DNA of 53,328 nucleotides, the filler included, from Stramenopiles sp. TOSAG23-2 (taxonomy: Eukaryota): the NCBI GenBank assembly GCA_900128395.1. It is 3 parts of 3 records of this genome, joined end to end, with 100 filler letters (N's around TTAATTAATTAA, not from the genome) between each part and the next. Parts side by side here need not be neighbours in the genome. Positions count along the whole stretch, not along the records: positions 17,812 to 35,520 come from LT649631.1; 2 more parts are not named here. One strand, written 5' to 3'. A program made the translations under genes and the position numbers. This document shows, in pieces, positions 1 to 53,328 of the stretch. Below the pieces are notes generated by a model that saw only the letters and a program-made list of their open reading frames with translations, searched no databases and had not been told where the DNA came from. Within the stretch, counting starts at the first letter, position 1. Each line of letters starts with the position of its first letter.

Positions 1-105
1 TTCATTATCGGTCATTTGCTCAGATGTTTCAGTTGCTGTCGTTGTTCTTCTTCTTGTTGTTGTTGTTGTTGTATTATTATTATCATTAGTAAGTAACGAT
101 GCCAT
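1..105 (-). CDS. 5' fragment of an unknown protein running off the contig end (MASLLTNDNNNTTTTTTRRRTTTATETSEQMTDNE...)
   Basis: ATG at 105 on the minus strand, open to position 1. Poly-Asn/Thr N-terminus resembles other genes here. Confidence 0.5.
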   Translation of the reverse strand, partial: MASLLTNDNNNTTTTTTRRRTTTATETSEQMTDNE

Positions 106-410
106 TATTTCACTGTTGTTTGATTAAATAAATATAAATATATATATAAGTGATATATTGTATTGAGTATATAAAACCTTTTTTTAGTTTTGTGTATGTA
201 CTATTTCTCCTCTTTTTTTTTGTATCTAGACGAACTATCTGTCTATCTCTTCTTTCTATCCTCTCTTGTATAATATATCTTACTGTATCACTGTCGTCTA
301 GTATCACTGTCTAATGAATATAATATAAATAAAATGAAAATATATTATTATTCTTCTAGAATTATTACACGTGAATTGCAACTCAAATACACACATACAC
401 ACATGCCTTA

Positions 411-789
411 GGGCATGCCCAGCATGCACACTAACACATCATCATTTATTCAACAATTATTTTCAATTTTCCAAACAATGTCAGAGAGAATTCTCTCTGT
501 CTACCAGTAAAATAGTCCTTAAAAACAAGGAGTCACTATCTGGCTAGACTACGACGATCCAGGCCTGGGCAGGCTATCAATACTATCAAATCAGCACAAT
601 ATCGCAATATCAAATATCAGTAACTATGGAATTTCGGATTTTCACTATCAAATGAGAATAATTTATACTTGCACAATATGCCATCCTCCTTCACACGTAG
701 TTCCAGCTACCTTATTAATCAACATCATATTTTCCTATAGGAAAAGGAAAATTCAATGCACCACAAAGCCCGCATAGCTGGGCAAGCAC
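411..789. mobile_element. Candidate non-autonomous PIF/Harbinger (Tourist-like) MITE, 379 bp
   Basis: Left end GGGCATGCCCAGC (411-423) and reverse complement of right end GTGCTTGCCCAGC (777-789) match 11/13. TTA flanks both sides (408-410, 790-792). No ORF. Internal perfect palindromes at 482-499 and 730-745. Confidence 0.5.
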
Positions 790-973
790 TTAAATATATA
801 AATTAGTTGCATTCATACTATCAAAAACAAAAAGAAAAAGTACATATCTGTAGAGTTAAAAAGTAAATCAATATATACTAAATAAATAAATATCTGTATG
901 GTAGATAATTACTGGATTACTAAAAAGATATAGATAAAGATAAAATATCACAAAAGAAAACTTTTATTCAAAC

Positions 974-1975
974 ATGATGATACGATTACGACGAGTACAA
1001 CGAAGGCATGCAACAATTATATTGAAACAACATTGTCGAAATTATTTTTATGGATGTAAAGATACATCCATTCAAAATAAATATCATGAAGATCAAACAT
1101 ATATTAAAGATATTGAACATATACGAATGGTAATAAAAGATATAACTGAAAAATTAAAACAACAACATGACCATAATAATAATGATAATAAAAGTAATAA
1201 TAAGCTTCCACTCGATTGGGAATCATATTTCAATGAAAAATTGAAACTACGTGATGGATTAATGGAATTAAATATTAATACAGCAACATTTCGTCACTTA
1301 ACACATTTATTTACCTATCCATTAACATTAACATGGATTATACAATATTTAGATTCAACTGGTTATCTTAAACATAAAAACAAAGACGATGATACATTAA
1401 AGATTGCATGCGTTGGCTCAAGGGCAGAAGGTCAAATACCCTATTTATTATGGGAAGAATGTGTAAATATGATTGAATATAAAAAATTGCATATACATTT
1501 CGTCGGTCCAATGCAACTATCACATCAACATCAAGAAATTCAATATAAAGATACATTAAAATTAACTTATGAAACTGGAGTATATTCCCCACCGCCACTT
1601 CAAAAAAAAAAAGAAGACGAAGAATCAGGAGATCATCAAAGCATGATGCCTGATGTATTTCTTGCATACAATAGTGGGAATTCTGATACAAAATGGCAAC
1701 ATGTCTGGCGACCAACATTAATCAAAGCTAGTGAATTGAATATTCCTTTAATTTTTACTTCATATGATGGAATTGATTTAGCATCAGATTTTGGTCATAC
1801 AATGAATTTTTGGGGGGAGAACAATAATAATAATAATATGAAGGAAACCCTTGAGACAATAATACATCCTACAGCTAATCCATTTTTAAATATGATGCCA
1901 GGCATTTATGATGAGCTTCCAAATCGTGTAATACATAGCAATCAATTTATTTACGGTGTACGCCGTATTAAATAA
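974..1975 (+). CDS. MSS51 C-terminal-like domain protein (ZMYND15/MSS51 family, no MYND finger), probable mitochondrial presequence
   Basis: LFTYPLTL, IACVGSRAE, LHIHFVGP, PDVFLAYNSG, W.PTL, PLIFTSY, NPF and C-terminal N.F motifs. Arg-rich, acid-free N-terminus. Confidence 0.65.
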   Translation: MMIRLRRVQRRHATIILKQHCRNYFYGCKDTSIQNKYHEDQTYIKDIEHIRMVIKDITEKLKQQHDHNNNDNKSNNKLPLDWESYFNEKLKLRDGLMELNINTATFRHLTHLFTYPLTLTWIIQYLDSTGYLKHKNKDDDTLKIACVGSRAEGQIPYLLWEECVNMIEYKKLHIHFVGPMQLSHQHQEIQYKDTLKLTYETGVYSPPPLQKKKEDEESGDHQSMMPDVFLAYNSGNSDTKWQHVWRPTLIKASELNIPLIFTSYDGIDLASDFGHTMNFWGENNNNNNMKETLETIIHPTANPFLNMMPGIYDELPNRVIHSNQFIYGVRRIK

Positions 1976-2125
1976 AGATGATTGGGGGGTGTATGTTTAT
2001 ATATTACCGAGTATGATATAATAATTTATTAATATTATATTTTTAAACAAAAATTATACATGTTCTGGACATGTTTTTACCAATTCTCATCTTGATTTTT
2101 AAAACTTCATTAGCATCCAACTTTA

Positions 2126-4210
2126 TTATCTATCTGTCGTCTTCTTTTTTTTATCTTCTTGCAAAACTTTCTTTGAAGCTGTTGAATTCAAGTTTGCACG
2201 CGATGTTAAGCTCGTAACAGTATTTAATTTAGTCAATGCTCTTGGAAAGCTTTTCAAAGCAGCAACGTGTCTTTTTTGTTTTGCAGCTTCTTGCCTAAAT
2301 GCTGCCAATAGTGGATCAACCGTTTCCTCTTCTGCCTCTTTTTTAATTGCTTCAAAAGCCCCCTCAATAATGGCAAGGAAAAGACTCAGTACAACAAAGC
2401 TGACGAAAAACATATATGTTATCAACAAAGCTGGGCCTAAATAACGACTATGTATAAATATTTCTTCAATCAAATCAATTTCAACAAATAATGAAGCTAA
2501 ACATGTTATAAAACTTGTACGAAAGTTTCTAAATTGTTTCATCGAACTACCTAACTCAATATAAAAAGCAAGTGCATAGCTGATAACGACTAAAATAACT
2601 GTAAATAATGTAAACCAAGATTCCTCAAATGCACGTTCAATCGTTAATACGATAAGTGATAATCTTTTGCTAAGTTTTAAATTTTGAAGTACACGAACCA
2701 CGGTCATTAAGACTGCAATTGAAAGTGCCCCAGTCATGAAACTTTCATAAAATGCTATATCCATGATGTTCATATTTCTTTCAATCGTATTTTCGCGTGT
2801 AATTATTTGTTGTCGAAGTCCTATTAGATAATGCTCAAATGCAAATACAAATAAATACATGATGATGCATAATGCATTATAAATAAAATTGAAATCGCAA
2901 AAAAAGTCTTTTGGCGAATGTCTTCCGACACCATAACTATTCATTAAAAGCGCAAGTATTTGAATAGAAACAGCTATTTCAACAAAAATTAAAATACCAA
3001 ATGAACTTGTTGTACCACTTTTTGTTAAACCAGAAACAGAAAATACATCAATCTTATATGTTGGGTAGATATCACCACTTGGAATAAATTCGAAAATTAA
3101 TTGAACATGCGCAATAGCTTGTAAATCCATGGAATATACGGTAAAGTCTACAAACACAATCGTGGTTCCCCTATCAATATATTCATATTGTTCCAATGAT
3201 TTTAAGCCCTGTTTTAAAGATTCGCCTAAAAAATCAAAAGTACAAATACGATAACCTTTACTTCCATAATCTAAATGAAACCATGTATTATACCTAGTAT
3301 TAACTACTGGTGCAGTATCCATAGTGAAAACTGATTGCCTTCGCACTTTCGACTTAGCTTGACCATCATGACCAAACTCGTATAGCAAGAAACAACTTTC
3401 AATATTTTCTGGGACTATCGTTTTATTAGCCCACAAATTCAGATCAGGTTTAGTTTGTATAAAATCTAAGTAACATGAATTAATTTCCTTATCTAATCGT
3501 TTATTCAAAATTGGAGGAACGTAACAATTACTTTTGCCAGTTGCATCTGTATAAAATTTTCGCAGAGTGGGTTGACGTCGCAATTGCATAAATACAAAAT
3601 CATCAGTTAAAATGACACTATCAGAAATACTAGCATAACATTCTGGATTTGTAGTATTAGAGCACTTTTTTGTAATGCTGGCTAATGGGCCATGAAGGTA
3701 ACTCCAAAAAGTATCCACATTATGAACATCTAAAAACGGGTTATTCTCATCAGAAAGTATTCGTTCGCTAATTGCATTTGACAAATAATATTTGTAGCTT
3801 GCCTCTTCCACTCGTGCTAATCCATAAAATAAAACTAGGCCTGTAAACAACATATAATAGAATGCCTTTACAGCTGGATTCCCTTCACCTTTAAAACACC
3901 ATTTATTCACTTTCTTTTTAAACTGTCTCTTGAAGTTTTTCCCAATTCCATCTGGTGGCGTTTGAAGATTACCAGTACCTGGATCTATTGCTCCACCAAT
4001 TGCAAGCCATGAATTTCTTTTAAATCTTGTCGATAACTTACGAATAATATTTTGGGTTTGTTCTGTATCTTTTTGTTTTAATTCAACGAGTTTTTTTTTC
4101 TGCTCTTGCTCTCGGTACAAAAATGAATTAGTAGGCAATTCTGTCACTTTATCGTTCCCATCCTCAACCCCTTCATGCATCTCTGTAATTTCCAATGTTT
4201 TCTTCATCAT
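2126..4210 (-). CDS. PKD2: Polycystin-2 (PKD2/TRPP)-like cation channel
   Basis: S1, then a large TOP domain (FWSYLHGPL, MQLR, L...EYIDRGTTIVFVDFTVY, LIFEFIPSGDIYP), five more TM helices, pore region FRNFRTSFITCL and S6 FFVSFVVLSLFLAIIEGAF. Confidence 0.85.
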   Translation of the reverse strand: MMKKTLEITEMHEGVEDGNDKVTELPTNSFLYREQEQKKKLVELKQKDTEQTQNIIRKLSTRFKRNSWLAIGGAIDPGTGNLQTPPDGIGKNFKRQFKKKVNKWCFKGEGNPAVKAFYYMLFTGLVLFYGLARVEEASYKYYLSNAISERILSDENNPFLDVHNVDTFWSYLHGPLASITKKCSNTTNPECYASISDSVILTDDFVFMQLRRQPTLRKFYTDATGKSNCYVPPILNKRLDKEINSCYLDFIQTKPDLNLWANKTIVPENIESCFLLYEFGHDGQAKSKVRRQSVFTMDTAPVVNTRYNTWFHLDYGSKGYRICTFDFLGESLKQGLKSLEQYEYIDRGTTIVFVDFTVYSMDLQAIAHVQLIFEFIPSGDIYPTYKIDVFSVSGLTKSGTTSSFGILIFVEIAVSIQILALLMNSYGVGRHSPKDFFCDFNFIYNALCIIMYLFVFAFEHYLIGLRQQIITRENTIERNMNIMDIAFYESFMTGALSIAVLMTVVRVLQNLKLSKRLSLIVLTIERAFEESWFTLFTVILVVISYALAFYIELGSSMKQFRNFRTSFITCLASLFVEIDLIEEIFIHSRYLGPALLITYMFFVSFVVLSLFLAIIEGAFEAIKKEAEEETVDPLLAAFRQEAAKQKRHVAALKSFPRALTKLNTVTSLTSRANLNSTASKKVLQEDKKKKTTDR

Positions 4211-4887
4211 AATTTTAATTACTACTTTTGCTTTGTTGGTGGTTTTGTGTCTTCATAACAATACAGTACGTGTAGTCGTCTATTACTAATTGCAATGCAA
4301 CTTTATTTGACTCTTTCTTTCGAAAAAGAGTCTGACGACGCAGACTAATGCAACTTGCCAATAATAAAATAAATTTAGAATCTATTATTATTTTTATTAG
4401 CCTTTTTTCTTCTTTTTTTATTATTATTTTATCATCATCGCACCATCATTGAAATCATCATGATCACATCCTTCCTCTTGATCTCTTGATGTCCCCTTGG
4501 CATCATTTGCGCTATACCTGGTACTATTCTACCTGGTAGACGGTATTGTATTAACCTCGCGAAGTACCATTGGTGGTAGTAGTAGTATTACTTTTTTGGA
4601 AATACCATCAGGTGCTATTTTTACGCTATTGAAATAGATCAAAATGCGGCAGTTATTTTCATCAAAAAAAAACAGCTGGCCAGCGAGAGCAGCCTTTTTT
4701 TATTACTATTATTATTACTATTATTATTACTGACGACGACTGGATTACTACATTTATTATTATTAGTCTATTAGAATAATCAGATATATATAGAGAGAGA
4801 AAGATAGCCAAGCAGCCAAACAATTCTACGATCCAAACATTAATAACAATTAATAAATGCAGAATAAGTATCCATTGGATCGAATAC

Positions 4888-4926
4888 AGATAGATAGATA
4901 GATAGATAGACCGATAGATAGATAGA
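4888..4926. repeat. (AGAT)n microsatellite just upstream of the dynein start
   Basis: Directly visible tetranucleotide run with one interruption. Confidence 0.85.
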
Positions 4927-4964
4927 CATATACGCATTAAAAAGTTACATTTGATAGTAGTGCT

Positions 4965-7900
4965 ATGGATGGTTCCAAAAATATAGAAGCATTTTTAAGA
5001 TATGCTTCGAAATCATTAAAACGTCCAACAGAACCATCAAGAAAGAAAAGCAAAGACAATCATAATAATACGGATTCGAATGGTAGCATCATCAATCAAC
5101 GCCCACCCCGTAAATCTGCTAACATAACAGCATCGTATCAAACTTACAAAAGCAAGAGTTCCGCAATAAGACCACCATCAAGAATAACAAAGCAATGGAA
5201 TGCACCTGTTACTTTACGCATTCCAACAAATAGCAAAGGTATACAATCTCTCGAAAAGCTTTCTTCTAATCAAAAAAAACAATACAAATTTAAGAAACCA
5301 CATCCACCTAATTCAAGAAAAGTGAAGGGGAAAAAATATATGAAACATCGTGGTAAAGCTGATAGTGATATCAAAGGTGTAGCTTCAAGAGGTAATAAAT
5401 TCGCTGCTAATACTGAAGTAGCCAGCCAACAGTTAAAATCACTCAGCCCTAGTGAACGCATTGGTACAAACTATTCCATCTCGACTCTTTGTTTGACTTT
5501 GAAATTGATAGGAGACTTAAAAGTAGTTCAGGAAAATAAAGATGATTATACACAACAGATAGAAAAGCGATGGAAAGCATTGAAAGAATCGTATATAAAA
5601 GAAAATAAAATGTTTCTAAAAATAGACACATCAAAATTACCACTATGGACATTTGATACTACGCCACAAACATTAAATGATGATAATGATAATAATAATG
5701 ATAATAATAATAATAAGAGTAACTCAAGCAACAATAGTGATAATACAATAAAGTATGCATACGCAAAATATTACAATGGTCAAGCTTTTCATTGGGAAAA
5801 ATGTAAAATACTTAGCTATGATCCAGTAACAAATATGTACACTATTGAATTTATTGAGTCTAGAAAAACTAAAAAATTACGTAGCATGTTCATATCGTTT
5901 GCCGATTATGAGAGCATTTCTGAAACTGAAAAAAGAATTTTAACCGCTAAAGAAGAGAGAGAACATACAAAAATAGTCTTAAGATTTTTACATTTTGTTG
6001 AGATGCAGAAAGATTCAATCAACATGGAACCACCTCCAAATTTGGAGGTAGAGATATTATCAAAATTGGCATTGATGCCTATGGAAGACTCTCAAGAGAT
6101 TGCAAAATTGATTCTTGAATTTCGTGAAAATTATTATAACAGTCAAAAAAAAGCAGCTGCAATATATCATTTAATGAGTCCATTAAATGATCCTTTGCGT
6201 CACTATTTAAAGCTACCTGGTCCAGCAGAATTACGTGCTGATAATGTATTCGGTTGTGATGCAAAAAGTTTTATAAGACCTAGCTATATTCGTGGCCAAG
6301 GTTGTGTAAGTAAACAAAATATAAATAATTTACAATCTGCTGCAATTTTTATGAGAAAAGGTACTGTCAATGCTGTTATGAAAACGTCGTACACATGGTA
6401 TCCACATTTCGAATCTGTATGTTTATTTGAGACAGAAGCATTTGCTAAAAAATTAGAAATAGAAGAGCCGCAGACAAAATCTTCAAAAACTTCATCTACA
6501 GCTTTCATTACTCCGCCACCAAAAAAGAAGAAAAACAGGCGCCTTCGAACAGCCACTATAGCAGCTATTGCAGCTATACATCTAGCTGAGCAACCTGAAG
6601 GTGGTGATGAAGTTACAAAAAAACAACATAAAAGTAGTCTAAATCACATCTTTCGTAGAAAACCACTGTTTATATTGAGAAATAAGATACAAAATTCAAG
6701 AATTAGCTTAGAAGATTTTCACCAGCTACAAACATATCATATTGAAGCTGTAATGAAGCAAATGCATAAAGTGTGGAGAAATGAAATTATTGATTCACTT
6801 CAAAAATTACATAGTTCGAAATTCAAATTTGATGTATATACGACAAAGTTAGAATTATTGGATCCGCGATTTATACAATTAATGAAGCGAATAGATTTAC
6901 AAATGAGCTATCAATTATGTAAGCTTATCATCCGTTCATTTGATGAATTTATAACTTTCGTGAAAGATAGATCATTAACGAAGGAAGAAGAGAGTCGGTT
7001 GATGAACGATTATGAAAGAAAATCAATTGAGAATATCATCGATGTAACAGCAAGCGATGATGGCAACGAAAATGATAGTGATAACATTATATATTTTCCA
7101 CTGCTTCTGAATGTACTAGAAAAAGAAAAGAAACGATCGTACTCTATCTATTCAAACGCATCAAACTCAGAAAGTGATGATGAGCAAATTACAGCTAGCA
7201 ATGGCATTGGGAGAAGCCTAAATAGGATCGTTACCAATTCAAAGTGTTTATATGGTCCAGCTGTCCGTTCGTTAATTAACATTGAGATGGAAATAGATAT
7301 GAATTCTGTACAAACGAATTTCATTACTTTTTCACCAACACTTGAGGAAATAGAAAATCGTTTTATCACAACTATTGAATCTGGTTTCAATCAATGCAAT
7401 ATAATTGAAGCACCTGTGAAGTACATCCTGCAATTTATATCTTTCACTGATGACAAATCGCTGTTTGGAGAATTTGACTCTCTGTTGCATCAAAAACATG
7501 AAGAAACTAAAAGACAAATTAGTCAATTATTACGTATACAATTTGATCAAATAAGTATAATTGTTAAGCTTTATCAAGAATTTGCTTCAATATTAAACAT
7601 CGATGATGAGAAATTAATAGACTATATATTTGATGAATGCCCAGATGGTTATAAGGAGAAAAGGGTGGTTGATAGTCGAGTTAAGAAAAGTGAAGATGAA
7701 GCAGAAGATTTATTTGATGGTTATCGTGGTGAATCTGGACCAACTTCGGTTCAATCTGAAATTAGGCGATTCTCTGCGATACGAGATGAAATACTGTTAA
7801 AAAGTCATAACGAGGAATATATTGGTATATTTGCAGTAAATTTCCAAACCATAAAACAAACCATTGCGGCAAAAGCAAGTAACATTGCAAAACGCTTGAC

Positions 7901-10900
7901 TGATCAAGTTCTTGTAAATGCTCAGAAAAAGTATTTGCAACTATTGACAGAGTATAATATGATTAGTGATAAATTAAATGCACCAATAGAAAACGAAAAA
8001 GATGTTTTTGCTACGCGTACATTTCTGGCAGAGACACCAGATCTTGTGCTGGAATTGACTGAACGTCATTATAATATATCTGAAAGAATACGACTTTTAG
8101 GGGAATTTTTTGTAAATGAAAGCTATGAGTGTTTTGAGATGTCTTGGACACTTTATCAATGGCCAATGAAAATAGAAAAATTAAAGGATGAGTGTTCTTT
8201 CCGTATTATGTCCATTTCAAGGAAACTACAACAGATAATAACATCTGAAGAAAAAGCGGTGGATGAGCGAGTGCACAATATTAAAATGGAAGTAGTGAAG
8301 TTTAGAAAATTTGGAGATTATGAAAAGGTCGATTATTTCGCTGGAGAAGCAGCAGCAGTACATGGACATTTGGAGAACATTCATGACAAAGCGGTAGAGT
8401 TAAATGAACGGGAGATCAATCTAGACTCCTCGCCGACGGAATTCATGGATCTGGAAAGGATAATGAGAGACTTTTCTCCATACTTTAAACTATGGACAAC
8501 GTATTCTGATGCCATTTCAGATGTATCTAATTGGAAAACATCGTCTTTCTGGCTTTTAAAAACCAGTGAAATCTTAGAAAAAGTGGCGCTGTGGAAAGAA
8601 GATTCAAGTACCTTACTTTCGCATTTCCATAAAGAACGAATACGTGATCCTAGAAATGTAGCAGAAAAATACCAAGAACATGTATTAATTTTTTCGCAAT
8701 ATTTAGATCTGATTAAAGTATTAAAACACCATGCATTAAAAGACAGGCACTGGCTAGAGATCTCAAATATTTTAGGTTTTGAAATAAAACCAAGTACAGA
8801 AATATCATTAAATACAATAATAGAAAAAGAAAGCCATACCAAAATTGACATATTGAAAGATATCTTAGTTAAAGCGGAAAAAGAGCTAAGTTGCGAAATG
8901 CAATTCGAAAAAGTCAGTGATGATTGGCATCATTGCAACGCAAAAACTGGTTTGGTAAAATCGTTTCAACTGAATATAATTATCTCATTTGATGAAACAT
9001 TTGCTTCAACAGATGATTTAATTATTCGAGTGGAAGAGATATTAAAATCACCATTTTCTACCTCCGTTAAAGCTGACGCGGATGCATTATTAAAAGACAT
9101 GAGTATGTTACAAGCAATATTTAGAACATGTCGGTCGTTTCAAGATACAGCAATTTTACTTTGCGGGTTATTTAATCAAGAAAATATACGTAGTGTTATG
9201 GCAGCTGAAGCAAGAAAATTTACTTCTATGTTATCATCATGGAAACGAGCAGGGAACGATATAAAAAGACAACCGAGTTTAAGTACCATTTGTGAAATGC
9301 CTAATATTTATGAAAAATTCAAGAGTTGGTTAGACATTGTTAAAAATATTGATCACAAAAAAGAAGTTTATTTAAATAGTAAGAGAGCTATATGTAATAG
9401 ACTTTACTTGTTAAATGACGCAGACCTTATGGAAATGATGTCAATTGAAAACCATGTCCTCCACGTGGAAAAATTCGTTCGAAATGCATTTCCTGGTATA
9501 ATCACTTTGAACAAATCAGAAGTAGTTATCGATGTGGAAGAAGTAAATGATGAAGATGAAAAAAAAGGGGGAAACGTCGTAGAGGAGAAACGAACTCCAT
9601 CATGGCTTGTAGATGGCCTTAATGGATTCGGGGAGGACAATTTGAAGCTACAAAATGCTGTTGAAGCAAGCGTGGAGAAATTTCCTGAGTGGCTTAATGT
9701 CGTTCAGCATGAAATGCAATCTGCCATGAGAAATGAAATTTTAAATCTTGAGAGTTCCATGGAAAAAAGGATTCTTTATTCATCTCTTCAAGTTGCGTTA
9801 ATACACGATAAAATTTTGTGGAATCGTCTTGTAGAAGACAAAATTATGAATCAGAATCTTGGATCTATTTGGCAATACGTGAATGATGACATCATGTTTT
9901 TGATAGAATCATTAAAAGACAAAAATTCAGCACTGAATGCTAGGCATCGAGAGATACAATCAATATTACATTGGAAACTTACTGCAAGAGATCTTGCCTC
10001 CGAGTTAGACCGTTGTAAGGTTTCAAGTACGAAAGAATATGAGTGGTTGAAACATCCTAGATACACTACGCACAAAGAAGTTGATGCAAATAGTGGGGAA
10101 TTAGTAACTACTCTCTCCGTTCAAGTCATTGAAGGAGACATTAAGTATGGAAATGAATTTTTAAACGCAGAATCTTCTATGATGATTACGCCTTTAGGTG
10201 ATAAATACATAAGAGTAATGACGTCCTCATATATATGTTGTTATGGTAATACGCTACATGGTGATGAAGGAACCTATGAAACTTCAATATTTCATAGTGT
10301 AGCCAACTCAATCGGGTTACCTTCATTTTTGTATAAATGTCAAAAAGGTTCCAATGCGGTTTCACTTTCTAGATTTATAAGAGGTATTACATCGTCCGGT
10401 GTTTGGGGGGGATTTGTTGATTATGATAAACTCCACGTTCAATATGCTGCTAGTTTAGTTTTAGAAATGAGACAAGCAATGCAAGTCAAACGTGCAAAGA
10501 AATCTTTGTTTAAGGATTTTAAAATTGATCATGGATTTCATTTGTGCATTTTAAATAGCATCACATCCTCAATAAGCAAAAAAAAAGTCAACCGTGATTT
10601 CAGTAGTTTTCGCGCCCTACATATATCCATGCCCAATTACAACATGATGATAAAATTGTATTTGACAACTTTTGGGTTTATCCATTCAACTTTGAATGTA
10701 AACATAGAGAAATTCTTTCATTTATATTATGATAGTGCGATAATTGAGCCTTCTGTACGTTTCGAAAATTGGTTTTTATACTCTCAAATCTTTTCAGTTA
10801 TCACAATTAATTCAAAAAATGCGACTACTTGTAACATTAATAATCTCATTTCTCAAATGTTATATAACTTGATACAACGAACATGCAGTGAAAAGGATTG

Positions 10901-13900
10901 TTTGCACTTGAAAAGTATCTTAGAAGGATCATTTGCGACTGGTGATGTTTCTACTGAAATTGTAGAAATGGATCTAGAAGAAGAAGACGACAAAAGATTA
11001 GTAAATAAATGTCAAAGTCTTGGTATTACTCCGTACTCTTCGTTTATTGCATCTTTAAAAAGTTTGGAAAATTCAATAAATACTTCCAACAAACCGTCTC
11101 TTATATATGGACGGGAAGGTACGGGTAAATCAATGATACCTAAAGTCATTTATTCAGATAAAAAAGATTCTGTTTTGCACGTTTATACTTCAGCAATAAC
11201 CTTTGAAAATTTAATTGGAAGTTTCTATGGAAGTCCATGTATTTGGCATGACGGTGTAATTTCAACATATCTAAGAAATCAAAGAGTACATGATGACAGC
11301 GTGATAATATTTGATACAATATCTTCAACAGAATTTTTAGACGTTGTTTTACATAACAATAATACTCAAAATGAAGATGAGACTTATTTTCTTCTCCCCA
11401 GCGGTGAAAAATTGAATGTAGCACCTAAAATCATTATCGAAAGTACTGAAATTGCAAACTTTACTCCACGAGACTTATCAAATGTATCCCTGCTGTATTG
11501 CAGCCCAATAGATAGTTTTTGGCAAGGACTCTGTTGTTCGTGGATAGACAAACACACACAGATATATCCAAAGATAAAGGAACTGCGTGATGTTACGGTT
11601 GCATTGTTTGAATGGCTGTTGCCAGCAATGGTAGCATCGTTTTCGTCGAATGGCTTTACTAATCAAGCAGTAAATGCGACACTTCAAATATATAGTACAA
11701 TGTTACATCAATTTCATGAAGGGTCAGATTCGGAAAACGATGAACCTGACAAAGCTAAAGAAAATAAGAAAAAATCGAGGAATCATGGGAAAAAGAAAAT
11801 GTCAAATAAAAATGAAGATGCATTAGAAGCATTGTTCGTATATTCTGTTATATGGGGTTTTGGTGGAAAGTTCCAAGACGTAAATGAACGATCCTTGTTT
11901 GAGGGAAATTTACGTGGTTTATTGAATGGATCAACCACCGGTGGCTATAGCGAGGCACAAAATTCGAAAAATAAGGCTGAACATTACTTCAATAAGAACT
12001 GTCTAGGAGTTGGAGGGCCTATTGAACGGAAATCTAAGTTGCCACTTCCACCACAGCAATCAATATTTGAGCTAATATATTCATTGGAAAAAAATAAATG
12101 GGTTAAAGCTTTCATTGAGCCAGCGGCTGAAACTGTTTCTAATGTTAGCCCATTCTTTTCAAATATTTACTCTCAACCATCATTACCTTTATTGCAGACA
12201 TTGATGTCTAGCAATAAAAACTTTTATATCTGCGGAAACGATAGAGATGATCGAATTGCCACGTTGCGTAATAGCATAACCAACAATAACAGTGACCAGA
12301 ATTTATTTATTTCTCCAACTCACGTAAGAAATGACCTGGTGTATTTCCGTACGTTTGTTGAGAAGCATATTAATCCATACGGAAATAAATTATGCAAACC
12401 AAAAGATGGAAAAATTTTGAAAATTGTTGTAGAGGATCTAAGTATGCATGATAATGCTGATGGTAAAAATGCCATTTTGGAAACAATGCGACAAATACAG
12501 GATGTACACCAGTGGTACAACCATGAACGTCAATCATTCATGGATATAGAATCTGTGTCTTTTGCTGGGACGTTTGCAACGCAAACTGCTCAATCTCAAT
12601 CGTTAGCACGTGTGTTGAATCGATCAATTATCATAAATGTAGCAGATTTGAGTCAGGGTATTCTTCAGAGCGTTTTATCCCAACATCTGATTGGAAGTTT
12701 AGACAAACGAATTGCTGGTTCCTTGTGCGAAGCTACCGTAGATTTGTATCAAAGTATTCGAGCCGCTACAATGCAAGATACAGTTGCATATCCTACTGTT
12801 TTTTCATTTAAAAATATAGTTTCAACGCTATTAAGTATATTTAATCATGTAGACACAAGTGTCTCTAGTATTATTTGGAATGGGTGGTCACATGCTTGTG
12901 CTCGAGTTTTTCGGGATTCTATATATGATGCAAACATGTATGATAGTTGTATGGCAAATATGGTTCAAAAATACAGTCTTCCATTGACTAAAAATCGTTT
13001 CTTCATCGACCGTTACAATTTCTTTACATCTTTAGGTAATGATGAAGGTATGATTAATGCTGTAGATGAAAATGAATTTTTGAGATTGATAGAGACGATT
13101 GAAATTAAACAGGAAGAGGATGGGGTAGTCCATTTTCCTATATTAAGTAAAAAGAAATCATGTCTAACAGATGCCGCGCATTTATTGCATGTAGTCTATG
13201 ATTCCAATGAAGATGTTGTATTTGCAGGAGAAGCATCATTGGAAAAAGAATACACTATATCATTGCTTGCAAATATTACTGCCAGGACACATGTCAAAGT
13301 TTCCACCGTAGATGAAATAATGCAAGTATTGCAACGTAATACTACAACAAAAGAAAAATTAATTATAGCTGTAAGCAATGCAAATGTTGGAAAAATGGAA
13401 AAGTCAATTATAAAATTCAATGATCCTACATGGTTTTTAAACGTTGCGCTCGAAATGTATGCTAACAATATTACTTTAGTCAAGGAAATCTTCAATAGCT
13501 GGAAAAGCCGTTGTCGGATTGTTTATTTAGTGGAACATGTTGCTTTTAAAAACCCTGCAATTCGAAGAAATACAAGAATTGTTTTCTCTACCAATTCTCA
13601 ACAAAATGATATTATAGATGTTTTTCCAAATACATATCATAGTCAAACTTTTGTTACTCATAGTCGTGCAAAATTTGATAATATTTTCTCATCTATTATG
13701 AAAAAAGTAAATGAAATTTCACCATACAATGCAGGTCCTCTACATTATTATGACTTTGTTCGAGAATATGAACGTATAATAAAATTTTATGAGATATATA
13801 CTGACATGAAATCAAACGAACTTACAATAATTTTAGAAAATATTCAATCTTTGAAAAATGAATCTAATGATATACAAGCTAAAAACGATAATTTGGAAAA

Positions 13901-16900
13901 CGAAATTTCGGTGTCAAAAGCATTTAGAGAAACAGCGGTGGACAAAGTAAAGGAACTTGCTTCAGAAAGAGCAGGTATGGTTGGAAAAATAAGTGAAATT
14001 AAAGATAGACTAAATGTACATCAGGAAAAGTCAGATGACTTAACCAAACAATTTCATACTATCATGGACCCAATAGTCATTCAGTTGGAACAAGTAAATA
14101 TTGAATTTAGCTCTACATCTCACAAAGATGAAATAACGAGTTTAAAAAAACTTGATAAACCATCACCACAAATTGTTGTGGTAGTCGAAGCCCTTTGCAT
14201 ACTTTTTGGTATTAGGCCACAAAAAAGTAAAAATGATACCGTTAGTGGGGTAGACTACTTTGAAGCAGCTAGAAAACACGTATTTAACAATTCTTCGAAT
14301 TTATTGCAGAGGATTTTGGAATTTGATCGAAAGAGCATAACAGATGATATTTTTGCAATTATGATGCAGTTTCAGGCAAAGAAAACGTTCGTTCCGAAGG
14401 CAGTTAAGCGACAATCAAAATTTTGCGCGTTGTTGTGCAAATGGATTCGGATTGTTGTTGACTTTTCAAAAGCTATGCGAACAGCAGCACCAATAGAAAC
14501 TGAACTAAGAGACGTAGCTCACAATCTTGAAATGGCATCACTTGATTTGCATGAATGTGATACTAAGTTAGCTGGGATAGATGAAAATCTTTCAAAATAT
14601 AACATGCAAAAAGAAGAATTTACAGCCAAGGAGGTTCAAGCACAGATTAAGGTTGCAATGTTACATGCCAATTTTGAAAAGACAGCACTCATATTACAAT
14701 CGTTGAAACAATTTGAAAAGAAATGGAATCAAGAATTAGTTGGAATAGAAGATATACAGCATTGTGTCGCTGGTGATGCAATATACATTGCAACCTTCAC
14801 TACGTACTGCAATATCCTTCCTGATAATGAACGAACGAAACTCTTGCTAAGCGTAAGAAACGTTTGCAAAGAATATCATATAAACATATCAGAAAGTATA
14901 GACATGTCGTTGCTAATCGATTCGAATAATATGGATCAAACAATTAAAAACTCAAAGATAGAACAATGCAGTCGCTGGTCTATAAAAGACTGCCTTTTGA
15001 TTCAAGAAGCACCACGTTGTATCATGTTAGTCGATCCGTTTGACTTTGCAAGCGACATGTTAAACTCGCTTTATCCAAGTAACGATCCTGTGGATGTAAT
15101 CTCAATTCATCATATTGATTGTAAGAAAGAAATACATGATGATACAAAGTTGTCGCCATTAATTATTCAAATAGAACATATTGATAATGATATTGAAACT
15201 ATTACAAAGCTGCTATTTAGCCCTGATCTGAAAAGTGAGGATAGTGATTATGAAGACTATCCACCAATTAGCAGAAAAATCTTTTTATCGACGGATCAAC
15301 CAACATTAATGCTGCCAGAACCGTTGTTTAATAAATTAAGTGTTGTAAACTTAGCCAATGATGATGTTATTAATAAATTCCTAGTAAATTCAATGATTTC
15401 CTTAGATCCTGCTGTGACAAAACATCAGTCCGTGATGTTAAAAGAACGAGAAAAGGCGACTCAACAAATTAGTCGCATTGATCTACAGTTACAAGAAATT
15501 TTACAAAGCCCTTCCTTAGAGAAAATTTATGAAAAGTCAGATGAAATAATCGTATGTGCAAATGAATGGCGAGAACTTGATGATGTTATCAATCGTGTAA
15601 AACGACAGCTTTCAGCATTGGAGGAGGATTTGAAATTATGGACTCCGATTGCTGATGCAATGAAAAATATTATGAACTTCATGCTAACTATATGCAAGTT
15701 TAGATCCATATACAAATATAGTTTCCACAGTCTTATACAGTTGTTTTTCCAAACCCTAAAACAGATTAAGAAGCAGAGACATACGAAGATATTAGCAGAG
15801 CGTATCAAAAAGGTGTTTATTGGGAACACTTATAGATATTTTTTCCCTTCTTTTATTGCTGAGGATATTCTACCTGCAACATTTTTATACTTTTGGGAGC
15901 TCAACAAGTCAAATGAACAATTGCAACTTTTTAAATCGATTTTTGAGGAATCAATGCATGATACAAGTGAAAAAATAGATGAAGGGGATGGTAGAAGCGA
16001 AGACTTGGAAATACTTAGCAGAATGACATGGTTACAAGAAGGATTCCCAAATCGAATTGCAAAATTAGAAACGTCCTCAAAATTAAAAGGCATAACCAAA
16101 GCTTTGATGGAGAAACCCGAGGAATTTTACAATTTGATGAATTCCGATTTCACTGAGCATGATTTTGACCGGGTTACGTTTTTTACTGCGAGATTCGGTA
16201 CAATTGAGGAAAATGTTACTGCGGCTACTGCGTTCGGCAATAGAGGACAATCATCCTCTAATTTTGATCTGGGGGATAGAATATTAGGTAAAATGACCAT
16301 TCTTTATTGTTTTCTGGGAATGGGTGGAAAAACGAAATCGTTTTTACATGATTGGATTATACATTATTCGAAAGGGTGTAAACTGTATGATCCAGCCGAA
16401 GATATGTTTGGAAATTCTATCATGTTGGGTAGCAATCGAAAACCGGTTATTATTGTTGGTGATACAAGAAGAAATTTAATAGTTAGTCTTAGATCGTTTG
16501 CGGAGAGCAAAAATGCTCTTCGTAACTTGAAAATACATTCTTATACTGATAACACTGCTGATCGTCTTAATGAAGTCATTGTAAATGGCATGGATCGTGG
16601 TGATTGGATTGTCATAACTAATATGGATTTTACTAATAAAGTATTCTGGAGATACCACAAGACATGCTGTTCAGTTGATACAAGCAGAATTGATAAAGCA
16701 TTTCGTTTAATTTTGATACATTCACCTGGTGTGTCTGTTCCTCGTGAAATTGTAGGGAAATGTGTTGTACATCGTTATAACAATAAATTAGCTTTACATG
16801 ACCATTTGGTTCATCTATATTCTATTGTTAGAAAGTCTTTGTACGAATATGAGATTCCAGCAGAAACTCTGGAAGAAAAGAATGAAGCTTTGAATAAAAA

Positions 16901-17411
16901 AATATTCTCAAAACGATCGCTTTTTTGTCTTGCATATTTCCACGCGAAACTTGAATGTGAGCTTATCTTTACTAATAGAGATAACAATGGAATCATCTCC
17001 GATGATATTTTTCTTTCATCACATGAACTGTTAGTTTTTATTTTGATTAATGGTAATGAACATGATGCGAATCCACTAATTCATCGTGCTATTATTGAAG
17101 GTATATATGAACATACTTTGTCTATGAATGGCGAAGATAATAAGGAAAATATTGCATTAATAAGTAAATTGTTTGATCAAATTTTTGTTCAATGTAATCG
17201 ATTGAAATCGAAGGTTATTGATCCAGATGATCCATCGTCTTCTTTTGTATCAACTAATAGACTTTCCGATGTAATCACTGAGTTAAGGAGGTCTCGTCAA
17301 ACATTTGACGAGCCTGAAGATGGTTTTAGAGACTTTTTGTCCAATCATGAAGAACATATGACGGAAAATATTGTAGTGAAAATTTTGTGTAAAATTATTA
17401 AATTGATGTAA
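4965..17411 (+). CDS. Divergent axonemal dynein heavy chain (DNAH1-like N-terminus) with degenerate AAA1/AAA3/AAA4 motifs; C-terminal cap absent
   Basis: 4148-aa single-exon ORF. Tail (LPLWTFD, WEKCKILSYD), linker (LKDRHWLEIS, YLNSKRAICNRLYLLNDADL, PEWLNVVQHEM), AAA1 region (YEWLKHPRY, YGNEFL, MITPL), WHDGV, LPSGEKL, stalk/MTBD (KPSPQIVVVVEALCILFG, LCKWI), GDWIVITN, LFCLAYFHA. Confidence 0.9.
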   Translation: MDGSKNIEAFLRYASKSLKRPTEPSRKKSKDNHNNTDSNGSIINQRPPRKSANITASYQTYKSKSSAIRPPSRITKQWNAPVTLRIPTNSKGIQSLEKLSSNQKKQYKFKKPHPPNSRKVKGKKYMKHRGKADSDIKGVASRGNKFAANTEVASQQLKSLSPSERIGTNYSISTLCLTLKLIGDLKVVQENKDDYTQQIEKRWKALKESYIKENKMFLKIDTSKLPLWTFDTTPQTLNDDNDNNNDNNNNKSNSSNNSDNTIKYAYAKYYNGQAFHWEKCKILSYDPVTNMYTIEFIESRKTKKLRSMFISFADYESISETEKRILTAKEEREHTKIVLRFLHFVEMQKDSINMEPPPNLEVEILSKLALMPMEDSQEIAKLILEFRENYYNSQKKAAAIYHLMSPLNDPLRHYLKLPGPAELRADNVFGCDAKSFIRPSYIRGQGCVSKQNINNLQSAAIFMRKGTVNAVMKTSYTWYPHFESVCLFETEAFAKKLEIEEPQTKSSKTSSTAFITPPPKKKKNRRLRTATIAAIAAIHLAEQPEGGDEVTKKQHKSSLNHIFRRKPLFILRNKIQNSRISLEDFHQLQTYHIEAVMKQMHKVWRNEIIDSLQKLHSSKFKFDVYTTKLELLDPRFIQLMKRIDLQMSYQLCKLIIRSFDEFITFVKDRSLTKEEESRLMNDYERKSIENIIDVTASDDGNENDSDNIIYFPLLLNVLEKEKKRSYSIYSNASNSESDDEQITASNGIGRSLNRIVTNSKCLYGPAVRSLINIEMEIDMNSVQTNFITFSPTLEEIENRFITTIESGFNQCNIIEAPVKYILQFISFTDDKSLFGEFDSLLHQKHEETKRQISQLLRIQFDQISIIVKLYQEFASILNIDDEKLIDYIFDECPDGYKEKRVVDSRVKKSEDEAEDLFDGYRGESGPTSVQSEIRRFSAIRDEILLKSHNEEYIGIFAVNFQTIKQTIAAKASNIAKRLTDQVLVNAQKKYLQLLTEYNMISDKLNAPIENEKDVFATRTFLAETPDLVLELTERHYNISERIRLLGEFFVNESYECFEMSWTLYQWPMKIEKLKDECSFRIMSISRKLQQIITSEEKAVDERVHNIKMEVVKFRKFGDYEKVDYFAGEAAAVHGHLENIHDKAVELNEREINLDSSPTEFMDLERIMRDFSPYFKLWTTYSDAISDVSNWKTSSFWLLKTSEILEKVALWKEDSSTLLSHFHKERIRDPRNVAEKYQEHVLIFSQYLDLIKVLKHHALKDRHWLEISNILGFEIKPSTEISLNTIIEKESHTKIDILKDILVKAEKELSCEMQFEKVSDDWHHCNAKTGLVKSFQLNIIISFDETFASTDDLIIRVEEILKSPFSTSVKADADALLKDMSMLQAIFRTCRSFQDTAILLCGLFNQENIRSVMAAEARKFTSMLSSWKRAGNDIKRQPSLSTICEMPNIYEKFKSWLDIVKNIDHKKEVYLNSKRAICNRLYLLNDADLMEMMSIENHVLHVEKFVRNAFPGIITLNKSEVVIDVEEVNDEDEKKGGNVVEEKRTPSWLVDGLNGFGEDNLKLQNAVEASVEKFPEWLNVVQHEMQSAMRNEILNLESSMEKRILYSSLQVALIHDKILWNRLVEDKIMNQNLGSIWQYVNDDIMFLIESLKDKNSALNARHREIQSILHWKLTARDLASELDRCKVSSTKEYEWLKHPRYTTHKEVDANSGELVTTLSVQVIEGDIKYGNEFLNAESSMMITPLGDKYIRVMTSSYICCYGNTLHGDEGTYETSIFHSVANSIGLPSFLYKCQKGSNAVSLSRFIRGITSSGVWGGFVDYDKLHVQYAASLVLEMRQAMQVKRAKKSLFKDFKIDHGFHLCILNSITSSISKKKVNRDFSSFRALHISMPNYNMMIKLYLTTFGFIHSTLNVNIEKFFHLYYDSAIIEPSVRFENWFLYSQIFSVITINSKNATTCNINNLISQMLYNLIQRTCSEKDCLHLKSILEGSFATGDVSTEIVEMDLEEEDDKRLVNKCQSLGITPYSSFIASLKSLENSINTSNKPSLIYGREGTGKSMIPKVIYSDKKDSVLHVYTSAITFENLIGSFYGSPCIWHDGVISTYLRNQRVHDDSVIIFDTISSTEFLDVVLHNNNTQNEDETYFLLPSGEKLNVAPKIIIESTEIANFTPRDLSNVSLLYCSPIDSFWQGLCCSWIDKHTQIYPKIKELRDVTVALFEWLLPAMVASFSSNGFTNQAVNATLQIYSTMLHQFHEGSDSENDEPDKAKENKKKSRNHGKKKMSNKNEDALEALFVYSVIWGFGGKFQDVNERSLFEGNLRGLLNGSTTGGYSEAQNSKNKAEHYFNKNCLGVGGPIERKSKLPLPPQQSIFELIYSLEKNKWVKAFIEPAAETVSNVSPFFSNIYSQPSLPLLQTLMSSNKNFYICGNDRDDRIATLRNSITNNNSDQNLFISPTHVRNDLVYFRTFVEKHINPYGNKLCKPKDGKILKIVVEDLSMHDNADGKNAILETMRQIQDVHQWYNHERQSFMDIESVSFAGTFATQTAQSQSLARVLNRSIIINVADLSQGILQSVLSQHLIGSLDKRIAGSLCEATVDLYQSIRAATMQDTVAYPTVFSFKNIVSTLLSIFNHVDTSVSSIIWNGWSHACARVFRDSIYDANMYDSCMANMVQKYSLPLTKNRFFIDRYNFFTSLGNDEGMINAVDENEFLRLIETIEIKQEEDGVVHFPILSKKKSCLTDAAHLLHVVYDSNEDVVFAGEASLEKEYTISLLANITARTHVKVSTVDEIMQVLQRNTTTKEKLIIAVSNANVGKMEKSIIKFNDPTWFLNVALEMYANNITLVKEIFNSWKSRCRIVYLVEHVAFKNPAIRRNTRIVFSTNSQQNDIIDVFPNTYHSQTFVTHSRAKFDNIFSSIMKKVNEISPYNAGPLHYYDFVREYERIIKFYEIYTDMKSNELTIILENIQSLKNESNDIQAKNDNLENEISVSKAFRETAVDKVKELASERAGMVGKISEIKDRLNVHQEKSDDLTKQFHTIMDPIVIQLEQVNIEFSSTSHKDEITSLKKLDKPSPQIVVVVEALCILFGIRPQKSKNDTVSGVDYFEAARKHVFNNSSNLLQRILEFDRKSITDDIFAIMMQFQAKKTFVPKAVKRQSKFCALLCKWIRIVVDFSKAMRTAAPIETELRDVAHNLEMASLDLHECDTKLAGIDENLSKYNMQKEEFTAKEVQAQIKVAMLHANFEKTALILQSLKQFEKKWNQELVGIEDIQHCVAGDAIYIATFTTYCNILPDNERTKLLLSVRNVCKEYHINISESIDMSLLIDSNNMDQTIKNSKIEQCSRWSIKDCLLIQEAPRCIMLVDPFDFASDMLNSLYPSNDPVDVISIHHIDCKKEIHDDTKLSPLIIQIEHIDNDIETITKLLFSPDLKSEDSDYEDYPPISRKIFLSTDQPTLMLPEPLFNKLSVVNLANDDVINKFLVNSMISLDPAVTKHQSVMLKEREKATQQISRIDLQLQEILQSPSLEKIYEKSDEIIVCANEWRELDDVINRVKRQLSALEEDLKLWTPIADAMKNIMNFMLTICKFRSIYKYSFHSLIQLFFQTLKQIKKQRHTKILAERIKKVFIGNTYRYFFPSFIAEDILPATFLYFWELNKSNEQLQLFKSIFEESMHDTSEKIDEGDGRSEDLEILSRMTWLQEGFPNRIAKLETSSKLKGITKALMEKPEEFYNLMNSDFTEHDFDRVTFFTARFGTIEENVTAATAFGNRGQSSSNFDLGDRILGKMTILYCFLGMGGKTKSFLHDWIIHYSKGCKLYDPAEDMFGNSIMLGSNRKPVIIVGDTRRNLIVSLRSFAESKNALRNLKIHSYTDNTADRLNEVIVNGMDRGDWIVITNMDFTNKVFWRYHKTCCSVDTSRIDKAFRLILIHSPGVSVPREIVGKCVVHRYNNKLALHDHLVHLYSIVRKSLYEYEIPAETLEEKNEALNKKIFSKRSLFCLAYFHAKLECELIFTNRDNNGIISDDIFLSSHELLVFILINGNEHDANPLIHRAIIEGIYEHTLSMNGEDNKENIALISKLFDQIFVQCNRLKSKVIDPDDPSSSFVSTNRLSDVITELRRSRQTFDEPEDGFRDFLSNHEEHMTENIVVKILCKIIKLM

Positions 17412-17711
17412 AAAAAAAAGCTAAAAAATATAATTTACAAAAAATAAATTACCTCTCAAGTACAAAAAACACCTAATTTCTCCTATCAAATATAGCAAAC
17501 ACTACAAATCTACTGAGTATATGAAAAGGACTACATTAAGTATAAATATGATAGGAAATGAAAAACAGAAAACATGGCAGAAAAACATCATTTTCAAGAG
17601 TAAAATGTTGAAAGGCCTGTGTCCATGCTAATTTTATAATGCTATTTCCATATATTAAAAAAACTTCATAGGGAGAATTATCATTACTATAGAAAATAAC
17701 AAAAAATCTCC

Positions 17712-17811
17712 NNNNNNNNNNNNNNNNNNNNNNNNNNNNNNNNNNNNNNNNNNNNTTAATTAATTAANNNNNNNNNNNNNNNNNNNNNNNNNNNNNNNNN
17801 NNNNNNNNNNN
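17712..17811. other. Artificial 100-nt contig spacer
   Basis: N44 + TTAATTAATTAA (stops in all six frames) + N44. Confidence 0.98.
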
Positions 17812-18063
17812 TATTTTCAATGTTTTTCCTTTGTTTTCATGTAATGAAATGAAAAATCCATCATCATAGCAATGATTTACTAAAATTTAGATAATAAAAG
17901 CTGAAAATGATGATTTTATAGAAATTTGATGGAAAATATGCGATTAGCAATGGTATTAGTATGTAGCGCGTAATTATAAATAAACCCATCACGAAACTAA
18001 AATAATAATTAATATATATGAGATATATACATTTATATAAAATAAATAATATTTTAATCCACC

Positions 18064-20217
18064 TCACCCACTACATTCGGTACTACTAACATCACCAAGA
18101 TTCACTGCCCCTTGATCGTTAGCATATTTTAAATAATCTTCATACGACACATCACTAACACATTGACCGTTCTTAAATAATGTGCCTTTACCACAACAAT
18201 TAGCACCTCTACAATCGTAAAATACAGCCCCTACAGCAGCAGCAATTGTGGTAGCTGCAATATGCGTTACAGTTGGAGATGCAGTTGATCTACCATCTAG
18301 TACATTAATCGCAGCCGCTGTTGTAGTCAAAATACCTGCTGTAACGAGTTCATTGTATTTTCCTGTCGTTGTTGTCCCTGCACTTTTACTAGTCCCTTTA
18401 TATGGAGTTGTGGTTGTCTTTTTTACACCATAGATACTTTCTAGATTTGGTGTTACAGATGCTCCATTACTTTGACAAATCGAATTACTATTTCTTCCAT
18501 TACGTGAAAATGAATTAGTAATTTCACCAAAGTTTGTTATTGATGTTGTAGTGGGCATTTCGCTCCTTTGTAACATCCGTAACGTGGGCGCACATGTACT
18601 TGTACAAGATTGCAAGTTCGTACTAAAACCTGGTTCGCGAAAACATTCTGCAAAATTGGTTGCATTGCTCTTTGCATCTGTATAACTCTTCGAATCCATA
18701 CAATTAAAAAATTCATTTTCGCATGCTTCTGAACATGTATTTGTTATGCCTAAGCAACCAGCTAGCCAATGTTCTTTGTTTAGTACATCTTTATGCCCAC
18801 CATCAATACTACCATCGGAACTAGGTGAAAATCGCAATAAATTACCAGCATGGCTTTCTAAAATTAATTTGTCATGCATATATATTGCAGATGATTTTGA
18901 CAAGTCAGTTTGATCAGTGCTGACTTGATCATTTGTATATTCCATGACGCAATCAATCATCGGTTTTGGCTGGTGATAACATGGATAAATAGGCCAATAT
19001 TTACATTCTGTACATGGTTGCTGTTGTATGCATTGTTGTTTATATTGCACAAACGAATCTTCTGAGCATTGAGCTTGCATTCCAGGCAAATACGGTTTCA
19101 TACCATTTACCCCCATCCCACTACCACCTTGCCATACTCCAAGAATAGTTGATTTCGAATAGTTTTGAAAACAAAAAGCTGTATACGCTGCAAACATGGA
19201 ATTCTGCGAAAAACCTTCTGTATACAATTTGTTATGATTCAATAAATTATCTTTTTCAATAAAATTAAAAACATATTTCAAATAGATAATATCATCACTA
19301 TCTTCATTACTACATGGCATAGGTGCTTTGTCGTTGACAATATTATTATTACCAAAATCCCAATGACCTGCTGGTGAGGATAAACCTATTGTTGCATATC
19401 CATACCGTCCAGCTGCTGAATTTGTAGGTGAATTTGTATTTATCATATCCATACCACCTAATGTATCTTTTGCATAACACTGCATTCGTAATAAAACAGG
19501 CAAAACTTCTGTTTTTCTATTACTTGGCCGAAAAACGGTAAAGCAACGTTGTACCACTTGTTCATTTATTTCAAGCCAAAAAGTATATGTTGTAAATCCT
19601 TTTGTTTCATCACCACATTCACACGAACCTTTATTATTAGTTGCACATCTAGTTGGTATGGACGGTTTTGACGTTGGCTCATTATTATTATTTCCTCCTC
19701 CGGTTCCATCTTTCAATGCTTTCATTGCTGATGTATCTGAGCAAGTTCGTATAGGGCATTTTCCAGCAATTGGTCCAACTCCTTCTTCCAACTCATTCCT
19801 ACATTGTTGATATGCTTGTCCTTGCGTTTTTCCTTCGTTTTTTTTAAAATTAACACAGTTAACAAATTCTCCTGAACATTCACTAGAGCATTCTGAACCT
19901 GAAGTTGGTGACGTACTTGGGGCTGTAGACCCTCCTTTTAATGCAGCCATTGCTGATGTATCGGTGCATGTTTTTACAGTACACGCATTTGCAATAGGAC
20001 CGGTTCCACCTTCCAGTTCATTTCTACATTGTTGATATGCTTGCGCCTCTGTCTTACCATTTATATTTTTTTGATGTGGAACACAATTATTTACAAACTC
20101 GTTGGAACATGCTGTGCTACATACTGCACCATTGATTTTTTTCACACACGTAATAAGGATGGATATAGAAATTACTTGTAATATTTTTATGATTCTCATT
20201 TTGATACTTTTATACAA
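18064..20217 (-). CDS. Secreted alpha/beta-hydrolase (LpqC/PHB-depolymerase/CE1-like esterase) with Cys-rich repeats and Thr-rich tail
   Basis: Signal peptide (start may be the Met at 20199), DDIIYLKYVF, nucleophile elbow YTEGFSQNSMFA, candidate catalytic GGH, repeated CSxxCxxEFxNC modules. Confidence 0.7.
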   Translation of the reverse strand: MYKSIKMRIIKILQVISISILITCVKKINGAVCSTACSNEFVNNCVPHQKNINGKTEAQAYQQCRNELEGGTGPIANACTVKTCTDTSAMAALKGGSTAPSTSPTSGSECSSECSGEFVNCVNFKKNEGKTQGQAYQQCRNELEEGVGPIAGKCPIRTCSDTSAMKALKDGTGGGNNNNEPTSKPSIPTRCATNNKGSCECGDETKGFTTYTFWLEINEQVVQRCFTVFRPSNRKTEVLPVLLRMQCYAKDTLGGMDMINTNSPTNSAAGRYGYATIGLSSPAGHWDFGNNNIVNDKAPMPCSNEDSDDIIYLKYVFNFIEKDNLLNHNKLYTEGFSQNSMFAAYTAFCFQNYSKSTILGVWQGGSGMGVNGMKPYLPGMQAQCSEDSFVQYKQQCIQQQPCTECKYWPIYPCYHQPKPMIDCVMEYTNDQVSTDQTDLSKSSAIYMHDKLILESHAGNLLRFSPSSDGSIDGGHKDVLNKEHWLAGCLGITNTCSEACENEFFNCMDSKSYTDAKSNATNFAECFREPGFSTNLQSCTSTCAPTLRMLQRSEMPTTTSITNFGEITNSFSRNGRNSNSICQSNGASVTPNLESIYGVKKTTTTPYKGTSKSAGTTTTGKYNELVTAGILTTTAAAINVLDGRSTASPTVTHIAATTIAAAVGAVFYDCRGANCCGKGTLFKNGQCVSDVSYEDYLKYANDQGAVNLGDVSSTECSG

Positions 20218-20679
20218 TATATATATATATATATTACTATTTACACGTCTGATTGTATATATATATCGTTTTACTTTCTATTCTTCTTTTGATATATATA
20301 TATACATAAAGAAGTGTGTTTTTGGATCTTTCTATCCTGTAACTATTAACATAGGAATACCACTGGACCACACAAAAAAGTTTACTGTATCCAAAACAGT
20401 GCCCGATGATGTTTTCCTTGTCAGGGTATATAATACTGGCAAAAGGAAAATCTCTGCGGTGTCCAGAGTAGCCCTAAAAGTCTAGGACCTAGATTAGAGT
20501 AGCCCGATGATAAACAGGCAAAACTAGCTCTAGCCTTATTGAACTTATGTGCTTAGTAGGAATAAAAAATAAAAATAAAAATATTCATTTAATTTAAAAT
20601 ATTTGTACGCGTAAAATTATTCATGCTTTCGCATATGAGTGTGTAGTATGAATTATAAAGCAAGTAAAATCTCTCATCA

Positions 20680-20798
20680 TCATGTACAAGCAATTCTCCC
20701 CAATGTGCTAATGCAGATGCTATCAATAAGACCAGGGGTAACAATACACCCACTTGCATTAAAAAGTTTTCTAGCATTTTTATATTCCTTTTTATCAC

Positions 20799-20829
<31 letters not shown>

Positions 20830-21885
20830 TTCATTTGGTTTACAAACTTTTGCTATTTTTCCATTTAATATAAAGATATCATATGGTTCATTATTAATAT
20901 TGTTGCTTGGATCGATAATATTTCCAGAATGAATGATTAAATCATATGTTATCATTGTTCCTTCTTCTTTTTTCAATGTTGTTTTCTTCTTCTTTAATAA
21001 TACAGCCTCTTTTTCTACAATTTGCTGTTGTTGTTGCTGTTGTTGACTATTACTTCTACCTTGACTTGTTCCACCCCCTAAACTTAAATGACACATGTAT
21101 CCTCCATCAACAACTAAGGATGTACCTGTTATATAATCACTATCATTACTACATAAAAACAATGCACTATTTGCTATCTCCATGTCTTGTCCCAACCGCC
21201 CCCATGGAAGTGTAGCCCCTTTTTCTTCTATTTCTTCTTTTGTATGAAATTTTAATTCACCTAAAGTAAAAATCCAACCAGGTAATATGGAATTGACATT
21301 CACTCGAAAACTAGTCATTTCTTTAGCTAAACAACGTACAAGATGTTCTATGGCCGCTTTGCTCATAGCATATGCATATGCTCCAACAGATGCAAATCGA
21401 CCCATAATGGATCCAATTACTAAAATTTTTCCATGCGATTCTGCACCTTTTTCCCTCTCAATGCTTTGTAAATGTTTTGAAGCAGCTTTTAAAATATGAA
21501 ATGTACCGAATTGCGTCACCTCAAAAGTTTTCAATGCACCTTCCCATTCTGTATTTGTTATTGATGTTGTCCTTTCTGAAAACGAAGCATTTGATATAAT
21601 ATTAGTTATTTTACCAAACTTATTAATTGCTGCATTAAATGCATTTTCAACTTCTATGCTGTTTGCTACGTTGCATGAATATCCAAATGTTTCTATGGTT
21701 GGATATTGTTTTTTCAATTCATTTAATTTAACTTGAATTTTTTCAATATCAATAATATCAAATATAATTATATTGGAACCTTCTGATGCAAATTTTTCAC
21801 ATATTGCCAATCCAATTCCTGAACAACCACCTGTAATTAATGATGTTATTCCTTTTAACTTTTGTTGTTGTTGTTGTTTCTCCAT
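20680..21885 (-). CDS. Classical short-chain dehydrogenase/reductase fused via poly-Gln linker to the N-terminal fragment of a dihydroorotase-like amidohydrolase
   Basis: TGGCSGIG, SNAS, YAMSK, VNSILPG, YITGTSLVVDGG; then YDLIIHSGNIIDP, IFILNGKIAKV, ASGCIVTPGLID, followed by a frame break. Confidence 0.85.
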
Positions 21886-22396
21886 TTTTTTTTATATAAA
21901 CTGTTGTCTATGTTGGATGTATATATTTTTTATATCTATCTTTCGTTTTCTTTCCCACTTATATAATATCTTTTCATATAAATGGTAGTCTACGTTGGAT
22001 GTATATTTATATCTATCGTTTTCTTTTTTTCCCACTTACTATATATATTTTTGTTTTATAAATATGCATATCTTTTTTTGCCTTTCTGTCGTAATTCAAC
22101 TTTGTGTTGCACTGTTGTGTTTTTTTGCAATTACATACTGTATAAAAAATACAATTACACACTCATAAATTATTAAAATATAATAGCATGATCATATCAT
22201 TACATTATCACACCAATGCTTCATCAACAACCACAATTATATAATAATAAATATCAATCATCACAATCACATCATCATAATTTTATTATAGTGTGTGTGC
22301 ATACATATGACTAAGCGCTCTATATGCATAGAAAGAAGAGAAGAGAAGATACATACATATAAATATACATATACATAAACAACAACAAAAACAGCC

Positions 22397-24016
22397 ATGG
22401 CAAATATAACAATTGGAAATTTAAATACACCTACCAATAATTCATCCTCACCATCTTCTTCTTCCTCCAATGGCAATAACAATAATAATAATATCATGCG
22501 ACCAATTCGTGCAGCAGAGAAAAATAGAATAGCAACAAATGATTTTGCAAATGACATTGCAAATATTTCGATACAAAAATATAATAACATTGTACATAAT
22601 AACAGTAATGAATTAAATTTTCAACAAACAGTTCTATCAACCTTTGTTTTAAGATATAAAAATCCAACTAATAATCAATATACTTTGAAAGTTGTTGCAT
22701 TAGGTGTTGGTACAAAGTTTTTGTCAAAAAGTAATATAGAAAATGATATTGACGGTAAATGTGTGAAAGATTTACATGCAGAAATTTTAGCACAGCGTTC
22801 TTTCAAATTATTTCTATATCAACAAATATTAGAATATTGTCAAAATAAAGATACATTAATATTTGAAAGCGCCACGAATGGTTCGACCAACAATAAAAGT
22901 AACAAAACACCTATATTCAGAACACCATGTAAATTAAAGGAAGATATCACGATACATTTTTATACGTCATCTCAACCTTGTGGTAATGCATGTTTAAAAA
23001 AATTTGCAAAATCATCAAAACCAAAATTTCAAAATTTACCAAAATATTGTTTACCAACTGATATACATAGTAAAAAGCAATTTTCTGCACTTGATAGAGG
23101 AGAAATTGCATTTCTTTTAAAAGGCAGTTGCGATACTTCAATTACTATGTCTAGTAGCATCAATAAAGATAGAAGTGCGAAAACGTTAGTAGATGGTACA
23201 CATGCAGTTAATGAAGATAAACGATCTTATATACATACTTGCAGTGATAAAATATTGAAATGGAATGCACTAGGTTTACAAGGAAGTTTACTCAAACATT
23301 TTATAAATGATATTTTATATATAAATACATGCACATTTGGACGTAAATTTGGCAAACCATTTAATGAACGTGCATTGTGTTGTAGAATGCAAACAATAAA
23401 CTTTACTTGCAATGTAACAAATAGCAACAATGCTGCTGATGATGATAAGAATAATAAATATAGAATGAATCACCCACCAATGTTATGTACGAATGTTAAA
23501 TTTGACGATACAATATATTATGAAGCAAATTCAAAAGCAACATTTCAAGAAACAAATTGTTTATATTGGTGCTACAATGATCAATATCCTAGCATACTTA
23601 ATGGTGAAACAGGTTTAGCTTTATTGGAAACAGATAGTAAGGGTACTTGTCGAATATCGAAATGTGGATTTGCAAATTTATTTCATATTATTTCAAAAAT
23701 GTGGATATTGAAAGATGACATGAATGATAAAAATAAAAATTGCATTGAATATTATGATTACAATTTATTAAAACAAGTAGGAAAGGCAAAGCATCATTAT
23801 GTATGTAAACAAATATTTTCAAATGGTTATAATAAAAAATTAAAATCTAAAAGAAAACATAATAAAAATGATACTACTGGTACTAAGAAAGATACTACTA
23901 CTGATGAAATAGAAAAGAAGCTAATTATTAACGGCACTGGGAAATGGATTAAGTCACCTAATGTAAAGCTGAATATTGCCGTTCCGAAAGTTATGCAAGA
24001 ATATTTGGAATTTTAA
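22397..24016 (+). CDS. Adenosine deaminase acting on RNA family (ADAT1/Tad1- or ADAR-type catalytic domain, no dsRBD)
   Basis: VVALGVGTK, DLHAEILAQR, YTSSQPCGNA, TCSDKILKWNALGLQGSLL, LNGETG, CRISK. Confidence 0.9.
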   Translation: MANITIGNLNTPTNNSSSPSSSSSNGNNNNNNIMRPIRAAEKNRIATNDFANDIANISIQKYNNIVHNNSNELNFQQTVLSTFVLRYKNPTNNQYTLKVVALGVGTKFLSKSNIENDIDGKCVKDLHAEILAQRSFKLFLYQQILEYCQNKDTLIFESATNGSTNNKSNKTPIFRTPCKLKEDITIHFYTSSQPCGNACLKKFAKSSKPKFQNLPKYCLPTDIHSKKQFSALDRGEIAFLLKGSCDTSITMSSSINKDRSAKTLVDGTHAVNEDKRSYIHTCSDKILKWNALGLQGSLLKHFINDILYINTCTFGRKFGKPFNERALCCRMQTINFTCNVTNSNNAADDDKNNKYRMNHPPMLCTNVKFDDTIYYEANSKATFQETNCLYWCYNDQYPSILNGETGLALLETDSKGTCRISKCGFANLFHIISKMWILKDDMNDKNKNCIEYYDYNLLKQVGKAKHHYVCKQIFSNGYNKKLKSKRKHNKNDTTGTKKDTTTDEIEKKLIINGTGKWIKSPNVKLNIAVPKVMQEYLEF

Positions 24017-24265
24017 AATTAGCTAACGCATCATCTATGATAGAATATCATATGATAATATGAGAAAATTATGTGAATATATGTTTATTTTGTAATATTA
24101 AAATGAGATGGATACTTCCGTATAAAATCACACACAAATACAAATACATCAACAGTGTGCAGGTGTGTGTTTACAATATTTTTTACATCATTTTTTACAT
24201 AAACTGCTACAACTCTCTGTGTGTACATATTAGATATAATTGCTTTTTTCTTTTCCTCTTCTCTT

Positions 24266-24733
24266 TCAATCTTCATCTTCTATAAGTATGTACGCCATTT
24301 TACTACCTAGTACTGCTACATAGCAATGGTCAAAAGTACTCTGTGTAACAGTTGTTCCAACATTCCAAAAAAATGTACCTCCTTCCATAGATTTCGCAAA
24401 AGAGGAAGACCATAACATTGCATACTCTTCCTTCATCATTTTTGATTCATAGGCAATAGATATATTCAAACTTTTTGTGAGTTTTGAAATAAGATCTTCT
24501 TTATTGATTTCTTCCATTGAGTCTGACGACAAATCAGGATTTAAATTGTCAAATGTGTTCTTCAAAACTTCGAACCAAGATTCATCGAAATTCAAAACAC
24601 CAGCTTTGGCAAAATCCAAAAAACCATGTGGACCAGGCTCTTTAAGTGCTTCAAACGCAGCCAACCAAACAGCAGTCGTACCGTCAGGACTTGCATGATC
24701 AAACGGGTCGAATGGTGCTAGTTTAAGTTCCAT
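24266..24733 (-). CDS. Hypothetical 155-aa protein ending TFDHCYVAV...ILIEDED
   Basis: ATG at 24733 (MELKL) after an AT-rich leader; globular composition. The ORF-track start at 24802 lies in non-coding-looking DNA. Confidence 0.7.
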   Translation of the reverse strand: MELKLAPFDPFDHASPDGTTAVWLAAFEALKEPGPHGFLDFAKAGVLNFDESWFEVLKNTFDNLNPDLSSDSMEEINKEDLISKLTKSLNISIAYESKMMKEEYAMLWSSSFAKSMEGGTFFWNVGTTVTQSTFDHCYVAVLGSKMAYILIEDED

Positions 24734-25289
24734 TTTTATGGAGTAATTCCAACGTATTAAAAAAAATAAATATATCCCACAAGCGCGCGCACACAACAAC
24801 AAAAAAAGAGACTACAATAAGTTTTGTAATAAAGAACACAACACAATATTATACGCACGCACACAATAGATAGTCAAATTTTCTGAATGAAATGAAACTA
24901 TCTTATTGTCTCAAAAATGATATATATATATATATATATATATAATAAATTAAAAAATCAATTATTTTTTGTTGTTTTGTAGTAGATCTATTTTGCGAAC
25001 TTTTTTTTTTTTTATTTACGACGGAAATACAGTTGGGCTTACTGTAAAAAATGGTTTCTTGTCAAAACGAAATAAAAAAAACCAAATTTACCATTCATAC
25101 TGTAACTGTAGCATGGCCATTTGGTTTCTTACGAAAGAAAACGAAGGAAAAGTTTGTTCATTTTTTTAATAGAACACACCCCAGAACACTTAAAAAATTT
25201 AGAATCTCTAATTTAGAATCTAATGATATTTTCATATTAAATTATTTCACAATACTAAATAGATGCTATAGATCTGCCAGATAGCTCAT

Positions 25290-25430
25290 GTGCCGATGAG
25301 TGCCAGTGCCTGGAGAGGAGTGCCAGGAGTGCCGCTTTTTGACGCATCATTCTGGCATTCTGGCATTCCTATAGCATTCCAGGCATTCCTCCTGAGCTGA
25401 GGCTCCTGATGGCATTCTGCCAGGCATTCT
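25290..25430. repeat. Bidirectional array of a short GARTGCC-like motif
   Basis: Five GTGCC-core copies (25290-25333) followed by six GCATTC-core copies in opposite orientation (25355-25429). GC-rich relative to flanks. Confidence 0.75.
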
Positions 25431-25505
25431 TTCTTCGGTGTTACGTGCTTACGGGGTGGAAAATTCTCCCTTAAATTATTCTAATTGACGCGCTTTTTTA
25501 TATAG

Positions 25506-26072
25506 TCGTCTATCTGGCTTGAGTTTGTCGATTATTGGATGGACCATTGTGCAACAAATGGCCTGAGTGTGGTTGCACTCAACCGAAAGGACAGTCGCGT
25601 TGCGGGAGTATTTATTGTCAGAGATCTTCTGTTGGTGCCTCCTGGGTTTGATGAGAAATACAAAAGCAATGCAAAAACTTTATCTCCTTGGATGGGGTTT
25701 CTTTGGCACATGGATGCTGAAGCTATTAAAAGGATGCCAGAATTGGGAGAACCTGGAAAAGCGGTGGACCTGTGGTTTTTGGGAGTCCATCCCGACTACA
25801 GGGGTAACAACATTGCAAACCACTTAACAAAAGGTGTTATGGATCTCCTGAAAACATCTGGTTTCAAATATGGAACGATTGAAGCAACAAATGCGTTTAC
25901 CTCCAAAGCGGCCAAATGGAACAATTTTAGGTCCATTTACTCGATGGAAGCAAAAGATTATTTATGGAACGGTGAGCCTATGTATACCAATGTCAAACCA
26001 CCCCACGGCACATGGACATTCTGGGTCAAACAAATCAACCAGGACGACAAGAGACTCGCACCTGCTTTGTAA
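25506..26072 (+). CDS. GNAT acetyltransferase (insect AANAT/dopamine N-acetyltransferase-like), probably last exon or 5'-truncated
   Basis: LSVVA, RVAGV, motif A FLGVHPDYRGNNIA, IEATNAFTSKAA. Frame stays coding-like upstream of ATG 25539 (SSIWLEFVDYW) to a tttttatatAG acceptor-like site ending at 25505. Confidence 0.8.
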   Translation, partial: SSIWLEFVDYWMDHCATNGLSVVALNRKDSRVAGVFIVRDLLLVPPGFDEKYKSNAKTLSPWMGFLWHMDAEAIKRMPELGEPGKAVDLWFLGVHPDYRGNNIANHLTKGVMDLLKTSGFKYGTIEATNAFTSKAAKWNNFRSIYSMEAKDYLWNGEPMYTNVKPPHGTWTFWVKQINQDDKRLAPAL

Positions 26073-26789
26073 ATCATGTCAAGAGTAAGCAACATTGTAA
26101 TAACGCGTATAAAGAATTACGTGTCATCGATTTTGTAAACAAGGAAAAAGATTCTATTTTATATAAGAAAGATTTATGATCACTCTTACTAATATTCGTA
26201 TTTTGTTTTACAGAGGCTGTATACAATTATTATTACTCATATATTCATGCATTATTGACCATTTTTGATGAGCGTAATAAAGATAATTTCCAGTCATCGA
26301 TTTTTCATAAAAAATATACGATTTTAAAAACAATTTTTATTTTTATTTACTCCGTATAAATTATAAAAACAACATTTGGCGTGTTTTGCATTTACAACAT
26401 GCCATTCTTCTATAAATTCGGGGTACATAATTTGATTATTTGAAATGTGCAATGTGTTTTTTTTAATAACGACACATTTAATTTCTCGCAGGAATATCGG
26501 GATATTAATAAATAAAATATTAGATACCTTAAAATAATACTTGTGTAAAAAATTTATATTTATTTACAGATTTACGGATGGTTCTTGCAAAGCCTTCCGT
26601 GCGCTTTATATATAGCTATGCTCAGCTTATTTTTGTGCTAAGTTAATGTGTGAAATGCATCACGAAGCATATATATAAAATGTACATGTATCTATATATA
26701 CGTATGTATATTTATATGTGTACGTAATATTAAAAAACACAACGAATTCGTTAAAAAAAATAATTTTTTATCTTTTATCCTTTTCCCCA

Positions 26790-27656
26790 TCAAAACGCAG
26801 CAGCTTGCATCATCATAAAATTACCGGATGTCATTGCGGCACTAAAAAACCCAAGTTTTCTACCATCATGAGTTTCACCATAATGATGTTCCGTCATTTC
26901 TTGTTCATTGGCAAAGATTAATTGTTCTTCTTGCTCTTTGCCTTCAATAACTTGCTTTAAACGACGTGTGCTTTTTGGTGGTGTATCAACGGTTTTATCT
27001 GGTTTGTTTACTTCTTTAAATATTGCTGTAGTGCAATTAATAAATAAATTTCTTACATAACCTGAACTATGCAATACAACTGAATGTTCCGAGGATTTTG
27101 TAAAACCAACAACATCCATAAATATAACGTCTTCACTATTTTTAAGTTTAAAAGTCACATCTTTTACAAATTTCATTTCATCATATGCCAACTTTGGTAT
27201 ATCAAGCATATGCGCAACTGAACGAACTTGTGATGTTTTAACAGCAGCACCTTTTCCATCCACTAAATTGCCACCAATAGTATGATTTTCTTTGCTTAAC
27301 TCGTTTGAGCCTACCATTAAACCAAGCAACAATGAGCATATTCCAAAAGCAACAAAAATTACTACATGTAATTTTTTACGTAGTGAATTGGCTTCCTTTG
27401 TTTTCTTATCCATATCGCTTATAATAGCTTTCACTTCTGCAATATCGAATGTACCAGACCTATCTGTATCATATTTCATCATTAAAATTTCAAGGTCATC
27501 TAACTGGCCGTCATCGCCACCATAGACTTTAATAGCATGGTGTACTTCCGTTTCGGTTAGTTCTATTCCAGATAACTGATGTATTTTTGTTTGTGCTAGT
27601 TTCCAATTTTCTTTTGCGGATTTTTTTAATCTACCGTCATTGTTCGGTGAGGCCAT
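26790..27656 (-). CDS. EF-hand-containing single-pass membrane protein
   Basis: Loops GGDDGQLDDLE and DTDRSGTFDIAE, short coiled coil, TM VVIFVAFGICSLLLGLMVG. Confidence 0.75.
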   Translation of the reverse strand: MASPNNDGRLKKSAKENWKLAQTKIHQLSGIELTETEVHHAIKVYGGDDGQLDDLEILMMKYDTDRSGTFDIAEVKAIISDMDKKTKEANSLRKKLHVVIFVAFGICSLLLGLMVGSNELSKENHTIGGNLVDGKGAAVKTSQVRSVAHMLDIPKLAYDEMKFVKDVTFKLKNSEDVIFMDVVGFTKSSEHSVVLHSSGYVRNLFINCTTAIFKEVNKPDKTVDTPPKSTRRLKQVIEGKEQEEQLIFANEQEMTEHHYGETHDGRKLGFFSAAMTSGNFMMMQAAAF

Positions 27657-28010
27657 GGTGTAATAATAATGTGTGTGTATTTGTGTGTGTGTCCAACTCT
27701 GCTATAGCTTATATTATATTACGAATACCTTTTATTAACTTTTAAACTTTTAACTTGCTTCATTTCATTAACTCCTCTTCTATATCCTAATCTATAGGTA
27801 CTAGACTTTTCCTTACTTCTATCCATTTTTACTTCGTACCTGGTATATTTAATACTTGTATTTAATTATAATATAGGATATAAAAAAAATGCTGTTATTA
27901 TAAATATTATACGCCCCAAAGATTTGTCGTTTATGGTGTGTCCATGCAAAAAAAAGTTATTTTACATATAGGGTGTTAGCGACTGCGTTTTAAACGCAGT
28001 CTATAGTATT

Positions 28011-28051
28011 TAATTTCCCTTTCAAGTATAAATTATTGGTCATTTTGATAG
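28011..28051 (+). repeat. Dispersed non-coding motif, copy on contig 2
   Basis: TAATTTCCCTTTCAAGTATAAATTATT (27 nt) identical to 41114-41140; core also at 645-671 on the minus strand. Confidence 0.8.
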
Positions 28052-28425
28052 GACGGAAGATATTCTTATCCGACGACCCGTCGTCCACCGTCGTCAAAAA
28101 TATCTTTTTGTACATACAGGATGTACAGTATTTATATATAATAAAATAAAATTGTTGCTGTTGAAAGCAAATACAGAAAGGCAAAGAGAATGTAGGAAAT
28201 TAAATCTATACGACGTACGAGGGGGGTAGAATATTTCTCTATATCACCCCTTTTTCTTGATATACTTGTAGATAAATTCGTTTTAGTCCTACTGTTTTGT
28301 ACATATAGATATAATTTTCAAAAAAATTTATATAAATTTTATTATATTGAAATTAGATATAATTCTTTAGTTAAAAGTTGGAATTTTTTTTTAATTATTG
28401 ATAATACCTATATTACATTGTAAAC

Positions 28426-28686
28426 ATGACATCTAATCAAAATAGATGGATTAATTATCTAACTGGACAATATGATCAGCAAACGCAAGCAAATCATAAT
28501 TCATTTCACTCCTCAAGTTGGATAAGGGTACATTCACCACCACAAGATAAACAACAACAACAAGGTATGATAATTGATGATGATAATCATAGTAATAATA
28601 ATAATAATAACAAACGTAAATCAATAGATTTAGGTAATGGTAATATGGATATTAATGTACGAAATAAAAAAATGTTTCGTCAATAA
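28426..28686 (+). CDS. Small low-complexity hypothetical protein
   Basis: ATG after AAAC; poly-Gln/Asn tracts and basic NLS-like clusters like other genes here; no recognisable domain. Confidence 0.45.
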   Translation: MTSNQNRWINYLTGQYDQQTQANHNSFHSSSWIRVHSPPQDKQQQQGMIIDDDNHSNNNNNNKRKSIDLGNGNMDINVRNKKMFRQ

Positions 28687-28810
28687 AATAATATTACGCC
28701 GGTGTGTGTATGTGTGTGTGTAATATAATTTGAAGAAATCTAAATCTACAGTCATTGTATACCCTCTCGCAAACCCTTAAACAACAAATATAAATATGAA
28801 TTTAAAAGTG

Positions 28811-29425
28811 TTACACGGAACCTTCTTTAACTTCATTTAATTCAATAAAATTTCCATCAAGATCAAAAAAACTATTTCCCCAAACAGTCACTTGACCACC
28901 ATTAGCAGTTGGATATGTATCAATGGACCCCTCAGATACAACATGAATTAATTGTTGTGCTTTTAATTTTTCCATCCGTTCTTTAACATTTGTTGTATTT
29001 AACAATATAACACAATCACCAAGACCAAGCTTACGTTTTGCTTCCTTTGGTTTGACCAATGGTTTATCCAAATAACATAATAATCCTATTACACCAACCA
29101 TATGATCTGTATATGATTTTAAAAAAATTAAACGTGCTTTTGCATCAAAAATTCCTGTTGGAAGCCCATTTCCAGTAATTGGCAATGTTTTATCAAATAC
29201 AATTTCTAATCCTAATATGTCACGATATATAGCTAATGATTTTTCCATATCACTTACTAATAATGTTGTTCGTCGAAATAATGTTGGTAGTTTATCTTTT
29301 GATACGTCTATTTTTTTCTTTTTCTTTTTGTTGTCATCATCATTATTATATTTTTTTTTTAACAATGTAAATGATACACCAATACCTACAATAAATGCAA
29401 CAATTGCTGTTGTGTTGTTTGACAT
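28811..29425 (-). CDS. Glyoxalase/VOC family protein with N-terminal membrane anchor
   Basis: RRTTLLVSDMEKSLAIYRDILGLE and FFDLDGNFIELNE; N-terminal hydrophobic helix. Confidence 0.85.
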   Translation of the reverse strand: MSNNTTAIVAFIVGIGVSFTLLKKKYNNDDDNKKKKKKIDVSKDKLPTLFRRTTLLVSDMEKSLAIYRDILGLEIVFDKTLPITGNGLPTGIFDAKARLIFLKSYTDHMVGVIGLLCYLDKPLVKPKEAKRKLGLGDCVILLNTTNVKERMEKLKAQQLIHVVSEGSIDTYPTANGGQVTVWGNSFFDLDGNFIELNEVKEGSV

Positions 29426-29841
29426 ATTTTTCTTTTTAGAAAAAAATCAATAATACACGTATATAGATGCAATACCAAAAACTTATTTATTTGGACAATA
29501 TAATATATATATATAATATACTAATCCTCTATAGATTAATTGTTATTTTTAATATATGTATGTGTATGCTACTCCTCTCTCTTTCATCTACATTATTCAT
29601 TTTATTATATCTATACAATAAAAAAAGCCGGCCATGTCAATGTTCAACTTACAAAAGAGCCGCCTATATGGAAAAAAAAAATAATAACTGGATTGGACAC
29701 ATATAGAAAATATAATTTTCCTAAATATATCAATAAGGAAGACGGCGATAATATTTCTTTTTGTATCTAATTGATTAGGTAAGTAAGAATGAAATAGTTG
29801 ATTGTAGTACAGAAATAAAAAAAAACAGAATAGTTGTGTGT

Positions 29842-30480
29842 ATGGCAACAATTGTAAAAGAAATGAAACGTAAATTAATATATAATAAAACATTAAAAGA
29901 ATTTTTATATGGCAAATGGAAAATTAAACGAAAGATGATCTCAAATGATGATGGGAAAACAATATTAGGAAAAGTAGATCATGGTGAAGCTAAATGGGAT
30001 CATGTACATAATAAATTAATCAAATTGAATAGTCCTGAAGAAGAAATTGTATCGCCTTTACATTTATTATATAGTGAAGAAGGTAAAGTACTTTTTACAA
30101 ATAATAATAATATGGGTGAATTACCATTTACACGAAAATATTTATATGAATTTAATGATGAAAATCTATTTAGTGCGAATGTATCTTTTTTCATACCAAG
30201 TGTTAAAAGTGAACATTTAAAACATTTCCATACAATGCAATTATTAAATGATGGTAAAACATTTGATTTAGAGGATCATCCATGTGTGGATGATATGTAT
30301 CGCGCGGAAATGAATTTGGTATCTAATGATGAGTTTTTTATATGTTGGAATGTCACGGGACCAAATAAAAATTATCGCATTGAGACAAATTATTTTAGAA
30401 TGATGGATGAAAGTACAAGAAGTATGATGAAGAATGATGCAACAACAACAGCAATGACGACGACGACGATGACAAAATAG
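29842..30480 (+). CDS. DUF6314-like protein
   Basis: GKWKIKR, LLYSEEG, TRKYLY, HFH, HPCVDDMY, WNVTGPNKNYRIETNYFR pattern; ATG at 29842. Confidence 0.75.
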   Translation: MATIVKEMKRKLIYNKTLKEFLYGKWKIKRKMISNDDGKTILGKVDHGEAKWDHVHNKLIKLNSPEEEIVSPLHLLYSEEGKVLFTNNNNMGELPFTRKYLYEFNDENLFSANVSFFIPSVKSEHLKHFHTMQLLNDGKTFDLEDHPCVDDMYRAEMNLVSNDEFFICWNVTGPNKNYRIETNYFRMMDESTRSMMKNDATTTAMTTTTMTK

Positions 30481-30555
30481 TAAAGTTTAAAAACACACAC
30501 ACCTTTTAAAAAAATGTATATATATATATATGTAGTATTACAGATAAGTTTTAAT

Positions 30556-31245
30556 TTATGACTTAGGTTCGCCCCCAAAAAATTCTTCCATTGATTTATT
30601 TAGACGATCTACTCTATCTTTTCCTGTTTTCCCTTCTAAACTATCAAAATACATTTGGTGAACGACAAACACTTCTTCATCAGTCATTTCTGAAAATTCA
30701 ATTGGTATATTCTTTGGATCCTGGCCTGTAGTTTCAATGATTTCTTTCACTCGTTGATCACGTACTATTTTCCTTTCTTCCTTCGTTTCACCTAATATAT
30801 CTTTATCTTTTAAAGTAGCACCAGTACTTTTATGTTGGACTCTAAAGGAAATAATTTCAGCATCATCGTTAGGCGATGAAGTTGGTTCTACAATTTTTTT
30901 ACATACTTTCTTATGATTTTTCCAATCTTTTTTTTGACACTTCTTTGAACAATAAAATGCTTGTTTACACCTTGTACATGTTTTTAACTTTCCATCTATT
31001 TTATTACAATAATTGCATCTTTTACCATTCAATTTATTCTTAGATGAGTCATTGTTATTGTCATTAGTATCGCTTTTGTCGACTTTGATATTATCATCAT
31101 TATTGTTATTATCTCCATGTCGTTTTATAAATCCTTGACATGTTTCCATATGTTTTATACATTCCTCTTCTGAATTTGCTTTAAATGGCATTTCACAAAG
31201 TGGGCATCGTACCATGCGTGATTTTGTCTTTTGTTTATCATCCAT
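30556..31245 (-). CDS. MYND zinc-finger protein with additional N-terminal C2HC finger
   Basis: CNYC...CTRCKQAFYCSKKCQKKDWKNHKKVC; CPLC...HMETC. Confidence 0.85.
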   Translation of the reverse strand: MDDKQKTKSRMVRCPLCEMPFKANSEEECIKHMETCQGFIKRHGDNNNNDDNIKVDKSDTNDNNNDSSKNKLNGKRCNYCNKIDGKLKTCTRCKQAFYCSKKCQKKDWKNHKKVCKKIVEPTSSPNDDAEIISFRVQHKSTGATLKDKDILGETKEERKIVRDQRVKEIIETTGQDPKNIPIEFSEMTDEEVFVVHQMYFDSLEGKTGKDRVDRLNKSMEEFFGGEPKS

Positions 31246-31664
31246 ATTTTATTTTTCTATATATATATTTGATATATATAAAATAAAAAAGTGTGTTTAT
31301 ATATATATATATATATAAGATCAATATATATATATATATATATCCTCGTATATATATATGGTTGTTGGAATCTATTTTCTATATATATTATATATAATAA
31401 TATTTATTATAGTACCTGGTATAGTAGTATATTTAATATATAATAATACGCAAGCTTATATGTACATGATACATGATGAATATTAATATTAAAAGAAAAT
31501 AAGTTCTTAACATACACACACACACACTTTTCTCCCTTTTTATATTATGCATACCGCTGCTCAAAAGAATACAGCTTGCGTGACTGAGCCAAAATATTAT
31601 ATATTTTTTGTACAACATAAAAAAATATCTAATAATATGATATATTAAGATAAACACCGATTTC

Positions 31665-34600
31665 TTAAATCTCAGACCACTTCTCTTCACAATTTTGGCA
31701 TTCTTTGCTAATGAGCCACTTAGGAGTATCCCACACCCCATATTTTTTTTTTGCAAGATCACACGCAACGCACTGGTCACCAAACTTCCATTCCGTACTT
31801 GAAATATCTGAATCTTTCAGCTCGCATGCCTCCCCACATGTGACACCTTTAAATTTCCGTGCTTGTGGCCCATAAATGTAACAGCTCGAATAAAATACAG
31901 GATCAGAAGGATCAGTAGTTGTTCTCCAAATTTCACCAACATTTTGTCTTGCTTGTCTTGGTGGCAAATATGTTTGGACACCATAGCATACCAATGCAAC
32001 CTTGCCTTGCTTCGCATACCTTTTTGCCCATGGCTTGAATTGTGATTCAACACACACTCCTGAATTGATAGGTGTCTTAGAAGCCTTCTCCATATCTACC
32101 ACGCTGGACCCTAAGCTGTCAAGCCATGGTATATTTACTACCGACTTTCGACACGCCAACCAAGCTGCTTGTGCGCGAGTTTCCGCAGCTTTCAAGCATT
32201 TACCTCTTCCATGATTTGGTTCGAATGCCATACATGTCGCAAGTTCTTCCGGGGTCAACTCCTTTGGTATGTTGTCACATATTGAAAAGTTATGAAACAT
32301 AGTAGCAGTCGTGGGTGGGTTAATTACCGGCACCACATTGACACCACTGCAAGACCAGTCCCTTGTCTTATGGAGTGACCCTTTAGATGTACATGCATTG
32401 AGACAAACTTTTACACCCGCAGGTTTATCAGCAGACCAGCATTTAGTTCTTGCCGGCCGATTTCTAGCAGCTTGTATATTTGGAGGATTTCCCATGTAGC
32501 TTTCAAATTGACAGTGGTCAATTCTTCGCCACCTTTTTAAACCTTCCTTACCCCATTTGTCTGTTGCTACTTCACCTGGGGCCAACACATTGACATCAAC
32601 ACAGTCACGGTACCCACGCCATACATAGTGCAAAATATGACGTCCTGCTCCTTTGTTTGCTGGTATCTTTAGTCGAACAGTGTCCCACTCATCGGGAAAG
32701 GATTGACCATGTTTAAATCGATAAACACCTTCAAGCCATGGATATTTGTCACTTTGGTAAGATGTGAAAACATCTTTAGCGCGAAGTGCTTTTGTGTATT
32801 TAAATTGTTTCAAGGCACCAGTGCAATATTTTCTAAAAAATGCACCTGGTCTTCGAATGTATTCAGGATCTTCTGCTGTGAGCTCTTTTTGCCACCCACC
32901 ATATTGCCCTAATTTCCCGCATCCAACATGAGTGCGCTCTGGTGCTGGCACCGTTGCACCTTCTGGTGCTGCTGCAATGTATCTTTCAAACATGTTTTGT
33001 CCATGGAATAACAATTTTTTTTCATCCTCATGACGTATTATTGCAAAGTATGTGTACGTGCTCGAATGGCCTGACATGAATTCAACTTCAAACTCTTGAT
33101 TGGGACCAACCTGCATATGAGCTGGCCTTGACAATTCTGCTGGTGGGCACGGGGTAGTTGTACTTGTCTTGCTTGCACGGGAGGATGGATTGTGTAACCA
33201 ATTGTGGGCATTGCAGCAACGTGGGCCTTGGGCAAGCACGGAGATGAAAACGAAGCAAATCGTTAGTGGTGTTGTGTGAAGTTTATTTCTGGGGCCTCTT
33301 TTCTTTCCACGGGATGGGGGAGGAGCAAGTGCCACCGAAGGTCGAGCTTCTTTCTGATTTTTCTGTTGCCCTTGATACATGTATGCAACGCTACCACCAG
33401 CCAATTTCCAGTCCAACTGAATGACATGCGATCCATAATCTCTCTTTTCAATGACAGTGCCTGCGCCAAATATTGTGTCCACACGTTTGTTGATGCTGTT
33501 GGTCGGTAATCCCGTTGCCATTTCAGCCATTTCCAACACAATAGGATTCTGTCGAAACTCATCCACCGTAATCGCTACTGCTACATTACTGTTGTCACCA
33601 TTGCTACTGCTTCCAACGATTTTTTTTTTCTTAAAATTCAAGTACAGAGCAGCCGCGTCCTTTTTTTTCCTCCAATGCCTGTACACAACAGCCGCAAGTA
33701 CACCAGCCACAATCACTAAACACACGATCACTCCAACCACTAAGCCTATATCCGACTTGCTGGCTTCCTCGACATCGTTGGAAAAATCATCACTGCCTTT
33801 TTTTTCTTCAGCTACTATTATGTTTTGCTTCGGGGGACCTCCTTGCTCGGTACCGTTACTAATATCACTCGATTCGTCTTCGATTGGGACGTCAACGACA
33901 ATTGCATCGATTTCTTCCGCGCTGATGTTGACACTTGTAAATCCATTAAACAATGGTGATGGGCATTCTTTCGTATAGTCGACGTTGGTATTGTTGCAGG
34001 CACATAACCGCCCATCTTCATTACTTTTCGTGGAGCATTCAGATAAAATTGGACATTGCCCTGTTGGTTTTTTCCAGTAGCACCAACCATCGTCAGGATC
34101 AACCGTAAAAGTTGAGGTTGCCATGCATTGCCCACCACTTGTACTGGGCTTTTGTAGGAATGGTAATCGGCAAGTATAGAATTTATTGGCAGGTGCATAT
34201 TGCACCTCGGGTGATGTGCCTTTGGTGGCTAAGTCCAACATGGCATTTTCATCACACTCGCTACCAATGCTCATTCTTGCACATGCTGCATTACAAGTCT
34301 CACCTTTGTGCGAAACGAACCATCTTTGTTTAGAGTCATCCTTATTATATCCATCTTCGGACAAAACAAGGTCTTCGGTGAGATTGACCCGGGCAGCATT
34401 GCCATTGTAACTAAATGTTCCAGGCCAGTAAAAGGCTCCACCTTGGGTAATTCCGTGCTTGACTAACACCCTCAGTGTGAGGGAACCGGATCCAATAACA
34501 GGAGCTTGCCACCTAATTTTTTCATGATAGTTTTTCATGTTGGCATCTGAGTGAATTATAGCTGCACCATCCTGGCACGTGTGAAATGCAGAGGCACCGC

Positions 34601-35063
34601 CGGAGACCCCGGACGGCACTGGAAAGAAACCAACCTTTTTTCCGTCGTCATTTTCCGCGTACATCAAGAGGCCCAAATACTTCATCCCAGGTTTGTCAAC
34701 AAAAACGGTGATTTCAATAATTTCACACGGCTTAAATGTGAGAGTTGGTTTTCTATTTGTAGTACCACCAACACCTTGAAGGTGGATGCGATAAGCATTG
34801 TTGCGTGTTGGTGGCGCCACTAAATCCATTCCTGGGGGACAGCAAGGTCCAAATCTCCCGTTATCTTTCAGTTTAGCCCAAGGAACCATCCATGCCTTTA
34901 CAGATTCTGGGCATTCATAATTACATAAAGTAGCAGTGGCGTCGTTGCAAGCAGCACCTTGGCCATTGGACCTGGCTTGGACAGAGACAGGAACGAGAAA
35001 TAGGAACACCAGGACAAGTGCAACAACTCTATGACACGCTTCCATAATTTCCATTACAATCAT
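31665..35063 (-). CDS. Polyprotein-like membrane protein: signal peptide, Reeler domain, Cys-rich module, TM, cytosolic tail, internal signal peptide, His-brace LPMO-fold domain, Cys-rich C-terminus
   Basis: Start ATG at 35063, 35054 or 35045. Reeler motifs (YLGLLMYA, KVGFF, IIHSDA, IRWQAP..GSG); TM IGLVVGVIVCLVIVAGVLAAVVY; CNA-HNWLHNPSSR; MSGH; GRHILHYVWRGYRDCVDV. Confidence 0.8.
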   Translation of the reverse strand: MIVMEIMEACHRVVALVLVFLFLVPVSVQARSNGQGAACNDATATLCNYECPESVKAWMVPWAKLKDNGRFGPCCPPGMDLVAPPTRNNAYRIHLQGVGGTTNRKPTLTFKPCEIIEITVFVDKPGMKYLGLLMYAENDDGKKVGFFPVPSGVSGGASAFHTCQDGAAIIHSDANMKNYHEKIRWQAPVIGSGSLTLRVLVKHGITQGGAFYWPGTFSYNGNAARVNLTEDLVLSEDGYNKDDSKQRWFVSHKGETCNAACARMSIGSECDENAMLDLATKGTSPEVQYAPANKFYTCRLPFLQKPSTSGGQCMATSTFTVDPDDGWCYWKKPTGQCPILSECSTKSNEDGRLCACNNTNVDYTKECPSPLFNGFTSVNISAEEIDAIVVDVPIEDESSDISNGTEQGGPPKQNIIVAEEKKGSDDFSNDVEEASKSDIGLVVGVIVCLVIVAGVLAAVVYRHWRKKKDAAALYLNFKKKKIVGSSSNGDNSNVAVAITVDEFRQNPIVLEMAEMATGLPTNSINKRVDTIFGAGTVIEKRDYGSHVIQLDWKLAGGSVAYMYQGQQKNQKEARPSVALAPPPSRGKKRGPRNKLHTTPLTICFVFISVLAQGPRCCNAHNWLHNPSSRASKTSTTTPCPPAELSRPAHMQVGPNQEFEVEFMSGHSSTYTYFAIIRHEDEKKLLFHGQNMFERYIAAAPEGATVPAPERTHVGCGKLGQYGGWQKELTAEDPEYIRRPGAFFRKYCTGALKQFKYTKALRAKDVFTSYQSDKYPWLEGVYRFKHGQSFPDEWDTVRLKIPANKGAGRHILHYVWRGYRDCVDVNVLAPGEVATDKWGKEGLKRWRRIDHCQFESYMGNPPNIQAARNRPARTKCWSADKPAGVKVCLNACTSKGSLHKTRDWSCSGVNVVPVINPPTTATMFHNFSICDNIPKELTPEELATCMAFEPNHGRGKCLKAAETRAQAAWLACRKSVVNIPWLDSLGSSVVDMEKASKTPINSGVCVESQFKPWAKRYAKQGKVALVCYGVQTYLPPRQARQNVGEIWRTTTDPSDPVFYSSCYIYGPQARKFKGVTCGEACELKDSDISSTEWKFGDQCVACDLAKKKYGVWDTPKWLISKECQNCEEKWSEI

Positions 35064-35520
35064 AGCAGAATCTAAATATACGCTTCGCTCAGAAATCAAC
35101 GTCAAAAAGTATTAAAGTTCAACTACATTAATTAAAAAAATAATATAATAGTAATAATAATAATCCAAAAAAAAAAAAGATATTATTATTGAGTTTCTTC
35201 TTGTTCTACTTTTTTTTAAAGAAATGGAATTTTGTTTTTTAATCATACGTAATACAACACCAGCAAGGTTGTACGGAATTCCATATACGTCATTTAAAAT
35301 TCAAAAGATATAATACAATTAAAAGTGAAATAAGGGCAACAAGGGTTAGCCACATTTTGGTCACAACATTTTTGCATTTTTGCAGACGACTGCAGTTTTT
35401 TCTCTGGACACCAGAGATTTTCCTTGCCAGTACCAAAAAATGTACACTTAATACAATAACAAAATAACACTATTCACTATGGGAAATATGTAAATATCGT
35501 TTTCTAAAATACCAATTTTA

Positions 35521-35620
35521 NNNNNNNNNNNNNNNNNNNNNNNNNNNNNNNNNNNNNNNNNNNNTTAATTAATTAANNNNNNNNNNNNNNNNNNNNNNNN
35601 NNNNNNNNNNNNNNNNNNNN
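35521..35620. other. Artificial 100-nt contig spacer
   Basis: N44 + TTAATTAATTAA + N44, same as 17712-17811. Confidence 0.98.
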
Positions 35621-35675
35621 AATTAATGTTCAGCAAGGAATACTTGCATTTCTTCTAATGATTTCTTAGCATCAC
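35621..35675 (-). repeat. Inverted 55-bp copy of the NNT 3' end (38582-38636)
   Basis: Exact reverse complement by eye; joins the NNT coding frame at CATCAC. Confidence 0.9.
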
Positions 35676-38634
35676 GCCAACCAATGTGGCACAATTGACC
35701 AAAGCAGGTGCAACCGTTTCAGTTGAAAAAGGTGCTGGTATTAATAGTGGTTTCAGTGATGCTTTATTTGAAGAGCAAGGTGCAAAAATTGTATCTGGTG
35801 ATGAAGTATGGAAACAAGATGTTGTTTTAAAGATGAGAACACCAACTCCAGAAATGATTGCCAAATTGGAAAACCGCACGTTAATCAATCAACTTGGTGC
35901 TCGTTTCAACCCAGAGTTGGTTGATCAATTGGCAGCACAAGGTGCAACATGTTTTGATCTTAGTATGCTTTTGCGTACGTTAAGTCGTGGGCAAACGTTT
36001 GATGTTATTAGTTCCCAAGCCAATATGGCTGGTTACAGAGCTGTTGTTGAAGCTGGTAATATTTTGCAACGTCCATTTGCTGGTCAAATGACGGCAGCTG
36101 GAAAAATCCCGCCAACTCGTGTGATGGTAGTTGGTGCTGGTGTTGCTGGTCTAGCAGCAATCCAAACTGCGAAAAATTTAGGTGCTATTGTAACTTCCTT
36201 CGATGTTCGTGCTGCTGCAGCAGAACAAGTTGAAAGTATGGGTGCACAATTTTTAAAAGTAGAATTCGAGGAGGATGGTGCTGGTGCAGGTGGTTATGCA
36301 AAAGAAATGTCCCCAGAATGGTTTGAAGCTGCAGATAAAATGTTGTTAAAAGAAATGGAAAAAACAAATGTAATTATTACAACTGCTTTGATTCCAGGTC
36401 GTGCAGCACCTTTACTTATCAAAAAACATCATACAGATGCAATGCCACATGGTAGTGTAGTTGTTGATCTTGCAGCTGAAACTGGCGGTAATTGCGCTAT
36501 CACAGAAGCTGACAAAGTTATTGACGTGGATGGTGTAACTGCAATTGGTTACACAAACATGCCAAGTCGTTTGTCTACTACATCTAGTACCCTCTTTGGT
36601 AATAATGTCACCAAATACTTACTTAGTATGAGCAAAGATGATCAATATGTTGTAGATCTTGAAGGCGATGAAGCTGTACGTAGTATGTGTATTGTACACA
36701 ATGGTAAGAAATTGGAAGAATATGTACCACCACCACCAGAAGTCGATCCACAAGCAGAGGCAAAAGCAGCTGCAGCTGCAGAAGAGGAAGTCGAAGCAGA
36801 TCCAAAAACTGAGACGATGACAAGTGCAAGAAATTATGCAATTGGGGGTTCAGTCGCAACTGCACTTGGTGCTGGTGTACCAAACGCGCCAATGCTTTCG
36901 ACATTTGCCCTTTCTGTCTGGGTAGGTAGTGGCGCAGTACAAGGCGTTACACATGCTCTTCACTCTCCATTAATGAGTGTAACAAATGCAATTAGTGGTA
37001 CAACCATTATCGGTGGTATGCTTCAGCTTAGTGGCGGAATTGTACCTTACAGCGCTGCTGGATTTTTAGCAACGACTGCAGTTACATTATCAGCAGTCAA
37101 TCTTGCTGGTGGTTTCATGGTAACGGAGAAAATGCTTGATCTTTTCCGTCGTCCAGATGATCCACCTGAGTACTGGCATTATTATTACATGCCATTCGGT
37201 GTAATTGGAGGGGGATATGCATTGGCAAAACTTACTGGTACTGCATCTGCTAGTTTAACACCAACCGTTGCATTGATCTCCGGTTTAGGTTGTATTGGTG
37301 GTATTGCTGCATTGAGCAGTCAAGAAACTGCACGTGCAGGTGTCACGATTGGTAGTGGTGCAGTAGGACTTGGTGTCCTTGCAGCACTTGGTACTATGGA
37401 TTGCTCTGGTGCTGTATATGGACAATTAGCCCTTTTCTCTGCGTTGGGTTTAGGAGTTGGTCATCAAGTTGCAGCTAGAATTGAACCTACATCTTTACCA
37501 CAAGCTGTAGCAGGATTCCATTGTCTTGTTGGTATTGCAGCCACGTCTACTGCAGTGGGTGATTTCTTAACTCACGATATGTCGCATATGGATGGTTTCC
37601 ACAGTGCTGCTATTTATTTAGGTGCATGGATGGGTTCCATTACATTTACTGGTTCTGTCGTTGCAGCTGGTAAACTTGCTGAATATTTCGATACCTCCCC
37701 AATGCAATTGAGTGGACGTGATTACATCAATATGGGTCTAGGTAGTACTACAGCTCTTTCAATGCTTGCATTCATGGGTTCATCCAGTCCTAGCGTTGCA
37801 GGCGCTGCGCTTGGCTATGGTGTGCTTAGTAGTGGTTTGTTAGGTTGGCACATGACTGCCAGTATCGGTGGTGCTGATATGCCAGTTGTTGTTACTTTAT
37901 TGAATTCTTATTCCGGTTGGGCATTGTGCGCTGAAGGTTTCATCTTGGATCAACCTGTATTAACGATTGTTGGTGCATTAATTGGTTCATCAGGTGCTTT
38001 CCTTACCAAAATTATGTGTGACGGTATGAATCGGGATTTGACCGGTGTTATTGCTGGTGGTTTCGGTACAGAAGCTGGCGCAGTACAAACTGCTGAAGGT
38101 TTAGTTCATACGGAAGTTAATTCCGAAGGTGCTACACAAGCAATGCTTGATGCTCAAAAGATTATGATCACACCAGGATATGGTCTTGCTGTTGCACAAG
38201 CTCAGCAAGTTGTTGCACAAATTGCAGACAAATTAAAAAGTTTGGGCAAAGAAGTCACTTTTGGTGTACATCCAGTTGCTGGACGTATGCCTGGTCAATT
38301 GAATGTTCTTCTTGCAGAAGCTGGTGTTCCATATGATATTGTATACGAGATGGAAGAAGTTAATGAAGAGATGCCTGATACCCAAGTCGCTTTGGTTGTA
38401 GGTGCAAACGACACCGTAAATTGTCTTGCTGAAGATGATCCAAATTGCGCGATTGGTGGAATGCCAGTTATCCAAGTATGGAATGCTGAACAAGTTCTTT
38501 TCATGAAACGTAGTATGGCATCTGGTTATGCTGGTGTTGATAATCCAGTATTTTACAAAGACAATACTGATATGTGGTTGGGTGATGCTAAGAAATCATT
38601 AGAAGAAATGCAAGTATTCCTTGCTGAACATTAA
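35671..38634 (+). CDS. NNT: Mitochondrial-type NAD(P) transhydrogenase, fused alpha-beta, 5'-truncated
   Basis: ITPTNVAQL, ANMAGYRAV, GAGVAGL, GGYAKEMS, HALHSPLMSVTNAISG, GGADMPVV, HPVAGRMPGQLNVLLAEA, GYAGVDNP. Confidence 0.97.
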   Translation: MTPTNVAQLTKAGATVSVEKGAGINSGFSDALFEEQGAKIVSGDEVWKQDVVLKMRTPTPEMIAKLENRTLINQLGARFNPELVDQLAAQGATCFDLSMLLRTLSRGQTFDVISSQANMAGYRAVVEAGNILQRPFAGQMTAAGKIPPTRVMVVGAGVAGLAAIQTAKNLGAIVTSFDVRAAAAEQVESMGAQFLKVEFEEDGAGAGGYAKEMSPEWFEAADKMLLKEMEKTNVIITTALIPGRAAPLLIKKHHTDAMPHGSVVVDLAAETGGNCAITEADKVIDVDGVTAIGYTNMPSRLSTTSSTLFGNNVTKYLLSMSKDDQYVVDLEGDEAVRSMCIVHNGKKLEEYVPPPPEVDPQAEAKAAAAAEEEVEADPKTETMTSARNYAIGGSVATALGAGVPNAPMLSTFALSVWVGSGAVQGVTHALHSPLMSVTNAISGTTIIGGMLQLSGGIVPYSAAGFLATTAVTLSAVNLAGGFMVTEKMLDLFRRPDDPPEYWHYYYMPFGVIGGGYALAKLTGTASASLTPTVALISGLGCIGGIAALSSQETARAGVTIGSGAVGLGVLAALGTMDCSGAVYGQLALFSALGLGVGHQVAARIEPTSLPQAVAGFHCLVGIAATSTAVGDFLTHDMSHMDGFHSAAIYLGAWMGSITFTGSVVAAGKLAEYFDTSPMQLSGRDYINMGLGSTTALSMLAFMGSSSPSVAGAALGYGVLSSGLLGWHMTASIGGADMPVVVTLLNSYSGWALCAEGFILDQPVLTIVGALIGSSGAFLTKIMCDGMNRDLTGVIAGGFGTEAGAVQTAEGLVHTEVNSEGATQAMLDAQKIMITPGYGLAVAQAQQVVAQIADKLKSLGKEVTFGVHPVAGRMPGQLNVLLAEAGVPYDIVYEMEEVNEEMPDTQVALVVGANDTVNCLAEDDPNCAIGGMPVIQVWNAEQVLFMKRSMASGYAGVDNPVFYKDNTDMWLGDAKKSLEEMQVFLAEH

Positions 38635-38745
38635 TTTTATCGTTTGAAGAAAATCTAGAAAAAGTGATGCTAAGAAATCATTAGAAGAAATGCAAGTATT
38701 CCTTGCTGAACATTAATTTTATCGTTTGAAGAAAATCTAGAAAAA
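38582..38745 (+). repeat. Perfect 82-bp tandem duplication spanning the NNT stop codon
   Basis: 38582-38663 repeated at 38664-38745. Confidence 0.9.
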
Positions 38746-39162
38746 ATAAAAAATAGTCTAGGAGTGAATATGATAAAATACAATATATATATATATGAGA
38801 TTTTAGAGAGGAAGACAGGAGGGACATAAACGTAAAAAATGAAAAACTACCAAAATAAATTATAGGAACACGTAAAGATACACGAGAGAGGGTGTTTATA
38901 TACGAGTAAAAATTAATGTAAAATGTGTGTGTGTGTACATTTTATTGGGAACGACAGTTGTATAAAATTTATGATAACACTGCATATACTACACAAATTA
39001 TATGATATGATATGATATGTACGTATGATATTATAGTTTTAAAATTATGCATATTTTATAACACTTATTTTTTAAATTTACTTCAAATGAGATGCATATT
39101 ACGTACGTAATATAATATACTTCGTATTATATATTTTATATGCGTTCCGTAATTACCGCACC

Positions 39163-40716
39163 TTATTTAATTTTATTCATGTTGTCTTTTCTTTCTTCAA
39201 ATAACGAAGTCCAATCTCTTGGTTGAATACCCAGACGTGAAAGAGCAACACAAAATTCTTCAAAATTAATCACGCCACTTTTATCAGCATCAAACTCTTC
39301 GAATAAGTTACGCACAGCTTCTTGATCCAGTTTTTTCCACCCTACCATTTTTGCTGGATTGAAGCTATCAACTCGAGATAATCCAGATGGTATTCCAGCC
39401 ATACGTTTACCAACAATATCTACAAATCCTTCCGTTGTTAATCCTGTAGGACCACATAAATCTCTAGTACCTTCATCGTTTACCATACATTGATGAATTG
39501 TATCGCGCAACTTCGAGGTAAACTGAGTAATTTTCTCCGCTTCTGTTTTGTCATCGCTTAATGCAGCACTGTGGTTCATAGCCCCTATCAACGCCTCAAC
39601 AAGGCCTAATGGATTTAAACTAGTCTCTCTACCTTCTTTATGATCTTCCCACATATCTGCTACCGTACCATGCGAGGCTTCAAACTCTTGAATCATCACC
39701 CCGTCTTCTCTTTTGCCAATTAAATTTGATGTAATGAATCCTGGACTACGATGGACTTGCGCAACTTCGTCTGTTAACATATCACCATCATAATTATGTG
39801 CAGCCATACCAAATCCACCATCAGTCCATCTGATAATTTGCATAGTTGCCGCATCGGATATTAAATGCTGTAAATCGTTTCCACAAACATCTAATAAACC
39901 TTTTTTATTAAAATCATCTTTATAATGTGCATCAAATACATCTTTCATCCTCGTCCAAAATCCTTCTTGCCATTTAAACACAGTTTTTTTAGTTACAACA
40001 TATGGAGTCACGTCAGCTTCCAAACATCTCTTAAAGAAATGATGAGCGAGATCAGTTACATTGTCTAATGGATTATGATACGTCACAACAGCATTGCAAT
40101 CGTCTACCAGCTCCCTTTCATCCACTACAAGTTCATCACCACCATCTTTTGGTGTAAATACAGTTTTTAACGTACCGGCAGGCACTTCTTTCCAGCCTGC
40201 TTGATATTCACCACCAATAGCATGTCGTTCAAATAAAACAGGCTTTTTAAAACCAAGTTCCATATTTTTAATGTGTATGGTATCTCTTGATATAGTAATA
40301 CCGTTCCAACCACGACGCATGGCACCATTTGGGCTTCCTAACACATTTTTTATACCCCATTCTTTTCGCTGATCTGCACTTGGAGTGACAGTTGGCTCTT
40401 TAAATATAGCACCTAATTTTTTACCGGCAGCTACAGCATCATACAATTCTTGATCATTTGTTTCATCTCTTACTTTACAACTCAAATCATAAAAATCCCA
40501 TTTTGATGTATCGATGTTCGGTTCTATCCACTTATCTAGAATAAGTTGCATGCAATATCGGGTCATCTCTTCCCCTTTGATGTACACCATAGGTGGTGCT
40601 ACAATTTTTTCTTTTGTAGCGAAAGTCCGTTTATTAATTGGTTGAAAATACGAAGCAGTATTATTACGAAATATTGATAATTTCATCATTTGCTTTTTAC
40701 TATGGTGAAGGAACAT
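39163..40716 (-). CDS. IDH: Type II homodimeric isocitrate dehydrogenase, predicted NAD+-specific, with presequence and C-terminal EF-hand
   Basis: GEEMT, KEPTVTP, SPNGAMR, NYDGDMLTD, EASHGTVADM, TSLNP, TRDL; EF-hand DADKSGVINFEEF. Confidence 0.92.
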   Translation of the reverse strand: MFLHHSKKQMMKLSIFRNNTASYFQPINKRTFATKEKIVAPPMVYIKGEEMTRYCMQLILDKWIEPNIDTSKWDFYDLSCKVRDETNDQELYDAVAAGKKLGAIFKEPTVTPSADQRKEWGIKNVLGSPNGAMRRGWNGITISRDTIHIKNMELGFKKPVLFERHAIGGEYQAGWKEVPAGTLKTVFTPKDGGDELVVDERELVDDCNAVVTYHNPLDNVTDLAHHFFKRCLEADVTPYVVTKKTVFKWQEGFWTRMKDVFDAHYKDDFNKKGLLDVCGNDLQHLISDAATMQIIRWTDGGFGMAAHNYDGDMLTDEVAQVHRSPGFITSNLIGKREDGVMIQEFEASHGTVADMWEDHKEGRETSLNPLGLVEALIGAMNHSAALSDDKTEAEKITQFTSKLRDTIHQCMVNDEGTRDLCGPTGLTTEGFVDIVGKRMAGIPSGLSRVDSFNPAKMVGWKKLDQEAVRNLFEEFDADKSGVINFEEFCVALSRLGIQPRDWTSLFEERKDNMNKIK

Positions 40717-40767
40717 TATGTATTATTATTGGTTGTTGTTGTATAATGATAATAATAAGAGAAGACA

Positions 40768-40799
<32 letters not shown>

Positions 40800-41113
40800 T
40801 CTGTATATATTCTGTAATCCTGGTAATGTATATATCTAATGAAGTTTAATGTTTTGATAAATGGCATAAGCAACGCATAAATCCAGTATCTTTTTTTTTT
40901 ATATATTACAAAGAAGTGCCAATCAACTGGCAAAGTGCCAAAACAACAACTGTGGCAGCAACACCACACACACAAAAAAAGATGCAAAAAAAAAAATAAT
41001 AAAATATTTGTTGATTTTTTTTAGATTTATTTTTTGGTATTACAATACCAGCGGGCCATCAGGTAAAAAATGTAAATCGATCGAAAATGAAGTGAGTATA
41101 TTTTTTAATATTC

Positions 41114-41153
41114 TAATTTCCCTTTCAAGTATAAATTATTAGTTATTTCATAG
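41114..41153 (+). repeat. Dispersed non-coding motif, copy on contig 3
   Basis: 27-nt identity with 28011-28037 plus a similar 3' extension. Confidence 0.8.
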
Positions 41154-41776
41154 CAATGTGTCCATTTGTCCATTGCCATTTGATTTATTGGTCTATGATC
41201 TGTGTGATGTAGGAGGTGTATTAAAAGTAATACAGTATATTTTATTATACTATCGTTTATCGGAATATCTCTCTCTGTGTCAAATATACATAAATTAGTA
41301 TACTAAATTAGTACTTAAATTAATGAAATTAAACCCGGATTTGAAATCTGAAATCCACTACTACCACCACTGGTGGTACGTTACAGAATAATAATCTAAA
41401 ACGATAAAAATAGCAATGGATAAAATTATTTGTCATATGCTTTTTGTATGTTATTATAAAGGCATGCACTAAAAAATAAAAAGGTGGTTGCTAATAGCAT
41501 CCTCATAGCACCATAAAAAAGTTGTTGTTTTTTTATTATGAGTTGAACTTTTTTATAAAATCCCTATTATTAGAGATATATATATCCTCAACAAAAATAA
41601 TTTTTTTACAAAGTAACATTAGTAAATGAAGTAAAACATCTTCGTTTATCTAGAGATTAATATAATAATACTATATATAATACTTGTTTCTTGATTTTAC
41701 AAATAAACAACTTTTTTGTTTTATAATATATATATATTTTTTTATATATACGTAAAATTGAATAAAAAGGAAAAAA

Positions 41777-42673
41777 ATGTCGTTAAATTATTATTATTAC
41801 TCGTATAAAACGGGTATTTATCAATGTGAAGTTGAACATTTTTGTAAGCGTGGTGCTTATGGTATTGATCCTGAGTTTGTTGAATGGATATTAAAGGTGC
41901 TATGGCCATCCAAAAATCAAAGAAAAAAAGATAAAAATATTAAGAAAGCCCAGGAATATGTTGATGGATTGGAAGAGGATGAAGGTATATGCTTAGCGGA
42001 CTTGATAGGAGAGGATGACCCTGATGATCCCACACCGCCAGCTGAAGATCCCTTGACTAAGGAAAATTTAGCAAACATTGGTATGAAAGGAAACCATATA
42101 AAGAAGATTGTTAGACATTTGTATATTTTTTTTTCAGAAAGCATTCAATCTAAGAATAAGTTATTTGAAAACTGCACAAAACAGTTAAAACATTATGAAA
42201 CATGGGCCACTGAATTTGATAAAGCGTTACAATCGCCGCAAAAATCTACGAAGAAACAATCTAGAAGAGTTTCATTGTATGCAGGTGAAGGAGTTTTCCC
42301 AGTAAATTTACAAAACATTTTTCGGTGTTTAAAAAATATTAATATGGGAGACTTAGGCGCAATGTACGATAATTTTAAACTCGAAGAAGACGCAGGCGGA
42401 AATACAAATATTAATAAATCAGATGCAAAAAGCGTTCAGACAGAACTAAGCCACCTTGTTGAAGATGAAGCGTCAAAAAAATATTTGTTAAACAGTCGAG
42501 AACACTTGAAGAATGCAGTAGAACTGATTTGCCCTTCATGGCGAAATCAATTAATAGATGACGGATTATACCGTATATATAGTTTAAATAACGGTTTCGG
42601 TTACTACGTAAGCAAATTTTATTTTGATCAAGTACGAGATGGAAAACTTGTAGGGTATAAAATAAAAGATTAA
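41777..42673 (+). CDS. Hypothetical protein with SAM-like motif
   Basis: 298-aa ORF; LTKENLANIGMKGNHIKKIVRHL resembles the C-terminal half of a SAM domain. Confidence 0.65.
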   Translation: MSLNYYYYSYKTGIYQCEVEHFCKRGAYGIDPEFVEWILKVLWPSKNQRKKDKNIKKAQEYVDGLEEDEGICLADLIGEDDPDDPTPPAEDPLTKENLANIGMKGNHIKKIVRHLYIFFSESIQSKNKLFENCTKQLKHYETWATEFDKALQSPQKSTKKQSRRVSLYAGEGVFPVNLQNIFRCLKNINMGDLGAMYDNFKLEEDAGGNTNINKSDAKSVQTELSHLVEDEASKKYLLNSREHLKNAVELICPSWRNQLIDDGLYRIYSLNNGFGYYVSKFYFDQVRDGKLVGYKIKD

Positions 42674-43000
42674 TATATACCACAATACGAACTTCGTACT
42701 CTAATTTTAATTTTTATACGAAACATATATATATATACGAAGCGTAATTTTTATTTTTAAAGTATTGAGCATATTATTTACCACGAGAAGTAAAGTTATA
42801 ATTGAAATAATTATTTTGATAGGAAGATCGTAATTAAGTATATCGAAGGGTTTTGTCAACGCCAAAATTGAGAGCGAAAAGATAGTTCCTCGTACTCGTA
42901 TATTAATAGCAATACACACAATGTAGCAAAAAGTAAGCTAAGAATAATGATAAAAATGGATACACTAATATATATATATATATATATACATTTGTCAATA

Positions 43001-43203
43001 CTGTGGCTAATAATATATTATTGTAGATATAATTAATTGATTTATATAGCAAAAATATACAGTGATTTTACTGTGGTTAATAATATATTGTAGATATAAT
43101 TAATTGATTTATATAGTAAAAATATACAGTGATTTTACTGTGGTTAATAATATATTGTAGATATAATTAATTGATTTATATTGCAAAAATATACAGTGAT
43201 TTT
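43001..43203. repeat. Tandem minisatellite, 3 copies of about 67 bp, ending about 20 nt before the RBR start codon
   Basis: Units start CTGTGG(C/T)TAATAATATATT at 43001, 43071 and 43138. Confidence 0.92.
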
Positions 43204-43222
43204 CTGTCATATTGTATAAAAG

Positions 43223-46200
43223 ATGGAAGGTCACAATAATAACAATCACCGGAATAAAAAAAATTTAGCAATCAAAACACAAGATTTATTATTGCCACAA
43301 AAAGATGAACAAGAAACTATTTTTAATCCAAGAGATGAAACACGTATGCTTACTATGGAAGGAAAAAATGAAGAAGAAGTTTTACAAATTATGACAGAGC
43401 GTATTAATATGCTAAGTCAAAGAAAAGAGGAAAGCAGAAGGGCAAGTTTTAAATCGACTAGATTATTTATGGTAAAAATGACATTTCAAAAGGTTAAAAA
43501 GGAATATGAAAAAATCGAAGAAGAAAAAAAATCTTATGAAAATAATAATGTGACCCTAACAAATAATAGTTCTAGGCCTGTACCATTAAGACGTTCGCAA
43601 TCAGAAGAACTAGCAAACACTTTCAGCGTCGATAGGGAAATGGCAAGAGAGGAAATAAAAAACGCCGACGGCAATTTCAGTCTGGCTGGACAAGCATTGT
43701 TAAAAAAAGCCCTGTCTTTAAATACTATGAAGAATGCAGAAAGAATGAGGGTACAAGACTGTGCTAATTGTCATACCAACCTGGCAACTGTTGTTAATTT
43801 ACCCTGCGGGCATGTACTGTATTGCGAAGAATGCCATAAAGATAAATTTTTAAAACGATACGACGAAAAAAATCGTACCCATGTATGTCCAGTATGTTTC
43901 GATCCAACGACAGGTAGTAAAATTATTGGATCGACTAAAATATGTTGTGCAATATGTCAAACAAACGTAGGAGGTAGTTATTTAATTACCACGAATGAAA
44001 AATGTATGCATAGGATCTGTATATGTTGTGCTGTTGAAAAATTTAGGAGATCGTTAGACGAAAGGCTAGGAAATATAGTGAAAGGTGGTTTGTTATGCCG
44101 CATACGTTTAGACGATAAGCTTATGTCCCCAAGAAATTCAGCTTGCCAACAGAAAATGGGCATAAGTAAAATAAAAGAATTACAAAAACTTTCAAACGTA
44201 TTACATACCATACTTAAACGTGATGAAAATGATACTGAAGATGAAAAGAAACGAGATGTACAAAAACATCGCCATGCAATGGAAATATCTGAAAGAAGAT
44301 CTTCATGGAATTGTGATGGTTGTGGAGAAAGGGTGGGGGGGGGGTTGTTTGGTGGTTCCAGTTATTCTGGAAGCAGATATCGTTGTGTTGCGGGTTGTGA
44401 CTTTGATTATTGCGAAAAATGTTACAAAGCAGCATACTCGATGAAAGTTCCTACAACAATAAATAAGTACTTCAATGATCCAATTGGTAAAGAGTTTCAA
44501 GAACGATGTAGTGATGGTTTTGCGCCAATTAAAGATGCTGAAGTAGAAAAGTTTGAGGGTTTTCTCGAGGAGGAAGAAATTGATGTGGAGGAGCGAGCCT
44601 TTTGCCCGGAATGCACAAGGCCCAATCGAATTATAGCTCTTTGGAGAAAAAAGACAAAAGAAGTACGGGAAAACAATTTAGACCCTCCTACTATTAATCA
44701 TGTATCAACTGTGGAACGTGTTGGTCCTCTTGCCTTTGAATATTTAGATTCAGAGGATAATGAAATGTGTATTATGATAAATGATAATTTTACATGTGAT
44801 TGCTATTTAAACGGCGAATTAATATTAACGGATTGTACGATAACGAAAGAGAAAAAAAATACCAACAGTACCGACTTGCCAACGTTATTGGATCCGTTAA
44901 TGCTGAAAATGGAAGGAAAGTCAAATCCAGATGTTTCCAAAAGTGTATACGGTCGGACAACTAGTTTTCCTGTTGGGTACTTAAGCTTTGAATTTCGAAT
45001 CGTTAAGAGTCAATACGCAAGAATTGATAGGGTGGAAGACGAGGCAAAACATGGAAAGTTGCTTGGACAATATATAACACATGTGAATGGGAAACCAATT
45101 CCGTCAAATGAAACAGAAGATAAGAATCAGTTTCAATACAAAAGCGAAATTATGGAATGGTTAAGAAGCTTCTATGCACCTACTGGCAGTGAATCGAGGG
45201 AGAAAAAAAACGTTTTCAATGTTACCTGTTTTGAGCCTGGCGTGTATGAAAAATTAAAAGCCGGTAGTAGCCAGAATACGAAGTACTTTTCTACTCCTAA
45301 AGATCAAGTTCAGCAGCCTCTTTTTGGTGAAACAATAAAAAAAAAACTTGATGCAATTGAGAGGAATGAAATCAAATTCGAAACTAATAAGGGAAATAAG
45401 GTCATAGTTCGCATTAGCGCATTCACTTGTAGACTTGATTTCATCGTCAATGGCAAACCGTGTCTAACAAGTTTGGAAAGTTGTACTATTAATCAAAGCG
45501 ATGGGGAATTACGCATGAGGAATATGTCGGGCAAACGTCAGACTACTGTCCCGAAAAATAACCCCAAAGCAACAGCAGATGCCGTTTTGAAATTATTTCA
45601 CGAAACAGAAATTGTAAGGGCCGGGACAGTCGGAGAAGTAATGCAGTTTATGGAAATTATTGAACCACATATGTGTACACATTGTTCTAAAGGCAAAATA
45701 TGCAAGAAATGTAAAAAGCCATATCATCTTGGAATGACATGCAAACAATTTAAAGAATTTCAAGAAAGTGATCAAGGAAAGGTTATATTATTAACTACCA
45801 AACCCTGTCCACAGTGCTATACACGCACTACTAAATATCATGGACATGGATGCCATCATATCGGATATGGAACTGGTGGGTGCGTAAACTGTAAATACCA
45901 TTGGTGCTACGTTTGCGGTGGGAAGTTTGATGAATGTGGATGCAAATTTCAAGGATCATCGTCTTGTCACAGTAGGGATATTAAAAATAACCTTGATCCA
46001 AATAAAACCGATTGGCCAACTGATAAACGATGCGGATGTCAAATATGCCCAGATTGCAAGCCTGGTAAAAAATGCCCTTCGTGTGACGGTAGTTGCGTAA
46101 TATGCAGAGGACAAGTTACCAAAGAATTTCTAGCTGAAAAATATCCAATGTACAAAGAAACTGCATTTCCTACACAAGATGGATTTATTACTGCGTTATC

Positions 46201-48175
46201 GGATACCACGAACTGGAAAACAACTACAGATTTCGGTCATATAAAACGTTTATGTGGTGGAGATCCAAAAGCATTAATAACTCCAATTAAAAATGGTAAT
46301 GAAAAAATAAATGGCAAAACTCCAATGCATTTAGCTATTGAGTATGGTCTTAAATCCAGTTTGCTATTTGAGATGTTATCACATGCAACCATTGGTACGA
46401 TGGCCATGGTAGAAAAACTAAAAATTAAAGATAACGATGGAAGAAATTTAATGCACATGGCATCTCTAAGAAATTTTAAGTCCATTTACTTGGAAGAAGA
46501 TGTGAAAAAAGACAATTCAGAGTCATCAAAGGATAGCGTTGAAGATAACGCTAAGCAGCAAAAAATTAAAACCTTGTTGGATGAAAAACAATTTAATGCC
46601 GAAACTCTTACAATCATTCAAATGTTATCAACAACTTGTAATGCATGGTTACAGGAAGAGGATAATTTTGGAAAAATTCCATATGACTATTCCATGGATA
46701 GTGCTACTGATATACGAGACAAATTTAAAGCAATCATGCCTAGCTTCACGGCAACTTTAACTGCAACTAAAGATAAACCATTAGGGCTTAAAATCGATAA
46801 ATATTATCAAATTATTGAAATACTTAATGATGCACTTCCATCCAATATTAAAGTTGGTATGTATATAACACATGCAAATGGAGTAGGCGTAAAACTCCAA
46901 AATGCAAGAGGGGATTTTTCTAAGATGATAAAAAGCATTAGAAAATCTGATGGCTCAATTGATTTGGCATTTTCTTTTAAAGCAGCGCCTGAAATAGCGA
47001 CGAAAATGAAAGAGTTGAAAGCCCTAGTCAATAAACGTGTTAGCGTTCAATGGAAAGAGGAAGGAACTAATAAATTGGAATGGTACGAGGGAACGATAAT
47101 TTCATATGACGAGAAGAAAATCACTGACACGATCACTTCATACGATGGTGCAGAATTCAAGGTGAAGTACGATGATGGAGATGTTCGGAGCTACGATTTT
47201 TCCACTAGGGATCCGACAACGTTTAAAATTTTAGATGCATCTCCAGAAAAAAAGACCAACTGGTTTGAGAAGAGTAGTAAGTTGTTTGGGATAAAAAATA
47301 GTAAAAATACAGCTTGGAGTGCAAACAGAAAAAAGAATGGGCGTAGAAGAATAAAAATACGTAGCACAGGAAAGAGAAGTGGGGTAGGAACTTCTGCTCA
47401 TCGTGGAGTTACTGCTTCAATACTGTCATCCAACACGTCACCAGTAACTTTATTTGGAGCTGTACCTACAGCAACGAATAACAGTACAAATTCGTCGGAA
47501 ACGAGTAACGCATCGCCACCAAGTATATTTGGCGGAGTATCTACAACAACGTCCAACACATCACCAGTAACTTTATTCGGAGGAGTACCTACAGCAACGG
47601 ATAACAGTGCAAATTCGTCGGCAACGAATAATGCATCGCCACCAAACTTATTTGGCAGAGTATCTACAACAACAAATAACGTTTCAAATTCATCGGCAAC
47701 GACCACATTTAGTAATGCATCACCTGTACCTTTTTTTGGAGCAAGTTCCAACTCGAACAACAGCAATTTTGTCTTTGGAACACAAAATACTTCATTATTT
47801 TCAACACCACCTGCTGCAAATGGGGCAACAACAACAACAGCTAGTATTGGTAGTGTTGGTGGTGGATTATTTGGTGTTGGTGGCGGAAGAAAACCAGCAG
47901 GTATTGGTGGTGGATTATTTGGTGGTGGTGGCGGCGCAAAATCAACAGGTATTGGTGGAGGCAACTTGTTTGCTACTGCTATGAGCGGTGGAAAATTTTC
48001 ATTTGGGGTCCCAAGCAATGTTGATACTACCAATACAAATGGAGTGGGTATATTTTCATTTGGGCCTACATCTACTACTAATGATAAAGTTGATGACTCT
48101 GTTAAGGCAAGTGGTAATAATACAGACGACGATGATGCACAGTCTACTATATCTAGTAATGTGAGTGATTTGTGA
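43223..48175 (+). CDS. Multidomain RBR E3 ubiquitin ligase: RING-HC, RING1, ZZ, split IBR, RING2/Rcat, Cys-rich module, ankyrin-like, PDZ-like, Tudor-like, FG-rich tail
   Basis: CANC..LPCGH..CEEC..CPVC; WNCDGC..YRCVAGCDFDYCEKC; CKKCKKPYHLGMTC; TKPCPQC..GCHHI..CKYHWCYVC; GKTPMHLA; KPLGLKI..VGMYITHANG; WYEGTI..VKYDDGD; repeated LFG. Confidence 0.85.
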   Translation: MEGHNNNNHRNKKNLAIKTQDLLLPQKDEQETIFNPRDETRMLTMEGKNEEEVLQIMTERINMLSQRKEESRRASFKSTRLFMVKMTFQKVKKEYEKIEEEKKSYENNNVTLTNNSSRPVPLRRSQSEELANTFSVDREMAREEIKNADGNFSLAGQALLKKALSLNTMKNAERMRVQDCANCHTNLATVVNLPCGHVLYCEECHKDKFLKRYDEKNRTHVCPVCFDPTTGSKIIGSTKICCAICQTNVGGSYLITTNEKCMHRICICCAVEKFRRSLDERLGNIVKGGLLCRIRLDDKLMSPRNSACQQKMGISKIKELQKLSNVLHTILKRDENDTEDEKKRDVQKHRHAMEISERRSSWNCDGCGERVGGGLFGGSSYSGSRYRCVAGCDFDYCEKCYKAAYSMKVPTTINKYFNDPIGKEFQERCSDGFAPIKDAEVEKFEGFLEEEEIDVEERAFCPECTRPNRIIALWRKKTKEVRENNLDPPTINHVSTVERVGPLAFEYLDSEDNEMCIMINDNFTCDCYLNGELILTDCTITKEKKNTNSTDLPTLLDPLMLKMEGKSNPDVSKSVYGRTTSFPVGYLSFEFRIVKSQYARIDRVEDEAKHGKLLGQYITHVNGKPIPSNETEDKNQFQYKSEIMEWLRSFYAPTGSESREKKNVFNVTCFEPGVYEKLKAGSSQNTKYFSTPKDQVQQPLFGETIKKKLDAIERNEIKFETNKGNKVIVRISAFTCRLDFIVNGKPCLTSLESCTINQSDGELRMRNMSGKRQTTVPKNNPKATADAVLKLFHETEIVRAGTVGEVMQFMEIIEPHMCTHCSKGKICKKCKKPYHLGMTCKQFKEFQESDQGKVILLTTKPCPQCYTRTTKYHGHGCHHIGYGTGGCVNCKYHWCYVCGGKFDECGCKFQGSSSCHSRDIKNNLDPNKTDWPTDKRCGCQICPDCKPGKKCPSCDGSCVICRGQVTKEFLAEKYPMYKETAFPTQDGFITALSDTTNWKTTTDFGHIKRLCGGDPKALITPIKNGNEKINGKTPMHLAIEYGLKSSLLFEMLSHATIGTMAMVEKLKIKDNDGRNLMHMASLRNFKSIYLEEDVKKDNSESSKDSVEDNAKQQKIKTLLDEKQFNAETLTIIQMLSTTCNAWLQEEDNFGKIPYDYSMDSATDIRDKFKAIMPSFTATLTATKDKPLGLKIDKYYQIIEILNDALPSNIKVGMYITHANGVGVKLQNARGDFSKMIKSIRKSDGSIDLAFSFKAAPEIATKMKELKALVNKRVSVQWKEEGTNKLEWYEGTIISYDEKKITDTITSYDGAEFKVKYDDGDVRSYDFSTRDPTTFKILDASPEKKTNWFEKSSKLFGIKNSKNTAWSANRKKNGRRRIKIRSTGKRSGVGTSAHRGVTASILSSNTSPVTLFGAVPTATNNSTNSSETSNASPPSIFGGVSTTTSNTSPVTLFGGVPTATDNSANSSATNNASPPNLFGRVSTTTNNVSNSSATTTFSNASPVPFFGASSNSNNSNFVFGTQNTSLFSTPPAANGATTTTASIGSVGGGLFGVGGGRKPAGIGGGLFGGGGGAKSTGIGGGNLFATAMSGGKFSFGVPSNVDTTNTNGVGIFSFGPTSTTNDKVDDSVKASGNNTDDDDAQSTISSNVSDL
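47429..47674 (+). repeat. In-frame 123-bp (41-aa) tandem repeat, 2 copies, in the RBR tail
   Basis: SNTSPVTLFG.VPTAT.NS.NSS.T.NASPP..FG.VSTTT twice. Confidence 0.9.
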
Positions 48176-48676
48176 GTCTCCCAATATGTAAAAGGCCAAA
48201 ATATATATTTTTTATATAAAAAATAAAAAAAATTTTTAAGTAATTTTTCATATTTATATATAACTGTGAACTGTGACGATAGTTGTTTCCATCTTTCCTC
48301 CTCTCCTCCTAGCGCTATCCCCCTACTATACTATGCGTCTCCAGCGCTATTGATATGCTATAGTGTACATAGACGTTTTACATTTCTCTTTCGCGCAACT
48401 TATGCACTGCATTTCTTCGGATCAATTAGCAAGGGGATACTATTATCTAAAAAACGGCATATGATAACATCTGATTACCACACGCGATCTTCATTACAAC
48501 AGCAAATATATATGATATATACATATATTAATAGAATGGTTAGATATCAATCAAGAACATCCTCTACATTTATACATGTTATAAGAAATAAAACACATCT
48601 TGTTACAATATTAAATTATATATAAAAAGTGTGCACATTTATATTTATATATATATATAAATATAAATAAATAAAC

Positions 48677-49213
48677 ATGGAAGAGGAAAAGAAAATGGAT
48701 GTGAATGTGAATGATACGAATGGTGAGATAAGAAAACCAGGCGAAGGGCCAATTAGTAAAACCAAATCCATGAGAAGAGAATTAACATCAATATTACAAG
48801 ATCATAATGATGGGCAATTAATGGATGATGTGTTAGGTAAATCAGCAAATACGAACACTGTGAGTAAATTAATTAAGACGAAAACTGCAAGTTGTGCAAC
48901 AAGTTGAAAGAGTGATGTTCAAGGAATGCCACAATGGACAAGGAAAGAGACATGGAAACGTGGTGATCCAAGAAACGGAGTTATGTATGGTGAAGGTTTA
49001 CGTCCATGTTTTACCAATTGTAATCAAGACGATGAAACACCAGTTGATGGTTTACCAAATAAAAAAGAAATCTTTCGTTCACCATTGGCACCTGGTAGAG
49101 CAAAAGGAATATTGCAAGCTAATGGTATTGTTGCTGCAACACCTGAAGATACATATCAACGTGTATTAAATCATGCAAGTGAACTTGCATCAAGAAGTAA
49201 TAATATGCAGTAA
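48677..49213 (+). CDS. Hypothetical protein with one in-frame TGA at 48905-48907 (Sec, readthrough, small intron or nonsense mutation)
   Basis: ORFs 48677-48907 and 48926-49213 are in the same frame, linked by TGA AAG AGT GAT GTT CAA GGA. Confidence 0.6.
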
Positions 49214-49305
49214 TTGAGCATAAGAAGTACGAAGTTCGTAAATAAAATTAAATTTTTATTCTCTACAAATTTGTACGATATATGATATACGAAATGTACT
49301 TTGTA

Positions 49306-50040
49306 CTATAAACCATTGTTACCAACATCATCTTCCTTCTTCTTCGTCACTTCATCACTCTTCTTCATTTTCTTGACGCTAACAACTTCTTCTTCTTCGT
49401 CAATTTGTTTACGTTTTTTTTTCTTTTCCTTTTTCAATTTTTTTTTCTCTTTCTTTAATTTCTTTTTCTCTTTCTTTTTTTGTTTTTTTAATTTTTTCTT
49501 TTCTTTCTTTAATTGTTTTTTCATCTTTTTTTTCATTTTTTTCTTACGTTTGCGCCCAGCTATCACTGCTTCATCTTCAGATTCAGATTCAGACGATGAC
49601 GAAGAGGAAGCAGATATTGAATTATTACCAGATGATAATTCTTCTTCATCCTCTTCATCAGAACTATTGTAATTATCATTATCATTATTATCACCACTAC
49701 CAACATTCATGTAACTATTAATATCATCATAACAGGCAGCAACAGAAAAAGTGCCTTTCAATGGCTTTTTCCCTCGCCAGCTTCTACCTGTATTATCATC
49801 ATTCATACCCCCAGTCCCTCTAGATTTAGCTACTAAACGTGATAAATTTTTAAATTCCTCTGACTCCCCACCGCCATGTAATGCTTGAACACTAATATCT
49901 AAATCATGGACAATATTAGCATGTGGGTCATGTCCAATTGTTTTACTCCACATATTATTTGTTTGCAATGTTTTGCTAGTATTGTATCGCTTATTTTTTT
50001 TGTACAGTTCAGCATCTTTCGCTGATATTTTTTTCGACAT
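49306..50040 (-). CDS. CXIP4 (CAX-interacting protein 4)-like Lys/Ser/acid-rich nuclear protein, no zinc knuckle
   Basis: NNMWSKTIGHDPHA resembles the CXIP4 N-terminal motif; Ser/Glu tract then poly-Lys. Confidence 0.55.
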   Translation of the reverse strand: MSKKISAKDAELYKKNKRYNTSKTLQTNNMWSKTIGHDPHANIVHDLDISVQALHGGGESEEFKNLSRLVAKSRGTGGMNDDNTGRSWRGKKPLKGTFSVAACYDDINSYMNVGSGDNNDNDNYNSSDEEDEEELSSGNNSISASSSSSSESESEDEAVIAGRKRKKKMKKKMKKQLKKEKKKLKKQKKKEKKKLKKEKKKLKKEKKKKRKQIDEEEEVVSVKKMKKSDEVTKKKEDDVGNNGL

Positions 50041-50264
50041 CGTTCTATTTACCCTTTTGTTAATATGTTTCTATTTTTGATATATATGTGTATAGATATT
50101 TTGTGTGAATTGTATATTATTCTCTTATTATGTATTTATATTTTGTTTTTGTTATTCAAACTAAAACATTCAAACGTTTGGCTTTGTAAAATTAATAATA
50201 GAAAGAAAAAATAATACGAGGGAAGAAATTATATATATATAATCAATAGAAAAAGCAATAAAAC

Positions 50265-51011
50265 ATGTTGCGTCAAATCATTCATAAAGTATCTAAACGT
50301 AAGATATTCTTACAACATACGTCGCATCATCCTCGATATATTTCAACAACAACATGTTTTTCGAAAAAATATACTAATGTTGTAAATAAATTAAAATATC
50401 ATATAAATGTAATAAATTTTAATAATAATAGTAATTTAAATCATTTGAAATATCATCATGAACAACAAGCATATTTTTCTACGAAAAGACGTTTTGGAAG
50501 AAGACGAGAAAAAAGAGAATCTAAATTATCAACAACAGATGGAAATAACAACATCGATAACAATAATATAACAACGAATGAAAAAAATAATGATGAGGAG
50601 GATGAACCTATTGATACTTCGAATAATAAAACATTACCTTTACATGATGCAGCTGAAATGGGTAATTATGATAAAATTGTACATTTAATAAAAGAACGAG
50701 GTATAGATGTAAATATGAAAGATGCAGCACGTTCAAATGCAACAGCTTTGCACATTGCATCTCGTAGTGGACATCTAGATATAGTCAAGTTTTTATCTGA
50801 ATCAGGTGCAGATTTAAATGCGAAAGGTCCATGGGATATGACACCATTGATGTATGGAATTATCTTTCATCGTCTTGAAATAGTGAAATATTTATTGGGA
50901 AACAATGTTGATGCAACAGTGGAAGATAATCGTGGAAGAACAGCTTTAATACATGCTGTCAATGAACGACAAGAGGAAATGGAAAGGTTATTACGACATT
51001 ATTTAAATTAG
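50265..51011 (+). CDS. Ankyrin-repeat protein with probable mitochondrial presequence
   Basis: LPLHDAA, TALHIAS, TPLMYG, TALIHA; basic N-terminus. Confidence 0.9.
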   Translation: MLRQIIHKVSKRKIFLQHTSHHPRYISTTTCFSKKYTNVVNKLKYHINVINFNNNSNLNHLKYHHEQQAYFSTKRRFGRRREKRESKLSTTDGNNNIDNNNITTNEKNNDEEDEPIDTSNNKTLPLHDAAEMGNYDKIVHLIKERGIDVNMKDAARSNATALHIASRSGHLDIVKFLSESGADLNAKGPWDMTPLMYGIIFHRLEIVKYLLGNNVDATVEDNRGRTALIHAVNERQEEMERLLRHYLN

Positions 51012-51249
51012 ATTGTATACATTTTGAAAAGATATTACTGTTCTAGATTTTATATATATATTTGTGTTTTTGTTGTTTGTTGTTTACACCACTTTTTGTC
51101 GTCTCTTCTTTTGCCTTTCATTACCATCTTAATTTTTTTTGAAAAAGTGAATGTGAAAAGAAACAAACAGACTCAAACATATATAATATAAACAAGCGAT
51201 GTGCGATGCGGAGTAAAAAACCAAAATATCGAATTCGTAAATATTTTTT

Positions 51250-52056
51250 TTAATGATTTAAATCACCATTACCTTTTCCTACATATCTACCATTTTCATT
51301 ATAATAATTTGCTTTTCCACCTTTTGAACGTATAAGATCAATGATCTTTTGTTTAATTGGACTACGATTATAAAGATATGCACAGTCCAGGGGAGTGGAT
51401 CCGTACACGGCCTCCTTCTTATTAATGCTACCAAGAGACATATTAGTTAGTAACAACTCAGTCAACTTAGTATTCGTTCTGTTCGTCCATGCTGCCCAAT
51501 GTAATGCATTAAATCCAACGCTAGTTGCAATATTAGGATCAGCTTCACTGTGTTCAATCAAATATTGAACTACTTGGAAATGTTCTCCAAATGCAGCTGC
51601 AATTAAAGGTGTACATTCATAACCATAACTATCTTTACCTAATTGATTCACGTATTCTTTCAATGTCATATCGTGGTCATTCACACCTTTCATACGAATA
51701 TAATATTTATGAAAAGGATGAAGATTCACAAATAATTGTACATCATACATACGTCCTTTTTCACATGCATATACAAATGGCGATCCATCTTTAAATTCTC
51801 TTTTATATCGTCTATGCAATTCAAATAATTGTGTTGTTTTTGTAATTTTCTCAATACATTTCTGATATGTTTTTTCTCCATCACCTTGATCCAATTGTTT
51901 CACGAAAGAGGACTCCAAAAAGTTTAAGATTGATTTCGCATTTAAATATGATGTAATATGTTCAAACAATCCATATATACCACATACGCTATATATATTA
52001 ATCTCTTCCTCTGCCATCGTTTCCGTAGTATATTGTTGCTGCTGTTTTATTTCCAT
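51250..52056 (-). CDS. Ankyrin-repeat protein with possible F-box-like N-terminus, tandem paralog 1
   Basis: SPFVYACEKG, TPLIAAA, NALHWAA, TPLDCA; GLFEHITSYLNAKSILNF near the N-terminus. Confidence 0.88.
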   Translation of the reverse strand: MEIKQQQQYTTETMAEEEINIYSVCGIYGLFEHITSYLNAKSILNFLESSFVKQLDQGDGEKTYQKCIEKITKTTQLFELHRRYKREFKDGSPFVYACEKGRMYDVQLFVNLHPFHKYYIRMKGVNDHDMTLKEYVNQLGKDSYGYECTPLIAAAFGEHFQVVQYLIEHSEADPNIATSVGFNALHWAAWTNRTNTKLTELLLTNMSLGSINKKEAVYGSTPLDCAYLYNRSPIKQKIIDLIRSKGGKANYYNENGRYVGKGNGDLNH

Positions 52057-52120
52057 AACGGATGTCTTTGCATTTTTATATTTTTATACCTATCTATATC
52101 TGTATATGGTTGTTTTTGTA

Positions 52121-52328
52121 ATTCAATCTATATATGTATTTTACAGAGAGAACTATAGCTCATAAGGCGCGTTTTGATTGACGCCGTTGTTCAATACGCA
52201 CAAAACAAAAAATATAGAAAATAGATTCAATCTATATATGTATTTTACAGAGAGAACTATAGCTCATAAGGCGCGTTTTGATTGACGCCGTTGTTCAATA
52301 CGCACAAAACAAAAAATATAGAAAATAG
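52121..52328. repeat. Perfect 104-bp tandem duplication upstream of ankyrin paralog 1
   Basis: 52121-52224 repeated at 52225-52328. Confidence 0.92.
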
Positions 52329-52862
52329 AAAAAATTTCGTTTTTAGATAAAGGAAAAAATAATTTTTATATTTCTCTCAACCACATCATCTCCATCAAAA
52401 ACAAATACTCTCTCTATAGATCAAATTGCAATTAGTGCAAATGATAAATTAATATTTATATTTATAAATTAAATACACACACCAATCACGCCATATCACC
52501 ACCACCACCATGTATAATCTCAAGTACTGTATTGCATTTGAAAGATATTCAATATCACTCAAATCATTGTAAATTTGACAACTATAACGCGTACATAAAA
52601 TTCATTTTCTGGACCACCAAAACTACCAATATCATATATGTAAATTGTATAAATTTAGAATAGATATTACTGTTCTAGATTTTATATATTTGTGTTTGTT
52701 GTTTGTTGTATACCACCACTTTTTGTCGTCTCTTCTTTTGCCTTTCATCTTTATATAAAAATCTTTTTTGAAAAAGTGAATGTGAAAAGAAACAAACAGA
52801 CTCTCAACAAGCGATGTGCGATGCGGAGTAAAGAAACCTGAATTCGTAAAAAAAATGTTTTA

Positions 52863-53328
52863 TTAATGATTTAAATCACCATTACGAACTCCTACATTTC
52901 TACCATTTTCATCAAAACAATTTGCTTTTCCACCTTTTGAACGTATAAGATCAATGATCTCTTGGTGAATTGGACTATTATGATTAACATATGCCCAGTC
53001 CAGGGGAGTGCGTCCCCCGGCCTTCTTATTAATGCTATTAAGAGACATATTAGTTAATAAGAATTCAATCAACTCAGTATTCTTTTTGTTATACCATGCT
53101 GCATAATGTAATGCATTCACTCCATCCCAGCCATCACTATCTGCAATATTAGGATCAGCTTCACATTGTTCAATTAAATATTGAACTACATGGAAATGTT
53201 CACATCTTGCAGCTGCCACTAAAGGTGTACATTCCCAATAACCAATACTAGCTCTACCGAATTGATTCACCATTTCTTTCAATGTCATATCGTGGTCATT
53301 CACACCTTTCATACGAATATAATATTTA
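52863..53328 (-). CDS. Ankyrin-repeat protein, tandem paralog 2, 5' part beyond contig end
   Basis: Colinear with 51250-52056 including 3' flank; frame open to the window end. Confidence 0.88.
   Translation of the reverse strand, partial: KYYIRMKGVNDHDMTLKEMVNQFGRASIGYWECTPLVAAARCEHFHVVQYLIEQCEADPNIADSDGWDGVNALHYAAWYNKKNTELIEFLLTNMSLNSINKKAGGRTPLDWAYVNHNSPIHQEIIDLIRSKGGKANCFDENGRNVGVRNGDLNH

Follow-up and report, generated by a model that had tools for sequence, protein, structure and literature searches.

In the accessible text of PMC10952591, a review of histidine-brace proteins, all known sequences of lytic polysaccharide monooxygenases (LPMOs) and of the related histidine-brace classes are described as carrying N-terminal signal peptides, the removal of which unmasks the copper-binding amine. 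The same text places an Asp carboxylate at the fourth equatorial copper position of X325/Bim1 proteins (PMC10952591). It follows from the rule of N-terminal signal peptides that LPMO searches and annotation pipelines look at the start of the protein. X325/Bim1 proteins are GPI-anchored through a C-terminal signal. The glycoprotein polyproteins of flaviviruses, alphaviruses, bunyaviruses, and hepaciviruses are cut by host signal peptidase: the hydrophobic end of the upstream protein is the signal of the downstream one, a small-x-small site is cut in the ER lumen, and the products arise in equal amounts. Signal-peptidase sites in general carry small residues at positions -3 and -1, known as the (-3,-1) rule. 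Reeler domains occur together with cytochrome b561 in the Reeler-DOMON-cytochrome b561 ferric reductases. According to the accessible portions of PMC12113285 and PMC10149183, Reeler proteins of arthropods serve in defense against bacteria. For the LPMO TdAA15A, the accessible text of PMC5823890 gives His1/His91/Tyr184, with Tyr in the axial position, and also reports AA15 from unicellular algae.

The gene described here lies in a window of 53,328 nucleotides (the whole stretch of DNA that was analyzed, filler included), made of three joined parts of the Stramenopiles sp. TOSAG23-2 assembly (GCA_900128395.1), and falls within the part derived from LT649631.1. On the minus strand, a single unbroken frame runs through 1132 codons and a stop with no internal stop, as a first-pass annotation of the sequence had described, and every coordinate given by that annotation was confirmed (Table 1). 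GC content was 0.40-0.53 in all 150-base windows of 31675-35049, including the junction between the two halves, versus 0.08-0.34 in the flanks; because this coding-level GC extends over the full ORF, a 3.4-kb open frame in a genome of 30% GC is not a product of chance. In one polyA metatranscriptome (X1) a single 3320-nt contig covered 31743-35062 without gap or joint, and a polyA contig from a second study (X4) spanned 31677-34308, thus also crossing the junction between the Reeler and LPMO-like domains. The prediction of one transcript over this junction was thereby borne out in two studies. The gene was present in the polyA metatranscriptomes of nine studies, and no spliced joints were seen in the ORF among the contigs aligned from four runs. 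Since RNA contigs end at 35058-35065, near the annotated ATG, translation may in fact start at M4 or M7. The neighbors of the ORF encode a dynein heavy chain, a polycystin channel, and IDH, and tblastn recovered no paralogs inside the window. A viral origin was considered and rejected on account of these neighbors and of the absence of any relative of the protein in IMG/VR.

Table 1. Features of the ORF, with positions counted along the window and residues along the encoded protein
Feature	Position	Strand	Details
Whole ORF	31665..35063	(-)	ATG 35063, stop 31665-31667; 1132 aa; intronless in RNA contigs
N-terminal signal peptide	34974..35063	(-)	Residues 1-30; hydrophobic about 9-30; ends V-Q-A|R
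Reeler domain PF02014	34461..34739	(-)	Residues 109-201; Pfam match
Cys-rich module past Reeler	33939..34343	(-)	Residues about 241-375; family profile
TM helix 1 (stop-transfer)	33681..33749	(-)	Residues 439-461, then YRHWRKKK
Predicted cytosolic loop	33267..33680	(-)	Residues 462-599; ends in RGKKRGPRNK
Basic cluster RGKKRGPRNK	33282-33311	(-)	Residues 585-594; charge +6
Predicted internal signal peptide	33207..33266	(-)	h-region LTICFVFISVLA, residues 600-611; c-region QGPRCCNA, C at -3, A at -1
LPMO-like beta-sandwich domain, new family	32559..33206	(-)	Residues 620-835; 216 aa
His620	33204-33206	(-)	Starts HNWLHNPSSR
His666	33066-33068	(-)	Second candidate ligand His
Tyr818	32610-32612	(-)	Candidate axial residue
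C-terminal Cys-rich domain	31668..32558	(-)	Residues 836-1132; 297 aa; weak PAN/apple-like match

The order of elements read by the first-pass annotation was found throughout: a signal peptide, a Reeler ectodomain, a TM helix, and about 140 cytosolic residues (a loop of 138 residues in our analysis), followed by the basic cluster, a second hydrophobic stretch, and C-N-A directly before the His codon, all at the coordinates assigned to them. The PF02014 match scored 27.1 bits over a gathering cut-off of 21 (E 6.8e-6) and reached 40.9 bits in one relative (P0002), and the conserved Reeler module extends family-wide over residues ~31-240. The domain resembles those of the reelin N-terminus and of arthropod immune Reeler proteins in its above-threshold match and extracellular position, but here it is joined to a Cys-rich module like the C-terminal domain of GnT-V and then to an LPMO-like domain, with a membrane hairpin in between. 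When the family profile (A2) was queried against the PDB, the GnT-V/MGAT5 C-terminal domain was the sole match, over the upstream Cys-rich module; the window protein's own Cys-rich stretch by itself gave no GnT-V match in the PDB. The loop contains neither Cys nor N-glycosylation sequons, with 18 Cys on one side (residues 31-430) and 25 on the other (residues 601-1132), and both hydrophobic segments bear positive charges on the loop side. Taken together, these signals are consistent with one another, and they predict two lumenal Cys-rich halves with a cytosolic loop between them. A motif within the loop, VDTIFGAGTV..DWKLAGG, is common to the window protein and seven relatives.

The site C-N-A619|His620, judged by the (-3,-1) rule and by comparison of relatives, is predicted to be cut by signal peptidase. 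The hydrophobic core, ahead of the c-region, measures 12 residues in the window protein; the median is also 12 (IQR 11-14) among relatives with an internal domain and 11 among those with an N-terminal domain, a length that fits a signal peptide and falls short of that of a TM helix. Position +1 was His in all 90 cases in which the domain is internal (position 100 or beyond; the window protein is counted among them), while -1 was A (75), G (10), or S (5), and -3 was A (35), V (22), C (13), T (11), S (7), or G (2). The 12 residues ahead of the core carried a net charge of at least +1 in 66 of these 90. Homologs thus keep the internal signal peptide together with the His, in line with the first-pass annotation. 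Among 26 relatives with the domain placed behind the start Met, His again occupied +1 in every one (-1: A12, G6, S6, P1, T1), so that in relatives with an N-terminal signal the mature protein is predicted to begin with this residue. Sequence homology begins at the same point: 132 of 156 matching stored relatives align from query residue 1-3, with His in 131 and Asp in one.

These patterns bear on the reading of the protein as an uncleaved two-pass membrane protein, in which the second hydrophobic stretch would be TM2, His620 would stay internal without forming a brace, and the sandwich would serve in binding or adhesion. It draws on the fact that cleavage of the window protein itself is inferred, and on adhesin, pilin, and p53-type sandwiches that score like the LPMO neighbors (see below). 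However, a 12-residue core is short for a bilayer-spanning helix, and an anchor would have no reason to maintain small residues at -1 and -3 and a His at +1 in 90 of 90 cases. The His straight behind an ordinary signal peptide in 26 of 26 relatives and the exact start of homology at this residue likewise speak against it, and we regard an uncleaved protein as unlikely.

With the 216-residue domain as query, 416 clusters were matched at E<=1e-3, of which 237 at E<=1e-10. No architecture is more frequent in this family than Reeler joined to an LPMO-like domain, and in it the brace-candidate His lies hundreds of residues into the ORF. Across 74 full domains, His620 and His666 were invariant and Tyr818 was present in 73 (Phe in the other), so that few residues of the family are as well conserved as the three picked by the first-pass annotation. 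Tyr695 (74/74), Trp815 (72/74), and the aspartates D764 (72/74), D823 (69/74), D820 (68/74), and D794 (64/74) were also conserved. The lack of a Gln or Glu two residues before the Tyr, pointed out for the window protein, proved to be family-wide, since the position is variable among the 74 domains (R21, G14, N13, S12, A6, K3, and E2). Cys639 and Cys821 were both present in 58 domains and both absent from 14, with only one of them in two sequences, both intron read-throughs (Fisher p 2.6e-13, sequences counted as if unrelated). This co-occurrence fits a disulfide between the N-terminal segment and the Tyr818 strand, which would lend indirect support to a clustering of His620, His666, and Tyr818; the conservation of His666 suggests that it may be the third nitrogen ligand of a brace.

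Searches against known families retrieved little. LPMO_10 (PF03067) was not found in the window protein at E<=1, nor in any of 40 relatives at E<=0.01. A phmmer search of residues 585-1132 against the PDB gave only one chance row, a DARPin; the domain-only profile (A3) retrieved no LPMO from the PDB, only chance rows for HopA1 and Certhrax at E 0.8 and 8.6. A word-indexed search with the same profile yielded five matches, all known before and none with a Pfam domain, and the names of ten clusters of relatives read 'hypothetical protein' or were blank. An AA10 alignment for hhalign was seeded with L006, the AA10 of the one genome that had PF03067 among 301 of one bacterial phylum. Against these 24 AA10 sequences the probability was 13.9%, over 52 C-terminal columns only, in which W815/Y818/D..DV was paired with the W/F/..IDV strand pair of AA10 (P 0.002). 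The missing LPMO_10 match and the low profile-profile probability agree with the option of a new family that had been raised at the outset. A protein language-model search ranked clusters bearing PF03067 second and third (scores 0.90 and 0.89).

Structure prediction of the domain, as proposed in the first-pass annotation, gave an AlphaFold model of high confidence (pLDDT 90.4, pTM 0.90) that is a beta-sandwich, with His666 in the loop directly past strand 39-44 and Tyr818 opening the last strand. The best neighbors in VIA-align were X325, AA15, AA10, AA9, AA11, AA13, and AA16, with middling Z (7.8-5). LPMO or LPMO-like proteins (AA9, 10, 11, 13, 15, 16, X325, and fusolin) made up 17 of the best 50 rows among 48,161 chains, with identities of 8-20% (14-20% for all but one of the 17), compared with 4-13% for the other rows, and their alignments begin where the mature LPMO does. 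Sandwiches of the adhesin, pilin, and p53 types reached similar Z in VIA-align. Foldseek against the PDB returned nothing at E<=1e-3 and no LPMO in its best 50 rows, so that among the structure searches the link to LPMOs comes from VIA-align and not from Foldseek. The model is of the beta-sandwich class, and its topology may be that of LPMOs.

We likened the domain to TdAA15A (5msz), CBP21 (2ben), and the Pfam family LPMO_10 (PF03067). Its first residues, HNWLHNPSSR, share the pattern H-x-aromatic-x-x-x-P-x-S-R with HGYVMSPASR of the L006 AA10, and the C-terminal strand pair W..[YF]..[CV].DV aligns with that of AA10 in the hhalign comparison above. There Tyr818 is paired with the Phe in NAF-Y..IDV, which is the axial residue of AA10. 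A Tyr in the axial position is also what the accessible text on TdAA15A describes. In contrast to AA10/AA15, in which the second His falls at about 90-115, it is found here at mature position 47; position 45, two residues ahead of it, lacks a conserved Ala (T48, V8, S5, and A4 of 74), the position two before the axial residue lacks a conserved Asn, Glu, or Gln, PF03067 is not matched, and the signal peptide is internal. X325/Bim1 (LaX325, PDB 6ibh) shares 14% identity with the domain in the structural alignment, but the domain exceeds it by ~65 residues and has long loops as well as a helical insertion (residues 59-78). It also stands behind an internal signal peptide instead of the N-terminal one of X325/Bim1. 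Furthermore, a GPI-type hydrophobic tail is absent: no hydrophobic window occurs past residue 617, and a 297-residue Cys-rich domain follows, the protein ending in ...NCEEKWSEI. Of 161 stored relatives, 119 carry this C-terminal domain together with the LPMO-like one.

The distance to described families leaves some room for a protein that is cleaved and begins with His, but whose sandwich has no kinship to LPMOs and converged on H-x-aromatic..P.SR and W..Y.DC.DV. The lack of Pfam or PDB sequence matches and the 14% hhalign probability against AA10 are compatible with such convergence. Yet LPMO families fill 17 of the best 50 structural rows and have the highest identities there, with alignments starting at the mature N-terminus; the language-model search leads separately to PF03067-bearing clusters; and the invariant residues are exactly those defining the brace and the axial position. 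Convergence is in our judgment improbable, to about the same degree as the uncleaved protein. The least probable alternative is that the halves are made separately, from an internal promoter or translation start (e.g., Met566) in a fused gene pair, a scenario with which the 26 stand-alone relatives, the Met at -40 to -11 in 59 of 90 internal cases, and contigs that do not resolve transcript starts (and so allow an extra internal one) would agree, but against which stand the lack of a stop or GC drop between the halves, the single contigs crossing the junction in two studies with no shared contig start within 33210-33700 among four RNA runs, the 54 residues separating the nearest upstream in-frame Met (566) from the His, the 31 of 90 internal cases without a Met at -40 to -11, which make separate translation unlikely as a general route, and the gap of only 3-10 residues from the upstream hydrophobic segment to the signal core in most relatives, into which no promoter or leader would fit.

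We conclude that the gene probably encodes a signal-peptidase-processed polyprotein that unmasks a histidine-brace domain of a new family, whose cleavage, copper binding, and site geometry we infer. The polyprotein would enter the secretory pathway of a marine flagellate, its first signal peptide delivering the Reeler and Cys-rich ectodomain into the ER lumen. TM1 (439-461) would halt transfer and leave residues 462-599 in the cytosol, until the basic cluster and the 12-residue core (600-611) engage the translocon anew, acting as an internal signal. A signal-peptidase cut after C-N-A619 would then release two products: a membrane-anchored Reeler protein ending in a two-helix hairpin, and a soluble protein of 513 residues with His620 first. 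His620, with its free alpha-amine, and His666 may form a copper histidine brace on the LPMO-like sandwich, with Tyr818 beneath. By analogy, this would be the trick of viral glycoprotein polyproteins, in which the hydrophobic end of the upstream protein signals the downstream one, but in a cellular gene, in a layout found in at least 90 members, and with the proposed purpose of exposing a catalytic N-terminal His.

The overall reading of the first-pass annotation is accordingly supported, except for the receptor role and the coupling of prey or glycan recognition to oxidative attack, and the refuting conditions put to homologs, transcripts, and the fold of the model did not go against it. For the putative copper domain, the odds are about even between an LPMO-like oxidative enzyme and an X325/Bim1-like protein that handles copper. 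A complex prediction for residues 31-375 with 620-835, run without an alignment, scored 0.24 against a mark of 0.34, a score that speaks neither for nor against binding between the two products. A broader proposal has an even chance of holding: that a widespread class of marine-protist polyproteins uses an internal cut to create the brace His and to place Reeler/GnT-V-like and copper proteins in equal amounts at the surface, where the pair would oxidize surface or prey glycans or capture copper.

Literature searches, which covered few subscription journals, found no LPMO with an 'internal signal peptide', no joint mention of Reeler and lytic polysaccharide monooxygenase, and no LPMO with haptophyte. 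Nothing relevant was present among the matches listed for LPMO with diatom, nor for LPMO with new family, protist, and marine. An internal signal peptide before an LPMO-like brace His is thus not reported in the searched literature, where the layout is new for the enzyme class. If the cut happens, the rule that LPMO means an N-terminal domain would have a whole family of exceptions that surveys have missed, and marine protists would own a family of copper proteins that Pfam- and CAZy-type profiles fail to detect. Cellular genomes would, in that case, link two ectodomain proteins by the strategy of viral polyproteins. With Reeler as its constant partner, the family also opens a new way to approach what Reeler domains do biochemically.

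The gene is a single open frame of 1132 codons on the minus strand, with its ATG at 35063 and its stop at 31665-31667, and every motif that the first-pass annotation had quoted for it was found by script where that annotation had placed it. GC content was 0.40-0.53 in all 150-base windows across the ORF, with the maximum in the junction region, and fell to 0.08-0.34 in its flanks. Between the two hydrophobic segments lie 138 residues with neither Cys nor N-glycosylation sequons, and 18 and 25 Cys were counted on either side of them (residues 31-430 and 601-1132, respectively), which is the pattern predicted by an out/in/out topology. No hydrophobic segment was detected downstream of the cleavage-site region in the window's protein.

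Features of the window and of the studied protein
Feature	Coordinates	Strand	Residues	Remark
Reeler domain			109-201	Pfam, E 6.8e-6, 27.1 bits, cut-off 21
Cys-rich module	33939-34343	-	241-375	approximate limits
TM helix (TM1)			439-461
Basic cluster RGKKRGPRNK			585-594
Hydrophobic stretch LTICFVFISVLA			600-611
C-N-A, then His620	33206-33204	-	620
His666	33068	-	666
Tyr818	32612	-	818
C-terminal domain			836-1132	297 residues
Dynein heavy chain	4965-17408	+		intronless, 4148 residues
Polycystin-type channel	2129-4210	-
Isocitrate dehydrogenase	39166-40716	-		fused to EF-hands
Proton-translocating transhydrogenase-like ORF	35686-38634	+
Further ORFs				MSS51, short-chain dehydrogenase, adenosine-deaminase-domain protein

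The stretch carrying the gene was present in marine metatranscriptomic/transcriptomic RNA libraries of nine studies, and contigs were aligned from four runs (X1, X4, X5, and X7), one per study from four studies. A single gap-free contig of 3320 nt from X1 spans 31743-35062 and a 2630-nt contig from X4 spans 31677-34308, while the gene was tiled by shorter contigs in X5 and X7. The X4 contig lacks 2 nt at 33918, a deficit that would cause a frameshift in the stalk region before TM1 and is absent from the other three runs. No spliced joints were seen in the contigs of the four runs, hence there is no intron within the RNA contigs aligned. A single transcript over the junction between the Reeler and LPMO-like parts had been anticipated, and the contigs of X1 and X4 do run through it; contigs do not show transcript starts. 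Contig ends fell at 35058-35065 in all four runs and adapter sequence followed immediately after 35065 in X5, therefore the transcript begins at, or very close to, the first ATG. Either the 5' UTR consists of a few bases only or translation may begin from Met4 or Met7, neither of which affects the signal peptide.

The proposal of an internal signal peptide followed by His could be followed across homologues. The LPMO-like domain was matched by 156 of the 161 stored relatives, and the alignment started at query residue 1-3 in 132 of these, with His as the start residue in 131 and Asp in one, followed by N-W in all but four. Site statistics were compiled for 133 proteins, the window's protein included: the site lies at a position of at least 100 in 90 (internal) and at positions 12-45, behind a start Met, in 26 (N-terminal), while 11 were intermediate or had no start Met and six were N-terminal fragments. 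Residue +1 is His in all 90 internal and all 26 N-terminal cases. Small residues at -3 and -1 mark signal-peptidase sites. At -1 the internal cases have only Ala (75), Gly (10), or Ser (5), so that both the signal and the His are kept as had been proposed, and the N-terminal ones have Ala (12), Gly (6), Ser (6), Pro (1), or Thr (1). At -3 the counts were A35, V22, C13, T11, S7, and G2 for internal sites and A10, V9, C3, S2, G1, and T1 for N-terminal sites. The hydrophobic core has a median length of 12 residues (IQR 11-14) in internal and 11 in N-terminal cases, and 12 in the window; the net charge of the 12 residues upstream of it is at least +1 in 66 of the 90 internal cases. Within the core, individual residues showed no conservation. 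Judged from these alignments, what is kept ahead of the His is the character of a putative cleavage site rather than a particular sequence. In most internal cases there is a hairpin made up of a first hydrophobic segment, a basic turn of 3-10 residues, and the signal core (e.g., ...LLALVDKRFAVVAIALVYLIGSSEA|HNW), whereas the window's lineage has the 138-residue loop in place of the short basic turn. An additional start inside the ORF, which contigs would not reveal, may exist. Met is absent from -40 to -11 in 31 of the 90 internal cases and therefore separate translation is not the general route to the C-terminal half.

Release from a polyprotein by signal peptidase is the reading that we follow, and it would proceed in several steps. 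The first signal peptide would open the translocon, the Reeler and Cys-rich modules would pass into the lumen until transfer is stopped by TM1, and the 138-residue loop would remain cytosolic. Translocation would then be re-initiated by the basic cluster and the short hydrophobic core, and a signal peptidase cut at 619|620 would make His620 residue 1 of a predicted soluble 513-residue protein, with no hydrophobic segment further downstream; the upstream product would retain both helices. The alpha-amine would be able to bind copper only once cut, and the same unmasking logic is given for all known brace proteins in one review (PMC10952591).

Sequence searches did not identify the domain: Pfam at E<=1 returned only the Reeler and one chance row for the window's protein, LPMO_10 matched none of 40 relatives, and no LPMO was found by PDB sequence and profile searches. 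The AlphaFold model built from a 40-sequence alignment (pLDDT 90.4, pTM 0.90) folds as a beta-sandwich into which two helices are inserted (model residues 59-78). Foldseek gave nothing at E<=1e-3, and LPMOs were absent from the matches listed. VIA-align against 48,161 representative chains placed LPMO or LPMO-like structures in 17 of the best 50 rows, covering AA9, AA10, AA11, AA13, AA15, AA16, X325, and fusolin, with all Z below 8, which the tool rates as middling. Identities were 8-20% in these 17 rows (14-20% in 16 of them) versus 4-13% in the others; one row is 3uam, titled 'chitin binding domain', which we take to be an AA10. The sandwich and these rows are compatible with the LPMO fold initially suggested. 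When the 1000 best Foldseek chains were re-ranked, LPMOs occupied 11 of the best 50 rows and p53 entries about half, with Z of 6.4 for PcGH61D, 6.2 for BtLPMO10A, and 6.1 for CBP21 (21% identity). Clusters carrying PF03067 (23% and 13% of members) ranked second and third in a language-model Atlas, with scores of 0.90 and 0.89 and 191 and 186 of 256 features shared.

Comparison of the family profile with an AA10 alignment (the bacterial seed L006 plus 23 relatives) gave a local match of 52 columns only (P 0.002, probability 13.9%), in which ...IP..G.G.YI.HY.W---.GY.DC.DV aligns with AA10 ...IP.DR.GYHVILAVWDVADT.NAFYNVIDV, pairing Trp815 with the AA10 Trp and Tyr818 with its Phe. A likeness is seen in the N-terminal motifs too, HNWLHNPSSR in the window and HGYVMSPASR in L006. 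Taken together, this is probably a histidine-brace LPMO-like domain of a new sequence family.

Conservation was counted in 74 full-length domains. His620, His666, and Tyr695 are invariant, and Tyr818 is kept in 73 (Phe in one), followed by Asp764, Trp815, and Gly817 (72 each), Tyr769 (71), Gln651 and Asp823 (69 each), His712 and Asp820 (68 each), and His649 (62). Many LPMOs have Gln, Glu, or Asn two residues before the axial residue, whereas this position is variable here (R21, G14, N13, S12, A6, K3, and E2), in line with the earlier remark that the usual Gln/Glu is missing before Tyr818. Cys639 and Cys821 occur together in 58 domains, are both absent from 14, and occur singly in two, each of these two sequences reading through an intron at this point (Fisher p 2.6e-13, uncorrected for relatedness of the sequences); were the two Cys to form a disulfide, the N-terminal segment would be anchored to the Tyr818 strand. 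We infer that His620, His666, and Tyr818 cluster in three dimensions. The TdAA15A site comprises His1, His91, and axial Tyr184 (PMC5823890). In both proteins the aligned range ends 11 residues after the Tyr (199 of 210 in the model, 184 of 195 in the TdAA15A chain), a likeness that is suggestive only.

Seventeen relatives came from a word-indexed search in which residues 585-1132 were the query. P0002 and P0003 (952-953 residues) have a Reeler and the same part order, with 51-52% identity over 96% of the query. Six others (P0004-6 and P0013-15; 62-72% identity over the part covered by each) retain the cytosolic motif (FGAGTV...WKLAG), the basic cluster, the internal signal, and the HNW domain; their N-terminal ectodomain differs from that of the window and has no Pfam match, and in some there is also an extended region of Ala-rich repeats. 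Loop, signal, and domain thus seem to travel together as a single module. P0007 is a stand-alone form, with MRLLLPTLLFLASPLGPPIFAAG followed directly by HNWINNP. The closest relative, P0018 (705 aa; 81% identity over a short match of only 9% of the query), has Reeler, TM, loop, and signal in the window's order and loses its frame a few residues past HNWLHNPPSRA, owing to a sequencing error or because the copy is broken.

Exhaustive HMMER searches with residues 620-835 retrieved representatives of 416 clusters at E<=1e-3, of which 237 reached E<=1e-10, and nothing better than 'hypothetical protein' was found in the annotation of 10 clusters checked. In local jackhmmer searches of the 161 stored relatives, with the window's protein divided into five parts, the LPMO-like domain was detected in 156, the C-terminal domain in 119, the Cys-rich module after the Reeler in 74, the Reeler-like module in 72, and the cytosolic loop in seven. 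Searches with the 297-residue C-terminal domain assigned no fold to it and gave only a weak PAN/apple-like match. A Reeler and/or Cys-rich module precedes the LPMO-like domain in 79 of the 161, the commonest string being Reeler, Cys-rich, LPMO-like, and C-terminal (44), and 71 have the domain with neither upstream. By module order, the window's gene is typical of the main architecture of the family, apart from its unusually long loop. Evidently the halves were joined or split apart in the course of evolution, as fits two separable proteins. The family profile over the Cys-rich module matched the C-terminal domain of human GnT-V/MGAT5 (9f5h_A, 6yjq, and 5zic; E 9.5e-6), a match not found with the window's Cys-rich stretch alone. 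In the N-terminally truncated relative P0041, the last part of a plastocyanin/azurin-type copper domain (PF00127, residues 13-39; 23.9 bits, cut-off 21.2) lies upstream of an internal AxA|HNW site at 258; this single case may point to electron transfer or to the handling of copper.

The neighbouring ORFs listed in the table place the gene in a cellular eukaryote, and no relatives of the LPMO-like domain were found in IMG/VR. The flagellate genome is compact and intron-poor, with 30% GC. Bacterial relatives of the transhydrogenase-like ORF are about 45-52% identical to it. The N run at about 35521-35620 contains a short TTAATTAATTAA island, and beside it 35624-35700 (-) encodes ...DAKKSLEEMQVFLAEH*, 16 residues identical to those that end the transhydrogenase ORF; this is a partial duplicate in inverted orientation or else a join made in the assembly.

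The literature covered, with few subscription journals, yielded no paper linking LPMOs to an internal signal peptide, to a Reeler, or to haptophytes, and nothing relevant on LPMOs and diatoms or on new marine protist families. The product would either oxidise polysaccharide or handle copper, at about even odds. X325, which PMC10952591 links to copper transport, is the best neighbour, and together with the lack of a conserved Gln/Glu at -2 this leans to copper handling; in favour of polysaccharide oxidation are the Tyr and the N-terminal and C-terminal motifs of AA10/AA15 type. According to PMC10952591, N-terminal signal peptides are found in all known LPMO sequences and in the related classes, and maturation of the protein described here would depend on an internal signal peptide inside a cellular polyprotein.
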